Origin: a virus
Lineage: Duplodnaviria > Caudoviricetes
Strand: one strand, 5' to 3'
DNA length: 54,902 bases
Virus record (IMG/VR): IMGVR_UViG_3300030372_004573
Location: 1-54,902 of that record
The notes below the pieces were generated by a model that ran no database searches, had not been told where the DNA came from, and worked only from the letters and a program-made list of their open reading frames with translations. The position numbers and the translations under genes were made by a program. Positions 1-54,902 of the stretch are shown here, piece by piece. How positions within the stretch are numbered: the first letter of the stretch is position 1; every line of letters begins with the position of its first letter.

Positions 1-126
1 TCTTTGATTGCCGTTACAATACCTTATGCTGAGGTTATTCAATGGGGCATCCAAGTAGTTGGTGGCCTGTTGGGTATTACAGTAGCTATTATCACGCTCT
101 ATAACCTGTTAAAAAGGAAAAAATGA
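1..126 (+). CDS. 5'-truncated small membrane protein (holin/antiholin candidate)
   Basis: Open frame from base 1 reads SLIAVTIPYAEVIQWGIQVVGGLLGITVAIITLYNLLKRKK*. Hydrophobic helix with a basic tail. Its stop overlaps the next ATG (ATGA). Confidence 0.55.
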   Translation, partial: SLIAVTIPYAEVIQWGIQVVGGLLGITVAIITLYNLLKRKK

Positions 127-287
127 ATAAAGAATCTATATTAGGAATAGTAAGGCACTTCCTCACGTTTGGGGGTGGTTTTATGACGCAGAATGGGATG
201 GCTTCAAACGACGAAGTTACTACAGGAGTATCTGCTGCTGTAACACTTTTAGGCGTTATTTGGTCTATAATGTCTAAAAAGAAGTGA
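123..287 (+). CDS. Putative holin, 54 aa (below the ORF-track cutoff)
   Basis: MNKESILGIVRHFLTFGGGFMTQNGMASNDEVTTGVSAAVTLLGVIWSIMSKKK has two hydrophobic segments and a basic C-terminus. It resembles small phage holins with an 'LGIVRHxLTFGGG' start and lies upstream of the endolysin. Confidence 0.75.
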   Translation: MNKESILGIVRHFLTFGGGFMTQNGMASNDEVTTGVSAAVTLLGVIWSIMSKKK

Positions 288-478
288 GGCATTTCTTGAG
301 GATAATAGTATTAGCGTTAGAGGCTTATGTGAATTATACTAGGTCTAAACAACGGAAATACGTTTATGGCCTTGAAGATGAAATTGACCGCCTTGCTGCT
401 GATGGTAGTCCTGCTGCCAAGTTGCGCCTTGAAAGACTTAGTGGGCGACTCAGCATTGAACGAAAGCGCAATATATGA
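284..478 (+). CDS. Putative i-spanin-like (Rz-like) protein
   Basis: GTG start overlapping the holin stop, short N-terminal hydrophobic stretch, then a helical charged segment. Overlaps a lipoprotein gene in another frame. Confidence 0.45.
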   Translation: MRHFLRIIVLALEAYVNYTRSKQRKYVYGLEDEIDRLAADGSPAAKLRLERLSGRLSIERKRNI

Positions 479-635
479 TCCGCCTACAATTACCCTAATC
501 CAAGGGTACGATTACCCCTTTAAAGAAGGTAATCTCATGGGGCGTGGGCAGAAGTTCCATAGTGATTATTCCTACAGACGTGCTATAATAATAGGAGATG
601 ATAGCAATCTGCGTAGGACACTCTCGACCAAATGA
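366..635 (+). CDS. Lipoprotein, putative o-spanin (Rz1-like)
   Basis: Signal peptide MKLTALLLMVVLLPS-C with a lipobox Cys (likely start 378). Lies in the lysis cassette and overlaps the upstream ORF. Confidence 0.6.
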   Translation: MALKMKLTALLLMVVLLPSCALKDLVGDSALNESAIYDPPTITLIQGYDYPFKEGNLMGRGQKFHSDYSYRRAIIIGDDSNLRRTLSTK

Positions 636-1152
636 TTCAGGTGCAGCTTCTGTAACTGGGGTCACTGAATGGGACTATAATTCCCAATTAGCTGATATGA
701 TTGGGGATAGGTTGAAGACTAAATATAAAATATATTCAACCTATAAAGGGAGTAGCTATTGGAGTTCCATGAAATGGCTAGCTAAAACTCTTCGTAATGA
801 TGCTGTTGAAGCAGCAGTTGAGTTACACTTTAATGCCGCTACTCCTTCTGCTACAGGACATGAGTGGCTATACTGGAAAACTTCTGAGAAGGGGAGGCTT
901 TTCGCTCGTGCTTTAAGAGATTCCTTTGAAGATTGTTTCCCTCAGTTACGGAGCAGGGGTATTAAACCCCGACAGAAAGGTAGCAGGGGAGCCGCTTTTC
1001 TTAGGTTAACTCACTGCCCAGCCATAATTGCAGAACCTTTTTTTGGTAGTAATAACGAGGATTGGGAACTTGCACTAAAAAGCATGGAAGGAATAGCTAC
1101 TTCAATAGCAGGAGGAATTGAATTATATAAAGATCTTTCTGAAAGGTGGTAG
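598..1152 (+). CDS. Endolysin, N-acetylmuramoyl-L-alanine amidase (Amidase_3 type)
   Basis: Zn-amidase motifs: VGH, E (VTEWDYN), ELHFNA, GHE, and catalytic E in AIIAEPFF. Confidence 0.92.
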   Translation: MIAICVGHSRPNDSGAASVTGVTEWDYNSQLADMIGDRLKTKYKIYSTYKGSSYWSSMKWLAKTLRNDAVEAAVELHFNAATPSATGHEWLYWKTSEKGRLFARALRDSFEDCFPQLRSRGIKPRQKGSRGAAFLRLTHCPAIIAEPFFGSNNEDWELALKSMEGIATSIAGGIELYKDLSERW

Positions 1153-1453
1153 TGTGGGTCTTCCAAAATCTATTGCTATTGCAGGACACCGAATAAAAGT
1201 AGAGGCTGTCCCTTTTGGAGATGACGACCCGCCATATGGTTTATATTTCCACGACAAAAAACTTATTCAAGTTAACAAGAAGATTAAAGGTAAGATCTTA
1301 TTAGATACAATAAGACACGAAATGATGGAAGCCAGTTTGCTATTAAGTGGCGTTGGTTGGCTAGAATCATATGAACAAGAATCTGTTGTTCGATGCATGG
1401 AAGAAATATTTTTTCCTGCATGGGAGACTTTTTTGAAAACATATAAAACATGA
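1118..1453 (+). CDS. Small zincin-like phage protein with an HExxE variant motif
   Basis: YGLY..I.V..LLDTIRHEMMEA resembles small phage HExxH proteins. The true start may be the GTG near 1154. Confidence 0.5.
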   Translation: MNYIKIFLKGGSVGLPKSIAIAGHRIKVEAVPFGDDDPPYGLYFHDKKLIQVNKKIKGKILLDTIRHEMMEASLLLSGVGWLESYEQESVVRCMEEIFFPAWETFLKTYKT

Positions 1454-1992
1454 AAAATTTTGTTGAAGAAGACTCAGAAACAAAAGGTAGACTTTTACGA
1501 TATAGGATAAAAGGAAAAGACATAGAAAAATCACAAGACATGTGTGATGATATGGGCGTTCTACCTAATTCTTTTACCCGTGGCATGGGAAGAATGGTTG
1601 GTTTTTTGGGGGAGATAGCCGTAAATAAATTTATACCAAGATCTAAATATGTAGGTAATAAAGTATTTAAATATGACCTTGTTAAGGGCAAGCATAAAAT
1701 AGAGGTTAAAAGCAAAACCTGTACAAGTAGTCCTAAAGAGCATTACGTAGCTTCTGTTAACGGGCCTAAAAATATTGATCCTGCTAACAATGTGTACTTC
1801 TTTACAAGAGTATCAAAAGATTTAAGATATGTTTGGATAGTAGGTTGGATATCTACAGAAGATTTTTTTAAACGATCTGTCTTTAAAAAGAAAAACGAAA
1901 CAGATGAAGAGGGGTTTGTATATAGGGTATCGGGGTACCACATAAAAATAAAAGATTTAGAATTACCTAAAACTTTCATTCATAAGGACTGA
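1450..1992 (+). CDS. PD-(D/E)xK restriction-endonuclease-fold protein
   Basis: Catalytic pattern GFLGEIAV...YDL...IEVKSK, followed by VYFFTRV..VWIVGW. Confidence 0.65.
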   Translation: MKNFVEEDSETKGRLLRYRIKGKDIEKSQDMCDDMGVLPNSFTRGMGRMVGFLGEIAVNKFIPRSKYVGNKVFKYDLVKGKHKIEVKSKTCTSSPKEHYVASVNGPKNIDPANNVYFFTRVSKDLRYVWIVGWISTEDFFKRSVFKKKNETDEEGFVYRVSGYHIKIKDLELPKTFIHKD

Positions 1993-2266
1993 GGTCTCCC
2001 AGTTCTTCAATAGTATATATGTAAGTAGGGGAGTTAGCCCCCATATAGCTTCCTGCTACATTAAACCAAAAATGCTCATCGGCTTCCTGTCTAGGCATGT
2101 CTTCTGCAAGTATATCTATGCATTTATTAACTGACATAACCGCTTTGATGGAATCACCATCAGCAGTTACTCCTACAAATGCTCTTTCAAAACCTTCAGG
2201 GTAAATAATTTCCTCATCAGGATAATTAAGCTCTATATAATTTAGAATTTGTTTCTCAGTCGTCAT
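1976..2266 (-). CDS. Conserved phage hypothetical protein
   Basis: GFERAFVGV...KCIDIL..EADEHFWFNVAGSYMG.NSP pattern recalled from aquatic phages. Co-oriented with the replication operon. Confidence 0.65.
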   Translation of the reverse strand: MTTEKQILNYIELNYPDEEIIYPEGFERAFVGVTADGDSIKAVMSVNKCIDILAEDMPRQEADEHFWFNVAGSYMGANSPTYIYTIEELGDLSPYE

Positions 2267-4424
2267 CGAGCATACCTTTACCTAAATCATACTTAGAATC
2301 AAGATCAATTGACCACAATTTTCCTCCCCCTTTTCCTTGAGACCTTACAGACCTAATATTTTTATTATTAAATGAGGCCTCCTCTAAAGAGTGCATACCT
2401 CTTCTAAGTAGTTCTTGGTTATGTGATAGCCCAATATGCCTCCCGTCATTAAGACTTAAAATTAAAGATTGGAGCTCTGTTAATGTCCCGTGCCAAGCTT
2501 GTGTATTATCTACATCTAAAGCACTTCTAGCGTGTTTGCAGAACCAATCAATTAGCTCTGCTATAGAACTTCTACTTGAGTTATCGTAAGCGGCATCCGC
2601 TATTAAGGGGTCTATGTACCCCTTAATTCCATACCGTTCCGACCCCTTTAATCTTGGAGGTATGGACATCTCAATAAGCTCTCTTAACAAATAGGGCATT
2701 TCATCCCTAATTTTAGCCTCTAATACTTCATTAGGAGGGAAATTGCTAGTAGCGTTTTTGCTAACTAATAAAGCCATAATTTTATCTGAATTACTTGAAT
2801 CTAAAGCAGGTATAACAGACAGGCTATTTGCATCTAAATTCGCTGACATTATGATCCTACCAGTCCAAGGAACAGTAACTGGGTCACAATACTTAGCATT
2901 ATATTCAATCTTTGGATTAGCTACTATCCTTTTGTTAATTTCAGTAGCCTTCCTTTGGTCTTGAAAAGAAGCAGCACTTAATGTGTCATCAACAACCCAT
3001 ATTGCTTTAGCAGCTAACTCCTTATTAAAGGTAGTATTACCTGCTATATAGTCACTAGCGTCTGCAAAACCCCCCATAGAGTCAGCTATGAATTTATTTG
3101 ATAAAAGAGTTTTGCCCTTATTAGTTTGACCTACAATAATAAAACACTGCCCTTGGGCTTTTGTTTTGTTTAAAATAGACAGGTAGGCTCTTTGCCACCA
3201 AGCAAAAAAATTATCAATCCCATTATCAAAAAGTTGTTCTAAGAAGTTTAAGGAAAATGCACACTTAGAGGGATCTCTTGTTTCTGAAGGTAAAACAGGG
3301 CTAAGACTATTACTATTTAATATTTTATTAGAGTTATACCTGACAACTCTTTCTTCATTCCAAAGACAAGGAGCTACCTCTGTAACCCTGTTGTGTTTTG
3401 CTATAGCAAGTTTAGCGGCCTCTACCTCATTTAAAGCTTTTCCTTTTGTGTTCTTTAAAGAAAATCCTCTATTTCTAAGTTCTAAATGTAAAAGATTCTC
3501 AGGTATAGTTACTGGAAACCCCTCATCGAGAGTGTAATAATTTTTACCATTAAACCAAAACTCGTCATATAAAACGCCAAATTTTTGGGACTCATACTCT
3601 TTAACAAACTTCTTCCCAAATAAATCTACCCAGCTAACAAAAGCTTTTTCCGCTCTTGTTGAGTAACACACAAGGCCATCTTCAGTAACTTGACAACCTT
3701 CTGATGCCTTAAAAGGCTCAACCCAAAACAAAGGCCCACGAGATCCTACTTGAAAATCTCCTGTCCATTTGTTTGGATATTCTTTTTGTATCTGATCGTA
3801 TATTTTTTCTAAAGGTATTGAAGTCTCTCCTGAAGAAGGGGCATTTTTTAAACCACAATCAAACAATACAGACTGGTAAACATTAGCTTCCACAGGCTTC
3901 CCTACTTTTTTCCAGTCCCACCCAAAGTGAAATGTTTGAGAAGCTTTATATGAACAATTATCAAAACCTGCAAAGTGTCTTTCTGCACCAATACGTTCTG
4001 CAAACTTTTTCATAAAAGCTTCATACATAGGAGCAGGTATAAAAATAGGTTCCTCAAAAGGAAAAACTGTTCTAATATAATTAGAATAAGTTTTGCTTAT
4101 GTACATAGGGCATACATACTTTTCATCAATTGCCTGTAAAAGCTCAGGCATTACTTCCCATTCAGCAGGAGCATCATAATCAAAAACAGCTCCATAAACT
4201 TTAAGTACTTCGTTAGTTTTACTAATCCTTTCAGTAGGACTGTCCCCTTCAGCCAAAGTATAAAAAACAGATTCAGTCTTAGGAGAGGCCTCCCACTCTT
4301 TAAATTTTTGTTTGGTAGGAAATTTCTTTTTCGTGTCTTCATACGAAAGACCCGTCTCAACATTAAGAGGGTCTTTAAATGTATGAGTGTCCTTAGAGGT
4401 ATGGTTTTTTATATATCTAAACAT
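2256..4424 (-). CDS. Primase-helicase (N-terminal primase-like domain plus SF3/D5-like P-loop NTPase)
   Basis: Walker A GQTNKGKT, Walker B IWVVDD and sensor IIMSAN. N-terminal FDYD motif. Adjacent to the DNA polymerase. Confidence 0.75.
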   Translation of the reverse strand: MFRYIKNHTSKDTHTFKDPLNVETGLSYEDTKKKFPTKQKFKEWEASPKTESVFYTLAEGDSPTERISKTNEVLKVYGAVFDYDAPAEWEVMPELLQAIDEKYVCPMYISKTYSNYIRTVFPFEEPIFIPAPMYEAFMKKFAERIGAERHFAGFDNCSYKASQTFHFGWDWKKVGKPVEANVYQSVLFDCGLKNAPSSGETSIPLEKIYDQIQKEYPNKWTGDFQVGSRGPLFWVEPFKASEGCQVTEDGLVCYSTRAEKAFVSWVDLFGKKFVKEYESQKFGVLYDEFWFNGKNYYTLDEGFPVTIPENLLHLELRNRGFSLKNTKGKALNEVEAAKLAIAKHNRVTEVAPCLWNEERVVRYNSNKILNSNSLSPVLPSETRDPSKCAFSLNFLEQLFDNGIDNFFAWWQRAYLSILNKTKAQGQCFIIVGQTNKGKTLLSNKFIADSMGGFADASDYIAGNTTFNKELAAKAIWVVDDTLSAASFQDQRKATEINKRIVANPKIEYNAKYCDPVTVPWTGRIIMSANLDANSLSVIPALDSSNSDKIMALLVSKNATSNFPPNEVLEAKIRDEMPYLLRELIEMSIPPRLKGSERYGIKGYIDPLIADAAYDNSSRSSIAELIDWFCKHARSALDVDNTQAWHGTLTELQSLILSLNDGRHIGLSHNQELLRRGMHSLEEASFNNKNIRSVRSQGKGGGKLWSIDLDSKYDLGKGMLDDD

Positions 4425-4425
4425 C

Positions 4426-6192
4426 TTACTTGTCGTATCTTTCTAATATTTGACCTTCAGCATCTAAGGGAATGTCAGAGATCCATGAAGGAGGGGTTTT
4501 CATTATAGAGATAACCTTGTCTAAGGTTTCCTCTGCGTCAGCTTCGTCACATTCAATTACTACTTCGTCATGTACGTGGCAAATTATTTTAATCCCTTCT
4601 GCTTCCATACGAAGCATAGAATCACAAAAGATATCTCTAGCAAGTGCTTGAGAAGCATTCTCAGCAAGGAGACCCCCATAGAGTTTCATTAATCTTCTAG
4701 CGGAGTTCCTAACTACCAAGCCATAGTACTCATGGTATATTTCTTTTTTAATATGAGATATTAAGCCGTAGTTTAAGCTTCTCCCAGAGGGTAACTTTAT
4801 TTTAAAAGGCTGTTCGGCTCTTTCCGAAGAACGCAGGTTGACATTAAGAGAACTCCAATATTTTACAATCTTACTCATCTTTTCACGGTACAGATCTACG
4901 GCCTCTTTTGAGTCCTCTAAAGACAACCCTGAAACATCAGAAAACTTTTTATGACCTACTCCGTACCCACACCCTAAAACCATTGCTTTAACTTTGTGCC
5001 TTAGAGAAGAATCTGCTTTTTTTAAACTTTCCTTAGAGTTCTTATCCCATAAACCAAACTGGACAGCAAACGCTTCATAAATATCATTAGACTCTTTTAT
5101 TACTTCTAGAGATTTTTTATCCTCTGCAAGCCAACACAAGGTTCTAACTTCAATTTGAGATAGGTCTGCTACTATAATCTTTTTACCCTCCTCAGCTTTT
5201 ATTAAATGCCTTAGGTTACACCCAAACATTTCGCCTCTAGGTAAATTTTGTAAGTTTAAATTACCCCCCGACCCACTAAACCTACCTGTAACAGAAGCCC
5301 CAAAATACATTATGTTCCCGTAGAACCTAAGATCAGAGTACGTAGCATTTTCAAAACTTTCTATCTTCCTCTTCACGGAGTTCACTCTTCTATAGTTCCT
5401 AACAGATTGAATCCATACATATTCTTTACCGTTCTTTTTAATCCACTCGTTAGCTTCTTTGTTAGTTAAAGCCAAACTTTTTGGAGGTTCCACCCCTGCT
5501 TTTCTACACTCAGCATTAAACGCTTTTCTTGATAAAATAGGGGCTTTGTCTATCCAAGGAATAGTGTTCTCTGTTTCAAATAAAAGCACATTTATTTTTT
5601 CTTTTTGTTTTTGTAATAGCTCAACATCTATAGGTAAACCCCCTTGAGAAGACTCTCTATTCATCCTACTAATTTCTCTTTCCCTTTCAGGCCAAAGGGG
5701 GGATAACTGTTGCCATAATTGTAAACAATACTCACTGTCTTTAGTGGCGTAGTCTAAAACTTCCTCTTTAAAAGCCTCATCCATCTTACTCCACTCCTTA
5801 CCCTTCATGGCATCTCTAGTTTCCTTACTTAAAGAAATATCTAAAACTTCTTCTGATGCTTTTTTTAAAGATCGAGGATGCCCACAATAAACAGACATAT
5901 CTGCGGTGCAGTGCCACTCTTTGTAATTAACGGGGAGCCACCATTGTTTCCTGACCCCAAACAGGTAAAGGCTTTGATCAAAAGAAGCATTATGAGAAAG
6001 TACTATGTTCCCTTCTAAAATAGACCAGTCAAACTTCTTGGGGTCTCCTACAAATTCATACCCATTATCCCCTACCACGCTAACAAGGTAAGGGTCAAAA
6101 TCAGGGTGGGAAAAATACCCAACAGGCCCAAGCACTCTAATAGAGCAGTGCTTGTCATAATATGATTCGAAATCTAGGGCGTAAGTAATCAT
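4426..6192 (-). CDS. polA: DNA polymerase family A with 3'-5' exonuclease domain
   Basis: Exo motifs DFE, HNASFD and YATKD. Polymerase motifs TGRFSG, NLQNLP, A (ADLSQIEVR), B (RHKVKAMVLGCGYG) and C (HVHDEVV). Confidence 0.95.
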   Translation of the reverse strand: MITYALDFESYYDKHCSIRVLGPVGYFSHPDFDPYLVSVVGDNGYEFVGDPKKFDWSILEGNIVLSHNASFDQSLYLFGVRKQWWLPVNYKEWHCTADMSVYCGHPRSLKKASEEVLDISLSKETRDAMKGKEWSKMDEAFKEEVLDYATKDSEYCLQLWQQLSPLWPEREREISRMNRESSQGGLPIDVELLQKQKEKINVLLFETENTIPWIDKAPILSRKAFNAECRKAGVEPPKSLALTNKEANEWIKKNGKEYVWIQSVRNYRRVNSVKRKIESFENATYSDLRFYGNIMYFGASVTGRFSGSGGNLNLQNLPRGEMFGCNLRHLIKAEEGKKIIVADLSQIEVRTLCWLAEDKKSLEVIKESNDIYEAFAVQFGLWDKNSKESLKKADSSLRHKVKAMVLGCGYGVGHKKFSDVSGLSLEDSKEAVDLYREKMSKIVKYWSSLNVNLRSSERAEQPFKIKLPSGRSLNYGLISHIKKEIYHEYYGLVVRNSARRLMKLYGGLLAENASQALARDIFCDSMLRMEAEGIKIICHVHDEVVIECDEADAEETLDKVISIMKTPPSWISDIPLDAEGQILERYDK

Positions 6193-6212
6193 TGAATAAT
6201 ATGGGAAGGAGT

Positions 6213-6293
6213 AGCCCTGATGGCCCCTCGACCATCAAGGCTTTGTGCAAGGGGAGACCTCCTACAAACTCCCCTTACTTGCTGACATAGCAA
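6213..6293 (-). promoter_or_regulatory. Three consecutive hairpins in the leader upstream of polA
   Basis: Inverted repeats at 6213-6242 (11-bp stem with one G-U on the - strand), 6249-6276 (AAGGGGAG/CTCCCCTT) and 6279-6293 (TTGCT/AGCAA). Confidence 0.5.
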
Positions 6294-6295
6294 AC

Positions 6296-6640
6296 TTATT
6301 CTTCGGTATTCCCCTCCGAATTATTTGACTCCTCTTTTAGGGTTGCGGTGCTAACTTTATCATCAACCGTCCAAGTTGCTGTGTTGGTAGTTGAAACAAA
6401 GTCCCCTTCTTTCTTTATAGTTTCACTAAAGAAATTGATCAGACAATCAATTTTCATTTGCTCTTGCTGTAATAAAGCAGTTTTAGTTACTAGGTCTTTT
6501 TTAATCTCCACCAAACTTTTTTGATGGTCTAATATAACTTGTTTATATTGATTTGGTATTTCAATACGGTCAGAGTCCGTAGTAAATGTTTTACTGTCTA
6601 CAGTATCCATCTCTTTAATTTTATCTTCTAATTCACTCAT
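6296..6640 (-). CDS. Hypothetical coiled-coil protein
   Basis: 114-aa ORF tightly packed in the replication operon. Confidence 0.65.
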   Translation of the reverse strand: MSELEDKIKEMDTVDSKTFTTDSDRIEIPNQYKQVILDHQKSLVEIKKDLVTKTALLQQEQMKIDCLINFFSETIKKEGDFVSTTNTATWTVDDKVSTATLKEESNNSEGNTEE

Positions 6641-6644
6641 GATT

Positions 6645-7316
6645 TTAGCTTCCTAAAAGTTGACTAAAGGTTACTGCTTCTTGGGGAGCATTTTCACTTG
6701 TTGGTTTAAGTGTTGGCACAAACCAACTATGCTGACCTTTTGTGATAAGTTCAGTTCCAAAAGACCATACTTTTTGGCTTATTGGTAAAGAACTATTAAA
6801 CAACTGAAACGTGTTAAGTTTTTTATAAGTAAACTTATACCCGTCTTTGCTTACGTTAATTACTCCAAGTGCATAGTTCTCATCCCCAATTGGGTACTGA
6901 TAAATGTCATTGTCATCATCAACATTTTCTGGCTGAGGCATTAAAAAAGTAATGTCTGCAAATACAACCATCTTGCCATATTCGGTATCACTTTCTATTT
7001 CCGCTCTTTCAGCTTCGCTCCATGCGAGTCTAGGCATTTCATCATTACCAAACGGAACATTTTCTCTCCATCCCTTTTTCGTGTGCCCAATGATAACATT
7101 AATTCTTTCGTCTTTCTCGAAAAGAACGTCCGACTTATCAATAACTACCCCACCTACTGGGCCTTCAATACTACTCATCTTTTGGATGACATTTAATCTA
7201 GGGATATCTACATCCTCTAGTGAAACTACAAACCCACTGTTATTAGGTTGGCCTGTAGTAATTTCTGCGTTTTCTGTTTTTACTATTTTTTCTTTTTTAT
7301 CTTTAACTGCGCTCAT
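6645..7316 (-). CDS. Putative ssDNA-binding/annealing protein
   Basis: DIPRLNVIQKMS N-terminus, beta-rich acidic body and C-terminal SWFVP. Sits between the Cas4-like nuclease and PolA, the usual SSB slot. Confidence 0.5.
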   Translation of the reverse strand: MSAVKDKKEKIVKTENAEITTGQPNNSGFVVSLEDVDIPRLNVIQKMSSIEGPVGGVVIDKSDVLFEKDERINVIIGHTKKGWRENVPFGNDEMPRLAWSEAERAEIESDTEYGKMVVFADITFLMPQPENVDDDNDIYQYPIGDENYALGVINVSKDGYKFTYKKLNTFQLFNSSLPISQKVWSFGTELITKGQHSWFVPTLKPTSENAPQEAVTFSQLLGS

Positions 7317-7368
7317 ATTTAATGATTAATATTTTATATTTATGTTTTAGTTTTTTGGTTACCCAAAA

Positions 7369-8493
7369 TTATTTTTCTGATAAAGTGTACCTTTTTTCAG
7401 AGTAATTGATTATATCTTGTTCTTCTAACTCAGCAAGAAAATCTTGGGCTGCCTGCCCTTTTTCTCCTTCAGGAGCTTTTTTACTTACTTCTTTTGCTAT
7501 AGATCCTAAAGGCATTCGGACAGTATCGATTATTTCTTGAGGAGATAAACTATATTTTTCTGCAATTTCGATTAATTTTTTGTTATCTGAACAAGATCTC
7601 GTAGACCCCATTGATTTTAATCGAAGGGTAGGGAACTCATTTCCTGCCTTAGCCACTTCGACTGCCTTAGATTTTATACGGGTAGCCCAGTTACTAACTA
7701 TTTTAGCTACAACCCAAAGTTGTTCTAAAACTTCAGGGTCATCAGGATTAGATATGTCTATTCCCTCTTCAGGTAACATAGACAACCTTTGAGCAACTTT
7801 GATCGCTATAGCTCCGCAGGCGGGGCATCTGTCCTCAAACATGCAAAACCTGCAATTGACTGAAGGAGAAAGCTCCTCTAGTTCAGGGGCTCCTGTGTCC
7901 CATTTAGGGCGTATTTCTTCTCCTTTAAGGATTACATCTTTTAGTTGTTTTGTAAGCCCCTCAATGTCATCTCTAGTAAAAGTTTCGTGGAGAACTTCAT
8001 TTCGTACAGGTATGTAAAAAACAAATATTATTTCTTCTACTTCAGGAAAAGCTTGAAACGCCCCTAAAGTATATGCCTTTGCTTGCCAATTACTTCGTGG
8101 GGAGTCTATAACAGATATACCTGTTTTGTAGTCGGCCATTATGGCCTTATCCCCCCTAACTAAAAACCTATCACAGGTACCCCACGTAGCTGTCGGGCCT
8201 AAGTCAACAGTGACTTGAATCTCGTTCATCTCTTCAAACTCAGATTCCCCAAAAATACTTTTATTAAATTCGTCTTCGTCTTTTACTATTTGCTCATATA
8301 TTTCTAACTCTTCTTCATCGTGTAGTGCAGACGGGTCTCTTATCTCTAAGGCTTCGTGGATTCTAGTTCCTTTCTCAGCAGCAGCGTTTGTACCTGAAGT
8401 GCTTTTATACCCTGCACACCCTGCTACGTACTTTAAACTTGAGGGACTAAACTCTGCGTGTCCTCTACTGGTGTGGTCTGGTGTTTCAGTCAT
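7369..8493 (-). CDS. Cas4-like/DUF2800-type PD-(D/E)xK exonuclease
   Basis: HAEFSPSS..C, AAEKGTRIHE, GTCD, DYKTG, QxxxY (WQAKAY) and a CRFC..(5)C Fe-S-type Cys cluster. Confidence 0.85.
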   Translation of the reverse strand: MTETPDHTSRGHAEFSPSSLKYVAGCAGYKSTSGTNAAAEKGTRIHEALEIRDPSALHDEEELEIYEQIVKDEDEFNKSIFGESEFEEMNEIQVTVDLGPTATWGTCDRFLVRGDKAIMADYKTGISVIDSPRSNWQAKAYTLGAFQAFPEVEEIIFVFYIPVRNEVLHETFTRDDIEGLTKQLKDVILKGEEIRPKWDTGAPELEELSPSVNCRFCMFEDRCPACGAIAIKVAQRLSMLPEEGIDISNPDDPEVLEQLWVVAKIVSNWATRIKSKAVEVAKAGNEFPTLRLKSMGSTRSCSDNKKLIEIAEKYSLSPQEIIDTVRMPLGSIAKEVSKKAPEGEKGQAAQDFLAELEEQDIINYSEKRYTLSEK

Positions 8494-9799
8494 TTGATCC
8501 TGTATGTAATGTGTTTAAGTTTGCTAATTTTGTGGTTATTGATTTCACAACGGTCTCTTCTACACTGCCTGCTGCTACTAGGACTTTTTGGAGAGCATGG
8601 CTTTTTGCACCATTACGGTGAATCCTGCCTAATGCTTGTAAATGATCTTTAGCAGAAAAGGTAGGACTAATTAAAGCCACTCTAGGATAAAGCCCCTGAG
8701 TGTCATGTAAACTTAACCCTGTACCTCCTGCTGCTATATTCACCACAATGATTCGTTTTTCGTCCAACATAAAATTATCTATCTCTGACTGTCTTTGCCA
8801 TTGGTTTTGGCCGCCCATGATACTGAGACAATCAAGTTGTTCTGTTAGAGCTAGTACAGTGTCTTTAAAATTAACAAAGATAACTACTGACTTACCCTGA
8901 TCAATTAAGTCTCCTGTCATCTCAACAATGTCAGGTACCTTCAATGATTCCGCCAGTTGTCGTGCTCTTAGTATATTAACAATATCAAACTCATGTTCAG
9001 TGACGGAACCTTTTTCTAAAAACTGTTCTACAATGTCAGGGGTAATTCCATAGTCATCGTAGGCTTCTAATATTTTCTTAGAGTCTTTAAATTCTAATGC
9101 TTCAATGAATACTCTATTCTCTTTAAATGAGTCAGGGAAATCATGGATAGTAAGCCTGTAGGCTGCTCCTTGTTCACCATACATTGTGCAGTGTACATCT
9201 TTTAATTTTTTACGACTTAGTAATTTCCATTTACCCCAGTTGTCTACACTACATCCATTCCTGTGCATCCAACTGTGCCAACTGTTTGGTCTTTTGTTAA
9301 GATTGTGAAGTCCTAACATAAATCCTAAAGACCTCATTTCGGTAGGGTCTTCCGCTGCTGTAGCCGACATAGCATGAATCAAGTGGCATCCTTCTTCGGC
9401 TTGTTGAACTAAACTAATTAACAACTGGGCGTTTTGAGTCCACGGCCCTTTACATTTATGAACCTCATCGAATATAATAAAGGTAGGCTCTTCAAATAAC
9501 CATTTCATTATTTTCTTCCCCTTCTTTGAGAGGAAAGCTGTCTTACCTGTACGTATTCTTTCGTAATTCATCACGCAGTCGGGTTCCACCTCCATGTCTA
9601 TCATTTCCCTGTCCCACATAGTTATAACTGCCTTTGGGCATATAACGGCTACACGCATACCCAATTGTTTAGCTAAGTAGGTGGCTACCACTGTTTTTCC
9701 CGTACCCACTTCGCTTGTATCAAGAGTGTGTCTGCCTTGTTTTAAGCAATATAAAAAGTGGTCTGCTGCTTTTTGTTGAGGAGGATATAAAGTTTTCAT
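8486..9799 (-). CDS. SF2 (SNF2-like) helicase
   Basis: Motifs GTGKT, ICPK, FDEVH, SAT, GGTGLSL and QALGRIHR. Confidence 0.9.
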   Translation of the reverse strand: MKTLYPPQQKAADHFLYCLKQGRHTLDTSEVGTGKTVVATYLAKQLGMRVAVICPKAVITMWDREMIDMEVEPDCVMNYERIRTGKTAFLSKKGKKIMKWLFEEPTFIIFDEVHKCKGPWTQNAQLLISLVQQAEEGCHLIHAMSATAAEDPTEMRSLGFMLGLHNLNKRPNSWHSWMHRNGCSVDNWGKWKLLSRKKLKDVHCTMYGEQGAAYRLTIHDFPDSFKENRVFIEALEFKDSKKILEAYDDYGITPDIVEQFLEKGSVTEHEFDIVNILRARQLAESLKVPDIVEMTGDLIDQGKSVVIFVNFKDTVLALTEQLDCLSIMGGQNQWQRQSEIDNFMLDEKRIIVVNIAAGGTGLSLHDTQGLYPRVALISPTFSAKDHLQALGRIHRNGAKSHALQKVLVAAGSVEETVVKSITTKLANLNTLHTGSND

Positions 9800-9843
9800 T
9801 AACTTCCTAATACTACAGGAAGACGAACATGTCCAAATTTTTT

Positions 9844-10347
9844 TTAAGAAAAGTTAAATTCGTACTTTTTAATGTAATGAGCTATTAAAAAAGCGTCTAT
9901 CATTCCATCGTGAGGTTTAGTCGCTCTTGAGCTTTTTAACCATTTTTCTAAAGGTTCTATATTAGAAGCTATCTCAAAAGCTTTTTGTTTAGATTGACCT
10001 TTGTTAAATTTCCCTAACATAGATTTTTGCCAATCTCTGACTATTACACAACGATGTCTCCATCCTTGAATTTCACACAGTCCCAAAAGTTTACCAAAAG
10101 ATAAAGCCATTGATCTTACTGCTTGTGAAGATCTTGCATGTCTTAGGGGCTCTTCTATGGCTATAAATAAATCTTTGGGGGCTACATCTAAACCTAATAT
10201 CCATTGATATGTTTTATATGTATCTACTTCTCTTTTGCCACACCTCTCTAATGTTTTCATGGGGGTCTTATCTATAATAGATCCCGTGCTAGATGATATC
10301 CCTACCAACCCTCCGTCTAGTCCATTGTCTATGCCGACGATAGTCAT
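9844..10347 (-). CDS. RuvC-like Holliday junction resolvase
   Basis: RNase H-fold acidic residues in IVGIDNG, IAIEE, W.K and HDGMIDAFLIA. Confidence 0.85.
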   Translation of the reverse strand: MTIVGIDNGLDGGLVGISSSTGSIIDKTPMKTLERCGKREVDTYKTYQWILGLDVAPKDLFIAIEEPLRHARSSQAVRSMALSFGKLLGLCEIQGWRHRCVIVRDWQKSMLGKFNKGQSKQKAFEIASNIEPLEKWLKSSRATKPHDGMIDAFLIAHYIKKYEFNFS

Positions 10348-10592
10348 TTAGGAATAACTAAAGGAGAGATTATTAATCCTCCTATTTCGTCAGCGGGTAA
10401 ATACACATCTATGTTTTTTCTAAGACTTTGCAAAAACATTACCTCACGAGCACTAGAAGGAAATACTCTATAGTAAGTTCCTACAAGACAATCTTGTCTA
10501 AAATAAAAATCGTTTCCTTTATTTTCCCTTACAAGAACTTTTGGGTTTTCCGTTATTATTCTATCTATAAACAGTTTGCCTTGTTTTTTCAT
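10344..10592 (-). CDS. Hypothetical protein
   Basis: 82-aa ORF overlapping both neighbours (translational coupling). Confidence 0.65.
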   Translation of the reverse strand: MKKQGKLFIDRIITENPKVLVRENKGNDFYFRQDCLVGTYYRVFPSSAREVMFLQSLRKNIDVYLPADEIGGLIISPLVIPK

Positions 10593-11182
10593 TATGCTTC
10601 GGGTTCCACATCAATTATTTTTTTTGGCTTAACTTCCACAGCTCCTTTGCCCGCATCAGTCTTAGTGTTATTTAAAATATTTATATCTATTTGTAACCCC
10701 TGAGGAGCTGTACCCCCTCTGGTATCAATGTTAAGATTTCTTCTAATTAACTGATCAAGTTCACTTAGCTCTCTAATAGTTCGGGGCCCCCTTAGATTCT
10801 TTATATTGTCCCTTAATAATTTTATAGCTGAGGCTGCTACGTAACTTTGATACTTTTCTGCGGGGCTACTTTTTGCTTCGGCTGTTTCAAGAATAGCTCG
10901 ATCTTCTTGCTCTCTCGCTTCCATCTTAGCAAGACGAATAGCCTCTTGAGTTTTTTTGTCTAGGTTGGCTTCTAAAGCTGTTTTGAGGGGGTCTTCATCA
11001 TCAGGTCTTGGGTTTAAAGAATGAGGATTTTTCTTAGGTTCTAGCCCTTCTGCTCTAAACCACCTCCTTAGTGTAGATACGTTGACACCAACTTCTTTAG
11101 CAATATTTACAAAAGTATAATCTTCATTATACAATTCTAATGCTTTTTTTAATAGCTTTGATTTTTTTGTACTCTTAGACAA
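10592..11182 (-). CDS. HTH protein, probable terminase small subunit
   Basis: N-terminal HTH (IAKEVGVNVSTLRRW), helical middle and an IDINILN...IIDVEP tail typical of TerS. Adjacent to, but divergent from, TerL. Confidence 0.6.
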   Translation of the reverse strand: MSKSTKKSKLLKKALELYNEDYTFVNIAKEVGVNVSTLRRWFRAEGLEPKKNPHSLNPRPDDEDPLKTALEANLDKKTQEAIRLAKMEAREQEDRAILETAEAKSSPAEKYQSYVAASAIKLLRDNIKNLRGPRTIRELSELDQLIRRNLNIDTRGGTAPQGLQIDINILNNTKTDAGKGAVEVKPKKIIDVEPEA

Positions 11183-11220
11183 TTCCCTTAATATATACTA
11201 AATTTATTGTAAATCTTCAA
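11176..11220. promoter_or_regulatory. Overlapping divergent sigma70-like promoters
   Basis: On +: TAGACA(11176)-17-TAAATT(11199). On -: TTGAAG(11220)-17-TATATA. Confidence 0.45.
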
Positions 11221-11226
11221 CTTTAT

Positions 11227-12984
11227 ATGAGTAAACCGAATAAACTTGAGCCCTACTTAGATGCTAAAAACCAAAAAATTATTGTAGGGGGTTTAGAGAT
11301 ACCTCCAACAAATACATTAACTGCACTATTGTTTGGTTTCGCCCATCATACTAGTGTTAGGGCAAGAGAATATTATTTTTGGAGGATATGTGACCTTTTA
11401 TGGAATAACGAAGATCTACCTGAAAAACTTATGGTAAGACATCCGTGGGCTACTTCTATGATTAAAGCGGCCCTCAAAAATAAATACTTAGCAGTAGGAG
11501 GTGCTGCTTCTTCTGGCAAGTCACATACAATGGCTGCCTATGCCATAGTTTGTTGGCTCGCTGCCCCAAGGGATACACTGGTTCTTTTAACCTCAACCAC
11601 GTTACGTGAAGCACGAAAAAGGATATGGGGTTCAGTAATCACCTTACTAAATGTTATAAATGGTGCACCGTTCAGGATACGGGATTCAATAGGTAATGTT
11701 GCTTATATAAACGAAAAAGGGACATTAATAGAAAAAGCAGGGTTAAGTTTGATAGCTTGTGAGAAAAGCAAAGAGAAAACAGCAGTTGGTAAGTTTATAG
11801 GAATAAAACAGAAAAACGTCGTTGTTATTGCTGACGAGCTTAGTGAGCTTAGTGAGAGTATTTTGCAAGCGGGTCTAACAAACCTGTCTAAGAACCCACG
11901 GTTTCAGTTAATAGGTATGAGTAACCCTGCGTCTAGATATGATGCTTTTGGAGTTTGGGCACAACCTGAAAAAGGTTGGGACTCTATAGAAAGTGATGCA
12001 GATGAATGGAAAACTAAATACGGAGGGCGTTACCTCAGACTAGATGGGGAAAGGTCACCAAATATTTTAGCAGGGGAAACTATATATCCGTGGCTTCCAA
12101 CGGAAGAAAAGTTAGCAGAAGACAGGGAATTGTTAGGCCCTGATAGTAGAGGATATAAACGAATGGTGTCAGCAGTATTCTTTGAATCTGATGAAGAAGA
12201 AACAATATATAGTGAAACAGGTATAGCTCGTTCGGGTTCAATGGGTTCCGTCGCTTGGAAAGGTACTCCTGTTGCCTGTGCGGGTCTCGATCCTGCTTTT
12301 AGTAACGGTGGGGACAGATGTATTTTATATACTGGTTTAGTAGGATATGACCAGTCTGGGCATTACGTCTGTGAATTAAAAGACTTTATAGCCCTTTTGG
12401 ACGATGCCACCAACTCAGCGGTGCCCCGTTCTTACCAGATTGTGAAGATGTTGAAGGATGAGTTGCAGAAGAGGAAGATTGATCCTTCAAATCTTGCGGT
12501 TGACTCGACGGGTGCTGGTAATCCTTTCTGCGACATAATCGAAGCAGAAGGGCTTTTAAACATTTTAAGAGTTTCATTTGGAGGGAAGCCGTCAGAAAAG
12601 AAAGTTTCTGTAAATTCTAAACTTATAGGTACAGAGCTTTATGCTAACAGGTGTAGTGAGTTATGGTTTGCAGGAAAAGAGTTAATGAGAACAAAGCAAC
12701 TGTTGGGCATATCTAATGAGTTAGCGGCTGAAATGACAGGCCGACGTTTTGATATGTATAAGTCAGGCTCGTTAAAAATGAAAGTAGAAACCAAACCAGA
12801 TTTTAAATCAAGGCTGGGGAAGTCCCCTGATATTGCGGATGCTGCTTTTCTTTGCATTGACGTTGCACGTCAAAGACTTGGCCTTGTTGCGTCGGAACCC
12901 CCTAAAAACCAAGGAGTTGGAATGTCAGGGCCTACAAAATCTATGAAGGGTTTGACTAAAATATTACAAAACTCTCAGATATAA
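11227..12984 (+). CDS. terL: Terminase large subunit
   Basis: Walker A GAASSGKS, Walker B VVIADE, coupling motif MSNP, and nuclease motifs GLDPA..GD and SPDIADA. Confidence 0.93.
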   Translation: MSKPNKLEPYLDAKNQKIIVGGLEIPPTNTLTALLFGFAHHTSVRAREYYFWRICDLLWNNEDLPEKLMVRHPWATSMIKAALKNKYLAVGGAASSGKSHTMAAYAIVCWLAAPRDTLVLLTSTTLREARKRIWGSVITLLNVINGAPFRIRDSIGNVAYINEKGTLIEKAGLSLIACEKSKEKTAVGKFIGIKQKNVVVIADELSELSESILQAGLTNLSKNPRFQLIGMSNPASRYDAFGVWAQPEKGWDSIESDADEWKTKYGGRYLRLDGERSPNILAGETIYPWLPTEEKLAEDRELLGPDSRGYKRMVSAVFFESDEEETIYSETGIARSGSMGSVAWKGTPVACAGLDPAFSNGGDRCILYTGLVGYDQSGHYVCELKDFIALLDDATNSAVPRSYQIVKMLKDELQKRKIDPSNLAVDSTGAGNPFCDIIEAEGLLNILRVSFGGKPSEKKVSVNSKLIGTELYANRCSELWFAGKELMRTKQLLGISNELAAEMTGRRFDMYKSGSLKMKVETKPDFKSRLGKSPDIADAAFLCIDVARQRLGLVASEPPKNQGVGMSGPTKSMKGLTKILQNSQI

Positions 12985-13020
12985 AGGGGGGAGGGGGTAT
13001 AAACTTTAATATACGATGCT

Positions 13021-13064
13021 CGCACTTTCTACTGTACAGTAGAAATAGCGTGAGGTTCTAAAGA
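13021..13064. repeat. Palindromic repeat element, copy 1
   Basis: CGCACTTTCTACTGTACAGTAGAAATAGCGTGAGGTTCTAAAGA, containing a perfect 20-bp palindrome at 13026-13045. 43/44 identical to 40706-40749. Confidence 0.95.
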
Positions 13065-13162
13065 AACTTATATATATAGAGGGGGCTAAATGACTTTTTG
13101 ACTTTACGTGACAACAAATTAAATTATTAAGACTCTTTAAAATTTAATAATATATTACTAAT

Positions 13163-13888
13163 ATGGCTGTTTCGGATCTATTTAAATCTTTATTTAAAAA
13201 CAAAAAGAAAAAAAATAAAAACTATGACCCTTCTAATCCTGCAAGCCCCACTAAGTTTTTAAAAGGTAAGGAGAATACTAAGCCAACACTTACTGAGCCT
13301 GAATTTTTTCCACTCAAAAAGACAGATTCTAAACTTGCTTCAGAAATTGCTACTGCCAAAAAGTTTAAAAATTATGCTTTAGATGTTGGAAGAAACGCAT
13401 CGACACCTATTCCTTCGGACGTAGAAATTGTAGGTAGAGGTAAATCCGCAACAAGAAGGATTGGGACTAACGACCCAGAAATGGGGTATGAGGGTACGAT
13501 AAAACCTTTAGGTATACAGAAACCCCGTTCAGAAGATCAACCTGATAGGAACGTCGTACTCATGGGGATAGCGGATAGGAGGGCCGCCAGAAAAGAAGCA
13601 AATAAAAAAAGGTACGAAGAACAAATAGCAGCTCGAAATAAAAGAGTAACGGCAATGCGGGCAAAAGGAGGTCAGTTTAGGCCAACTAATTTAAAACGGG
13701 AAGAACTTAATGCCCTAAGGCAAGCCGTCCGTGATCAAGCTTTTACTGAACCATTGGGTCGGAATACACCGTTAGGTAAAGCATCTGCTAATAGACAGCA
13801 GAGACAACTTGCTATGAAGCAAAGGAACATTGATTCTAAAGCTAAAAAAGAAGCAGAAAAAAAGAAGAAAACCGATAATCAAGATTAA
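13163..13888 (+). CDS. Highly basic (Lys/Arg-rich) protein, putative internal virion protein
   Basis: K/R-rich low-complexity sequence. First gene of the operon containing the giant protein. Confidence 0.6.
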   Translation: MAVSDLFKSLFKNKKKKNKNYDPSNPASPTKFLKGKENTKPTLTEPEFFPLKKTDSKLASEIATAKKFKNYALDVGRNASTPIPSDVEIVGRGKSATRRIGTNDPEMGYEGTIKPLGIQKPRSEDQPDRNVVLMGIADRRAARKEANKKRYEEQIAARNKRVTAMRAKGGQFRPTNLKREELNALRQAVRDQAFTEPLGRNTPLGKASANRQQRQLAMKQRNIDSKAKKEAEKKKKTDNQD

Positions 13889-13898
13889 AATAAAGTTT

Positions 13899-15320
13899 AT
13901 GAGTTTAGAAGATTTATTATCAACAGTACAACCTTTCGGGCAATCTATGGCTGCGGGGAAGAGATCAGTAGGCCCACGTTCTGCTAAGTACAGAGTAGCT
14001 GCTCGTAGGCTCGGAGGTAAGTTTACTCCAGAAGGCAGAGAGATGTTAATGAAAGGAGAACAGCTTCGTTTGATGGAGCCCAACATAGCTACTCCAGAGT
14101 CTAGAGACTTAATGAATAAAGGGGAGCAAATTAAAGCTGCATATGCGAGTGGGGGTCTAGATCTTGCTAAAGATTTGAAACCTTTAAGGCAGCAGTGGTT
14201 CCAAGATGTGCAAGCTTCAAGTTTATCTTCAGAAGATAAAGAAGGTATTCGTCAGATGTTTACTAAAGATTTTTTAGACGCAGGTAAAGAGTTAGACGCA
14301 GAGGCTCAAAGGAATTTTAATTTAAAAAGCCAACAACTTGGACTAAAAAAATCCAAACAAGACATCCAAAATAATAAAACTATTCTGGAAACAGGCAAAC
14401 TTAGTTTAGAAAGTGCTAAAAGAAAAGACACTAGAGCCCTTAATGAGTTAAATAATGAAGCTTTAACTTCTACTTTTATTGATGAACAATTAATGAATTT
14501 GGAAAACGCAGAAATGTTAATTACGAGGAACCTTGACGGGTCAATAAAAGATATAACTCCATTTAAATATGAGGGAGAGGAAAAAAAGAAAGCTGTAGCT
14601 GAGGCTCGTGAAAGAACACAAAATGCTATTACAAAGCATTTAGCTCAAAACCCTGACTTAAGTCCATCGTCTTTAAGAGCCCTTGACAGTTTAGCTCAAC
14701 AAGTAGGTGTGCGTGTTAAGAGAGCAGAAGCACTTGAAGATAGACAGCAATCATTTAAGCAGGGAATAGTAAGTATGATTGCAAACATGGCTATTTCTAA
14801 AGGCGTTGAGGGTATTGACCCAACTGACCTAAGTGAAACAAACATAACAAATATGCTAACGAAGGTAGCGAAGGCCAATAAAGCTGACTACCAAAGGAAA
14901 AATAATGCAAGACTTGTAGATAATATCTTAGCGGTGACTAAAGAAATTTCATCTCCATACATGGACTCCTTAAAAAGTTTTCCTGAGAGTGGTGCTGACT
15001 TCAAAGCAATACCAAGAACCAGTTCAGAAGCGGCTAGAGCACAACTTGAATCATACATTGAAAGAGCAAAAAATTTCCTTGAGGATCTTGAGATTGAGTC
15101 TCCAGAGGTAAGTGAAAAAATATCAGAATTAGAAGCTAGAATAAAAGCGGATGAATTTTTAAATGTTAGCAAAGGGGTAGACGGTCAAAAATATTATATG
15201 ATTTCAAATGCAATTGAAAACGTAATGGTTAGCATAAACTCACTTATCTACGGAGATAAGAAAAGAGTTCTTTCTAAAGAACAACAAGATGCTCAAGATG
15301 CCTACGGTAATAAACCTTAA
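13899..15320 (+). CDS. Helical putative internal virion/ejection protein
   Basis: Long ORF (track start 13830; ATG 13899 avoids overlap), coiled-coil character, directly upstream of the giant protein. Confidence 0.6.
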   Translation: MSLEDLLSTVQPFGQSMAAGKRSVGPRSAKYRVAARRLGGKFTPEGREMLMKGEQLRLMEPNIATPESRDLMNKGEQIKAAYASGGLDLAKDLKPLRQQWFQDVQASSLSSEDKEGIRQMFTKDFLDAGKELDAEAQRNFNLKSQQLGLKKSKQDIQNNKTILETGKLSLESAKRKDTRALNELNNEALTSTFIDEQLMNLENAEMLITRNLDGSIKDITPFKYEGEEKKKAVAEARERTQNAITKHLAQNPDLSPSSLRALDSLAQQVGVRVKRAEALEDRQQSFKQGIVSMIANMAISKGVEGIDPTDLSETNITNMLTKVAKANKADYQRKNNARLVDNILAVTKEISSPYMDSLKSFPESGADFKAIPRTSSEAARAQLESYIERAKNFLEDLEIESPEVSEKISELEARIKADEFLNVSKGVDGQKYYMISNAIENVMVSINSLIYGDKKRVLSKEQQDAQDAYGNKP

Positions 15321-15331
15321 GTTTATATTTT

Positions 15332-18300
15332 ATGTCTGAAAATTTTAAACAAAAAGAAAGTTTAGCCTTTGGTTCTGTTACAGAGCACAACACCTTTGAA
15401 ATAGACCCCTTACTAAAAAATGAAAACGACGAACCCGTTGAACCTGTAAATCAACTTGCTAAGTTTGCTCAGAATAGAATTATTAGCGGGATAGCGCAGG
15501 GAGAAAATGTTTATAAAAAACTTAATGCAGAATTAGAAAATTCTTACAAAAGAGCATTAGAGTTAAATCCAGATATAGGCTCTTATGGAGATTGGCAAAA
15601 TATAGTATTACCCAACACGGTTGACCCAAAGAAAGAACTAAGTCTTTTCGAAAAATTAGATCAAGGTTTAGTTGAAACTGATGGAGTTCTTGTTCAAGAA
15701 TTTAAAAAGTTTACTGATGATCCTAGTTATGTTTCTCCTGAGTTGGCAGAAGCTCAAGACAAATTTAATAACCTTAAACGAATAGCTATTGGGACTAGCC
15801 GCTCCGAAGAACAAGATCCTGAATCTTCTACAAGTTTACCTTTTGTATCAGTTAAAGATGAAGAGGGCCAAGATATTGTTTTAACCCAGAATGCTGAACA
15901 ATTAACTACTGAGCATGATTCTTTAGAGAAAGCCTTGAGGGTGTCTCTTGATAGTGGGGCCTTAAAACCAAGAGATTTACTAGCCGTAGCTAGTAATTTA
16001 AAATTTGCAGAAGGCACTGGAAAAACTTATTCCGATTTACAAAGAGAATATGAGTTAACATTTAAAGTTGTAGGTTTCACAAACGAGATACTTAACCAAG
16101 CACAACAGGTAAAAGAGCGAACGGGGGATAGTCCAAGATTATATCACTTTAAAGGGGACTCTGACTTAGTTAAGTCTTTAAATGCACTAACACTTGATAT
16201 TAGACTAGATCACCAAGAGCTAACTAATACTACTGACACAGTAGATCCTGAAAAGCGGTACTTATATGAGAAGCTCCCCGCTTTTGCTCGTTTTGCATTG
16301 CTCGCAGGTACCGCACAATGGGAAGGAATAAAGTCAAAATACCGTGACTTTTTCCCGAAGCCAGACCCATTAAATTTTGGGGTACCCCTTACTCCTTTAG
16401 AAGAGCCTTTAAACCACGCCCTAGAAAATTTATCTGAAGACGACATTAACTTCAGTAAAGATAAATCAGCTATAGCTGAAAGGTTTAGAGAAAAATTCCA
16501 AATAACTAATTTATCAGATGACCAAGTTATTGAGTCTGTAAAAAGAGCATTACACACACAACTCCATAGCAGTGGATTACTTCCGTATATTATCGACGAA
16601 AAAAGTTTATTTTTAAATATTAAGAAAGAGGAAAACTTTGGAATAACTGTCCACCCCGATTTATTTGTTAATAGAAAAGCTTTTGAAAAAGCAGTTAAAC
16701 AACACCCTGATTTAACAAAAAAAGACATTGAAGTTGTAAAAGAAAAAAGAAAATTATTTTATGCTTCTCAAGCCCGTGAACTTGAAGACCTTATTTTTAG
16801 TAGTGCCCCCACTACAAAAAAATGGTTAGAAGCAAAAGAGAAAAACTTTAAGTTAAAGGCAGAAGATCAAAAAGATTTAGCTACTATTCTAGAAGAGTTT
16901 TTATCCGACGATGAAAACTTTAGTTACTTATCAGATAACTTGAGAAGCTTTGGTTTTTCGGCTGTCTCCTCTGTGCCTATGATTTACCATAGCGTAGTAG
17001 GTGCTTTAGGTTCTGAGAGCTCAACAAACAAAGCTATAGAAATACAATTAAGAAAAGACGAAGGCAAACAACTTTCTTCGGCTTTTGGAAGAGGAGGATT
17101 CTTTTTAGATGTATCTAATGTAGCAGGTGATTTAGTCATTGATTTAGGAGCTACAGCACTATCAGGAGTTCCCGCAAACTCAGCAGCTAAAAAATTAGCT
17201 CTAGAAATAGCTGGAAAAAAATTAGCAGCCCAAGGATATAAAATATCTAAAATAAAAGGAACTACTAATGCTTTACATGCTGCTTTCTTTTCTACAGATA
17301 CAGCATCAAAAAAGAAACTTGCTGCCCAGCTATTGACAGCAGGAACAATTACTCCCCTTAAAACAAAGAAATATACTGAGGGTATTGTAAAAGTTTTGGC
17401 AGATGACTTCGCTGCTTTGTCTTTATCTAACACAGAAAAGCTTACTGACTTAGGAGCCCTTGCATTTAGCGTAGGGGCCCCCTCAGGACTGAGGTCAGCC
17501 TCATATGCCTATTCTTCTTATATGCAGGCTCTTCCTGATAATTTAAGTTTTGATGAGAAGAGGAAAAGGGCCGTACCTTTAGCTATTGCTAGAGGGGCCC
17601 TAACCGCTGCTATAACTGTAGGGGCTTCTTATCTTGGGCGAGGAGGTGCTGAAGCTGTAGTGGCGAAAAGGCCAAGTAAACTTATGGAGCTTAGGGGATA
17701 TAAAGCGACTAAGAACGCTTTAGAAAATCTAGCCAAAATGTCAAGAGCAACTGATAAGGTAGGTAAAGGTTTACTTGTTTCGGAGGTAGCTGAGATAGCG
17801 GCTGCTATTGCGAGAAATGGCCTTAGGAGGTCTATGCTTTTTGGATTAGGGGCTAAGACTGTCCTAACAGATTTAGCAAAAGTAGGAATCGATGAAGGTA
17901 TTGAAGAGGGACTTGATGAATTTTTAGGTAGCTTTGTCGATGAGTATGCGACAGGTAATAATATTACTTTAGGAGAAAGATTAGGTTCTACTGCTTATGC
18001 GGGGTTACTCGGTTTAACTATGGGGGTTGGCGTTTCAGGTACCGCTAAAGTTATTGGGGCTGCTTCAAGCAAATTGGGTATAGGGGATACAACTAAATCA
18101 ACTGAGAATGTATATAGGCAATTAGTAGATATGGTAATGGAAGAAGCTTCTACTTTAAATGAAGCTGCTTCTAACGCTAGGAACGCCCAAGCTCCTCTAA
18201 CTGCGGAAGTCTTGGAACAAAACAGGGAGCAGCTTCTAGCTGGAGTTGCTAAAAATCCTGTTGCTTCGGCTGCTGTTTTTAGAATGAGTGTTACTAGAGA

Positions 18301-21300
18301 CACTAATATATCTGAAGAAAGAGAGTCGAGTGAAATTGTAACTGTAAACGCTGAAGACGTTACAGGAGTATCTGAAACTACTAATGAGAAAGGAGAAACA
18401 ATTTTTGCCGTTGAATACTCTCCTGTAGACGCTTCAGGGGAAGTGCTTACTGCTTTTACAAAAAATGCATCGGTTACTAGATTGGATGTCAGAGTAAGAG
18501 AAAATTACAAAATTGAACAAGAAATAATCCAACAGATAGAAGAGGAAGTTCTTATTCCTAATGTAGAGGATCAGAATGAAGCTCTAAGAACTGCTGAAGG
18601 TATCGAAGCGGCTACTAATAATTTTATTAAAAAGCATAAAGTTGCTTTAAAGAATAACAATATTTCAATTTTAATTGACCCTACCGAAGAGCAACAGCAA
18701 GGGTTTATAGATACAGTACAAGGAAACCAAGAGTATCAAATTCTTCAGGGAGCAGAAAGCTCGGTTAAAATTAATGAGGAGGGGACAGTATTTATTATTA
18801 TAAATACAGCCAACACTTCTGAAGTAACAAACTCTATACCCAAGCAAAGAAGAACTACTTACATGCAGAGCGTTTTTACTGAAGCTCTAGCAAGTTCTTT
18901 TGAACTGGTATCTATCAGAGACAAATACTTTGGATTAGAACCAGAAAATCGTGGGGATCTTTCTTTAGAGCAGTTTATTAATCTTGATAGATTAGCTGTG
19001 TATGAAGAGATGTCTCAATATGAAAGAGACTGGGCATCCTCTCTTATTCTAGGTGAAGAGGTAACTGAAGGATTATCTGAAAAAGTTTCTAACAGCTCTT
19101 TAATTGCGGCTACTCATATCAATTCTCTGCTCCAGTTAGATATGTCTGGGCAGGTTAAAGGAGTTCAGAAAACTGCATGGGCAGGGAAAAGTCGAGGGGG
19201 TGCTTTATCTAAAAATGTTAAGCAAAAACTTTTTGATATATTGTCCTACCTTAGAGCTGCTATAAGAACAGCAAGAGATTCTTCTAGTAGAGCGTTCCTT
19301 AGAAACCATGTTAATTTTATATCTGATAATTTAACTAAACCTTTCTTTGACGCAGTATCAAATCTTAGTGAAGCACAACAAGCACAGGCTATTGATGAAG
19401 CTAGCCAACAAGATGGTGAAATATTAAATCAAAAAGTAAACCCAATAGAAGATTCACCTATACTAGGTAATGTCCCACAGGTTTCTTTAGAAACCGTACC
19501 AAAAGAAATAAAAGGGAAGAAAGAGTCAGCTAAACCTTCTATTTTTCCTGAAGGAGAAGTAGGAGATTTAAACTTTGATGATGTAGAGCAACCTTCCGAA
19601 TCCGATACTGTTATAGGGCGCAACGCAGAGGGGGATCTTATAGTGTTCCAGTCAATGACTTTAGCTGAAGCAGAAGTCTACCTAAGTAATCTAGAAAAGT
19701 TAAAGGGTAACTTTATTGAGCAGACAACGCCAGTAAAGATTTTTATATCTCCTAACTCTACACCAAACACAGATTCTAACACACAGATCATACTTCAAAC
19801 TAAAGTTAACTCTCAAGCTTTTTCACTGAACAGTGTACAGGGTAGCCCTGATACCCCTTCGTTGAGGCAAGCTATAATAGAGAACCCATTGTTTTCTAAA
19901 GGCATGGTAGAAAATAGTTTGGATGGAAGCAATGTAGTTTATAAGATAGAAGAAGATCCTGATAACCCTTCTTCGTTTAACTTATATGCTTTCCCTAAAG
20001 TTCTTAGGTTTACAAGAGAGCTAACTCCTTCGGATATAGACGCTATTAATACAAACACTGCTGCTGGGGTAGACCCTAAAAAACTTAGTCAAGGGACTGC
20101 TCTTGAGATAGCTAAAAAACTTTTTGATAAAACTATACAGGTTCCCTCTAATCCATCCTTTTCTGAAGAAGCTAGTGCAGAAATTGATATCAACACTGAG
20201 CTATCCTCCGAAACAGCTAGTGAAGATTACATTGAACCTGTACAGCAAACCAGCGTAGATGGTACAGGGTTAGACACTCAAGATCCACCAAAGGCTAAAA
20301 ATAAACAAAGAGAAAAAAGAAAGAAACAAGCTAAGAAAATTTATGCTTCTTTACAGCGAAGGCTTCTTAGAGAGGGCACAAGGTTTTTTGAAGGGGTTAG
20401 AGAAAGTGGAGCCGCTGCTTGGTATGATCGATCAAAGATGGCAGTGGGTATAAACCCAGAGGTACTATATGATATATTAGTAGATGAAAACAATCTAGCC
20501 GCTGCAAAAGCTATACTGAATCTAGCAGTGGACGAAGAGTTAATTCATCAAATTTCTTGGGAAACTCTTTCATATAAAGAAAGACAACAAGCAATTAATG
20601 AGCTTTTAAATGCTGATCGTAGAGGAGCAAATGCTCTTATTAGAATGGTACAAGAGTATAACACAGAGATTCAAAATTATACTCCAGAAGAAACTATCCA
20701 AATTTTAAGATTAGGACTACCTGAAACAGACTCGTTACCTGCGGGCATTGAAGATACTCCCACTAACAGGGCCCTTAAAGACGAAATAGCTGATTATGTT
20801 TTTGAAGAGCTAATAAGAAAACATGTATCGCTTGTTAATGGTAGGGGTGCTACTGAGCCAGATTATGATTTTTTAAGAGGAAAAGATAAAGAAGGAAAAT
20901 CCACTAAGAAAGTAGGTGTACTAGATGTTTACAAAAAGTATATTGAAAACTTTTTTATTGGCCGCTTGAGAGCTAAGAAAGCATTAAGAAAAGATTCTAA
21001 GCTTGGGCCTTATTATGCAACAGCTGTTGCTAAAGTAGCTCAAGAATTTAAAGCCGCTAAAGAAGGATTTAGAAGAAGACCCGATTATGACAAGTTGGAT
21101 CTAGATATAGATTTAGGAGTATACTCGAAACAGAGTACCTTGATAGGTACAGAAATTTCAACTGTTGCTCCTGAAGAGGAGCAAAGAGAAGAGTGGCTCT
21201 CTGAAATTGACCCTGAACAAGTAAAGGCCTCTGTCGTAAAAGGCAGAACAGTAGGCACAAGAAGTCCTTCAGCTAAGGGTAAATTAGGGGAAGGGGCTGA

Positions 21301-24300
21301 TCCTAATAAGGTAGTCACATTAAAAGATCTCAGGGAAAACCCAGAGGCTTATAAGAAGAATGCTTTAATACTTTTAAATTATCCAGTCGTTGCCAGAGAA
21401 TTTCAAGACGACCCATTACTTGAAAAAGTAAGAAAAGCGAAGGCTCCTGTAAATAAAGCCGAACTCAAAAAGCAACAACTAAGACAAGATATTAAGTCGG
21501 CTAAAGATCGTTTAAAGAGTGATCTAGTTACTTACAAAGCGAATGAAAGATCCGACGAACTCAAGCCTCAAAGAAAGCAAGAAGCAGATAGCTTAAAGAA
21601 AAAATATTCCGATAGCCAAAATGCGGTTAAAGAAATAGAGAGAGAAGTTAATAAATTAAATAACTCTTTAAAGAGGGCTAACAAAAGACTTAGGGAAACT
21701 ATAAGTAAAGAGAACAAGAAGATTAATGCTCTTATAAAGAGAGCCCGCTCTGCTGGTAACGAAACTGTTTTAAAAGAACTACAGCAAAGAAAAGTTGATG
21801 TAAAGAATATCCTTAGTAACGACGGCAAGACCGCAGAATTAATTGAAGGCATAAATTCCAGCCTTATAGAAGCTAGACAAAGACTTGCTACTATAAAAAA
21901 ATTATCTAAATCTAATAAGTCTGCTTTTGAGAAAGCTCTGAAAGAATTTAGTAAACCTACAGTTAATAAAAATTCAATCAAATTGTCAGCGTCTCAAGTT
22001 GTCACTACTGTAGAGCAGTTTGTAACAGATATTGAAGAAGGCACTCCTGTCCGTGTTGGAGCTAAGGCTCTTATAGTTAAACTCAACGCTATTAATAAAA
22101 AAGAAAAAGAATTAAAGTCAGCTATTCAAGATGCTAAGACTAAGACTACGAAGTTTGGAGACGTTTTAAAGAGGCTATCTAAATCAGAAAAAGCATTTCC
22201 TATTAATACCGCTGACGAAATATATGCAAGTTTAAATGATGTAGCTCAACAGAACTTGGGAATGTTAATTAAACTATTTCCACAAGATCTTCGTGTGTAT
22301 GCTTCTCTGTGGTACGATGGGGCTAACATAATAGCTAACAAGTTTGCAAAAACATTTGATATCTCTGTAGAACAAGCGGCTGCTGTGCTTGCTGTATTCA
22401 GTCCACAGAAAGACTGGTACATGAACGTATCACTGGCTGAGAGGACAATGCATATATTTAAAGCCAGACAAGCAGCTTTGTTTGATGGTTCAATGGTGTC
22501 TAATTTCCTACGAAGAGCAGGGGAGCCAGAGTTAAAGTATGACAAAAACGGCAATCCTTTTTATGAAGGGGATGCGGTACCTGTATATGATGAAGATGGA
22601 AACCACACCACTGATGAAAATGGTGTATTACAGTTTGATAACTGGGGCAGTGAAAAAGCCAAAGACAAGTTTGAACTTTCAAAACAAGTTTTAAACTTAG
22701 GTTTAGCAGGTAAACGGTTCAACGAGATAGAAGATATTTCTTTCCCCCACAAAGGAAAGCAAAAGAAATTTTCTAAAGAAGCCCTACAGGCTCGTTTTAT
22801 CAGGATGTTTTCTGAGGCTGCGGAGAACGAAGCTCTTAGAGATCCAAAAACATTTAACGTCATCAGACCAGATGGTGCAATTCTTGAAAGACCTTCTCTG
22901 TCTGAGAAAGGAGCTCCGAGATCTATTGCATGGGGTAGCTATAGCACTATTGAAAAAGCAATTAAGATTTTAAATGCAGATCAAGACAACTCAATAGATG
23001 TAATATCCAATGAGCTTGGACTGATGCATAAGGTTAGATCTTTTTACAATAATATATCTGACCCATCTAGTCGTGCAGGCCATGTCACTATGGACACCCA
23101 TGCTGTGGCTGCTCTTTTACTTAAACCTGTCAGTGGAAATAGTATAGAAGTAACTCAAAACTTTGGGGGTCAAGGTACAGCATCTGATTCTAACTTAGGG
23201 ATCAGTGGTTTATATCCTGCATTCGCAGAAGCTTATCGATCAGTTAGTTTTCTAAATGACACTACTAAGGAAGAGTATCTAGTTCGTGAGATACAATCGA
23301 TTACATGGGAAGCAGTACGTATGTTGTTCCCTTCCAAGTGGAAGAGCAACAAGAATAATGTCCGTGCGATTGAAGAGTTACACGCAAAATATGAAAAAGG
23401 AATAATTAGTTTAGAGCAATTACAGGAGCAAATTTATTCTTTTGTCCAAACTTCACAAGCTAAGGGCATGCCTGCGGATGAGGCATTAAGTGTCACTGAA
23501 GGTATCCAAAGTGCTAATACTGTTAGAGGACTAGGAGTAGGCAGGCCTGATTGGGGGCAAGCAGCTCCCGTTTCAGTAGAGGCCCCTCCAAGTGAACAGG
23601 AACAATTTACATCAATACGTTGGAGAAATCTTGAAACTCGTCATGCAGATCTTGCTAGTAGAGACATAAGTGAAAAACAAGGAATCTTTAAAGAAGAAAT
23701 TGCAGAGCTGTTTAGAGAAGCTTCAAGAAAAGCAGAAGAAAAAATACCTGATTATTTTTCATATGAGGAACCAGCAGGTTTACTAATGTACACTGACTTA
23801 ACTGAAGAAAAATATATTTACAAAAACCCTAAAGGTTCTGCCCTTGATAGGGATGCAAACTTAAAAGATTACAAACAGTTTATATTAACTCCTGCTAACA
23901 AGTACATGTTCAGCCCAAACATGACACCACGAGAGGCCGTACTTGCGTTGGGGCTAAAGGAGTATTTAATCATAACGGACGGAACAAGTAATTTAGAACC
24001 TGACAAGGTTATTATTCATGTAAGTAATGGGACAACCCGACCTTATAATCAAACAGGTGCAGGAGTAGAAGTTGTTAAAAGTTTTTATGGGGAGGAGGTA
24101 GAAGTCATATTTGAGGCAGAAAAGACAGACTTGATGAAGGCTATGCTTGATCCAGATCAAGCACTTAAAGCTCAATTAGAAAGAAACTTAAAAAAGACCA
24201 ATAGATTTTTATATGACCGTAGAGGTAAACTAATCCCCCTTAGTGTTAGGTTTGCTCCCTTTAGTGAAGTTAAATATGAACCTCAAGATGTCGAAGATCC

Positions 24301-27300
24301 TATAGAATTATTTGATACTACTGAGAGAATCATAAGAAATCCTTATGACCGTGATGCACGAAGAGCTGAGTATTCTGCTAACTTTATTGTGCCGATAGCT
24401 AATGATTTAGTCACCAACATAGAGAGTATTTTAAATACTGTAATTGATTATAGAAATCCTAAAGGTGAAGAATCAGCTATGGTTCCAATAGCTAAGTTTT
24501 TGTTGGAGACAATATCTGACGACATGTTGAGGTGGAGAGTTTTCCATGATCCTAAATTAACACAGCTAAAAGACCCTGATAACAGAAGTTACTCTTCTCC
24601 AGATCCTGATGTAGGTATTATGCTCGATACTGGTTCTGCGATGGTAGTACCTAAAGATTTCCCCCAAGCTAAAAAGTATACCCGTAATACTAAATATATT
24701 ACAACTCCTACATGGATTAAAAATAAATTTAATACACCTATAGATGCTATCACAAAATGGAAAGGGACAATCGATGGCTTAGATGCTCTAGTAGAGGGCC
24801 AGAGGTACTTGCCATCAGAAGATAGTTTTAATTATGTTCCCCCAATAGATGATTTCGGTGACTATAATAATCTGTCCCGCAAGCGTAAAAATGTTTTAGA
24901 AGATTATTTAAGATATCATATTGATAAGTATGAAGTAGGGGAAACTATATTTGATTCTGAAGGAGGCACAGACCTTGACGAAATATCAACGTATACTGAT
25001 ATTAACTTAAAGGATAGACCTGATTTAGAAAAGTACATATCTTGGGATTATTTCTTTAAGTTTTTAGGTGACAATTCATTTTATAAAACTAAGGAGGGTA
25101 AACACTGGTTAAGACCAAGACCTGATCCTTCAGGTGCTAAAGTATCTTATAAAGTAAGGGGGGTATCCCCCTCTACTATTATACATGAAATTTTCCATGC
25201 CTTAACTCAACGTGAAATTGATAGATATGTAATAAATACTAGAGCAAAAGGACTTAAATTATATAATGCGTATAAGAAAAAAGCTTCAGACATTTCAGTG
25301 CCTGAACCTTTACGAGAGCTGCTTAGAGTTTATTTAAAAGCCGTTGATTATGGAGATGAATATCTAGAGTTAAGAGAGAAGAAAGGAACTATAGTTAAAC
25401 CCACAAAGTCGTCGAGGCACATCTCAAAGATGATGAACTCAGGATATAAACGTGGGGCCGATAAAGCATCAGAAAGACAATTTTATGGATTAGCAAATCT
25501 TGATGAATTTGTTACTATGTCTATGATGAGTCCTGAATTTCAGATATGGCTTATGTCTATACCTGATCTTGAAGCTGCTCAAAATGGAGAAGCAAGAAGT
25601 TTGTGGGATAAGTTTACTGAGATAGTAACAAACATAGTAAATCATTTAAGGAAAGATCCAGACTTTGTACGAGATAGAGAAGTAGAAGGTGGTGCAAATC
25701 TCTTCAAGTCGGCTATCAAGTCCGTTATGGAAGTAGCCGCTTTGAATGGGAACGTAAATCGAAACTTAGCGAACATGGGATATGACTCGGTAAGTAAATG
25801 GAAAACTATTAAGGGAGCTAATGCAGGTAAGGCAGAAGCTGAGGCCTTACGTAAGGGCAGAGACGAAAGCTTTATAGAAGAACACGGGCTTAACTTGCCT
25901 CCTGTTACTAGAGAAATTCTTAGTGGAGTCTACAAGTATAATCCAGAAGAAGCGTCGGGTACTCAGAACCCTGCTACTGTGGCTACTTACAAAAATTTAT
26001 TCCCTTATATAGAAGATAAAGCATTTTCAAAAAGGTTAACAGAGTTCATGGCTAAATACGATGTTGTGGACTGGGGTTCTGGAATGGGCAGGGGCACTAA
26101 TAAGCTTAAAGAAGAATTAAAAATTTCCATTGCTGATGGTTATATAACCCAAATAAGAAAAGGACAAGTAAATATAGAATCTTACGAGCCTTACTTTGTT
26201 GAAGGCAAAGGAAACTTCCCTCCCAGCTTAAAAAGAAAACCAAGAAAAGAATCTCAAGATCTTATTATTAGTAGTCAAGTTATCAACGTACTACCCGCAG
26301 ATGAAAGAGCAGAATTGTTGGAAGATATTTATGCAAGTTTAAGAGAAGAGGGCCAAGCTATAATAACTACTCGTTCAGTGGGGCAAGTTCGAGATGGTAT
26401 TAAAGAAGAAAGAAGAAAATTAATAGGGCCCGCTGAATACATTTCTTCTGTAGATGGTAAGGCAACTACTTTCCAAAAAGGGTTTGATAAGAAGAGTTTA
26501 AAAAAGTTTATTGAAGAAGTTTTACCAGAAGCAGTTGTAACCACAACGGGTCTAAAGATTAGCCCAGTATACGCAATCATTACAAAACCAATAGGCGCAG
26601 GGCTTGAGTTAGATTCTGAACCTGACATCCAATCAACAAAGGTTACTTCTAAAACTCAACCTTTAAAAGGTTCTTTAGATCAAGCGTTTATAATTATGCT
26701 GAATCCTGAGGGAGGTGTTCTAAATGATGTTAAGGAAATGCAAAACCAAATAGCTAATTATGGTTTGGGAATGATTCCGTTAGCTGAAGAAGATCTTCAT
26801 TTTACTATGGTGGGGAGTGCATTCAATGAACAAGTATCTATCAACAAAAATATAAAACCTGATTTTGATATTACTTTAGGGCCTCCTCAGTATGCTGTGG
26901 AAATTAAGCCTAAAGAGAATGCATTAGGGATGGAGATTAAACGGTCTGTGTTTGCCAGAGTAATTGAGCAGGATAAGTTCAAGGAGTACACTGATAAAGT
27001 TATTGGTAGGAAATCTCCAGACACCGATAGAGATTATCACATTACTCTTGCTACGGCTACAGGAGGCCCCAGAAGTGCTGTAGCATACCCCAACAAAAAC
27101 GCATCCTTGTTCTTTGAACAAGGCCCTCGAACACAATTTTCTTATAGTAAGTACGAAGCAGGGCCTGAAAAGATGAGGATACTGGACACGCCCGCTAGTG
27201 AAGCCGCAGGAGAGGCACAGGAAAAATTAGAAAAGCTGAGGGAAAATGAAATGTTTTGGAATACTGCTGCTTTAAGAGGTGACCGTAGACTGAACTCGGC

Positions 27301-30300
27301 TGACCAAGCATTCCCCCTAAGGGCTGGGCTTACCAGTGAAATGGGACTAAGCCTTCCTGAACGGAGGTTTTTGGAAGAAGTTCCTGACTTTGTTAAGAAC
27401 TATAAACAGGTACAAAAAGTTTTACAGAAAACAGTTAATGAAACTGGGGAGGTCAGCCGTGAGAATATGCCTATTATCCAGCCTCAGCAAATGCAAGCAT
27501 TCGCTTCATTTGTCTCAGAGCAAACAGGGTCTACTGTTAATCTTAAGCAAGAGCAAATTCCCGCTGCTTCTTTAAAGCCTTATCAGACTGAATTGTTTTT
27601 CCCTAAAACAGTTTGGTTCGCCCTTCAATATTTTAATAATTTAGAACTTGCTACAGAGGATCTTGTGAAAAGACCATTCTCTTTAATAAGTTCTGATAAC
27701 TATATTATTGACGGGAACCATAGATGGGGCCAGATAATGTTGATAAGTCCTAAATCTTCTATTGAGGGTACAAGGATAAATTTGCCTGTTGCAAAATTAC
27801 TTCCTCTTGCCCGAAAGTTTTCTGAGCTAGTAGGAAATGACAGGGCAACAGATAGAGGAGGGTCTGATCTTTCCCAGTTCACCAAAATAAAAGGAAACTC
27901 AGAGTCCTTTGAGGAAACACGAGCGGCTGAAAGAAGTGCTGCTGAAGAACAAGCTGAGTCTATTGCGTCTAAAGCAAAGCTTGCTACAAGCAAAAAACAG
28001 TTACTGTCTTTATTTGGGCCGAAAATGTACAAAGAACCTTTAGGTACGGTTGTGGTAAAAGAGACTATTCAAAATTCTTATGATGCTATCAAAGACTTAA
28101 AAGAAATAAATGAAGATCTTAAACCCGAAATTGAATACGGAAGCTGGGATCTTTCTAGGCCGCAAAGTATGGATAATCTACAACCGTGGTCGTGGGGTGA
28201 CCCTGTTATTAGAGAGGCTGATGACGGTAGAATGGGTGATGAAAAAGACACTTTCTTAGCACCACCTCCAGAGATTATAGAAGATGTTCTAGAGCAACTT
28301 AAAAAAGGAGAAGATATTAAAAATAGCCAGTACTTTTTTATAAGAGATAATGGCATAGGGATGACTCCTGAAATAATTACCTCTGCTTTCTTTACAATAG
28401 GAGGTACTTATAAAACAAACAAGAGACCTTCTGGAGGACTTGGTGTAGCTAAAATGCAAATGTTGAATTCAGCCGACGAGATTTATTTGCAGACTGTTCG
28501 TGATGGTTTGGAAAGCACTGTAAAAGTTGACAACGAAACTTTAATGGCTGAAGAAGGAGAAGGTGAAAACCCATTCTTCGACATAGTTACTAGAAAAACT
28601 GATGCTCCTTCTGGGACTCAAATATGGTTTAAATTTCCTCAAGAAATATATGATAAAAAAGTAGATTTAACAGAAAAATTTGCCGTAGGAAATCTTTTTG
28701 ATGAGTCTATTAGTATAGAAATGAATCATTTCAAGCCACCTTTCATGTTTGGTGGTGGCGATAAATCGACTTTTCAGACACAGAAAATGGATGACTTAGT
28801 TAACTATGATTTTGCATTACATAGATTAAGTACTCCCCAAGCAAACGTAGATGTTTATGTTCATAAAATAGGTCGATACGACAAAGCAGGTAAGAAGATT
28901 TCAAAGGCACTGTTGCCATGGGGACACCGACTAGATAACGGTTACTCTACTATATATTCTAACGGACTATATCAATTTGAAGATAGGTTAGTAAAAGAAA
29001 ACCCTAACGAAATTCTTGGGGATTCCATTCCTTTCCACTTTATAATAAACGTACGTCCTAAGACTCCTGCTGCGGATATAAACTACCCTTTCAATAACAC
29101 AAGAGAAGGGTGGTCTCCGAATTGGGGCGGAAAAGGGGATAAAAGTTTTTATGGGGAGCTTCACCCAATAGACGAGGAAGTCACACGTTTGCAAATGAAA
29201 TACAGGGACGACTACAATCAACAAAGGTTTGTCCAAGAGTTTGACATAAACAAAGGTATTGATGGCAAACCTCCTACACCAATGGTTCCTGTTATTTACA
29301 ATAACATGGATTTTGATTTATCGGAGCAGGAACAAAATTTCATGACCGACTTTTCTAAAGTTGTTTTTTACGTAGCTGATCAATACTTAGCGTTATGTAA
29401 AGAAGCCAATGCTGAGGGGCTATACCCAATGAATCACAGCGATTTGGAAAATTCAGTATTAAATTCCGAAAAAACTTTAGAGAATAGCAAAGACCCAGAT
29501 GTTGTTTCCTATCATTATGGGTCAGCATTATCTAAAAATTGGGGAGGTGTTCAAACTAACATAGCTCCCCGAATGATTTTAGTTAATCCTGTTTATCATG
29601 ATCCAATGTTTAACAACGATGGTTCTTTAAGTGGGTATATAACTACTAAAGGAGCAGCCGCTGTTTTGGAAGATATAATAAGGCATGAAGTAAATCATGT
29701 AAGTAATAAAAAAGAAGGCGCTAATTTCACTTATGGTTTTTCAATTCAAAAATTAAAGTATGAAGCTGTTGAAAAAATAAAAGAAAATGCTATCAATGTA
29801 ATAGAAAATATAATAATAAATAATTATGAAACCTTCAAAGGACTTAGACAAAAATTTGTTAAGGGAAGCACTAAGTTTCTTAACGCAGAAATTCAAGGAA
29901 ACAAATTCGTTAGAACATTCGATGATTTTAACGATGCATCTAGCGGAAAAATACGGAGCGAAAGGGAGATCGTTGAACAAAACTTTGGGGAAGGCGTTAG
30001 ACCTCAAGACATCCAAGTCACCGATGGAAATATTTCACTCATTGAAGCAGTTAGCCGAAGAACCTTCCGACACGACGTAGACTTCGACCCCCCTTCATCA
30101 GACAATGTACAGGATACACGGATCGGGGTACAGCCTACAACGGACTGGACACTGTACGCAGGTAAACAAGTTGGCGGTTTATATATTTCTTCGGAAGCTA
30201 TAGAAAATGGTTACTCTGTTTTAAGCAAACCTGCTAATCAAGAAAAGAAGAAGAGGTTTGAAGAGGCTAAAGTTAGGCTTGAAACATATCTAGAGGAAGA

Positions 30301-33300
30301 AAGAATACAGGCGGAACTAAATGGGGAAGTATATGTACCCTTCAGTTATGACGTTGTATCTATCGAGAAGGATCAAGTCAGGTTCGTACTTATGAGCGAC
30401 CTTACTGAGGCACACCCACACGTAGTAGAGTCACTCAGAGTACCCATCGACACAGAACAACCTGTACAAGAAGGACGAACAGGCAACGCTATCTATCATA
30501 GGATGGAGCAAGTCTTAGGGTTCAAACATCCTTTGTATCAGTATCACAAAACAATTACTGATCTTGAGGAAGCACTTGGATTGTTAAACCTAAAAGATGA
30601 TAGCGGGAAGAAAGTATTTCCGAGTGGGTCAGAAAGAGTTTGGAAGCAACAAGTAGAATCTACTGGATACAGATATGATTCTCTGAAAGAAGAACACCGC
30701 AAGATAAAAGAAAAATTCTTTGGTGATCCTCAAGATACACTTATCGGTCAGGAAGATATAACACAAACTCCTGAGTACATAGAAAGCTCAGAAGCTTGGG
30801 ACACTTTAATAGATATACTCCGTGCTGATATAAAAATTACAGAGGAAGATCCCGACGATATAGCTGGGCCAATACCTAACCCTGTTAAATTTTTACAGAG
30901 GAAAGTATATGGTAAAGATGCTGAAATGGGTTGGAGAAAAGGGGGTAAGTTATGGTCTTTATTCTATGGCCCTTATGAAAGGACACTAAGGAAGTACTTG
31001 AACAAGTCTGACTTCTTTAGGAAAGCAATCCAAGATGTGGTTCTTTCTTATAAGTCTACTACTGACAGGTTACTTAAAGAAACATACACCAAAAACGGAT
31101 TGGACATTCCGTCTCGGACAATCTTTGAAGCTACGGGTACCACTCAGTTTGCACCTTCAGAAGAAGTAGCACAAAGTATTCAGGATAATTATCTTAACAG
31201 AGTTGACGAAATAAATAAAGATTCTTCTCTAGAAGGTGATGAAAAGAAGGAAGCATTACTCGAAGCATACAACGCACGAGAGGCGGCTAAACAACAGGCC
31301 TCCCAAGACGTACTAAAAAGTGCTAGAAAACGTAAGAGTGAAGCTCTTGAAATAATAAGAAAAGATTCACCTGAGTTAGCTAAACATATTATTTCTTTAA
31401 GAAAACTAGCAGATAGTGTTTCGTCAGAGATAGGTAATATGATTTCATTAGCCGCTCCTAATTTGCAGTTAAGGATAGATGAAAGACTAGACATTTACTT
31501 AACAACTCAGTACAGGGCTTTTACCAGACCAAACTGGACAGAAGAATTTTTAGAGTTAGAAATGCATAGAACTGCAAGAGATCTATCATTGAATTATTTT
31601 GCAGATGAATATGTAAAGACACAAACAGAATATCTTGTAAGAGAAGGGGGTCTAGATAAAGAAACGGCTATAAAACAAGCACAACAAAACTTAGAAGATA
31701 AACCAGAGCTAAAGATGATGGCTCTTGAAAATTTCTTAAAATCCTATGATAAAGATTTTGGTGTAGATAGCTTAAAGAAAAAAGGTAACTTGCCAGCAGC
31801 TTTAAGGGGTGCTCTAGGAGAGTTTAGTGAAGAGACAAACATGGATGTTCTTTACAGAACTTTACTTAACTTAGGGACTTTAGTTTCCAAGATGTCCCTG
31901 AAAGACAAGCTTGTTAGCCAAGGTATTAAATCAGGGTGGCTTGTAACTCAAGAGAAAGCAGCACTTGAAAGGAAGAGAGCAGAGGAAGCAGGTAGGCCTG
32001 ACCCCTACGAAGATTATGTTGAGGTAGTTAAATCAAAAGACTCTTCAATATCAGAACAACTTGCAGGATCTTTAGATGATACAGGCGTAAAGATAACAGG
32101 AGAAAACTTTGAAGTTAAGTTAAACCCCGATGGTACTGTTAAAGAAGCACCAAGATCTAAACCACCGAGCTCTGATCCTTTAATTAATTACAGAGTTAAA
32201 ACAGAGGACGGATCAGTAGAAAAGAAAGGCAATTTATTAGCAAGGCCTGACGTTAAGCAAGCAATCTTACAAGTGCTCAACCCAAAACAAGGGATGACTA
32301 CTCCAGATAATGAGTATGTGCAGATTGCACTTAAACTTTTCGGGGGTATCGAAAAGAGTGTAGCGGGATTAACTGGTTTAGGTATGCTATCTAAAACATT
32401 GGGTTCAATACCATTTTACGAAAGACAAATATTAGGTTCGTTCCTTTTCTTATCCCAGAATGGAATACCAATATCAGGATACGTCCCTGAGTTAAAAAAC
32501 GAAATTGGTAGGTCTGTACTTCCTTCAGGAGTATTTAAAAAGAGAAGTTACTTAGAAGGAAGGTCTGCTGACAGAGGCGATATGGTTTACTACGCAAGTC
32601 TTAAATCTATGGGGGTTCTCGATGAAGGTATAGTTTATTCTGTTCTTAAGGATTTACTTTCAGGAAATATATCAAAAGAAGATGTTGAGTTAGAAATAGA
32701 CCACCTTAAACACCCAACAGAATCTATTTTAAAGAAAAGTAAACTGTTCCCTGAAGGGAGCACATCAGAGAAAGCTTTACAAAAAGCGGCTGCCCTCTTA
32801 AAAGGAGCAGGTAAAGTTAAAGATATTCCAATAGGTAAGGCCCAAGCTTTAGCTTTAGCATTAGATAATGCTATCAAAGTACAGGCATATGAGTATGAAA
32901 GATCTTGGTTGCTAGATGCTAGAGAGGACTCACAATCCGCAGAAAGAAATGATGAGTACAGAAATCTAAGCAGTGCTGAACTTGATGAGATGGCGGCACA
33001 GATAGTTCTTAGAACACAGCAATCGAGAAGCCAAAGTGCACCTATCGTTGAGTTCTTCAACCTACCTGTTATTAGAATAGTTACTGCTCCGTTCGCTCGA
33101 TTCTTGGCTGAGAACCCACGATTATTGGTAAACATCATGAGGCAGTCTTCTGCCGAAATGAACAGTTCTAATCCTGTTATAAAGGAACGGGGCTCTCAAA
33201 GGAATAAAGGTTTCTTATTTACTAACTTTGTTTTATACATGGCATTACCAATGTTCCTACAAAGATTTGTAGCAGGTTTAAGTGATGACGAAGAAAGAGT

Positions 33301-34231
33301 ATTAAGAAAGTCAGCCCCTGAGTTTTCTAGATTCCAAAACTTATTCTACCTTAAAAACCCAGAAGGTGAGATAGGAACAGTGAGCTTGAGTTATGTTCAT
33401 CCTATGTCTCCTATCCTTGACTTTGCGATGAGAGGATTTGAGCACACCATGAGGGGTGACATAAAAGAAGCTGTTAAAACAGTAACCATAGGTTATTTAA
33501 CAGATACTTTTTTAAATGATCAGATCTTCTGGTCTGCTATACAAGACGTTAAGAATAATACCGACAGAAATACAGGGCAGCCTATTGTAGGGGAATACAC
33601 TCCTGACGCTTTAAAAATACAACTCAGTTACATTTTTGAAAAAGGATTAGCTCCCCCAACTTTATTAGCTGCTTCTAAAGCAGTCGAAGCTATAGGTACT
33701 GATTATCCAAAAGGTGAGGAAGCCCGTACATTTTTAGGGCAACCCATATATAGCCCTCAGGGGCAAGTCCTCAGGCATTTAATGCCAGTGAAGTTTTATC
33801 CCCTTCAGTTAGAATCTATGGCTCGAAGAAGGTTCAGAGAGATCTATGATAATTTGTACATTGACGCAAAAAATAAAAATAAGTTAAGAAGATTATCAGA
33901 AGGGTTTGATCCTGAAAAAATTGATAAACTACTAAGATCAGAGTTTAAATCTTTAAGCTCAGGACTAAAAGATGCGAGGCTCGCTTACAATGTTTACAAT
34001 GATTTGTTAATGGATGAGGGATTGGTGCAGGAAATAATGAAAGGATCTCGTTTTAAAGGTTCTTTAATAGATGTTGTAGCCAGAGGATACCTTAGCGGAG
34101 AAGATCTTTTAGCTGAGGGGGAGTCCGTGATAGACAAACTCCAAGAACAAGGAGCGAGTGAACGTGCCTCCCAATTATATGAAGCTTACTTAAATATAAT
34201 AAAAGAAAATCAATTTATTGAACTAGATTAA
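15332..34231 (+). CDS. Giant (6299 aa) polyvalent internal-virion protein with several enzymatic domains
   Basis: Ala/Gly-rich ejection-type N-terminus. Zincin motifs EELIH (20534), HEIFH...YGLANLDEF (25184) and HEVNH (29684). HhH-glycosylase-like WY..SPQ..W..N..HKVRSFY..VTMDTH. SAM-MTase DWGSGMG..SQVINV..FQKGF. 2H motifs HFT/HIT. ParB-like IIDGNHRW. GHKL motifs ETIQNSYDA/DNGIGM/GGLGVAK. Helical LPD38-like C-terminus. Confidence 0.85.
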   Translation: MSENFKQKESLAFGSVTEHNTFEIDPLLKNENDEPVEPVNQLAKFAQNRIISGIAQGENVYKKLNAELENSYKRALELNPDIGSYGDWQNIVLPNTVDPKKELSLFEKLDQGLVETDGVLVQEFKKFTDDPSYVSPELAEAQDKFNNLKRIAIGTSRSEEQDPESSTSLPFVSVKDEEGQDIVLTQNAEQLTTEHDSLEKALRVSLDSGALKPRDLLAVASNLKFAEGTGKTYSDLQREYELTFKVVGFTNEILNQAQQVKERTGDSPRLYHFKGDSDLVKSLNALTLDIRLDHQELTNTTDTVDPEKRYLYEKLPAFARFALLAGTAQWEGIKSKYRDFFPKPDPLNFGVPLTPLEEPLNHALENLSEDDINFSKDKSAIAERFREKFQITNLSDDQVIESVKRALHTQLHSSGLLPYIIDEKSLFLNIKKEENFGITVHPDLFVNRKAFEKAVKQHPDLTKKDIEVVKEKRKLFYASQARELEDLIFSSAPTTKKWLEAKEKNFKLKAEDQKDLATILEEFLSDDENFSYLSDNLRSFGFSAVSSVPMIYHSVVGALGSESSTNKAIEIQLRKDEGKQLSSAFGRGGFFLDVSNVAGDLVIDLGATALSGVPANSAAKKLALEIAGKKLAAQGYKISKIKGTTNALHAAFFSTDTASKKKLAAQLLTAGTITPLKTKKYTEGIVKVLADDFAALSLSNTEKLTDLGALAFSVGAPSGLRSASYAYSSYMQALPDNLSFDEKRKRAVPLAIARGALTAAITVGASYLGRGGAEAVVAKRPSKLMELRGYKATKNALENLAKMSRATDKVGKGLLVSEVAEIAAAIARNGLRRSMLFGLGAKTVLTDLAKVGIDEGIEEGLDEFLGSFVDEYATGNNITLGERLGSTAYAGLLGLTMGVGVSGTAKVIGAASSKLGIGDTTKSTENVYRQLVDMVMEEASTLNEAASNARNAQAPLTAEVLEQNREQLLAGVAKNPVASAAVFRMSVTRDTNISEERESSEIVTVNAEDVTGVSETTNEKGETIFAVEYSPVDASGEVLTAFTKNASVTRLDVRVRENYKIEQEIIQQIEEEVLIPNVEDQNEALRTAEGIEAATNNFIKKHKVALKNNNISILIDPTEEQQQGFIDTVQGNQEYQILQGAESSVKINEEGTVFIIINTANTSEVTNSIPKQRRTTYMQSVFTEALASSFELVSIRDKYFGLEPENRGDLSLEQFINLDRLAVYEEMSQYERDWASSLILGEEVTEGLSEKVSNSSLIAATHINSLLQLDMSGQVKGVQKTAWAGKSRGGALSKNVKQKLFDILSYLRAAIRTARDSSSRAFLRNHVNFISDNLTKPFFDAVSNLSEAQQAQAIDEASQQDGEILNQKVNPIEDSPILGNVPQVSLETVPKEIKGKKESAKPSIFPEGEVGDLNFDDVEQPSESDTVIGRNAEGDLIVFQSMTLAEAEVYLSNLEKLKGNFIEQTTPVKIFISPNSTPNTDSNTQIILQTKVNSQAFSLNSVQGSPDTPSLRQAIIENPLFSKGMVENSLDGSNVVYKIEEDPDNPSSFNLYAFPKVLRFTRELTPSDIDAINTNTAAGVDPKKLSQGTALEIAKKLFDKTIQVPSNPSFSEEASAEIDINTELSSETASEDYIEPVQQTSVDGTGLDTQDPPKAKNKQREKRKKQAKKIYASLQRRLLREGTRFFEGVRESGAAAWYDRSKMAVGINPEVLYDILVDENNLAAAKAILNLAVDEELIHQISWETLSYKERQQAINELLNADRRGANALIRMVQEYNTEIQNYTPEETIQILRLGLPETDSLPAGIEDTPTNRALKDEIADYVFEELIRKHVSLVNGRGATEPDYDFLRGKDKEGKSTKKVGVLDVYKKYIENFFIGRLRAKKALRKDSKLGPYYATAVAKVAQEFKAAKEGFRRRPDYDKLDLDIDLGVYSKQSTLIGTEISTVAPEEEQREEWLSEIDPEQVKASVVKGRTVGTRSPSAKGKLGEGADPNKVVTLKDLRENPEAYKKNALILLNYPVVAREFQDDPLLEKVRKAKAPVNKAELKKQQLRQDIKSAKDRLKSDLVTYKANERSDELKPQRKQEADSLKKKYSDSQNAVKEIEREVNKLNNSLKRANKRLRETISKENKKINALIKRARSAGNETVLKELQQRKVDVKNILSNDGKTAELIEGINSSLIEARQRLATIKKLSKSNKSAFEKALKEFSKPTVNKNSIKLSASQVVTTVEQFVTDIEEGTPVRVGAKALIVKLNAINKKEKELKSAIQDAKTKTTKFGDVLKRLSKSEKAFPINTADEIYASLNDVAQQNLGMLIKLFPQDLRVYASLWYDGANIIANKFAKTFDISVEQAAAVLAVFSPQKDWYMNVSLAERTMHIFKARQAALFDGSMVSNFLRRAGEPELKYDKNGNPFYEGDAVPVYDEDGNHTTDENGVLQFDNWGSEKAKDKFELSKQVLNLGLAGKRFNEIEDISFPHKGKQKKFSKEALQARFIRMFSEAAENEALRDPKTFNVIRPDGAILERPSLSEKGAPRSIAWGSYSTIEKAIKILNADQDNSIDVISNELGLMHKVRSFYNNISDPSSRAGHVTMDTHAVAALLLKPVSGNSIEVTQNFGGQGTASDSNLGISGLYPAFAEAYRSVSFLNDTTKEEYLVREIQSITWEAVRMLFPSKWKSNKNNVRAIEELHAKYEKGIISLEQLQEQIYSFVQTSQAKGMPADEALSVTEGIQSANTVRGLGVGRPDWGQAAPVSVEAPPSEQEQFTSIRWRNLETRHADLASRDISEKQGIFKEEIAELFREASRKAEEKIPDYFSYEEPAGLLMYTDLTEEKYIYKNPKGSALDRDANLKDYKQFILTPANKYMFSPNMTPREAVLALGLKEYLIITDGTSNLEPDKVIIHVSNGTTRPYNQTGAGVEVVKSFYGEEVEVIFEAEKTDLMKAMLDPDQALKAQLERNLKKTNRFLYDRRGKLIPLSVRFAPFSEVKYEPQDVEDPIELFDTTERIIRNPYDRDARRAEYSANFIVPIANDLVTNIESILNTVIDYRNPKGEESAMVPIAKFLLETISDDMLRWRVFHDPKLTQLKDPDNRSYSSPDPDVGIMLDTGSAMVVPKDFPQAKKYTRNTKYITTPTWIKNKFNTPIDAITKWKGTIDGLDALVEGQRYLPSEDSFNYVPPIDDFGDYNNLSRKRKNVLEDYLRYHIDKYEVGETIFDSEGGTDLDEISTYTDINLKDRPDLEKYISWDYFFKFLGDNSFYKTKEGKHWLRPRPDPSGAKVSYKVRGVSPSTIIHEIFHALTQREIDRYVINTRAKGLKLYNAYKKKASDISVPEPLRELLRVYLKAVDYGDEYLELREKKGTIVKPTKSSRHISKMMNSGYKRGADKASERQFYGLANLDEFVTMSMMSPEFQIWLMSIPDLEAAQNGEARSLWDKFTEIVTNIVNHLRKDPDFVRDREVEGGANLFKSAIKSVMEVAALNGNVNRNLANMGYDSVSKWKTIKGANAGKAEAEALRKGRDESFIEEHGLNLPPVTREILSGVYKYNPEEASGTQNPATVATYKNLFPYIEDKAFSKRLTEFMAKYDVVDWGSGMGRGTNKLKEELKISIADGYITQIRKGQVNIESYEPYFVEGKGNFPPSLKRKPRKESQDLIISSQVINVLPADERAELLEDIYASLREEGQAIITTRSVGQVRDGIKEERRKLIGPAEYISSVDGKATTFQKGFDKKSLKKFIEEVLPEAVVTTTGLKISPVYAIITKPIGAGLELDSEPDIQSTKVTSKTQPLKGSLDQAFIIMLNPEGGVLNDVKEMQNQIANYGLGMIPLAEEDLHFTMVGSAFNEQVSINKNIKPDFDITLGPPQYAVEIKPKENALGMEIKRSVFARVIEQDKFKEYTDKVIGRKSPDTDRDYHITLATATGGPRSAVAYPNKNASLFFEQGPRTQFSYSKYEAGPEKMRILDTPASEAAGEAQEKLEKLRENEMFWNTAALRGDRRLNSADQAFPLRAGLTSEMGLSLPERRFLEEVPDFVKNYKQVQKVLQKTVNETGEVSRENMPIIQPQQMQAFASFVSEQTGSTVNLKQEQIPAASLKPYQTELFFPKTVWFALQYFNNLELATEDLVKRPFSLISSDNYIIDGNHRWGQIMLISPKSSIEGTRINLPVAKLLPLARKFSELVGNDRATDRGGSDLSQFTKIKGNSESFEETRAAERSAAEEQAESIASKAKLATSKKQLLSLFGPKMYKEPLGTVVVKETIQNSYDAIKDLKEINEDLKPEIEYGSWDLSRPQSMDNLQPWSWGDPVIREADDGRMGDEKDTFLAPPPEIIEDVLEQLKKGEDIKNSQYFFIRDNGIGMTPEIITSAFFTIGGTYKTNKRPSGGLGVAKMQMLNSADEIYLQTVRDGLESTVKVDNETLMAEEGEGENPFFDIVTRKTDAPSGTQIWFKFPQEIYDKKVDLTEKFAVGNLFDESISIEMNHFKPPFMFGGGDKSTFQTQKMDDLVNYDFALHRLSTPQANVDVYVHKIGRYDKAGKKISKALLPWGHRLDNGYSTIYSNGLYQFEDRLVKENPNEILGDSIPFHFIINVRPKTPAADINYPFNNTREGWSPNWGGKGDKSFYGELHPIDEEVTRLQMKYRDDYNQQRFVQEFDINKGIDGKPPTPMVPVIYNNMDFDLSEQEQNFMTDFSKVVFYVADQYLALCKEANAEGLYPMNHSDLENSVLNSEKTLENSKDPDVVSYHYGSALSKNWGGVQTNIAPRMILVNPVYHDPMFNNDGSLSGYITTKGAAAVLEDIIRHEVNHVSNKKEGANFTYGFSIQKLKYEAVEKIKENAINVIENIIINNYETFKGLRQKFVKGSTKFLNAEIQGNKFVRTFDDFNDASSGKIRSEREIVEQNFGEGVRPQDIQVTDGNISLIEAVSRRTFRHDVDFDPPSSDNVQDTRIGVQPTTDWTLYAGKQVGGLYISSEAIENGYSVLSKPANQEKKKRFEEAKVRLETYLEEERIQAELNGEVYVPFSYDVVSIEKDQVRFVLMSDLTEAHPHVVESLRVPIDTEQPVQEGRTGNAIYHRMEQVLGFKHPLYQYHKTITDLEEALGLLNLKDDSGKKVFPSGSERVWKQQVESTGYRYDSLKEEHRKIKEKFFGDPQDTLIGQEDITQTPEYIESSEAWDTLIDILRADIKITEEDPDDIAGPIPNPVKFLQRKVYGKDAEMGWRKGGKLWSLFYGPYERTLRKYLNKSDFFRKAIQDVVLSYKSTTDRLLKETYTKNGLDIPSRTIFEATGTTQFAPSEEVAQSIQDNYLNRVDEINKDSSLEGDEKKEALLEAYNAREAAKQQASQDVLKSARKRKSEALEIIRKDSPELAKHIISLRKLADSVSSEIGNMISLAAPNLQLRIDERLDIYLTTQYRAFTRPNWTEEFLELEMHRTARDLSLNYFADEYVKTQTEYLVREGGLDKETAIKQAQQNLEDKPELKMMALENFLKSYDKDFGVDSLKKKGNLPAALRGALGEFSEETNMDVLYRTLLNLGTLVSKMSLKDKLVSQGIKSGWLVTQEKAALERKRAEEAGRPDPYEDYVEVVKSKDSSISEQLAGSLDDTGVKITGENFEVKLNPDGTVKEAPRSKPPSSDPLINYRVKTEDGSVEKKGNLLARPDVKQAILQVLNPKQGMTTPDNEYVQIALKLFGGIEKSVAGLTGLGMLSKTLGSIPFYERQILGSFLFLSQNGIPISGYVPELKNEIGRSVLPSGVFKKRSYLEGRSADRGDMVYYASLKSMGVLDEGIVYSVLKDLLSGNISKEDVELEIDHLKHPTESILKKSKLFPEGSTSEKALQKAAALLKGAGKVKDIPIGKAQALALALDNAIKVQAYEYERSWLLDAREDSQSAERNDEYRNLSSAELDEMAAQIVLRTQQSRSQSAPIVEFFNLPVIRIVTAPFARFLAENPRLLVNIMRQSSAEMNSSNPVIKERGSQRNKGFLFTNFVLYMALPMFLQRFVAGLSDDEERVLRKSAPEFSRFQNLFYLKNPEGEIGTVSLSYVHPMSPILDFAMRGFEHTMRGDIKEAVKTVTIGYLTDTFLNDQIFWSAIQDVKNNTDRNTGQPIVGEYTPDALKIQLSYIFEKGLAPPTLLAASKAVEAIGTDYPKGEEARTFLGQPIYSPQGQVLRHLMPVKFYPLQLESMARRRFREIYDNLYIDAKNKNKLRRLSEGFDPEKIDKLLRSEFKSLSSGLKDARLAYNVYNDLLMDEGLVQEIMKGSRFKGSLIDVVARGYLSGEDLLAEGESVIDKLQEQGASERASQLYEAYLNIIKENQFIELD

Positions 34232-34289
34232 AAGAACCCCACACAAAACAGTGAGGGACTATAAGCCGTTCTCCGTGTAATGTGTGGGG
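34230..34289 (-). terminator. Probable terminator hairpin between convergent operons
   Basis: CCCCACACA/TGTGTGGGG stem with an unusually long internal region, followed by TTCTTTT on the - strand. Confidence 0.45.
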
Positions 34290-34381
34290 CTCGTCATGAG
34301 CACAAGACCAACGATAATCTTGCACTCATGAGGGGGCCACGTTTAAGGCCCTCTGACTCCATGACTCCATATACTAGAGGG

Positions 34382-34660
34382 CTACAATTCGTCGTCAATA
34401 TTATTTGAATTATTTTTAGGCTCTCGCAGAACCATCTCATAAAAACTAGTTATAGCAGCAGTTTTATTAGGCCCTTTATACAAAACTACATCGAATTTAG
34501 ATTCAACATTTGGTATATATGAGTGGGCTACTACTGCGTACTCGTCTTCTCCTGAGCCTGTCTGAGCATACATACATATGCTTTCATAAGGCCCCTGTTC
34601 AGGTTTCTCTAGCTTTAATAGTACTTCCCTGACTACGTTAGGTTTTGTTGCTGCTTGCAT
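34382..34660 (-). CDS. Hypothetical protein
   Basis: 92-aa ORF, last gene of the - strand unit. Confidence 0.6.
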   Translation of the reverse strand: MQAATKPNVVREVLLKLEKPEQGPYESICMYAQTGSGEDEYAVVAHSYIPNVESKFDVVLYKGPNKTAAITSFYEMVLREPKNNSNNIDDEL

Positions 34661-34958
34661 AAGTGTCTATGTGTTCGTTCAAAGACTGAAGAGTATCTTC
34701 TATATTACTCTTGTGTTGGTTAACTTTCTTTTCAGCCATAATGACTGTGGAAAAATGCCTATTAAACATCTTGCCAACCTCTACCAATGTGTGCCCTTTC
34801 TTGCGAGCGGCATACATTCCTAAGTGTCTCCACTGCGAGATAGAAGCATCCCTGTTTGGACTCTTTAAATCTTTAGTTGAATATCCTGACACAATAGATA
34901 GTGCCTCCATTATATTTTCAGAAGATGTCTTTTTATGTAGTATCATTATGTAGTACAA
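34638..34958 (-). CDS. Stand-alone DnaA domain IV-like (DnaA_C) HTH protein
   Basis: DLKSPNR..SISQWRHLGMYAARK..TLVEVGKMFNRHFSTVIMAEKKV matches the DnaA C-terminal pattern (L.S..R...R..AMYL.R...L..IG..F.RDHTTV..A..K). Start probably 34946. Confidence 0.8.
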   Translation of the reverse strand: MYYIMILHKKTSSENIMEALSIVSGYSTKDLKSPNRDASISQWRHLGMYAARKKGHTLVEVGKMFNRHFSTVIMAEKKVNQHKSNIEDTLQSLNEHIDTYASSNKT

Positions 34959-35145
34959 GGTTTAATCTTTCAGCTAGCCTGCTATCGGCTAGGCCAAGCT
35001 CCTCCCCTATAAAAACAGACCCATTGGGTACGTTTATTAACGGGAATACCATTAAGGAACCCTCCGTAACTAATCCGCAGTCTCCTATAACTGCTTGTAG
35101 CATGAGTGGTAAACCGTTTGGTCTAACTTCCCTAATTATTTTCAT
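34933..35145 (-). CDS. Hypothetical protein
   Basis: 70-aa ORF preceded by a clear promoter. Overlaps the DnaA_C-like gene start. Confidence 0.6.
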   Translation of the reverse strand: MKIIREVRPNGLPLMLQAVIGDCGLVTEGSLMVFPLINVPNGSVFIGEELGLADSRLAERLNLVLHNDTT

Positions 35146-35150
35146 ACCTA

Positions 35151-35179
35151 AATCTAATGTTTATATTAATTTAGTGCAA
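35151..35179 (-). promoter_or_regulatory. Sigma70-like promoter with a near-leaderless start
   Basis: TTGCAC-17-TAGATT, with ATG 5 nt downstream of the -10 box. Confidence 0.6.
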
Positions 35180-35197
35180 TAATAAATGTAGGGGTAG

Positions 35198-35228
35198 GGG
35201 TGGAATAAATTATTTAAGGGTGGAATAA
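35198..35228. repeat. Direct repeat GGGTGGAATAA x2, period 20 bp
   Basis: Copies at 35198-35208 and 35218-35228, just upstream of the -35 box. Confidence 0.8.
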
Positions 35229-35487
35229 CTATTTATAAAAGAAAAACATAAAATTTTTTTGAAAAACTTGGGTGCCCTGAGGATAGCTGACGATTAACCG
35301 TAGAAATTAGATAGGTGAGCATACCAAATTTCAGTGCCCTCAAAGCCTCAGCTATTTATGGAACCTGTACAGGTATTCCTGACTGGGTCTCTCGTAGCCC
35401 TAAAATACCCCCTTTTAAAGGGGCTGAGAATCGCCTGTACGGATTCCGCATGGGGTATTGCCTTGGCTATTCAATTCTGAGGGACTT

Positions 35488-35533
35488 AAAAAAACAAAAA
35501 AAAAGCGGTGCACCCAGTACAGGGTACACCGCT
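35488..35533 (-). terminator. Rho-independent terminator of the early operon
   Basis: On the - strand, AGCGGTGTACCCTGTACTGGGTGCACCGCT hairpin followed by a long T tract. Confidence 0.75.
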
Positions 35534-35557
35534 CAGTGTTCAGTGTTCAGTCTAAGA

Positions 35558-35758
35558 TTAGTCTACGGATACATCCACAGCTACGTCTCGGACATCCTGC
35601 TCTACGGCTTGCACCGTGGTTACCTGATTGAGCTCGTCTACATAAGATAGAGACTCTTCAATCTCTTTTAATATCTTCTTTAGTTTCGGCTCACGGTTTA
35701 ACCAGTACGGAGACACACCGTAAAAAGTGAACTTGTATAATTTAATTTTCATAACCAC
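35558..35758 (-). CDS. Hypothetical early protein
   Basis: 66-aa ORF coupled to the upstream gene and ending just before the terminator. Confidence 0.55.
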   Translation of the reverse strand: MVMKIKLYKFTFYGVSPYWLNREPKLKKILKEIEESLSYVDELNQVTTVQAVEQDVRDVAVDVSVD

Positions 35759-36114
35759 TTCTTTAAATCGAGAGTTAATTTTTTGATTAATGGATTAACT
35801 AAGAAACTTAATCCTAACGGAGACAGAAAACTTCTCAGCTTTCTGAGTCTCCGTATCCTACTCAACCCTAACTTAACAATAAAGCGTTCGTCAGGTGTGA
35901 GTTGGTCTACTACGTCAGTCACCGTGAGGTCACCGCTAACAGCTCTGATTTTATCCCAATCAATCTTGCGGAATACTTTCCACCCAATTGACCGTGCATA
36001 AAACAAAGCGTCCTTTCTCGTTTTAAACTCAACCTCGAATGAGGGGCAGAGCCGACTAACTAAAGCCCACTTGCCCCCCACACGGATGAGGTATGCTCCT
36101 GTAGGTCTCGGCAT
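35749..36114 (-). CDS. Hypothetical early protein
   Basis: 121-aa ORF whose start overlaps the upstream stop. FKTRKDA motif. Confidence 0.6.
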   Translation of the reverse strand: MPRPTGAYLIRVGGKWALVSRLCPSFEVEFKTRKDALFYARSIGWKVFRKIDWDKIRAVSGDLTVTDVVDQLTPDERFIVKLGLSRIRRLRKLRSFLSPLGLSFLVNPLIKKLTLDLKKWL

Positions 36115-37277
36115 TAGCTGACGAGTGTCTTAGGTGCAGTGGTGGCTAATAAAGAGTCACGCTTCACAGTTGGAAGTGTGATCAACTTTCCTGCAAGCTC
36201 CTCCAACTCAACTCTACGGCTGAATGATTCAACTTCCTGAGCCATGCGAGTGACTGCGGCCTGCACACCGTACAGGTTAGGCTCTTCATTTTGCATGGCC
36301 ATCTGAGCTATCTTAGTTTCGATGTCGGAGAACTTATTCTCAGCACCAATTCTTTTTACAACCTCAATTGGATCACCAGTGACTTTAGCTTTCTCAGACT
36401 GCCTGAGGATCTCTCCAAATTCCTCATGCTTCTTAGGATCAAGTGCCGCTCTGGTAGCGTCAGCTATAAGTGACCTCAGTGAGGCTAGCTCGGCCTTTCG
36501 GAAGCTATCAGCTTGTAACTGACCGTACTCTTGAGAGATCTTAGAACCCCTGTGCACTTCGCTGAATTCCATATGGGCTTTCTCACCAAACCTGAGACCA
36601 TTAAGGCAATAGTTGTCACACGCAAAAAAGCAGTTCTTAAATTTGCCATCGCCTGTGCCACTGTTGGAAATACTAGTCCCTAAATGTATCTCCCTACCAT
36701 TACCCAAATCGATGACTGGGTGTTTTGTGACAATGTTAAAATAGGTTCGCTCCATTGTGCAACGGCCGCCTAAGATTACATACTCGGTACTATGTTCCTC
36801 AATAACTGGGAGCATAGTTTCAAGAATGAGATCGTCATCTATTGGCTTATAGGTATCACCGCAGAATGCTCTGGCCACATACAGGCCTGCTTCATTTTGC
36901 TGAGACCTAACCAAGAACTTTCTGGAGTCCCTACCAAATTGCTCATTCACAATCCGAGTGAGTAACGGTTTCTGATCAGTTTCCACCAAATGATCACTCA
37001 GTGTGCTGAGTCCCTTAGCCAACTTACCGTACATCTTTTTATTAAAGTGACGATTGGTAGGGAACTCAAACTGAGGCTGGTTTGGATCAGTGTTAGACAA
37101 GTTAAAAGTAAACCGCCTCATATCATCGCTCCAATCAAATCTCATCTGAGAGGAGTGACCAATCAGGTCAACACGCTTTCGAGAGATCTGCTTAAACAAT
37201 TTGTCCAAAGGTCTTACAGCGGCATTCCTGCTACTTGATCTTGGGCTGAGTACGGCTTGTGCATTTTCTATATTCAT
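36114..37277 (-). CDS. DUF932-like protein
   Basis: Pattern RAF..DTYKPIDD...ISNSGTGDG...F.CDNYCLNG...H.G...NLYGVQAAVT recalled for the DUF932 family. Confidence 0.65.
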   Translation of the reverse strand: MNIENAQAVLSPRSSSRNAAVRPLDKLFKQISRKRVDLIGHSSQMRFDWSDDMRRFTFNLSNTDPNQPQFEFPTNRHFNKKMYGKLAKGLSTLSDHLVETDQKPLLTRIVNEQFGRDSRKFLVRSQQNEAGLYVARAFCGDTYKPIDDDLILETMLPVIEEHSTEYVILGGRCTMERTYFNIVTKHPVIDLGNGREIHLGTSISNSGTGDGKFKNCFFACDNYCLNGLRFGEKAHMEFSEVHRGSKISQEYGQLQADSFRKAELASLRSLIADATRAALDPKKHEEFGEILRQSEKAKVTGDPIEVVKRIGAENKFSDIETKIAQMAMQNEEPNLYGVQAAVTRMAQEVESFSRRVELEELAGKLITLPTVKRDSLLATTAPKTLVS

Positions 37278-37336
37278 AATGTTATATTTTGTTTTTCGTT
37301 GTTTGTTTATCAGTTCTAATTGTAAGAGCTGAAGTG

Positions 37337-37410
37337 TGCACCCTGCGTGGATTGTAGTGCAAAAATATGCTGCCTATTTTCTCCGTACAGGGTGCAGTGT
37401 TCAGTGCTCA
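37337..37410 (-). repeat. Early-region intergenic stem-loop repeat
   Basis: TGCACCCTG/CAGGGTGCA arms plus GTGTTCAGTGCTCA. Related copies at 35504-35551, 39353-39395 and 40143-40219. Confidence 0.75.
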
Positions 37411-37926
37411 CTATCCCTTTATCTGTCTGGCCTTATTGATTTTCCGATTGCTTATCTCGATTCGGTTCTCAGGTTGCAGTTCACCCTCCATACCATCGTA
37501 CTTAACGTAGAGCTGTGCGTACTTAGCGAAAGCCTGCTTGTAGGTTTCGAAGATAAAGCCCTCTTCATATTCTGAGTCGAAGATATCTCCATCAGATCCG
37601 CATTTATCTATGCGTAGATCCACAATGAAACCTTCACTAGGATCACGGTGTAACGTCAATACGTATTCGTAAGTGAACCACACCTCCTGATGTGATAGTG
37701 CATTACTTGGTGATTCTTTACCCTCTAAGGAATTGAACCAAACATTAGGGCTAGAGGTCTTTAATTCTAGCTCTTCAACGCTTGGGGGCTCAATTAATGA
37801 GCAGTCCTCATCAGGGTTATCGAACACCATAACTTTGTTCTCAGAATCATGTTTATAGTTACCGTGCTCATCTACTAGAGCCCAACTCAAGTCCCAAACT
37901 ATGGGTGTGTATTTTATATCTTTCAT
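37411..37926 (-). CDS. Hypothetical acidic early protein
   Basis: 171-aa ORF with an A-rich leader. Confidence 0.65.
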   Translation of the reverse strand: MKDIKYTPIVWDLSWALVDEHGNYKHDSENKVMVFDNPDEDCSLIEPPSVEELELKTSSPNVWFNSLEGKESPSNALSHQEVWFTYEYVLTLHRDPSEGFIVDLRIDKCGSDGDIFDSEYEEGFIFETYKQAFAKYAQLYVKYDGMEGELQPENRIEISNRKINKARQIKG

Positions 37927-37934
37927 ATTTTGTT

Positions 37935-38198
37935 TTAGTTATTTGTTAGAGACTCATCCACAATCTCAATATCCCCATTATCTATGCTCACTTGAGCCAC
38001 TCCGTTCGATAGAAGGAAGTCCTTAGCCTTCTTTGTATTTTCAAATACCAAGCAGTCATCATTGTCATCCAGTGCGTACTGGTAGCCATTAAGACCGACT
38101 ACACCGTCTCGGCAAATTAATGTTCTAATTACTTTCATCATAATTTTTTCCTTAGCTGAAATCCTGAGCTCTTGCCACCCAAGGGTTTGACTCTTCAC
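37935..38198 (-). CDS. Hypothetical early protein
   Basis: GLNGYQYALDD...FEN...A pattern. The true start is probably the later MMKV, which avoids overlap with the upstream gene. Confidence 0.6.
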   Translation of the reverse strand: MKSQTLGWQELRISAKEKIMMKVIRTLICRDGVVGLNGYQYALDDNDDCLVFENTKKAKDFLLSNGVAQVSIDNGDIEIVDESLTNN

Positions 38199-39054
38199 TG
38201 ACTGAGTCCCAATTCACTCTGTTATAATCGAAGCCCCAGTTTGAGTAGTCGATGTTGTTATACTTGCGATGGCTGACAGGATATACAGGCTTTCGATTCT
38301 GATTGCCCTCCGTGCCGTTGCCACCCAAGTAGAGTACAGGGTTGACTGGGAAGCACCATGTTGCTCCGCCTTGGCCTTGGCCACATATCGGTAGTATCCT
38401 AATAGTACCCTCACGTTCCTTATAGCCATAGCGTCCCTCAGCCTTAGTCGTTACAGTGTGGCCTTCATAGCCAGTCTGCATCATGATGGCGTGAAGCCAC
38501 TCCTTATGCTTGGAAAGGCCACCGTATGATAACTTGCCGCATCCAATAGTGTAGAGGGCTGTTGAGCCTTTAGGCATTGAGTACTCAGCTAGCAGTCTCG
38601 GCAAGCGTCCGTACTTGTTTCCTCTAGGTGGTAGCACCGCCAACACTTTGGCTTCTCGGTAAGCCTGATTAATGAAAACATTAAACCTATCTCCTGCTAC
38701 TCTCTTCAGGAGCCAAGCAAGACCTGCATACTTATAACGTGAAGCAGGACATGATTCTGGTAGGAACGGTTTCACACTTTCAAACACCTCATCATTATAG
38801 AGAGGTGCCAGTTTAGTTTTCTCATCACAGTCGATTGCATCACCCAACTTTCTCATAGCCTCATAGGCCTCAAGATAGGTCGGATGGAGCTCTGAATGTT
38901 CCTCCTCTACATCAATCATATCCCCCGATATAGCATCAAGGTTTTCCGTTCTAACGATTACCCTGTAGTGACCGCTTACTTGATCCTTTGTTAGATCTAA
39001 AACAAACCCTTTAACGATTTGTTGCTCTTCATTTATACTGATTATGTTTTCCAT
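38152..39054 (-). CDS. Hypothetical early protein
   Basis: 300-aa ORF with no recognisable motif. Confidence 0.7.
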   Translation of the reverse strand: MENIISINEEQQIVKGFVLDLTKDQVSGHYRVIVRTENLDAISGDMIDVEEEHSELHPTYLEAYEAMRKLGDAIDCDEKTKLAPLYNDEVFESVKPFLPESCPASRYKYAGLAWLLKRVAGDRFNVFINQAYREAKVLAVLPPRGNKYGRLPRLLAEYSMPKGSTALYTIGCGKLSYGGLSKHKEWLHAIMMQTGYEGHTVTTKAEGRYGYKEREGTIRILPICGQGQGGATWCFPVNPVLYLGGNGTEGNQNRKPVYPVSHRKYNNIDYSNWGFDYNRVNWDSVSEESNPWVARAQDFS

Positions 39055-39063
39055 GTCGGTTAT

Positions 39064-39309
39064 CTATTGGTTACTGGAAGTCCCTACCAAGTAAGGTGTC
39101 TGAACTTTTAATATGTCACCTGTACTAACTTCCATTTCATAGGAGATAGGAGCACAGCCTTGGGTTACTACGTTTTCAACCTTCACTGTATCGCAAGCGA
39201 TGATATCGGTAACCGTACCGAATAGGTTAAAGGTAAGAACCGTATCATCATCATCATGACGCACGGAGTGATTAAAGGTGATAAAGTCACCGAGCTTAAT
39301 TGCTTTCAT
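39064..39309 (-). CDS. Small beta-rich (SH3-like) hypothetical protein
   Basis: IKLGDFITF...GTVTDI pattern. Confidence 0.55.
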   Translation of the reverse strand: MKAIKLGDFITFNHSVRHDDDDTVLTFNLFGTVTDIIACDTVKVENVVTQGCAPISYEMEVSTGDILKVQTPYLVGTSSNQ

Positions 39310-39352
39310 ATTTCGTTGTTTAGTTATTTGTTAGACAATGACCGATTAGCCA

Positions 39353-39395
39353 CTGAGTTATGTACCCTGCACATCGTACAGGGTACAGTGCTCAG
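39353..39395 (-). repeat. Early-region intergenic stem-loop repeat
   Basis: On the - strand, CTGAG-CAC-TGTACCCTGTAC-GAT-GTGCAGGGTACA-TAA-CTCAG (12-bp inner stem), immediately after a stop codon. Confidence 0.8.
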
Positions 39396-39398
39396 GGG

Positions 39399-40022
39399 TT
39401 AAGCAATCTGCTCTCGATAACTTTTAACTCTCTCGATACCCTCTTTGTACTCAGTCCACCACACGGTCTCCTGCCATCTAATATTCATATCCGTCTTGGA
39501 CTCATGACTATAAAATGAGAGTACACGGTCAGCTAACCAAATAAGGAAGTCGGGGTCAAACTTGAGCTCTGCAACTGGAGCCGATACACGGTAGCTCGCT
39601 TGCAATTCAGTCGGCTCACAACCGTGCTCACAAGTCATAGGTGTTGCATCAACCCATAGCTCCACTAAGGAGTATCCTTTGGCTATGGCTTCAGCTAACT
39701 CAAACCACTGCTCATTCATCACTCCGTGAGCGAAGAAATTATAAAGGAAGTTAGCAGAGGCTCTACTATGAGACTTAATGCTTCTATCCGTGAGGCATGA
39801 CTTTGTAATTGTGCTAGTGTCGAGCACATGGGTTGCGGTCTCGGCCTTAAACGTAAGGGATAGTTGGTAGTCAAACTTAACAAGCTGACCGCTGAGTAGC
39901 TCAAGAACCTCTTTTCTCTCAGCAGTGAATAGCCTCATAAACTTTCCGAAGTTACCGCCACTACGTGTGACAGGAACGGATGGATAATAGCGAGGGGTAA
40001 TAGTAGGATTTAGTTGTTTCAT
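39399..40022 (-). CDS. Hypothetical protein, first gene of the early operon
   Basis: 207-aa ORF downstream of a near-consensus promoter. Confidence 0.7.
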   Translation of the reverse strand: MKQLNPTITPRYYPSVPVTRSGGNFGKFMRLFTAERKEVLELLSGQLVKFDYQLSLTFKAETATHVLDTSTITKSCLTDRSIKSHSRASANFLYNFFAHGVMNEQWFELAEAIAKGYSLVELWVDATPMTCEHGCEPTELQASYRVSAPVAELKFDPDFLIWLADRVLSFYSHESKTDMNIRWQETVWWTEYKEGIERVKSYREQIA

Positions 40023-40055
40023 AATTTCGTTGTTTTGAATTCTGGGTTAGCCACC

Positions 40056-40083
40056 AGTCTAGTATTTTTAGCCGAATCGTCAA
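40056..40083 (-). promoter_or_regulatory. Sigma70-like early promoter
   Basis: TTGACG-16-TAGACT upstream of the 40022 start. Confidence 0.6.
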
Positions 40084-40705
40084 CCATCAACATGAGGGAA
40101 ACTTATTAGTTAAATCTCTACGGATTGTCAGGAGAGTTTTAGGAGCACTGATTCCTGTACCCTGTACAATGGCCAATTGGTCACCGTAGAGGGCTCAGTT
40201 ATTCACCGTACAGGGTTCAACTTGGGATGTATCAATATCAAATCATCTCCTAAATCTGGATAGGTGGAGCCGCTCAGGATTTTGAACTGAACACTGAACA
40301 GTGAATCAGGGTTAATTGTACAGAACTCCTTAAGGGTGAACAAGTTGAAGTGGAATCCGTAACTTCTGACAATATGTGTAACAAAGAATAGAGGGGTCAA
40401 AGATACGCCACTGGGGGTGGGGGAGGTTTTTGGGTGGACTGCCCTACTACATATCACCCTTTGTGAAAAAATTAATGGAAAATTCCGAAGCCCCCTTTAA
40501 AGGGTAGGCGGTTTGCGTGAGCGGTCGCTCAAATACTCAAAGGAGCGGGCGTAAATAAGCGGTGAAAACAGGGAGCCGCTTAAAAAGTATAGTTAATAAT
40601 ATTTAAATAAAAAGTTTGCAATATCAAGGGGGCCGAGATAACGTACATATTAAAAACACAGACAGGGGGTACCCCCTCCCCTCCGAAACCTTTCTATATA
40701 CGTCA

Positions 40706-40749
40706 CGCACTTTCTACTGTACAGTGGAAATAGCGTGAGGTTCTAAAGA
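40706..40749. repeat. Palindromic repeat element, copy 2
   Basis: TCACGC-AC-TTTCTACTGTACAGTGGAAA-TA-GCGTGA hairpin starting at 40703. 43/44 identical to 13021-13064. Confidence 0.95.
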
Positions 40750-40783
40750 GAGTTATATATAAGGAGGGGGGCTACTAACAACT

Positions 40784-41227
40784 ATGACTAAAACCATTCC
40801 ATATGCTACGAATTACGAGATTGATCGAGAGTACAATTTATTTAATCGAGGTAGGCAAGTGAAGCTGTCGGACAAAGGGTCTAGCAAGTTCGCTAACATC
40901 TATTGTGATGACGGTACTAGGAAATATATTAAGGCTTCGAAATTGGTTGAGGATGCCTTTGGAGAGCCCCGACGGGAGCTCACTCCCGATATTGTGCTTA
41001 ACACCCTCAGGGCTCGTCGTGTTCCAAGCTGGCCCCGATATGCTGTTACTAACTACGGGGCTGTATATTGCATAACACCCCCTACAAGAGGGAAAGGGGC
41101 CCGTGGATGTTTCCTTGTTAAGGAAAGACTGTTGAGGGGAACCCCCTATGTTTCTTTGTATGACTACGGGGGCCAGAGGAGAACCATTAAAGTTGATGAT
41201 CTTGTAGACTCCACATGGAATTATTAG
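40784..41227 (+). CDS. Tandem NUMOD4-like domain protein without an HNH domain
   Basis: Two repeats: IPYATNYEIDREYNLF...FANIY.DDG.RK...KLV and VPSWPRYAVTNYGAVY...YVSLY..GG.RR...DLV. Confidence 0.6.
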   Translation: MTKTIPYATNYEIDREYNLFNRGRQVKLSDKGSSKFANIYCDDGTRKYIKASKLVEDAFGEPRRELTPDIVLNTLRARRVPSWPRYAVTNYGAVYCITPPTRGKGARGCFLVKERLLRGTPYVSLYDYGGQRRTIKVDDLVDSTWNY

Positions 41228-41230
41228 CCC

Positions 41231-41259
41231 TTGATGGTTCTAATATTTAGAACTAAATT
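41231..41259 (+). promoter_or_regulatory. Portal promoter with a palindromic 17-bp spacer
   Basis: TTGATG-GTTCTAATATTTAGAAC-TAAATT, with ATG 8 nt later. Confidence 0.6.
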
Positions 41260-41267
41260 TACTATAT

Positions 41268-43493
41268 ATGTCTGAGAAGTACGATATTGAAGCACTAGAT
41301 GAATTAGGGTCTTTAAATGAAAAAGGGGAACCAGTAGCAAGCCGCTTAAAAGATGTTAAAAGTGCTATTTCTATTTTTAATGGTTTATTGAAAGCTGACG
41401 AGAAGTCAGCCGTAAATAGAGCCCGTGTAGATGCGATGTTTGACGGAGCAAGTCCTTATAATCAAGGAGGACTAAATGCAAGTGGTCAGGGATTGAAAAC
41501 AAACTTAAACTTTGGTGAAGGCCAAAGACTGCTCGATGTATCCCTTTCAGCGTATGTTGATTTATATTCGTCGTTAGAGAAACTTGTAGAAGTGAAGGGG
41601 ACGATGGGAGATCCTTCTGAGACGGGTTATTTTGAAGATGTTGTTTCTGAAGAAATAACTCATCTTTTAAGAAACTGGCCTGAGTTTCATAGTAGTTATT
41701 TGAGGCTGTGTACGACATTCATAAAACATGGGGTAGCTTTTTCTTACTTTGATAACCCTGATGAGTGGAGGTTTAAAATTGGTTCCTTTGCAGACATTTT
41801 AATTCCAAGGCAAACACCCGCTAACGAAAATTGTATTGATGTAGCTGTAGGTCGTAGGAAGTATCTTCTGCATGAACTTTTTGCTTTTATTAAAAACCCT
41901 GAAGCAGCAGCAAAAGTAGGTTGGGATATAGAAGAAGTAAAAAGAGTTATTTTAAAGAATGCCTCTACAAGTTCTAATAGACAGGGGTCTTCATATTCTG
42001 CGGGACATGATTGGGAAAATATACAAAAACAATTGAAAAACAATGACATCTATGAAGGGTATCAAAATCCTTCGGTGTCGGTACTACATTTTTGGGTAAG
42101 GGAGATGGATGGGACGGTCAGCCATTATATGGCTGCTGAGGAATCCCCTAAGTCTTTTCTGTATGAAAAGAAAAGTAGGTATGACAAACCTGAGCAAGCT
42201 TACATATTATTTACATATGGCACAGGTAGTAACGGAACCTATCACTCGATAAGGGGTTTGGGGCATAGGATATTTAATCACATACAGACGAGCAATCGTT
42301 TACGTTGTCAGATGATAGACGGAGCGATGTTAGGCTCTGCTGTAATGATCCAGCCTGAAAGCCAGCGAGCAATGGATGAATTGGGTTTTACTTACTACGG
42401 TGCATATGCGGTACTATCTCCGAACGTAAATATTATTGAGAAGGCCGTTCCAAATCTCAGCACTGCTGTACAACCAGCACTGAACGATATATCCACACAA
42501 TTAGCCCTGAACACTGATACAGTGAGCAGTTATGGGTCTCAACAGAGTTCACCATACAGGAATCAGATGCAGGTGATCAGTGATATGGATGTGCAGACTA
42601 GATTGTCTGGTGCATCATTAAATTTATTTTATGCCTCATGGAACAGACTATTAAGAGAAATTGTGAGGCGAGTTGTTACAAGTAACAGGAGGGACAGAGA
42701 TCTGGATGACTTTTATGCCCGTTGTTTTAAGAGAGGTGTCCCTGTTGAGTTTGTTAAGTCTTTAGACCTAGAAAGAACAAAAGCTGTTAGGTCTATAGGA
42801 AATGGTTCCTACGCAAACAGATTAGTTGCTTTACGTGAATTACAGGGCATCAGTGGATCATTTGATGAAGTTGGAAGAAGAAATCTTACTAGGGATATTG
42901 TTGCTACTCGTGTCGGTCATGACTTGGCTGATCGTTATGCTCCAAATATGGTAGAACCAAGAGAATCTGTAGATAATAAAATAGCTATTCTTGAGAACCA
43001 GCAGTTAACAGAGGGGACACCTATACCAGTTATCACAACAGAAATGCATGGGGCTCACTTACAGGCACACGCTCCTGTTTTGATGCAACTGATTGAGCAA
43101 TTAAATGCGGGAGCCGCTGAACCTGTACAATCATTGCCCGCTCTTCAAGCTTTCTACCAGCATATTTCAGAGACTGTACAGCAAATAGCAGGCGATCCAG
43201 CATCCGAAGGACTAATAGCAGAAGCTAAACAGATACTACAGTATGCTGAAGAAATGATAAATAACACTTCTAAGCAGGTTCAAAAGATTCAAAGAGAAGC
43301 CCAAGCATCTGAAGGAGCGGAAAACCAAGGCGTGTCAGCAATGGAGGGTAAGATACAGGAGCATCAATTAAAACTCCAAATGGCTAAAGAAAAAGCAGAC
43401 CTAGACATACAACTTAAAAAAGCAAAGTTTGACCAAGAGCAAGCGATGAGAGACGCAGAAAATGTGTTGAAAATGCGTGAGAGTATGTCATAA
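41268..43493 (+). CDS. Portal protein
   Basis: 741 aa, first large gene of the head module. Portal-like features include NxNFGE, FIKHGVA, RGLG.RI and a C-terminal Gln-rich coiled coil (barrel). Followed by scaffold and capsid genes. Confidence 0.8.
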   Translation: MSEKYDIEALDELGSLNEKGEPVASRLKDVKSAISIFNGLLKADEKSAVNRARVDAMFDGASPYNQGGLNASGQGLKTNLNFGEGQRLLDVSLSAYVDLYSSLEKLVEVKGTMGDPSETGYFEDVVSEEITHLLRNWPEFHSSYLRLCTTFIKHGVAFSYFDNPDEWRFKIGSFADILIPRQTPANENCIDVAVGRRKYLLHELFAFIKNPEAAAKVGWDIEEVKRVILKNASTSSNRQGSSYSAGHDWENIQKQLKNNDIYEGYQNPSVSVLHFWVREMDGTVSHYMAAEESPKSFLYEKKSRYDKPEQAYILFTYGTGSNGTYHSIRGLGHRIFNHIQTSNRLRCQMIDGAMLGSAVMIQPESQRAMDELGFTYYGAYAVLSPNVNIIEKAVPNLSTAVQPALNDISTQLALNTDTVSSYGSQQSSPYRNQMQVISDMDVQTRLSGASLNLFYASWNRLLREIVRRVVTSNRRDRDLDDFYARCFKRGVPVEFVKSLDLERTKAVRSIGNGSYANRLVALRELQGISGSFDEVGRRNLTRDIVATRVGHDLADRYAPNMVEPRESVDNKIAILENQQLTEGTPIPVITTEMHGAHLQAHAPVLMQLIEQLNAGAAEPVQSLPALQAFYQHISETVQQIAGDPASEGLIAEAKQILQYAEEMINNTSKQVQKIQREAQASEGAENQGVSAMEGKIQEHQLKLQMAKEKADLDIQLKKAKFDQEQAMRDAENVLKMRESMS

Positions 43494-43499
43494 AGATGT

Positions 43500-43829
43500 G
43501 TGGTTACTAAAAAAGCAGAAAAAACAAAAAAGATTTCACTTCCGATCCCCTTGGACGTATGGTTTAAGGATGCAAAAAAAATTGATGAGCTCCAGACTAT
43601 CTTGGGATCTGAGGCTTTCCAGACGGCAGTTGCAACGCTTAAAGAAATTGCAGGGCCCACTAATGGAGGAATTGCAGGAGACTCCTTCGCAGTTAGTCAG
43701 CGGTATGCTTGGTATGCAGGGTATCGTGATGCTTTCAATGATCTTCATAAATTAACGAAGTACAGAAGTAATAACCAACCAGCAAAAACACAAGAAGAAT
43801 GGACTCACATTCAGACACCACAACAATAG
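43500..43829 (+). CDS. Small protein between portal and scaffold
   Basis: Helical 109-aa ORF (YAWYAGYRDAFNDL) in a typical post-portal position. Confidence 0.6.
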   Translation: MVTKKAEKTKKISLPIPLDVWFKDAKKIDELQTILGSEAFQTAVATLKEIAGPTNGGIAGDSFAVSQRYAWYAGYRDAFNDLHKLTKYRSNNQPAKTQEEWTHIQTPQQ

Positions 43830-44980
43830 ACGCTCCGTCCGTAGAAAATATACCCGCACAAGAAACAGATTCTAGCAATTCTAGTTTTTTTGATGCTATT
43901 GAAGATGCTTTAAGCGGAGAGAAGCCAGAGCAAGTACAACCTGAAGCACAACCTGAAGCACAACCTGAGGCACAACCTGAGGCACAACCTGAGGCACAAC
44001 CTGAGCAAGCTAAGGAATCTTCAAGCACAGAAGAAAGTGCTGACCAGCCTGAAGTTGATTTAATAGAACAATTAACTGAAGACGTGGGGGATGAGTGGAC
44101 TCCTAAAGCGGCTAATAGATTTAAGCAATTAAAGACGGAGCTTAAATCAAACAGATCCGAGCTAGAACAGTTACAACAAACTGTTAAGCAACAAGAGCAA
44201 CAAATTTCAGAAATGAAAGGTCTGACGGAGTCTGAAGATTTAGAGCAGATGAGAGAAAGAATAGCTGAGTTTGAAAAAATTCAAGCTGTTGAAAACTTAG
44301 AAGAAACAAAAGCGTATACTGAAGCAGTATCCGAACCTTTAGATGCCGTTTTTAATGTTTTAAATACTTTAGCGGAAAAGTACGATGTTGATCCTGACCA
44401 TATATTAGATGCTTTAGATAATGATTCTACAGAAGAACAGGACGAAAAAATATCCGAATTATTCTATGGGGCTACTGATAGAGATAAGGTAAAGATTTAT
44501 AAAGCTATTGAAGAAATAGACCCTATCCTTGAGCGGAGAGAGGAGCTGCATAAAAATGCAAAAGATGCCTTGAATGAAGCAAACTATTTAGAAGAGCAAA
44601 AAAGAAATGCTATATCAGCGGAACAACTAAAACAGCGTCAAGCAGTTACAGACAATGTTGTAGATAGAGTTTTAGAAAAGCTGCCTTTTTTAAATGGCCT
44701 TGAGATTGACATGGATGCAGTAAAAGAAAAAGCTTTTAGCACATCCCCTGATGTTATACACCCTGTTGATTATGCTTATAATTCGGTAGCTGCCCAATTA
44801 CTACCTAAAATTGTGCAAGAGTATTTTCAAACAATTAAAGAAAATGAGTCTTTAACAGACAGGTTGTCAGAATTCGAGAATGCAGAACCTAGTATTTCTG
44901 GGAGGGGCCCTGATGGAGGTACGAGCCCTGCGGGGAATTTAGATTTTGCTTCAGCGATTGAGGCAGCTCTTAGAGCATAA
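43799..44980 (+). CDS. Capsid scaffolding protein
   Basis: Acidic, disordered N-terminus with QPEA repeats, ANRFKQL followed by coiled coil, and a C-terminal amphipathic helix. Lies between portal and capsid genes. Confidence 0.75.
   Translation: MDSHSDTTTIDAPSVENIPAQETDSSNSSFFDAIEDALSGEKPEQVQPEAQPEAQPEAQPEAQPEAQPEQAKESSSTEESADQPEVDLIEQLTEDVGDEWTPKAANRFKQLKTELKSNRSELEQLQQTVKQQEQQISEMKGLTESEDLEQMRERIAEFEKIQAVENLEETKAYTEAVSEPLDAVFNVLNTLAEKYDVDPDHILDALDNDSTEEQDEKISELFYGATDRDKVKIYKAIEEIDPILERREELHKNAKDALNEANYLEEQKRNAISAEQLKQRQAVTDNVVDRVLEKLPFLNGLEIDMDAVKEKAFSTSPDVIHPVDYAYNSVAAQLLPKIVQEYFQTIKENESLTDRLSEFENAEPSISGRGPDGGTSPAGNLDFASAIEAALRA
43937..44005 (+). repeat. 12-bp coding tandem repeat CAACCTGARGCA x5.75 (QPEA)
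   Basis: Directly visible in the sequence. Confidence 0.95.
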
Positions 44981-44993
44981 CCAAAGAAAAAAC

Positions 44994-45191
44994 ATGAAAA
45001 GAATAGCATTAATAATAAGTGTCATTCCATTATTACTCTGTGGTGTTTCTTGTAGTACATTAAACACTGGAGCAGGTATTAACGTACCCTTTACAGATAA
45101 TGGTAGTGGAGAACCTGTGAAAGTCTCTTTAGAGGTTAACGCAAAAGTTCTCCCTCCTAAATTCTGCATAGGTTTAGATATAAAGGAATAG
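44994..45191 (+). CDS. Small lipoprotein
   Basis: MKRIALIISVIPLLLCGVS-C signal peptide with lipobox. ATG at 44994 follows an A-rich leader. Confidence 0.65.
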   Translation: MKRIALIISVIPLLLCGVSCSTLNTGAGINVPFTDNGSGEPVKVSLEVNAKVLPPKFCIGLDIKE

Positions 45192-45193
45192 AT

Positions 45194-45406
45194 ATGCCCT
45201 CCCCAGACTGGGAGCAACTGTATAGAGAGAAATCTTTAGACCTTATCCGTTGCAGGATAAGGTGCTCTCTGTACAGGGAGGGAGTGGAAAAAACTTTATA
45301 CCACTTAAAAAAATGGGGTTATAGCCCTCACGATTCTTTAAAATCGCAACATCTAGCCGAGGACGGGGTGTGGGAGCGTATTGAAAACAAGAGATTGTCT
45401 CAATGA
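45194..45406 (+). CDS. Hypothetical protein
   Basis: 70-aa ORF starting 2 nt after the previous stop. Confidence 0.5.
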   Translation: MPSPDWEQLYREKSLDLIRCRIRCSLYREGVEKTLYHLKKWGYSPHDSLKSQHLAEDGVWERIENKRLSQ

Positions 45407-45428
45407 AAAATTAGTATATATTTAAGGC

Positions 45429-45734
45429 ATGGCTGAATTAAAAGGAGCAAAAAGAGTTTTAAAGCAAGCACTAAAGAATGCTAAAAATAAAAAACGGACA
45501 GGTAAAAAAATCCGTAAGTACGAAAAGTCTGAGCAATTTCGGGGGCCAAGAGATCCACGGTCTATGAAGGTTAAGAAGAAAAATTTACCAGAAGAGATGG
45601 GTGGAAAACTAAAGTTCCAAAAAGTACCTGAAATAGATGCGGTTGAAGCAATGGGCAAAAGTAAACAAATAGACCCTAAAAAGAGGGCACCTGTGCGTAG
45701 AAAATTAAGAGCAGATGACCCTGATGTAGATTAA
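45429..45734 (+). CDS. Lys-rich basic protein
   Basis: Composition. Preceded by TTGTCT-16-TATATT. Confidence 0.65.
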   Translation: MAELKGAKRVLKQALKNAKNKKRTGKKIRKYEKSEQFRGPRDPRSMKVKKKNLPEEMGGKLKFQKVPEIDAVEAMGKSKQIDPKKRAPVRRKLRADDPDVD

Positions 45735-45735
45735 G

Positions 45736-46044
45736 ATGGCGGGAAAGTTTAAAAGACTACCCTCTGGAAAAATAAAATATAGAGGAGAAACCTTTGCAGG
45801 TTTTAATAAAGCCAAGGGAACACCATCACACCCCAAAAAAAGCCATATTGTTTTAGCTAAAGAAGGAGAAAAAGTAAAAGTCATTAGGTTTGGTCAAAAA
45901 GGAGCTAGTACAGCAGGTAAACCAAAAGCAGGTGAATCACGTAGAATGAAGATGAAACGTAAATCTTTTAAAGCAAGACACGGAAAGAATATTAAAAAAG
46001 GAAAAATGTCAGCAGCCTACTGGGCTAACAAAGTAAAATGGTAA
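45736..46044 (+). CDS. Conserved basic phage protein
   Basis: Signature KSH.VLAK...IRFGQ.G...RKSFKARH...SAAYWA.KVKW, recalled as widespread in aquatic phages. Confidence 0.8.
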   Translation: MAGKFKRLPSGKIKYRGETFAGFNKAKGTPSHPKKSHIVLAKEGEKVKVIRFGQKGASTAGKPKAGESRRMKMKRKSFKARHGKNIKKGKMSAAYWANKVKW

Positions 46045-46045
46045 A

Positions 46046-46237
46046 ATGAGTTTATACGAAAACATACACAAAAAAAGAAAACGAATAAAAGCTGGAAGTG
46101 GAGAGAAGATGAGGAAGCCTAACTCTAAAGGAGCTCCTTCAGCACAAGATTTTAAAGATGCGGCAAAGACAGCTAAGTATACAAAAGGACAAAAGAAAGA
46201 GTTGAAAACAGCAAGTCGTAAATCAAGAATGTCATGA
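46046..46237 (+). CDS. Conserved small basic phage protein
   Basis: Signature LYENIHKKRKRIKAGSGEKMRKP.SKGAP...FK.AAKTAK. Confidence 0.8.
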   Translation: MSLYENIHKKRKRIKAGSGEKMRKPNSKGAPSAQDFKDAAKTAKYTKGQKKELKTASRKSRMS

Positions 46238-46290
46238 AATATAATAAACCAAAAAAACCAAAGCCTAAGCCTAAGCCAAAGCCATATTAA
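46234..46290 (+). CDS. 18-aa KP-repeat microprotein (MKYNKPKKPKPKPKPKPY)
   Basis: ATGA overlap with the upstream stop and next ATG 1 nt after its stop, so it exactly fills the gap. Confidence 0.6.
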   Translation: MKYNKPKKPKPKPKPKPY

Positions 46291-46291
46291 G

Positions 46292-46486
46292 ATGAAAAAA
46301 GGAGAAGAAGATTTCAAACCTCATTTAATGTTTGAACCTAAAACAGGTAAAAGCATGATGGCTGATTCTCATGAAGAGCATCTTATTTTTAAAAAATTAG
46401 GTTTAGTTCACGAAGACGAACTAGACATGGAGGGAAAAGACCCTTCCTTTCAACAGGCTGTCGAAAGCGCACTCGCTTCTTCGTAG
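46292..46486 (+). CDS. Small protein with a scaffold-like C-terminal motif
   Basis: FKPHLMFEPKTGK...A.SHEEHL...LG..H domain plus C-terminal SFQQAVESAL. Confidence 0.7.
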   Translation: MKKGEEDFKPHLMFEPKTGKSMMADSHEEHLIFKKLGLVHEDELDMEGKDPSFQQAVESALASS

Positions 46487-46491
46487 GTTGG

Positions 46492-46507
46492 TGTTCCATG
46501 TGGAACA
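46492..46507. promoter_or_regulatory. parS-like palindrome
   Basis: TGTTCCATGTGGAACA matches the parS variant TGTTCCACGTGGAACA at 15/16 positions. Intergenic. Confidence 0.55.
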
Positions 46508-46521
46508 TTTAAAATAGTAGT

Positions 46522-46550
46522 TTGCATACCTTAATATTTAAGGTTAAGTT
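46522..46550 (+). promoter_or_regulatory. Capsid promoter with a palindromic 17-bp spacer
   Basis: TTGCAT-ACCTTAATATTTAAGGT-TAAGTT. Confidence 0.6.
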
Positions 46551-46561
46551 TCTGATGTCTA

Positions 46562-46699
46562 AGGTCGGTTGCTCTAGCCATTAATTAGTTCAGACCTAAA
46601 ACACACTAAGAATTTTGCGGTTGCTCTAGCCTTAAATAGTTCTAGTCAAGATTCAATTAACTTTGAAATAGACCACAATCCATCGATATGGAGTGGTCT
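46562..46699 (+). ncRNA. Candidate structured 5' leader RNA of the capsid gene (tandem motif plus hairpin)
   Basis: Two CGGTTGCTCTAGCC-(5-6 nt)-TAGTTC units enclosed by different outer stems, then an AGACCAC/GTGGTCT hairpin. Confidence 0.5.
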
Positions 46700-46701
46700 G
46701 C

Positions 46702-46726
46702 CTTAACTTAACTTAACTTAACTTAA
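46702..46726 (+). repeat. (CTTAA)x5 microsatellite before the capsid start
   Basis: Directly visible in the sequence. Confidence 0.95.
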
Positions 46727-46743
46727 ATTTAGAAACAAATAAA

Positions 46744-48096
46744 ATGGGCGCAGATTTTATAGCACCAAATACATTCGAGACCGATGCGGGAGCAGCTATT
46801 GATGCCGTATTGACTCAAGAAGCCAATAGAATTGGCGGAGACATCCATAAGGCAACTCTCCACACTTCACCGTGGATAGACCTTATTAAACAATCTACAT
46901 TTCCTGAGGGAATGGGATATCAACTAAGCACACTCATTTATGATCGTGCGCTTCCTTTACAAGCAGAGGGTATTCATCTTCATGACACCATTGCTGGAAT
47001 TGGAGCCAACTGGAGAGCGATGGGCACAACCCACGGCACTGCCCTTAATGGTAATACTGCGGGACAGCTTGATCAACTTGGAGACGTTGCTGCTGGAAAA
47101 TTTTCTGGATCAGGAGATGCTTCAGGAGATGTTAACTTAATTGACTTCACTAAGACTCTCAAGAACTACAGCCTAGAAAGAGCTATCGTTGAATCACCAC
47201 GTATTAATGTGGAAGAACTTCGTTACGCTGCTCACCGTACAGAACAGCTTCGTGCCATTATGGATCTCCTTAAAGAGGCCACCCGTAATGTTTGGGAAGG
47301 CCGTTATCGTGATGAGTATGGTAAGATGTGTGATAACATCGTTTACGCTAAGACTGCTTCATCTTCCACCCAAACAGGTATAGAAGGAACAGCCCTTAAT
47401 GCCATCGATGTAGACACTGGTGATGGGTCTGATGACTCCTCTCTTGATGTTACAGCAAACATCTCTAACAAGCTTCTTGATGATATTTACTTCAAGCTTG
47501 TAAGAGCGGGTGCGGGATCTAATGCATATGGCCGTGAAAATGGTCGTCCTGTATTCTCTGTTGTTTGCTCATCAGAAGCATCTTATCAGTTGATGACTGA
47601 AGCTGGATTCCGTGACGATGTACGTTACAACAACGCTAAAGTTTCTGACCTTATTGCTCCATTAGGAGTTGAGAAGAGCTTTAGAGGTTTCTACCACTTG
47701 ATAGATGACCTTGCACCACGTTTCACATTTAGTGGAAGTACAACTCTAACTGAAGTACAGCCATATAAAGCTCAAAGTGCTAGTGGTGGTGACAGTAACA
47801 AAGTTATTGTTAATACTGCTTATGATACTGCTGACTATGAGGCTGCCTTTGTTCTTGTTGATAACGTAATGGAGTCTTTGATTCCTGCACCTATCACTAA
47901 TGCTAACGGGTTATCATTTAACCCTGTTAACTATAAGGGCGACTTTAAGTGGACTAACATCCCTGATGTTAGCTTGAATCCTGATGGAACCATTGGTTTC
48001 TTCAGAGGTATTCTTGCTTCTGCGTCTAAGCCGATTAAGACTAACTTTGGTTATATTATTCTGTTCAAGCGTACAAGCACTACACCTGCTGCTTAA
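46744..48096 (+). CDS. Major capsid protein
   Basis: 450 aa, downstream of portal and scaffold. Own promoter, long structured leader, downstream hairpin, and a G.F.W.N...NPDGTIGFFRG C-terminal pattern. Confidence 0.8.
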   Translation: MGADFIAPNTFETDAGAAIDAVLTQEANRIGGDIHKATLHTSPWIDLIKQSTFPEGMGYQLSTLIYDRALPLQAEGIHLHDTIAGIGANWRAMGTTHGTALNGNTAGQLDQLGDVAAGKFSGSGDASGDVNLIDFTKTLKNYSLERAIVESPRINVEELRYAAHRTEQLRAIMDLLKEATRNVWEGRYRDEYGKMCDNIVYAKTASSSTQTGIEGTALNAIDVDTGDGSDDSSLDVTANISNKLLDDIYFKLVRAGAGSNAYGRENGRPVFSVVCSSEASYQLMTEAGFRDDVRYNNAKVSDLIAPLGVEKSFRGFYHLIDDLAPRFTFSGSTTLTEVQPYKAQSASGGDSNKVIVNTAYDTADYEAAFVLVDNVMESLIPAPITNANGLSFNPVNYKGDFKWTNIPDVSLNPDGTIGFFRGILASASKPIKTNFGYIILFKRTSTTPAA

Positions 48097-48103
48097 TTCT
48101 AAA

Positions 48104-48131
48104 GTGGGGTTCCCGTAAAAAGGAACCCCAC
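48104..48131 (+). terminator. Strong hairpin after the capsid gene (weak terminator or mRNA stabiliser)
   Basis: GTGGGGTTCC/GGAACCCCAC 10-bp stem with no clean U tract. Confidence 0.55.
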
Positions 48132-48159
48132 ATAATATTAATTTTAATTATTAAAAATT

Positions 48160-48735
48160 ATGCCAACTTTAGATGATACAACAACGCTACAAAAGAATGT
48201 AGCAATCGCAGCTAATGATGCTTTAACGATTGCCAACAAAGATTCAGCTGCATCAAGTCAGATACAACAAATACCTGCGGCTCTTGCGGTTGAGGGGTTT
48301 ACTCACGCTTGGGTGGTAAACTACGACAATGCAACACTAGCTGCTGATAGCTCAGGGGCTTGCGCTTTAAGTCTTTATACCTTTGCTGCAAATCAAATAG
48401 TAACTAAAGCTAGATTATTAGTAACGGAAGCATTCACTAACAGTGCTACCATGAACACTTGCCCGATTGATGTAGGACAGAGTGGGGACTCTGGCGATGA
48501 CGACATTATTGACGCTTGTGCTGGACACACTATTGGGTTTGAAGAAAACTCAGGGGGTTCTTTAACAGGAGACAATGAAGCTCAAAATTTCACGCCCACG
48601 GCCTCTGGAACTCTTGAGCTTACATTTACTCCAAGCGATAGTGCCACTTGTAACAACTTTACTGCGGGCCAAGTAGTTCTTTTAATGGCTATTACTACTA
48701 TAGCTGATTATAAAGACATTGTTCCTGCTACGTAA
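48160..48735 (+). CDS. Putative capsid decoration/cement protein
   Basis: Beta-rich, small-residue-rich protein (V.EAF...IDVG..D.D..ID...TAG.V) directly after the capsid gene. Confidence 0.6.
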   Translation: MPTLDDTTTLQKNVAIAANDALTIANKDSAASSQIQQIPAALAVEGFTHAWVVNYDNATLAADSSGACALSLYTFAANQIVTKARLLVTEAFTNSATMNTCPIDVGQSGDSGDDDIIDACAGHTIGFEENSGGSLTGDNEAQNFTPTASGTLELTFTPSDSATCNNFTAGQVVLLMAITTIADYKDIVPAT

Positions 48736-48755
48736 TCAATAACATAACAAATCAC

Positions 48756-48802
48756 AATAATCCCCGATCCTCTTGAAAAAGTAGGGGATCGGGGTTATTT
48801 TT
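48756..48802 (+). terminator. Rho-independent terminator
   Basis: CCCCGATCC/GGATCGGGG stem followed by TTATTTTT. Confidence 0.8.
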
Positions 48803-48821
48803 GTATGAACATTTAATTATT

Positions 48822-49319
48822 ATGCCAACTGTAGGAAAAAAGAAATTTAAATACGATGAAGAGGGTATGGCGGCTGCCGAAGCGGAAGCTGCTGACTCTG
48901 GACAAGAAATGAGCATGGTGGATAAAGTAGATGATACGTTATCTGGCTTAGGCTCCCCAGAAGAGTCCCCAGAACCAGAGATGATGGCTGAGGATGTGCA
49001 ACCAGATCTTGCTGAAGAAGTAGCTGAAGAGACGGAGGAAACAGGAATGCCTGATCAAGGTATGCTTATGCAATTGTTTAGGATTGTTTATAGGGAGGAC
49101 TTTGATCCTGCTAACCAGCAACACCAATCACAGCTTTCTGTTATAGAAAATACTCTCAATGACAATCCAGAAATGGTTGAGCGGTTAAAAGACGGAGATA
49201 TGACTATGACAGATTTTGCTTTAAGAGTTTACAAAGGAATGTCTCCTATGGGTGATCCCCCAACGACTTCTCCTCCTGTAACTCCAGAGGCTCCAGAAGG
49301 CACATCTTACTTTGCATAA
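48822..49319 (+). CDS. Acidic hypothetical protein
   Basis: MPTVGKKKFKY..EG..AA N-terminal motif plus an acidic body. ATG 48822 preferred over the track start at 48801. Confidence 0.65.
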   Translation: MPTVGKKKFKYDEEGMAAAEAEAADSGQEMSMVDKVDDTLSGLGSPEESPEPEMMAEDVQPDLAEEVAEETEETGMPDQGMLMQLFRIVYREDFDPANQQHQSQLSVIENTLNDNPEMVERLKDGDMTMTDFALRVYKGMSPMGDPPTTSPPVTPEAPEGTSYFA

Positions 49320-49861
49320 TGGCTCTCACTAATTTGACATTATCCCAGCAATTATCTGCTAACTTAACTTCAACGGGAATAAAAGGTAACATTCCTGTAG
49401 GAGGAACTAACAACACAGATATTACGGCTGAAGATGCAGACTACATATATGAGTTTGTCATTGAGTCAGGACATGCAGATAATCAAATAACTTGGAACTT
49501 AGGAACTAATCAATTAACCAGTACAGGTTCAGGAACAGCCCCCTATGTTAGTCAGACTTTAGGAGCGACTATTAGAGATGCTAACGGGGACGCAGTCCAA
49601 ACATCGGGTTCAGGAGATGATAAAGTTGTTGCTATATATTATGAGACTGAAGCAGCTAATACAGGAAACATACAAATTGCTTCAGGCACAGCTACTTTTG
49701 GGACTTTAACTCTTGATGCAGGCGAGGGAACTACTTCGGGAGTACGTGTACCACGATCTGCTTTAATTGTTCCTAGATGGGAAAACGCCACGGGGACTGT
49801 TACGTTTGATTTTTCCCAAGCAGGGGACAAGATAAAAGTAATTTACTTAGGTAAGACATAA
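49319..49861 (+). CDS. Putative virion structural protein
   Basis: T/G/S-rich beta-type composition in the late operon. Confidence 0.6.
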   Translation: MALTNLTLSQQLSANLTSTGIKGNIPVGGTNNTDITAEDADYIYEFVIESGHADNQITWNLGTNQLTSTGSGTAPYVSQTLGATIRDANGDAVQTSGSGDDKVVAIYYETEAANTGNIQIASGTATFGTLTLDAGEGTTSGVRVPRSALIVPRWENATGTVTFDFSQAGDKIKVIYLGKT

Positions 49862-49864
49862 TAA

Positions 49865-51226
49865 ATGGCTATTTCTTCTACAAGAAGGCAACGTATAATT
49901 GAGTTCTCAACTCCCAAAGTTGCAGATCTTGTAGTTGTTGAGCGGAAAGATGCTAGTAAAAACCTACGCTCTGCTGACTCTGCCGACGATACTACTTACG
50001 GCACACCTCATCCTGATACTAATAACTTTCCTAATTTTAAATTAGGGCTTATCAAAAACGATGATGATGAGCAAGGTCAGTTTCAATTATGGTATTATGT
50101 AAAAGATAGGGGTGAGGGATCGCAGGACGATTCTCAAGATGACTACAACTGGGAGTTTCAAGCTGCTGGCGTAGGTAATTCTAGATATGATAGTGTTGTC
50201 CGAACATACGTAATAGCTCGTTCGGACTACAATGAAGCAGATCCTGTAATTAACTCTGCTATGCCCATAACGGATAGTGACCCTTTTGAGTTAGCAGATA
50301 GTTATGTTCTCTTTGAAAAGAAACAAGTTCGTTCTGGAGATGAGACTTTAGATTCTTTGTATGTGGTAGAGCAAAGAACTTACGTTAAAAAAGTTCCTAT
50401 CCGTAGGATTGATCTAGACGAGACTTTTGATGAGCCTTTACGCTCTAAAGAAACAATCTTTTATAGAGGGGAGAATCCGACTAAGACAACAATTTTTGGA
50501 GAGACTGATAATGCATTACCGATGAACCCTGTTAAGAACACGGCTCAGACATTTGCTTTAGGTAAAACAGCTACTGTTACTGGGTCTATTCCTTTTTTCG
50601 GCACTAAGATAATACAAATTGGGAGTGGGTTAGATAAGTTTGGAGTCCTTTGCGAAGGCAGACAGATATCAGATAACTGGTACGCTGTAGCTGAACGTGA
50701 ATTAATTAAAACTGATGCAAACAACATTGTTGACACATACATTACATATCAAAACTTTTCTTGGCCCCCTGTCCTTTCTGGCATTGTCGTTGATCGCTGG
50801 ACTAGGCGTGATGGAGGTGCTGATCCTGTTGAATATCCTATATACAAGCGTGGTGCTTATTCTGGGCCAACTAGGGTTGAAGTAAAAATTTATTGGAAAG
50901 ATACTCCTTGGACTATAGGATCATCAGCTGATGGTTCAGACACTGAACTAGCTTTAATTAAGCCACTGCACCCTGAACCAATTTTATTCCAGTCTCCTAT
51001 TGCTAGTGTTAGTGTCCCTCCTACTCTCCATGAAAGATTTCGTATTGTAGCTGGTACAGGAACAAGTCATCCTGTATATACTTATAAGGGAACAACTTGG
51101 ACTTATAATGCTACAAACTATACGGACTGGCCTAATGAGTTAGTAATACAAGATTCTCAAAAACCTTATAGAGGGGGGTATTTAAGAGAAAGAATAAAAG
51201 CATTTATTCCAGAAGTAGGTGATTGA
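49865..51226 (+). CDS. Putative tail/virion structural protein
   Basis: YGTPHPD...FPNFKL motif and beta-rich sequence, upstream of the fibre gene. Confidence 0.6.
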   Translation: MAISSTRRQRIIEFSTPKVADLVVVERKDASKNLRSADSADDTTYGTPHPDTNNFPNFKLGLIKNDDDEQGQFQLWYYVKDRGEGSQDDSQDDYNWEFQAAGVGNSRYDSVVRTYVIARSDYNEADPVINSAMPITDSDPFELADSYVLFEKKQVRSGDETLDSLYVVEQRTYVKKVPIRRIDLDETFDEPLRSKETIFYRGENPTKTTIFGETDNALPMNPVKNTAQTFALGKTATVTGSIPFFGTKIIQIGSGLDKFGVLCEGRQISDNWYAVAERELIKTDANNIVDTYITYQNFSWPPVLSGIVVDRWTRRDGGADPVEYPIYKRGAYSGPTRVEVKIYWKDTPWTIGSSADGSDTELALIKPLHPEPILFQSPIASVSVPPTLHERFRIVAGTGTSHPVYTYKGTTWTYNATNYTDWPNELVIQDSQKPYRGGYLRERIKAFIPEVGD

Positions 51227-53325
51227 TGGCAGTTGATGAATTCAGTGATTATCCAGATACAGGAGCAAGTGGTTCTCAGGAATACACTTCGCCTGAAGAT
51301 GCGTCTATAGATTTTACTTCTCAAAACCCAAGAACTGATTATGAACCTCCCCAACCTGATGTTGATTATGGTGTGGGGGCTACAGGCAATGTTTCTACTT
51401 CGGGCAGAACAAATTCAGGCGGTGGTTTAGTTGCTCCTTTTATACATCCTTTTAAACTAGAAAAGTTTACTAATCCTGATGATAATTCTACAAAGGTTAG
51501 GATTTATGAGGGCGATGTATATGCGAAGATAGATACTTTCCAGTTAGATCTTATAAGTCTAACTACTTCTGTTGAATCTTATAGTACTGCTGACCCCCCA
51601 GCAGGCCCATCTACGAAGGAGCAGTCTCTTGGTAGTCATAGTATAACTTTCTCAGATGTAACAGCTCAAATGCCACAGCATCAACACGATGTAGATGGAG
51701 GAACAGTTCTTATACCACAACATAAGCACCTTGCTAGAGATTCATCTGAAGACGGTTTGGTTATGCCAAACCATAAACACGCTGCGGGTTCTAATTTAAC
51801 AGCTACAGCAGGGAGCACATCAGCAGACACAGGGTATGCAGGAGCTCATTCACATTCAGCAGGTACTTATAAAATTCCTGATCACCAACACATTCAAGGT
51901 GGTACTGCTAAAGCAAAGACAGGAACTGGATCAGGGGGGATAACAACAGGAACTACAGAAGACGCAGGAAGTCATTCACATGGTTCAGGTGGTTACAATA
52001 TCCCTGAGCACAATCACAAAGCACAAGAAGGAAGCAATAAATTATTAATCCCTCAACACACCCATCTTCCTAGAAATTCAGGTAGTGACGGCTTAGTCAT
52101 ACCAGACCATGTACATAGTGCGGGTACTGATAGTACTAATCTTAAAGCAGATAACCATACACATTCTATGGCTTATTCTGTTAATACGGGAACCGCTGTT
52201 AGTAGTGGCAGTTCGTACTCTCCTTGTAATGATACAGGTCATTATCATAATGTAGCTATCTCGCAAAATACAGGAAATATAAGTGTAGGGTCAAACATTG
52301 ATGTTTCAGGAGATACCGACGGAGTAAAAGATCACGATAGTTCAGATGGTTCTGAAAGGTTTGTTACAGGGAATACAGGAAACGTCGATACTTCTTCTAG
52401 CACTGCTTTAGAGATAACAGGAAACACTGGAGGATTATCTACCTCTACTCTTACCGCAGTAACAGGAACCTCCGCAGTCCAAGCTGCTCATGGACATACC
52501 TACAATAAAGATGATCATTCACATGATTTAGATGATAACACGCAAACGGGTAATATTTACGACAAAGCAAATAACGATCTGATAATAGGAAATTCCTCAA
52601 CCGAATCAAGCCATAAACACTCTTACACTAAAGATGATCATACACATAGTGTTACAGGAGACACGACAGAGGTTACAGACTACGATTCAGATGTTAATGA
52701 AAAGAGAGTAACAGGTGAAACAGGAAGCATTAAGAACTACAGTACAGAGGATAATAAAAAATGTACAGGTACAACAGGAGATGTAAGAGTTGGGTCTTCT
52801 TCAACTCTTCCTAATTTTACTATTTCAGTTTCAGGAAGTTCATCTTCATCAGGCTTAAATCATTCTCATTTAGTCCCTGCTTTAGAGAGCTCATCTACAA
52901 CACACAAGTTTGTAGCTATATCAGGACAAGCGGAAGCTCCCTTATCTACAGCTACTAATTTTGCAGGTACTTTTAATAAGCCTATTCAGCTTGATGATGG
53001 TACAGATACTGTGTTCATGTACCATGAGTCTTCTCATTCTAGCGGAGATTTCTACGTAAAATGGGTAATAACTATAAGTGAGGCTGCGGTAGTACAAAAT
53101 ATAGTAGGAAGTATAGAGCGAGTAGCCGTAGGCGCAGGAGCCCCCGCAGATATTTCCTTTGGTGCTTTAACTCAACATAATACTACTAAAGCTTTATCGA
53201 GAGATCCTGCTAGGTTAACAGGAACATTTCATCAGAAGATAGGTTCAGTAAGTGGGGACAGTGTAGACCAAAAACAATTTAGCAATATTAACTGGAGTAT
53301 GACGGTTTTACCTGCGGTTTCATAG
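51223..53325 (+). CDS. Tail fibre/needle protein with 16 HxH motifs
   Basis: Repeated P.HxH, HSH and TGxT motifs like the T4 gp37/gp12 metal-binding needle. HPFK head motif. Confidence 0.75.
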   Translation: MMAVDEFSDYPDTGASGSQEYTSPEDASIDFTSQNPRTDYEPPQPDVDYGVGATGNVSTSGRTNSGGGLVAPFIHPFKLEKFTNPDDNSTKVRIYEGDVYAKIDTFQLDLISLTTSVESYSTADPPAGPSTKEQSLGSHSITFSDVTAQMPQHQHDVDGGTVLIPQHKHLARDSSEDGLVMPNHKHAAGSNLTATAGSTSADTGYAGAHSHSAGTYKIPDHQHIQGGTAKAKTGTGSGGITTGTTEDAGSHSHGSGGYNIPEHNHKAQEGSNKLLIPQHTHLPRNSGSDGLVIPDHVHSAGTDSTNLKADNHTHSMAYSVNTGTAVSSGSSYSPCNDTGHYHNVAISQNTGNISVGSNIDVSGDTDGVKDHDSSDGSERFVTGNTGNVDTSSSTALEITGNTGGLSTSTLTAVTGTSAVQAAHGHTYNKDDHSHDLDDNTQTGNIYDKANNDLIIGNSSTESSHKHSYTKDDHTHSVTGDTTEVTDYDSDVNEKRVTGETGSIKNYSTEDNKKCTGTTGDVRVGSSSTLPNFTISVSGSSSSSGLNHSHLVPALESSSTTHKFVAISGQAEAPLSTATNFAGTFNKPIQLDDGTDTVFMYHESSHSSGDFYVKWVITISEAAVVQNIVGSIERVAVGAGAPADISFGALTQHNTTKALSRDPARLTGTFHQKIGSVSGDSVDQKQFSNINWSMTVLPAVS

Positions 53326-53327
53326 CC

Positions 53328-53355
53328 TTGAAAAATGCTTATTTTCTTTTATATT
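53328..53355 (+). promoter_or_regulatory. Sigma70-like promoter with a near-leaderless start
   Basis: TTGAAA-16-TATATT, with GTG start 8 nt later. Confidence 0.5.
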
Positions 53356-53363
53356 AAGGTATC

Positions 53364-54413
53364 GTGCCAGCTAAAACTACAGAACAATTATTCGCTACCC
53401 ATTCTCAATATTTAGACGGTTCGGCCTCAGAGCAAGAAGATTTCCGTAATGCATTGAATGAGGTCATGCCACGTATTTATAAGATGGGGTATTGGCGTGA
53501 AATGCTTGTTGAACATACGCAGGATGCTTCAGATGGTTATGTATCCCTTCCGCAAGATACCGACTCAATAGTAGCTGGAATACTAGACGACAACCCATTA
53601 CCTGTCCGTTCTTTGTGGCACGACTACAAAATGTTAGGGACTAATTCTCAAGATGACACTTTATTGGGGGCTTTTATCGATGATGGTTACGCCCCTACTT
53701 ATAGAGATCTTGTATCAGGGAGTAAGTATAAAATACAATACCATACATTAAAAGGACTTAATTTTGATACAGAACCTAGTGTTGGAAATGTTATAATTAA
53801 ATATAGAAAACATGAAGATGGTACAGGTTCGGGATCGACTGCTTTAATTGGTGATGCAACAAAATTAGAAGGGGCTTCTTATAATGAAGCTACTAAGACA
53901 TTTGCAGGGGCATCTCAATCAACTTCTGTAGATATGATTATACATCAAGATGTCACCGATATTTTATCTATTACTTGGGTTGGCTTTGAAGAAGATCATC
54001 CTATTCAAATAACAGCTAAATATAATGGTGTAGCTGGGGGTTCAACTTCTAGTGACTCCACTAAAGATTTACTTTTAGCCCAAGTAAACTCCGCTAATGG
54101 ATCTTCAAGGTATAGAAGATTTAGAATAGGGGGGACTAATGCCACTTCATCGGCTCACATGCTTTTAAAGCGTAAGTGGGTAGATGTTGATAGTACTACT
54201 GATTTAGTTCACATGCCCTCTAACTCTCTTTTGAAGCATGCCCTTTTAGGAAAGTTAGCAGAGGATAACGCAGATTTAGAAAGAGCTCAGTACCACTGGG
54301 GGACTGTCTCACAACTTTTAGAAGAAGACACTGACTCCTATAGAGGAGCCGCTAAACCAACTTTAAAGATATCCCCCAATGGTGTGGGGGGCAGTGTACT
54401 AGGAATGTATTAA
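53364..54413 (+). CDS. Putative head-tail adaptor / tail tubular protein
   Basis: N-terminal ALNEV..RI...G.W and YVSLP.D motifs, C-terminal helical LKHALL...E...A..W. This is the usual adaptor layout. Confidence 0.55.
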   Translation: MPAKTTEQLFATHSQYLDGSASEQEDFRNALNEVMPRIYKMGYWREMLVEHTQDASDGYVSLPQDTDSIVAGILDDNPLPVRSLWHDYKMLGTNSQDDTLLGAFIDDGYAPTYRDLVSGSKYKIQYHTLKGLNFDTEPSVGNVIIKYRKHEDGTGSGSTALIGDATKLEGASYNEATKTFAGASQSTSVDMIIHQDVTDILSITWVGFEEDHPIQITAKYNGVAGGSTSSDSTKDLLLAQVNSANGSSRYRRFRIGGTNATSSAHMLLKRKWVDVDSTTDLVHMPSNSLLKHALLGKLAEDNADLERAQYHWGTVSQLLEEDTDSYRGAAKPTLKISPNGVGGSVLGMY

Positions 54414-54441
54414 ACAATTTAACAATAAAACAAATTATATT

Positions 54442-54759
54442 ATGGCTGAAAATAGAACATTAAAAGGAATATACGGAGAAGCAGGAGCTGTCTTTGAAAA
54501 TGGAACTACTGAAATAACAGGAGAATTTTGTGCTATAACTATCATAGCGGATGCCCAGTTTCATACACTTATATGGCCCGAACTGACTGACAATGGTCAA
54601 GATGGGGGTGTTGTGCATGCTGATAGAAAGTTGGCTGAAGATACAGATTCTGGAGCTACAGATCCACAAACAGTTCCTGCGGGAGTTACTCTTTATGGGC
54701 AGATATCTAAATTCAAATTATTTAGTGGGGCTGTTATAGCATATAATGCTTCTAAGTAA
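54442..54759 (+). CDS. Small virion-associated protein
   Basis: G.F.AI..I.DA.F...PAGVTLYG.....L.SG.VIAY pattern. Confidence 0.65.
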   Translation: MAENRTLKGIYGEAGAVFENGTTEITGEFCAITIIADAQFHTLIWPELTDNGQDGGVVHADRKLAEDTDSGATDPQTVPAGVTLYGQISKFKLFSGAVIAYNASK

Positions 54760-54761
54760 TC

Positions 54762-54902
54762 ATGGCCGAAATATCACCCATAGAATTAAAGAGGGGTAAA
54801 TCAGTTAATGTATCTTTAGCGTTTTCCCCAAGTAGTGCAACGCCTGTTGCAAATGGGTCTGCTTCAGCAGGAGCAGATACTGTAACGATTGATGCTTTGG
54901 AT
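54762..54902 (+). CDS. 3'-truncated putative tail protein
   Basis: ATG 2 nt after the previous stop. MAEISPIELKRGKSVNVSLAF... stays open to the window end. Confidence 0.55.
   Translation, partial: MAEISPIELKRGKSVNVSLAFSPSSATPVANGSASAGADTVTIDALD

What the first reader, a model, noticed from the sequence alone, without database searches (positions are those of the whole stretch)
19601..30748. Recurring Q-x-T-x-[IV]-(G) linker marks domain boundaries in the giant protein: a candidate polyprotein processing code
Seen: SDTVIG (19601, aa1424), QQTSV (20243), QSTLIG (21131), QFTSI (23603), QSTKV (26630), QFTKI (27875), QDTRIG (30110) and QDTLIG (30731). Most sit in acidic/Pro-rich linkers immediately before or after an identified domain: peptidase|glycosylase, MTase|2H, ParB|GHKL, GHKL module|next domain, and the start of the C-terminal domain. 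Inference: cleavage sites for one of the protein's own zincin domains, releasing individual effectors (no prohead protease is evident in the window). Alternatives are threading signals for ejection or joints for domain shuffling.
Basis: partly seen in the sequence, partly recalled or inferred. Interest (0 to 1): 0.85.

Follow-up and report, generated by a model that had tools for sequence, protein, structure and literature searches.

The report
Junction motif in giant phage protein
A five-residue signature, Gln-x-Ser/Thr-x-Ile/Val, sits at nearly every joint between the modules of a 6,299-residue phage protein and is kept in distant relatives, so it most likely marks where the protein is cut into separate working parts, although no cutting has been shown.

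Summary
All eight listed peptides are at the stated coordinates in one 6,299-aa ORF (15332-34231, +) of an uncultured phage. The raw count (8 Q.T.[IV] against 1.64 expected) does not survive a look-elsewhere test. Conservation does. In an alignment of 12 homologues (35-85% identity), Q-x-[ST]-x-[IV] is kept at six orthologous sites (aa 1934, 2758, 3767, 4182, 4927, 5134). That is 6 observed against 0.106 expected (P 2e-9), the top of 27,000 comparable patterns, and four other sub-clades used as controls gave nothing similar.

A seventh linker carries the motif at aa 1623 or 1638, depending on lineage. SDTVIG (aa 1424) is weak.

The sites coincide with cassette swap and deletion breakpoints. 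They lie in predicted coil in 5 of 5 modelled cases, use different codons, and are absent from the phage's other proteins and from 92 wider-family giants.

The best reading is a clade-specific separator, most likely an endopeptidase recognition site, in a polyvalent protein (confidence 0.45). No prohead protease was detected. Cleavage itself is untested.

The parts
15332..34231 (+). Giant ORF of 6,299 aa (P0001) with 1 Cys. It has a conserved N-domain, a variable modular middle and a conserved C-domain.
16529..18181 (+). Conserved N-terminal domain (aa ~400-950), shared with 43-59 of 91 wider-family proteins. It holds one weakly hydrophobic segment at aa 747-768.
19601..19618 (+). SDTVIG (aa 1424). 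A weak motif-like site, kept only in close homologues and not significant by PSSM.
19721..19735 (+). QTTPV (aa 1464). A chance match, kept in 0/10 homologues.
20243..20257 (+). QQTSV (aa 1638). The motif copy of the seventh linker, kept in 5/10 homologues. Distant homologues carry Q[LK]SS[IV] at the position aligned with aa 1623.
20243..21130 (+). Module aa 1638-1933, LPD23-like by protein-language-model features (score 0.95, 183 of 256 shared features). This is a lead only.
21131..21145 (+). QSTLI(G), aa 1934. Core site, kept in 10/10.
22307..22486 (+). Best DUF7178 (PF23802) stretch, aa 2326-2385, E 1e-20. The module aa ~1962-2743 is the only part shared with P0013-P0016.
23603..23617 (+). 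QFTSI, aa 2758. Core site, kept in 10/11, at the end of a 24-residue predicted coil.
25184..25198 (+). HEIFH (aa 3285-3289), a zincin-type HExxH present in 11 of 12 clade members and absent from P0012. It matches no Pfam or PDB profile.
26630..26644 (+). QSTKV, aa 3767. Core site, kept in 8/8. The homology of 10 homologues breaks at aa 3771-3779.
26645..27874 (+). Variable cassette, aa 3772-4181. Most homologues carry an unrelated sequence of roughly 135-225 aa here (P0003 shares its first ~70 residues with P0001), and P0010 and P0011 lack it.
27875..27889 (+). QFTKI, aa 4182. Core site, kept in 7/8. Homology resumes at aa 4156-4180.
29684..29698 (+). HEVNH (aa 4785-4789), a second HExxH. It lies in the optional module aa 4182-4926, which is absent from P0010, P0011 and P0012.
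30110..30124 (+). QDTRI(G), aa 4927. Core site, kept in 10/10. In P0010 and P0011 it is fused directly to the linker of site 3767, with a single motif copy.
30731..30748 (+). QDTLIG, aa 5134. Core site, kept in 10/10, and the last separator before the conserved C-terminal module.
30929..34021 (+). Conserved C-terminal domain (aa ~5200-6230). It defines a family of 483 representative proteins at E <= 0.001.

Best explanation
The giant ORF encodes a polyvalent protein. It has conserved N- and C-terminal domains that flank a string of exchangeable modules. In this clade, each joint between modules carries a short linear motif, Q-x-[S/T]-x-[I/V], in an exposed linker.

The alternating pattern (positions 0, +2, +4) suggests an extended strand read on one face by a partner. 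I think the partner is most likely an endopeptidase that cuts the protein into about eight pieces: aa 1-1637, 1638-1933, 1934-2757, 2758-3766, 3767-4181, 4182-4926, 4927-5133 and 5134-6299. Cutting would occur during or after packaging or delivery and would free the individual effector modules.

Shown:
- The motif is real.
- It is selected at the peptide level.
- It marks junctions.
- It is specific to this clade.

Inferred:
- It is a protease site.
- Which bond is cut. For a zincin with a hydrophobic S1' pocket, the bond before the I/V would be the natural guess.
- Which enzyme cuts. The embedded HEIFH domain is only one candidate, at about 0.2.
For: 1. Conservation. Six orthologous sites are kept in 7/8 to 10/10 homologues at 35-85% identity. 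That is 6 observed against 0.106 expected, P 1.8e-9, the top of 27,000 triples. Four other sub-clades gave nothing comparable.

2. One copy per junction.
- BLAST homology breaks at aa 3771-3779, resumes at aa 4156-4180, and starts at aa 4919-4922 in P0010 and P0011. These three breakpoints lie at sites 3767, 4182 and 4927.
- The cassette aa 3772-4181 is replaced by other sequences in the homologues, while both flanking motifs stay.
- P0010 and P0011 delete aa 3772-4926 and keep a single motif at the fusion.
- P0012 has extra copies at its own junctions, residues 3091 and 3368.

3. Positional turnover in one linker, aa 1623 against aa 1638, with presence kept.

4. Only positions 0, +2 and +4 are shared between sites. 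The flanks are not homologous: hhalign probability is at most 38%, and mostly below 5%.

5. Codons differ between sites and between orthologues, including TCN/AGY serine switches.

6. All 5 of 5 modelled sites are in or beside long coil.

7. Non-linker copies tend to be depleted: 5 observed against 12.6 expected, P 0.014.

8. Passages read from Iyer et al. 2017 (PMC5512222) predict processing of polyvalent proteins by embedded zincin-like peptidases. HExxH occurs 72 times against 2.0 expected in the central regions of 85 wider-family proteins.
Against: - No cleavage data exist. The phage is uncultured and has no relative in the phage collection.
- No protease is identified. The HEIFH region matches no Pfam or PDB profile.
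- P0012 lacks both HExxH motifs but keeps the signature.
- No S78, S78_2, S77, ClpP or S49 prohead protease passed its cut-off in 4 related records.
- A sub-threshold XkdF-like hit at aa 1072-1177 has no conserved His.
- The motif is not enriched in 92 wider-family giants: 158 observed against 189.5 expected. Their sub-clades show no analogous motif at this spacing. If processing is general in the family, it does not use a comparable code elsewhere.
- The depletion outside linkers becomes borderline (P about 0.05) once the expectation is rescaled by the wider-family ratio of 0.83 (my arithmetic).
- The clade holds only about four independent lineages.
- The AF2 models are of low confidence.
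Confidence: 0.45

Rival explanations
1. The motif is a non-proteolytic docking strand. Each linker motif pairs by beta-augmentation with a repeated partner, and the protein stays intact. The partner could be a portal or capsid interior surface, a packaging chaperone, or a host periplasmic or cytoplasmic factor that pulls the unfolded chain in hand over hand. This covers the reader's 'threading signal'.
For: - The alternating i/i+2/i+4 conservation is typical of a strand read on one face.
- The sites lie in exposed coil.
- The motif is kept in P0012, which has no HExxH.
- The protein and 92 relatives are almost Cys-free: 21 Cys in 337,065 residues, against 0.91% in the phage's other ORFs. This fits passage in an unfolded state (inference).
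- Some copies (DTLIG, DTVIG) look superficially like TonB boxes (recalled, not tested).
Against: - A docking signal has no obvious reason to sit at exactly every module joint, or to be reduced to one copy when two modules are deleted.
- No partner is identified.
- The conserved Q and the polar +3 residue do not fit the recalled TonB-box consensus.
- The wider family, which shares the N- and C-domains and presumably the delivery route, lacks the motif.
Confidence: 0.25
2. The motif is a structural or evolutionary adaptor with no trans-acting reader. It would be a short cap that insulates neighbouring folds, kept because recombinants that join modules at this neutral, tolerated joint survive ('joints for domain shuffling').
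For: - Breakpoints of cassette swaps and deletions fall at the sites.
- At site 2758 the motif is modelled as the first turn of the next helix.
- Several sites have conserved, site-specific flanks.
Against: - Non-homologous modules would not need the same three residues for folding.
- There is no nucleotide repeat that could drive recombination.
- The motif shifts by 15 residues within a linker but is kept.
- Other sub-clades shuffle modules without any such motif.
Confidence: 0.15
3. The signal acts at the DNA or RNA level. It would be a recombination site, an internal start or a regulatory element that only looks like a peptide motif.
For: None beyond the coincidence with recombination breakpoints.
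Against: - Q is CAA or CAG. T/S is ACN, TCN or AGY. I/V is ATA, ATC, ATT or GTT, across sites and orthologues.
- Only the encoded residues are kept.
Confidence: 0.03
4. The recurrence is chance, picked out after the fact.
For: The raw count ranks only 4th of 11,600 patterns. Two extra matches (aa 1464, 6097) are chance, and aa 1424 is weak.
Against: Conservation test: P 1.8e-9, 0 of 20,000 shifts, top of 27,000 triples. The controls are clean.
Confidence: 0.02

Closest known systems
Polyvalent proteins of phages and conjugative elements, with predicted processing by embedded zincin-like metallopeptidases (Iyer et al. 2017, PMC5512222; abstract and passages read)
   Same: - One huge polypeptide strings together many effector-type modules.
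- HExxH motifs are embedded in it.
- One module is LPD23-like.
- A homologue sharing the DUF7178 module carries LPD1/LPD5.
- Release of domains by proteolysis is the published prediction.
   Different: The passages I read give no cleavage-site consensus. Here a defined five-residue signature marks the joints, and it is confined to one clade. The embedded HExxH domains match no Pfam peptidase or MPTase model, and one member has the signature without them.
Prohead-protease maturation of packaged head and ejection proteins in T4-like and phiKZ/SPN3US-like phages (PMC10052503 seen only as a search listing and abstract start; consensus sites L/I-x-E and S/A/G-x-E are recalled)
   Same: A short consensus is reused many times, so that large virion-borne proteins are cut into pieces.
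   Different: - No prohead protease family was detected in 4 related records.
- The motif is not enriched in the phage's other proteins: 7 observed against 6.7 expected.
- Most of those chance copies are not conserved. Of the 7 ORFs, 2 copies are kept (both in proteins about 70-96% identical), 4 are changed, and for 1 (terminase) the copy is changed in one record and not covered by the match in two others.
- The consensus is different.
Polyproteins of RNA viruses, cut by their own 3C-like or related proteases at Q-containing sites (recalled)
   Same: There is one recognition peptide per domain boundary. The sites co-vary within a lineage: T dominates at +2 in the close group, S in P0010-P0012.
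   Different: This is a dsDNA phage. The residue after Q is not small (F, Y, D, S, R, E, ...), so Q is unlikely to be a 3C-type P1. No chymotrypsin-like protease was found.
Demarcation motifs of polymorphic toxins (VENN of CdiA, PxxxxDPxGL of Rhs; recalled)
   Same: A short conserved peptide sits exactly where a conserved scaffold meets a hypervariable cassette, and it survives cassette exchange.
   Different: Here the cassette is internal and bounded on both sides. The motif recurs 6-7 times, also between constant modules, and the sequence is unrelated.

Membership tests
Polyvalent proteins (Iyer et al. 2017) | Many unrelated domains in one polypeptide of a phage or mobile element | tested here: met
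   The record is a phage (terminase, DNA polymerase, primase, helicase, exonuclease, endolysin). The 6,299-aa ORF has a mosaic module map from homology breakpoints.
Polyvalent proteins (Iyer et al. 2017) | Presence of LPD-type or other signature domains of the class | tested here: inconclusive
   Pfam finds only DUF7178 over its cut-off. LPD23 is suggested only by Atlas features (0.95, a lead). P0016, which shares the DUF7178 module, has precomputed LPD1/LPD5.
Polyvalent proteins (Iyer et al. 2017) | Embedded zincin-like metallopeptidase (MPTase) | tested here: inconclusive
   HEIFH and HEVNH are conserved in 11 and 8 of 12 clade members. They match no Pfam model at E <= 5 and no PDB profile hit.
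Polyvalent proteins (Iyer et al. 2017) | Packaged in the virion and delivered with the DNA | not testable with these tools
   Only indirect signs exist: Cys avoidance, and a gene position two ORFs downstream of the large terminase next to a syntenic 496-aa ORF.
Protease-processed polyprotein | Recurrent consensus peptide at domain boundaries, conserved in relatives | tested here: met
Protease-processed polyprotein | A cognate protease that co-occurs with the sites | tested here: not met
   P0012 has the sites without either HExxH. No prohead protease family was found. A protease acting in trans or an unrecognised one remains possible.
Protease-processed polyprotein | Mature fragments with termini at the sites | not testable with these tools
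   The phage is uncultured and no proteomic data are held.
Prohead-protease substrates (T4 / phiKZ type) | The same site consensus in capsid, scaffold or other head proteins | tested here: not met
   The other 45 ORFs show 7 observed against 6.66 expected. Of the 7 ORFs, 2 copies are kept in relatives, 4 are changed, and 1 (terminase) is changed in one record and not covered by the match in two others.
Polymorphic-toxin demarcation motif (VENN / DPxGL type) | The motif directly precedes a C-terminal hypervariable toxin | tested here: not met
   The variable cassette is internal (aa 3772-4181) and flanked by the motif on both sides. The C-terminus is the most conserved part.
TonB box (recalled consensus) | An acidic-T-hydrophobic-hydrophobic-V strand near an N-terminus | tested here: not met
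   The conserved residues are Q, S/T and I. Position +3 is mostly K/R/S/L, and the positions are internal. The comparison is with a recalled consensus only.

The most novel reading that the evidence does not exclude
This clade of giant phage polyvalent proteins has its own 'separator code'. Q-x-[S/T]-x-[I/V] would be the cleavage grammar by which a dsDNA phage turns one 6,299-residue delivered protein into about eight independent effectors. New effector cassettes become functional simply by being inserted between two copies. That would be the first defined processing-site consensus for polyvalent proteins, and a polyprotein strategy in a tailed phage. A bolder reading (about 0.1) is that the copies are successive handles for hand-over-hand import of the unfolded chain.
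Probability: 0.4. Interest if true: 0.8.

Novelty: new variant of a known kind. Interest (0 to 1): 0.62.

Why it matters
Polyvalent proteins are thought to be arsenals delivered with phage or plasmid DNA, but how a multi-thousand-residue chain becomes a set of working enzymes is unknown.

- **A testable prediction.** A conserved, junction-specific peptide gives exact predicted boundaries for expressing each module, a reporter substrate for finding the processing enzyme, and mutations that should abolish processing.
- **An annotation handle.** The motif can be used to cut these giant metagenomic ORFs into functional units.
- **A plug-in slot.** It suggests how new effector cassettes can be inserted without disturbing their neighbours.

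The surrounding family is also worth knowing. It has 483 representative clusters, its members are mostly 2-5.5 thousand residues long, it is essentially Cys-free, and it has no cultured member in the phage collection.

Tried and rejected
- **Raw-count enrichment as proof.** Rejected: the pattern ranks only 4th of 11,600.
- **Extended repeat around the motif.** hhalign of windows from -25 to +60 around 8 sites gave no pair above 38% probability. The suggestive similarity between sites 1934 and 5134 (Q.TLIG.E.I..PE....E.W) reached only 3.8%.
- **PSSM search for further copies in P0001.** Nothing beyond the known sites. aa1638 scores 11.5 and aa1424 scores 8.3, both below the 95th percentile (13.7) of shuffle maxima.
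- **Complex prediction of the HEIFH region (aa 3020-3445) with the 40-residue linker of site 4182.** No answer: score 0.00 and controls not run. This is evidence neither way.
- **XkdF-like protease inside the ORF.** PF14550 gives 16.7 bits, below its cut-off of 24, at aa 1072-1177 in the window only. There is no invariant His in the 11 aligned sequences, and Atlas features are not supportive (all below 0.9). Rejected as the protease.
- **Prohead-protease families and MuF.** PF04586, PF03420, PF00574, PF01343 and MuF (PF04233) gave no match at E <= 1 in G000-G003.
- **Family assignment of the HEIFH domain.** A three-sequence profile found nothing in PDB at E <= 5 and no peptidase in Pfam. Single-sequence PDB searches of aa 1424-2757 and 3767-4926 found nothing useful.
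- **Foldseek of the aa 2701-3850 model.** Only weak SAM-methyltransferase matches (best E 5.7e-3).
- **Cultured relatives.** None for the terminase-to-portal-side DNA. Only three distant DUF7178 hits. None for the C-domain. Cluster look-up gave no names.
- **A general linker motif in the wider family.** The F[DN]P enrichment turned out to belong to homologous domains.
- **Earlier notes of this scan.** None exist for this genome.
- **Literature.** Four searches found no paper that gives a cleavage consensus for polyvalent proteins or describes this family. Supplements were not available and could hold site data.

Full report
**What the window is.** The window is a whole virus record of 54,902 bases, 91% complete by CheckV. 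PHROG matches identify a large terminase, DNA polymerase, primase, helicase, exonuclease and endolysin, so it is a tailed phage. One ORF, 15332-34231 on the + strand, encodes 6,299 residues, a third of the genome. No relative was found in the phage collection, either by DNA or with the C-terminal domain as a protein query. The DUF7178 module gave only three distant hits.

**The observation.** The strict pattern Q.T.[IV] occurs 8 times. SDTVIG (aa 1424) has S in place of Q.
- By composition, 1.64 matches are expected (Poisson P 3e-4), and 2 of 5000 shuffles reach 8.
- Among 11,600 patterns of the same form, this one ranks only fourth.

On counts alone, the finding could have been picked out after the fact.

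**Conservation settles it.** A word-index search with residues 1400-5200 returned 15 homologues out of 854 candidates scored. I aligned P0001-P0012 with MAFFT. P0013-P0016 were left out because they share only aa ~1962-2743.
- The relaxed form Q.[ST].[IV] has 9 matches in P0001, against 3.96 expected.
- Six of the nine are kept at the orthologous column in nearly every aligned homologue: aa 1934 (10/10), 2758 (10/11), 3767 (8/8), 4182 (7/8), 4927 (10/10) and 5134 (10/10).
- aa 1464 and aa 6097 are kept in 0/10, and aa 1638 in 5/10.

I then asked how often a conserved-Q column, a conserved-[ST] column and a conserved-[IV] column fall at spacing 0/+2/+4. The answer is 6 observed against 0.106 expected (P 1.8e-9; with I alone, P 6.6e-13). 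None of 20,000 circular shifts reaches 6. It is the most extreme of 27,000 residue-group triples, by about four orders of magnitude. The same procedure on four other sub-clades of the wider family (26, 12, 5 and 4 sequences) produced nothing better than P 3e-5. The method therefore does not manufacture such signals.

**Anatomy of the motif.**
- Across the six sites, only positions 0 (Q), +2 (T or S) and +4 (I, rarely V) are shared. Position +1 is often F/Y but also D, S, R, E and N. Position +3 is often K/R/L/S, and +5 is often G/R/K. Upstream residues show no common preference.
- Profile-profile comparison of 86-residue windows around the sites finds no extended repeat. The best pair, 3767 against 4182, reaches 38% probability, and the others are at or below 5%.
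- Codons differ between the sites in the window (CAA/CAG; ACC/ACA/ACT; ATA/ATC/GTT) and between orthologous sites in three related records, including TCN/AGY serine switches. The constraint is therefore on the peptide, not on the DNA.

**Relation to modules.** BLAST of P0001 against the homologues shows the following:
- Homology ends at aa 3771-3779 in ten homologues, just after QSTKV at aa 3767.
- Homology resumes at aa 4156-4180 in seven homologues, just before QFTKI at aa 4182.
- The stretch between (aa 3772-4181) is a variable cassette. In most homologues it is replaced by unrelated sequence of roughly 135-225 residues, with both flanking motifs retained. P0003 is a partial exception, since its homology runs on to aa 3842.
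- P0010 and P0011 lack aa 3772-4926 altogether. Their homology resumes at aa 4919-4922, and the fused joint carries one motif copy.
- P0013-P0016 share only aa ~1962-2743, the module that lies between sites 1934 and 2758.

By my own arithmetic, 3 of about 12 distinct breakpoints lie within 15 residues of a core site, where 3% would be expected per breakpoint (P about 0.005). The other breakpoints (aa 1394, 2040-2093, 2227-2288, 2927, 3521, 3842, 4838) do not.

A seventh linker behaves like a classic short linear motif. The close group has QQTSV at aa 1638. P0008, P0009, P0010 and P0012 instead have Q[LK]SS[IV] fifteen residues upstream.

P0012 also has copies at two junctions of its own, residues 3091 and 3368.

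**Structural context.** Two AlphaFold2 models were built on 11-12-row alignments: aa 2701-3850 (mean pLDDT 55.3) and aa 4101-5300 (mean pLDDT 39.6). Both are poor. All five sites they cover lie in, or at the edge of, coil runs of at least 15 residues. Such regions make up 19% and 34% of the two models, so the chance of all five falling there is about 0.0014 (my arithmetic). Sequence-based proxies agree only weakly:
- FoldIndex, P 0.04.
- TOP-IDP, P 0.046.
- Upstream polar/Pro content, P 0.18.

So 'linker' is supported, and 'acidic/Pro-rich' barely.

**Specificity.**
- The other 45 ORFs of the phage (11,108 aa) hold 7 relaxed matches against 6.66 expected.
- Of those seven ORFs, two copies are kept in related records, both inside proteins that are about 70-96% identical overall. 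Four are changed. For the last, the terminase, the copy is changed in one record and not covered by the match in two others.
- Within the clade, copies outside linkers tend to be rare: 5 observed against 12.6 expected in four lineage representatives (P 0.014). This becomes borderline once the expectation is scaled by the wider-family ratio (see below).

**The wider family.** A full HMMER scan with the C-terminal module (aa 5134-6299) found 483 representative proteins at E <= 0.001.
- Of the 148 new sequences returned, 92 are at least 2,000 aa long.
- 91 proteins match P0001. What they share is an N-domain (aa ~400-950; 43-59 of 91) and a C-domain (aa ~5200-6230; up to 91 of 91). Almost nothing in between is shared.
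- The motif is not enriched in these 92: 158 observed against 189.5 expected, and none reaches P < 0.01. The signature is therefore confined to the clade of P0001-P0012.
- HExxH is very common in the family's central regions: 72 against 2.0 expected in 85 proteins, and 74 of 92 proteins have at least one.

**Who reads the motif?**
HEIFH (aa 3285) is present in 11 of 12 clade members, and HEVNH (aa 4785) in 8 of 12. HEVNH lies in a module that P0010 and P0011 lack.
- P0012 lacks both, and the alignment shows the regions are deleted or replaced. Yet it has Q.S.[IV] at seven junctions. This argues against an obligatory cis-zincin, although a gene acting in trans in that phage cannot be excluded.
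- The HEIFH region matches no Pfam model and no PDB profile, so its peptidase nature rests on the motif alone.
- Five prohead-protease families (S78, S78_2, S77, ClpP, S49) gave no match over their cut-offs in the window and three related records.
- The one sub-threshold XkdF-like hit, inside the giant ORF, lacks a conserved histidine.

**Interpretation.** What is shown is a clade-specific short linear motif under peptide-level selection, placed once at each module joint of a polyvalent protein. The one-per-joint rule, the single copy left after module deletion, the turnover within a linker and the tendency to avoid other positions are what a separator read by an endopeptidase would produce. 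This also matches the published prediction that polyvalent proteins are processed by embedded peptidases (passages of PMC5512222). I put this reading at 0.45, and the HEIFH domain as the enzyme at about 0.2.

The alternating pattern would fit Q, S/T and I/V occupying P4, P2 and P1' of a metallopeptidase with a hydrophobic S1' pocket, but that is inference only. The alternatives are:
- a non-proteolytic docking strand (0.25);
- a structural or evolutionary adaptor (0.15);
- a nucleic-acid signal (0.03);
- chance (0.02).

**Domain labels.**
- Supported: DUF7178 (E 1e-20).
- Weakly supported: a methyltransferase fold before site 3767, and GHKL after site 4182.
- Not verified by any profile: glycosylase, 2H and ParB. 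By eye, two H-x-T-x motifs and a DGNHR motif are present, compared with recalled signatures.

**Novelty.** Four literature searches found no cleavage consensus for polyvalent proteins and no description of this family. Supplements could not be read. The idea of processing is known. The defined, conserved junction signature is new.

Noticed in passing
window 15332-34231; P0023-P0170: Extreme cysteine avoidance. The giant protein has 1 Cys in 6,299 residues (aa 4689). The 92 wider-family proteins of at least 2,000 aa hold 21 Cys in 337,065 residues, and 77 of the 92 have none. The phage's other 24 ORFs of at least 150 aa have 0.91% Cys.
   Followed up: partly
window 16529-18181 and 30929-34021: The giant protein belongs to a large uncharacterised family: 483 representative clusters, many of 3-5.5 thousand residues. 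The family is defined by a conserved N-domain and C-domain around a hypervariable middle. The only hydrophobic segments (KD >= 1.4 over 19 residues) lie in these two domains, at aa 747-768 and 5966-5984.
   Followed up: partly
P0004 residues ~3878-4025 and P0006 residues ~3757-3979: The cassette that replaces aa 3772-4181 in these homologues begins with a YYHGT-type motif, reminiscent (recalled) of H-Y-E ADP-ribosyltransferases. The slot seems to hold different effector types in different phages.
   Followed up: no
P0043 residues 2768-3198: A distant family member carries both halves of the window's cassette (28-42% identity), but in swapped order and without the flanking motif. Cassettes therefore move between clades.
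   Followed up: partly
window 18545-18862: A sub-threshold match to the XkdF-like phage protease model PF14550 (16.7 bits, cut-off 24), covering profile positions 18-116, inside the giant ORF. No histidine is conserved there in the homologues.
   Followed up: yes
window 1118-1453: This 111-aa ORF is 86-96% identical to its counterparts in records G001 and G002, whose giant proteins are only about 45% identical to the window's. This points to strong mosaicism between these phages.
   Followed up: no
window 13830-15320: The 496-aa ORF directly upstream of the giant gene has no family match but is syntenic (35-36% identity) next to the giant gene in all three related records. It is a candidate partner or portal-side protein.
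   Followed up: partly
window 21131-21220 and 30731-30820: The sequences after sites 1934 and 5134 look alike beyond the motif (Q.TLIG.E.I..PE....E.W). The similarity is not significant by hhalign: E 0.011, probability 3.8%.
   Followed up: yes
clade homologues, position +2 of the motif: Use of T or S at +2 tracks lineage across sites. T is at every site in P0001. S is at most sites in P0010-P0012. With about four lineages, this cannot be separated from shared descent.
   Followed up: partly

Follow-up and report, generated by a model that had tools for sequence, protein, structure and literature searches.

The window, i.e., the whole stretch of DNA analyzed here (54,902 nt, positions 1 to 54,902 of the IMG/VR virus record IMGVR_UViG_3300030372_004573), contains a non-coding gap of 257 nt (46487-46743) in front of an open reading frame (ORF) that probably encodes a major capsid protein, and at least 8 kb of plus-strand genes extend from 46744 to the window end, with this leader at their head. 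The initial annotation had described a tandem structured RNA motif in a capsid leader of about 190 nt; the predicted transcribed leader has about 187 nt, and the full gap is longer. Both repeats, both closing stems, the 12-bp hairpin, and the five CTTAA copies that it had listed were all recovered at their coordinates, and the features of the locus are as follows:

46522..46549, plus strand: promoter-like site, TTGCAT (46522-27), 16-nt spacer, TTAAGT (46544-49)
46557, plus strand: probable 5' end of the capsid mRNA, at the end of an RNA-library contig
46562..46597, plus strand: unit 1, with closing stem P1 of AGGTC (46562-66) and GACCT (46593-97)
46567-69 and 46577-79, plus strand: predicted stem S1 of unit 1, GGT with GCC, loop TGCTCTA (46570-76)
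46574-76 and 46586-88, plus strand: predicted stem S2 of unit 1, CTA with TAG, linker L3 being ATTAAT (46580-85)
46589-92, plus strand: 3' side of unit 1, invariant TTC (46589-91), then the 1-nt connector A46592
46610..46654, plus strand: unit 2, with closing stem P1 of GAATTTTG (46610-17) and CAAGATTC (46647-54), including one G·U pair
46619-21 and 46629-31, plus strand: predicted stem S1 of unit 2, GGT with GCC
46626-28 and 46637-39, plus strand: predicted stem S2 of unit 2, CTA with TAG, linker L3 being TTAAA (46632-36)
46640-46, plus strand: 3' side of unit 2, TTC (46640-42), then the connector TAGT (46643-46)
46670..46699, plus strand: hairpin 3, AGACCAC-AA-TCCAT-CGAT-ATGGA-GTGGTCT (7+5 bp), present in the RNA minimum-energy fold
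46702..46743, plus strand: initiation region, (CTTAA)x5 (46702-26), then ATTTAGAAACAAATAAA up to the ATG
46744..48096, plus strand: downstream gene, 450 aa, probable HK97-fold major capsid protein

The sequence CGGTTGCTCTAGCC occurs at 46566-46579 and 46618-46631, and TAGTTC lies 6 nt past the first copy (46586-46591) and 5 nt past the second (46637-46642); a repeat search registered a 20-nt direct repeat in the leader with 90% identity and 52-nt spacing. When the 13-mer GGTTGCTCTAGCC was searched in the whole window with up to two mismatches, the two unit sites were found as exact matches, together with one two-mismatch match at 34602, which lies within a region read as minus-strand coding, 0.89 such matches being expected by chance. 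A profile model built from 143 units returned, with filters off, only the two unit sites in the whole window (47.9 and 34.1 bits), the next-best match having E=0.86. By eye, outer GAA/TTC pairs and the following A(C) recur in unit 2 of relatives.

The ORF at 46744-48096 has no match in Pfam, PHROGs, or PDB sequences, a PDB profile search gave only chance-level matches (E=0.63), and PHROGs and Pfam identified no capsid family when applied to this ORF and its neighbors. Two small ORFs upstream match unnamed PHROGs. The AlphaFold model of the ORF product is weak (pLDDT 54.3), the best Foldseek match of this low-confidence model is a cyanopodophage capsid (E=4.7e-3, probability 0.97, TM 0.23-0.27), and phage capsid entries account for 32 of the 35 Foldseek matches listed, all with weak scores. 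These model-based matches suggest that the product is probably an HK97-fold major capsid protein, and it has at least 1596 unnamed homologs.

Upstream of the units, the promoter-like site occupies the position equivalent to a TTGAC(A)-N16-18-TAnnnT element of relatives; its own match to the consensus is weak, and it is absent from the list of a generic promoter scan. In 85 of 88 non-redundant leaders, the site ends 14-24 nt before G1 of unit 1. A 224-nt contig of RNA run X16 corresponds to 46557-46778 without differences and ends at 46557, the contig of a relative in run X15, from another study, ends at 46568, and the depth is zero at 46436-46502 in all four RNA runs; leader coverage in runs X17 and X18 was too low to be informative. 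The two contig ends are a weak hint at the mRNA start, because assembled contigs cannot prove a start. The initial annotation had considered that a region without transcription would rather be a pair of DNA operators, and the leader is contained in contigs from two RNA libraries whose ends fall at the predicted start, which points, if weakly, to an RNA. It is fairly safe to say that a conserved promoter directs transcription from a site a few nucleotides ahead of P1 in unit 1, and the mRNA 5' end would therefore be buried in a stem.

The exact pattern was found in 87 IMG/VR stretches, and in 79 of 79 testable loci a homolog of ORF 46744-48096 follows directly downstream on the same strand, the remaining 8 of the 87 being too short downstream for this assessment. 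At least 116 stretches of metagenome contigs also carry the pattern; among the matches listed, 100 of 106 testable ones are capsid-linked and 10 are untestable, and the remaining 6 are single-copy, lack closing stems, and appear to be chance matches. Two units are present in 36 of 38 capsid relatives at 52-82% identity, though the leaders are otherwise unalignable, and the distance between the two sites varies from 52 to 90 nt in relatives. The clade of L020 has one canonical unit and a derived second module, and the unit-detecting pattern found no unit in three relatives, L017, L171, and L179. This pattern was applied to leaders only, as a loose pattern over whole loci gave mostly coding-sequence noise. 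The motif is thus conserved across a large lineage of uncultured aquatic phages from oceans and lakes. Cellular records with the motif are either five short contigs of four metagenome-assembled genomes (MAGs) that look like mis-binned phages, or chance matches in coding sequence: in five Methylophaga records and in one Gammaproteobacteria MAG with an identical flank, the match lies on the strand opposite the beginning of a parvulin-type isomerase gene, and the matches in Wolbachia, Desulfobacterales, Amphibacillus, and Kitasatospora are single copies within open frames, and all of these were rejected. Searches of 50,697 phage GenBank records with 46200-47200 (blastn) and with the capsid ORF (tblastn) gave no match, and hence no cultured relative or host.

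The initial annotation had been unable to match the motif to a known family, and a covariance-model search led to the same result: none of the 4227 models of Rfam 15 matched the whole window at the gathering threshold, only two chance-level matches, both in upstream coding sequence, appeared at 46300-46900 with E up to 10, and the loci of nine diverse relatives gave, with E up to 1, a single unrelated match (E=0.14) outside the leader. A 2023 intergenic survey of IMG/VR reports 8495 novel structured RNA candidates, of which five lie upstream of the major capsid protein family PHA00201 (PMC10690425). Those candidates come from the same data source and are the same kind of object. The capsid described here matches no named family; the motif may already be an unnamed entry of that catalog.

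Each unit comprises about 45-50 nt; its core is near-invariant, and the stem P1 that closes it (median 8 bp) varies in sequence. The initial annotation had recognized conserved cores inside unrelated closing stems, and indeed the stems differ in nearly every unit yet pair. In 132 units, 95 distinct 8-mers adjoin the core, and the native 5'/3' flanks of P1 have a mean energy of -9.2 kcal/mol, as compared to -4.1 kcal/mol for flanks swapped between units (Mann-Whitney p=5e-62). Every P1 position shows all pair types, G·U pairs make up 131 of 1183 pairs (11%), and the P1 flanks of the plus strand pair better than those of the minus strand (p=2.6e-5). These data bear on the possibility that the repeats are a pair of DNA operators for a transcription factor at the capsid promoter, which would agree with two identical 13-mers just past a promoter-like site. 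However, the covariation of the flanking stems counts against this explanation, because it is meaningless for a duplex DNA site, and so do the G·U pairs, the better pairing of the plus strand, the compensatory changes that hold the loop-to-3' pairing described below, the poor palindromic character of the 13-mer, and the variable site spacing, so that we regard DNA operators as hardly tenable.

For the core, the comparisons show a 3-bp stem GGU/GCC that closes a 7-nt loop, and a pairing of the loop residues C8-U9-A10 with U1'-A2'-G3' in the UAGUUC further downstream, the linker between them being rich in A and U; the fold is of the compact pseudoknot type, from a hairpin loop to a 3' bulge. An inner GGUUG/UAGCC hairpin had been proposed in the initial annotation, but its top two pairs are contradicted by variants, and the pseudoknot is preferred over the 5-bp hairpin for this reason. 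At pair 10-1', the 143 aligned units have AU in 130, GC in 11, and GU in 2 cases, and both-sided changes occur in 16 cells versus 1.2 in shuffles, with none of 500 shuffles reaching this value. Exact-pattern scans of all IMG/VR gave 87 stretches with A10/U1' and 9 with G10/C1', of which 7 are capsid leaders, and no stretch with the mismatched single change A10/C1' or with the single change G10/U1'; two matches of the G10/C1' scan (L146 and L149) are in unrelated contexts and were discarded. More distant relatives have the S2 variants CCG/CGG, CCA/UGG, UCG/CGA, UUG/CAA, CUC/GAG, and CUU/AAG. S2 thereby covaries at all three pairs, in nine pairing-compatible combinations of which eight are fully Watson-Crick, and pair 10-1' shows all four Watson-Crick pairs. 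Standard pairs are found in 167 (10-1'), 168 (9-2'), and 166 (8-3') of 169 distinct units, and all three S2 pairs are standard in 21 of 25 core types, as compared to a shuffled mean of 8.9 and a maximum of 15 (0 of 2000 shuffles reached 21). About 16 core positions are near-invariant, including G1 G2, G5 C6 U7, C12 C13, and U4' U5' C6', and the linker is rich in A and U and tolerates hairpin insertions that are capped by GNRA-type loops.

Kissing between the units was rejected because, where one unit carries a changed pair, both changes fall in that single unit; in L044, L066, and L150, the changed pair is present in just one of the two units, which places the covariation within units and not between them. 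Guanidine-II (mini-ykkC) RNAs have two small hairpins with conserved tetraloops, and the lack of an Rfam match together with the covariation within each unit speaks against a membership in this class. RNAalifold predicted no pairs for either alignment, that of the 143 units or that of hairpin 3, because variable spacers put the stems out of register, and stem support was measured by flank-swap energies and named-structure counts instead. The covariance model was limited to S1, because only 6 units shared a common P1+S1 geometry. Covariation, whose absence the initial annotation would have taken as a sign of DNA operators, is strong in the closing stems as well as in the loop-to-3' pairing. The comparisons hence establish, at the level of sequence, that the stretch encodes a structured sense-strand 5' leader RNA of the probable major capsid gene, and we are highly confident that this leader is a functional structured RNA of some kind. 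The overall view of a structured sense-strand tandem RNA without known family thus stands, and the fold of its inner hairpin had to be revised.

Between the units and the start codon, the 3' strand of hairpin 3 (GGAGYGGTCT) is kept in many relatives, and its outer stem is 88.7% paired in 19 relatives, versus at most 40.6% with the partner slid. Its changes are mostly one-sided G·U changes, the covariation does not attain significance (matched by 52 of 500 shuffles), and the L018 group of relatives is without hairpin 3 by eye. In the window, no U-run follows hairpin 3. As the hairpin is long and irregular and could be of the general kind that double-strand RNases cut, the leader might be cut off there and released as a stable RNA that serves as a protein sponge in trans or as a cofactor of assembly or packaging, or it might contain a small self-cleaving ribozyme, and a compact, repeated structure would suit such roles. 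However, the RNA-library contigs are continuous from 46557 or 46568 into the coding region, with no evidence of processing, and no Rfam ribozyme or known small RNA was matched, so that we consider a released RNA very improbable.

The last 40 nt before the start contain 7.3% G, as compared to 21.5% further upstream (73 distinct leaders), AACTT is present in 43 of these 73 leaders versus a shuffle mean of 9.0 (maximum 17), and a GGAG-type Shine-Dalgarno sequence is found in 0 of the 73. The CTTAA copy number varies, with four copies in L003 and an RNA contig that lacks 5 nt at this position. The (CTTAA)5 repeat as read from the sequences is part of a G-poor, Shine-Dalgarno-less initiation region that is common to relatives, and it is fairly safe that the start codon sits in an open region of this kind with UUAAC-type repeats. 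The capsid is the most abundant protein of virions, and 5'-terminal stem-loops stabilize bacterial mRNAs. The leader could therefore be a constitutive high-expression leader without dedicated regulator, in which the 5' stem and the pseudoknots block 5'-end-dependent decay and, together with the UUAAC-rich region, recruit ribosomes in the manner of the T7 gene 10 leader; the predicted start just a few nucleotides before P1 and the enrichment of AACTT/TTAAC in an initiation region without Shine-Dalgarno sequence are in line with this. Also the T7 gene 10 leader is the leader of a major capsid gene, and it has UUAACUU-type words before the start codon. To our knowledge, the native T7 leader has no conserved pseudoknot modules. 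The initiation region may be akin to the epsilon enhancer of T7 gene 10, whose sequence is UUAACUUUAA in the description of a construct (PMC9590205). There are four copies of UUAACUU in the window, and the exact 10-mer UUAACUUUAA is absent. Unlike the leaders analyzed here, the T7-derived leader of that construct, as described there, has a strong Shine-Dalgarno sequence beside epsilon (PMC9590205). The main arguments against a purely constitutive leader are that a plain protective hairpin needs no conserved sequence, whereas here the core is near-invariant and the stems drift freely, that a specific pseudoknot is kept by compensatory change, and that the duplicated identical core argues for recognition. 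We therefore regard this explanation as unlikely.

The leader might serve in the control of capsid translation, as an aptamer, in protein binding, or in assembly. The exclusive link to a single structural gene, the two near-identical sites at variable spacing, and the invariant unpaired bases fit recognition by a macromolecule, and the reading that we favor, with a probability of roughly 0.45, is that the pseudoknots are a docking platform for a trans-acting factor that sets the translation or stability of the capsid mRNA. A single conserved macromolecule would dock specifically on the two pseudoknots. It would most probably be a protein, dimeric or bivalent, that is either encoded by the phage, possibly as the capsid or scaffold protein, or a universal factor of the host, and once bound it would determine how well the capsid/late-operon mRNA is translated and/or how long it lasts. 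Such binding could start by nucleation at the pseudoknots and then affect the open initiation region that follows, much as gp32 acts on its own mRNA. In this T4 system, as a T4 review describes it, the operator has a 5' pseudoknot, and behind it the ribosome site is covered by an A+U-rich tract that is unstructured and contains UUAA(A) repeats; the mRNA is unusually stable (PMC3014915). The window resembles the operator described there in that it has pseudoknots, evidenced by the S2 covariation, and (CUUAA)x5 in an A/U-rich initiation region with 7.3% G. It differs from it in that there are two pseudoknots, each in a closing stem, 100-180 nt upstream and with a hairpin in between, and in that the gene is a probable capsid gene and not that of a single-strand-binding protein: the ORF is weakly HK97-capsid-like and has no match to a single-strand-binding protein family. 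We know of no sequence likeness between the T4 gene 32 operator and this leader.

Several observations stand against a docking platform. The near-invariance of the core extends to capsids of only 52% identity, in phages with different-looking promoters. A partner that is itself invariant, be it a small molecule, the ribosome, or RNA polymerase, would account for this no less well than a phage protein that co-evolves. Furthermore, the tandem layout is not universal, given the L020 clade and the three relatives without unit, and hairpin 3 separates the pseudoknots from the initiation region, which is ill-suited to a simple gp32-style spreading. Among 29 window ORFs scanned with Pfam, no RNA-binding domain was detected, and most of these ORFs have no match at all. 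A universal host partner, such as the ribosome or an RNase, could reconcile a docking platform with a constitutive leader.

The near-invariant core around covarying helices is also what a new riboswitch class would have, in which every mini-pseudoknot would bind a small molecule or ion as an aptamer, with the tandem arrangement sharpening the response that gates capsid synthesis. Compact H-type pseudoknot aptamers such as preQ1-I are small, are built from two short helices and a linker rich in A and U, and have invariant bases in the junction or loops. The units are alike in size, short helices, linker, and invariant bases, a likeness that can serve as a lead only, and their linker tolerates GNRA-capped insertions. 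In addition, the invariance of the core despite different promoter types suggests an invariant ligand. In unit 1, only 1 nt separates UUC from P1, and P1 and a long S2 may therefore not coexist; the 1-2 nt connectors of some units likewise hint that P1 and S2 may alternate, and such a mutual exclusion in unit 1 may suit a switch. A phage riboswitch of this kind would respond to a metabolite, to an ion, or to a signal of the infection state, and in this way it would time capsid synthesis from an otherwise constitutive host-type promoter. However, the motif accompanies a single structural gene of a single phage lineage (79 of 79 testable IMG/VR loci and 100 of 106 testable metagenome matches among those listed), it is not upstream of metabolic or transport genes, and its cellular records are restricted to the mis-binned-phage-like MAG contigs and chance matches in coding sequence. 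Unlike preQ1-I, the units are enclosed by an extra stem, and they have no evident expression platform, as the initiation region is G-poor and open and the U-run after hairpin 3 is missing. The core is very small, neither preQ1-I nor any other pseudoknot riboswitch model of Rfam matched, and the downstream gene is a capsid homolog. We therefore judge a riboswitch to be unlikely, and we maintain the docking platform as our preferred reading.

RNA polymerase as the invariant partner would explain the invariant core as well. The put RNA of HK022 consists of two structured modules that are made just after the promoter and act in cis, and it suppresses downstream terminators by acting on RNA polymerase. 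If the leader was such an antitermination RNA, its modules would modify the transcribing polymerase for readthrough of the long late operon, and the two stem-loop modules directly after a conserved promoter at the head of a long plus-strand gene run agree with this, the likeness to put being one of position only. In contrast to put, the unit spacing is variable, one canonical unit suffices in the L020 clade, and a scan of 45000-48500 revealed no terminator-like plus-strand site just after the capsid gene. We consider antitermination quite improbable.

The control of late genes in phages is known mostly at the level of transcription, and well-supported RNA operators in phage leaders are few. 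The T4 review considers the pseudoknot of gene 32 to be possibly the only viral pseudoknot in translational autoregulation (PMC3014915). Comparative evidence for the element described here is unusually clean, and its small size makes it accessible to direct biochemistry. The gene that it precedes is the most highly expressed one of an uncultured and abundant lineage of aquatic phages, with at least 1596 capsid homologs. Finding the partner of the capsid leader would show how such phages set their capsid output while relying on a host-type promoter, and it could yield a compact, portable RNA control module. The motif is also a sharp lineage marker that exposes mis-binned phage contigs in MAGs.

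The probable capsid gene of this phage is preceded by a leader in which two pseudoknots stand in tandem, and this arrangement is conserved, belongs to the sense strand and is tied to the capsid gene. In the window, a 54,902-nt IMG/VR virus record with a completeness rating of 91%, the leader lies in a 257-nt gap between two open reading frames, and the elements that the initial annotation had described were all present where it had placed them, namely two CGGTTGCTCTAGCC cores with TAGTTC 3' of each, two closing stems (P1) unrelated in sequence, an interrupted 12-bp hairpin and five CTTAA repeats:

46292-46486: 64-aa open reading frame
46522-27 and 46544-49: TTGCAT and TTAAGT, promoter-like site
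46562-46597, plus strand: unit 1 (core within P1)
46610-46654, plus strand: unit 2 (core within P1)
46670-46699: interrupted 12-bp hairpin (hairpin 3)
46702-46726: (CTTAA)x5
46744-48096, plus strand: 450-aa open reading frame, here called the capsid gene

A pattern search of the window with up to two mismatches returned the two exact core copies and one 2-mismatch match, at 34602, where the minus strand was read as coding. With a profile model of 143 units, run with filters off, only the two units score (47.9 and 34.1 bits), and no further unit was found in the rest of the window, where all other matches have E values of at least 0.86.

The fold of the core had been drawn as a 5-bp GGUUG/UAGCC hairpin. 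Its lower three pairs hold (G1-C13, G2-C12 and U3.G11, counted from the first core base), the third being U-A or C-G in variants; the upper pairs are contradicted by variant units and compete with a pseudoknot helix, S2, between loop C8-U9-A10 and U1'-A2'-G3' of the downstream UAGUUC. In the alignment of 143 units, pair 10-1' is AU in 130, GC in 11 and GU in two, pair 9-2' is UA in 142 and CG in one, and double-sided changes fill 16 cells compared with 1.2 in shuffles (0/500 reach this). When all of IMG/VR was scanned for four 10-1' combinations, A/U occurred in 87 stretches and G/C in nine (seven capsid leaders and two unrelated contexts), and neither A/C nor G/U occurred in any. The G-C form has several separate origins: the L018 group and L148 have it in both units, L044 has it in unit 1 and L066 in unit 2, and L150 shows it in unit 2 alone, where the closely related L089 has A-U. 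Since changes in one unit are matched inside the same unit, S2 forms within the units, and pairing between units is ruled out by this confinement. A second protein search, with the related locus L020 as query, gave 45 more loci, in which the first unit is diverged yet recognisable and the linker carries hairpin insertions; they add the S2 combinations (8-3', 9-2', 10-1') CCG/CGG, CCA/UGG, UCG/CGA and UUG/CAA, as well as UUA/UGA with one wobble pair. L185, which came from this search but was placed outside the L020 clade in the tree, has CUC/GAG and CUU/AAG, and with these additions all four Watson-Crick types are seen at pair 10-1'. A pattern free of any complementarity demand collected 169 distinct units from 178 leaders, with standard pairs in 167 (10-1'), 168 (9-2') and 166 (8-3'); all three S2 pairs are standard in 21 of the 25 core types (shuffled mean 8.9, maximum 15; 0/2000), whereas only 17 types are compatible with the competing hairpin pair 4-10. 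Three of the four non-standard core types resemble false positives of the pattern, which leaves CUC/UAG, in L027 and L073, as the true exception; a deletion form without A10 (L059, L064 and L125) is unmatchable by this pattern and so lies outside its counts. The structural reading was thus borne out, recast as a pseudoknot, by covariation in S2 and in the P1 flanks.

Invariant in the core are G1 G2, G5 C6 U7, C12 C13 and U4' U5' C6', usually followed by UA, and a candidate G5-C6' pair has one wobble-compatible change behind it. In unit 1 of the window, the single nucleotide A46592 joins UUC to P1, and a long S2 helix and P1 may therefore be mutually exclusive there. The L020 clade (L151-L178, L192-L194) carries a conserved second module in place of unit 2, in which a GUCGC/GCGAC hairpin carries GCUUC in its loop and the complementary word GAAGC lies upstream, both words being invariant; the module retains the outer GAA...UUC and is perhaps a derived unit that folds into a different pseudoknot.

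Two repeated sites could also be operators in duplex DNA, but the closing stems and the variable spacing argue against this, and we regard it as barely credible. Duplexes between the native 5' and 3' flanks average -9.2 kcal/mol (132 units with distinct flanks), compared with -4.1 kcal/mol when flanks are swapped between units (n=2608; Mann-Whitney p=5e-62), and a duplex of -6 or better is reached by 93% of native and 21% of swapped pairs. This pairing persists through 95 different 8-mers adjoining the core, with a median P1 length of 8 pairs and all pair types at each stem position. The same flanks read on the minus strand pair worse (-8.1; Wilcoxon p=2.6e-5), 131 of the 1183 P1 pairs are G.U pairs, which would be mismatches on the opposite strand, and the unit-to-unit spacing varies from 52 to 90 nt. 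Where the units are 70-90 nt apart (as in the relatives L001, L005, L009 and L014), an extra small hairpin, absent in the window, can be seen by eye between them; its 3-bp stem is rich in purines and its loop is of the C-UNNG-N type.

A protein-based IMG/VR search gave 38 related loci (52-82% identity), and 36 of them have two units in leaders otherwise too diverged for alignment; L017 and L020 have no unit by the first pattern. In 32 of 39 sequences (these loci and the window), the nearest upstream open reading frame of at least 40 aa ends 197-335 nt 5' of the start codon. The exact pattern was present in 87 IMG/VR stretches, 79 of which are directly followed, in the same orientation, by a capsid homolog, and the remaining eight loci end 64-330 nt past the motif, too early to judge linkage. 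Metagenome contigs yielded at least 116 stretches; among the 116 matches listed, 100 are capsid-linked, 10 are untestable and six are single copies that lack closing stems, including two instances of the Methylophaga coincidence in coding sequence that is described below. A scan of 185,579 species genomes gave 15 stretches with the pattern. The two-copy matches are five short contigs (3-29 kb; L129, L131, L132, L133, L139) with the two-unit capsid leader, from four MAGs of unrelated phyla labelled Acidimicrobiaceae, Opitutae (two contigs), Blastopirellula and Verrucomicrobiales. Mis-binned phage is the probable source, and the labels are therefore unreliable as host evidence. The single matches lie inside open frames; in the Methylophaga group they fall by coincidence on the opposite strand to the 5' end of a parvulin-type isomerase gene. 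From the linkage counts and the genome scan it follows that the element is specific to this phage lineage and capsid gene.

A promoter-like site (TTGAC(A)- or TTGCAT-type hexamer, 16-18 nt spacer, TAnnnT-type hexamer) ends 14-24 nt 5' of G1 of unit 1 in 85 of 88 non-redundant leaders, the other three being mis-anchored or without a site; in the window it is a weak consensus match. Four RNA-library runs were compared over 45900-47900, and depth is zero at 46436-46502 in all four. A 224-nt contig of run X16, identical to 46557-46778, ends at 46557, which coincides with the start predicted about 7 nt past the second hexamer, and a 1161-nt contig from a relative of about 90% identity (run X15, another study) ends at 46568; no loose end was found at either position among the rows listed. 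Because a contig end is no proof of a transcription start, and DNA may be present in RNA libraries, these ends are only a weak hint that the mRNA 5' end lies at P1 of unit 1. That such a leader serves put-like antitermination we consider improbable, and that it gives rise to a released trans-acting RNA or a ribozyme somewhat more so. Directly 3' of the upstream stop codon, the window has an 8-bp hairpin with two G.U pairs (GGTGTTCC/GGAACATT, 46490-46509), which was not called by the terminator scan and is spanned by the zero-depth bin. By eye, L019, L022, L023, L025 and L034 have a G/C hairpin and then a T-run about 60-90 nt 5' of unit 1, resembling a terminator of the upstream genes; its loop contains the promoter TTGACA, so that terminator and capsid promoter overlap in these loci. 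In the L152-L169 group, a 14-bp inverted repeat seen by eye (AGCTTCGTACAAAT / ATTTGTACGAAGCT), about 100 nt 5' of unit 1, flanks the TTGACA of the capsid promoter and could be an operator or a hairpin.

Downstream of the units, hairpin 3 has a conserved 3' strand, GGAGYGGUCU, and its outer stem is 88.7% paired, compared with at most 40.6% when the partner is slid (19 relatives); covariation among these relatives is not significant, the changes being mostly one-sided G.U, and, by eye, the L018 group is without the hairpin. The G content falls to 7.3% in the final 40 nt before the start codon, from 21.5% farther upstream. In 73 distinct leaders, a GGAG-type Shine-Dalgarno sequence is never present, and AACTT/TTAAC occurs in 43 (shuffle mean 9.0, maximum 17). 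The CTTAA repeat of the window is a local expansion of this word; its copies differ among close relatives (five in the window and L024, four in L003), and one RNA-library contig has a 5-nt deletion within it. Among 35 open reading frame starts of the window, most other genes likewise have A/T-rich upstream regions without a Shine-Dalgarno sequence, and the absence is therefore a host trait and not special to the capsid gene. Together with TTTG...TAAGTTTC words 5' of the window leader, such starts resemble Bacteroidota-type expression signals. Many relatives instead have promoters near consensus (TTGACA-N17-TAAGAT type), and the lineage may therefore span different hosts.

The 450-aa protein has no match in Pfam, PHROG or PDB sequences and no relative among 50,697 GenBank phage records; metagenomes hold at least 1596 homologs, all unnamed. 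With 23 homologs as input, AlphaFold gave a weak model (pLDDT 54.3), for which 32 of the 35 Foldseek matches listed are phage capsid entries, the top one being a cyanopodophage capsid (E=4.7e-3, prob 0.97, TM 0.23-0.27). The product is thus, on this modelled fold, a probable major capsid protein.

We tentatively propose, with a probability of roughly 45%, that a single conserved macromolecule, most likely a bivalent protein, docks on the leader and thereby controls how the capsid mRNA is translated, how stable it is, or both. In favour of this are the restriction of the element to a single structural gene, the two near-identical sites at variable spacing, the invariant unpaired bases, and the open initiation region downstream, which a bound factor could occlude or expose. 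Against this proposal, a Pfam scan of 29 window open reading frames found no RNA-binding domain, one clade has just one canonical unit, and so little change in the core among diverged phages would be explained equally well by a partner that is itself invariant. A new riboswitch appears unlikely to us. Rfam 15, against which the initial annotation had suggested a check, has no family that matches the window or any of nine varied relatives, even with relaxed thresholds.

The closest documented case in architecture appears to be the T4 gene 32 operator, for which one source describes a 5' pseudoknot, a following A+U-rich tract that is unstructured and covers the ribosome site with UUAA(A) repeats, and a very stable mRNA (PMC3014915); copy number, start-codon distance and the kind of gene regulated all differ. 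The UUAAC-type words of the leader resemble the T7 gene 10 epsilon enhancer, quoted in another source as UUAACUUUAA (PMC9590205). A leader that constitutively stabilises the mRNA and recruits ribosomes we hold to be doubtful, to the same degree as the riboswitch. The docking-platform proposal aside, the leader represents a well-supported RNA family outside Rfam 15, from an abundant uncultured phage lineage, and it may be present, under a number, among the 8495 novel structured-RNA candidates predicted from IMG/VR intergenic regions in a 2023 study (PMC10690425).

Elsewhere in the window, a 63-aa open reading frame (46046-46237, plus strand) matches the unnamed PHROG phrog_16028 (E=1.7e-22) and has a Lys-Pro repeat tail at its end, coded by repeated AAGCCT/AAACCA words (46245-46285), and a single open reading frame of 6299 aa (15332-34231, plus strand) takes up about one third of the genome.
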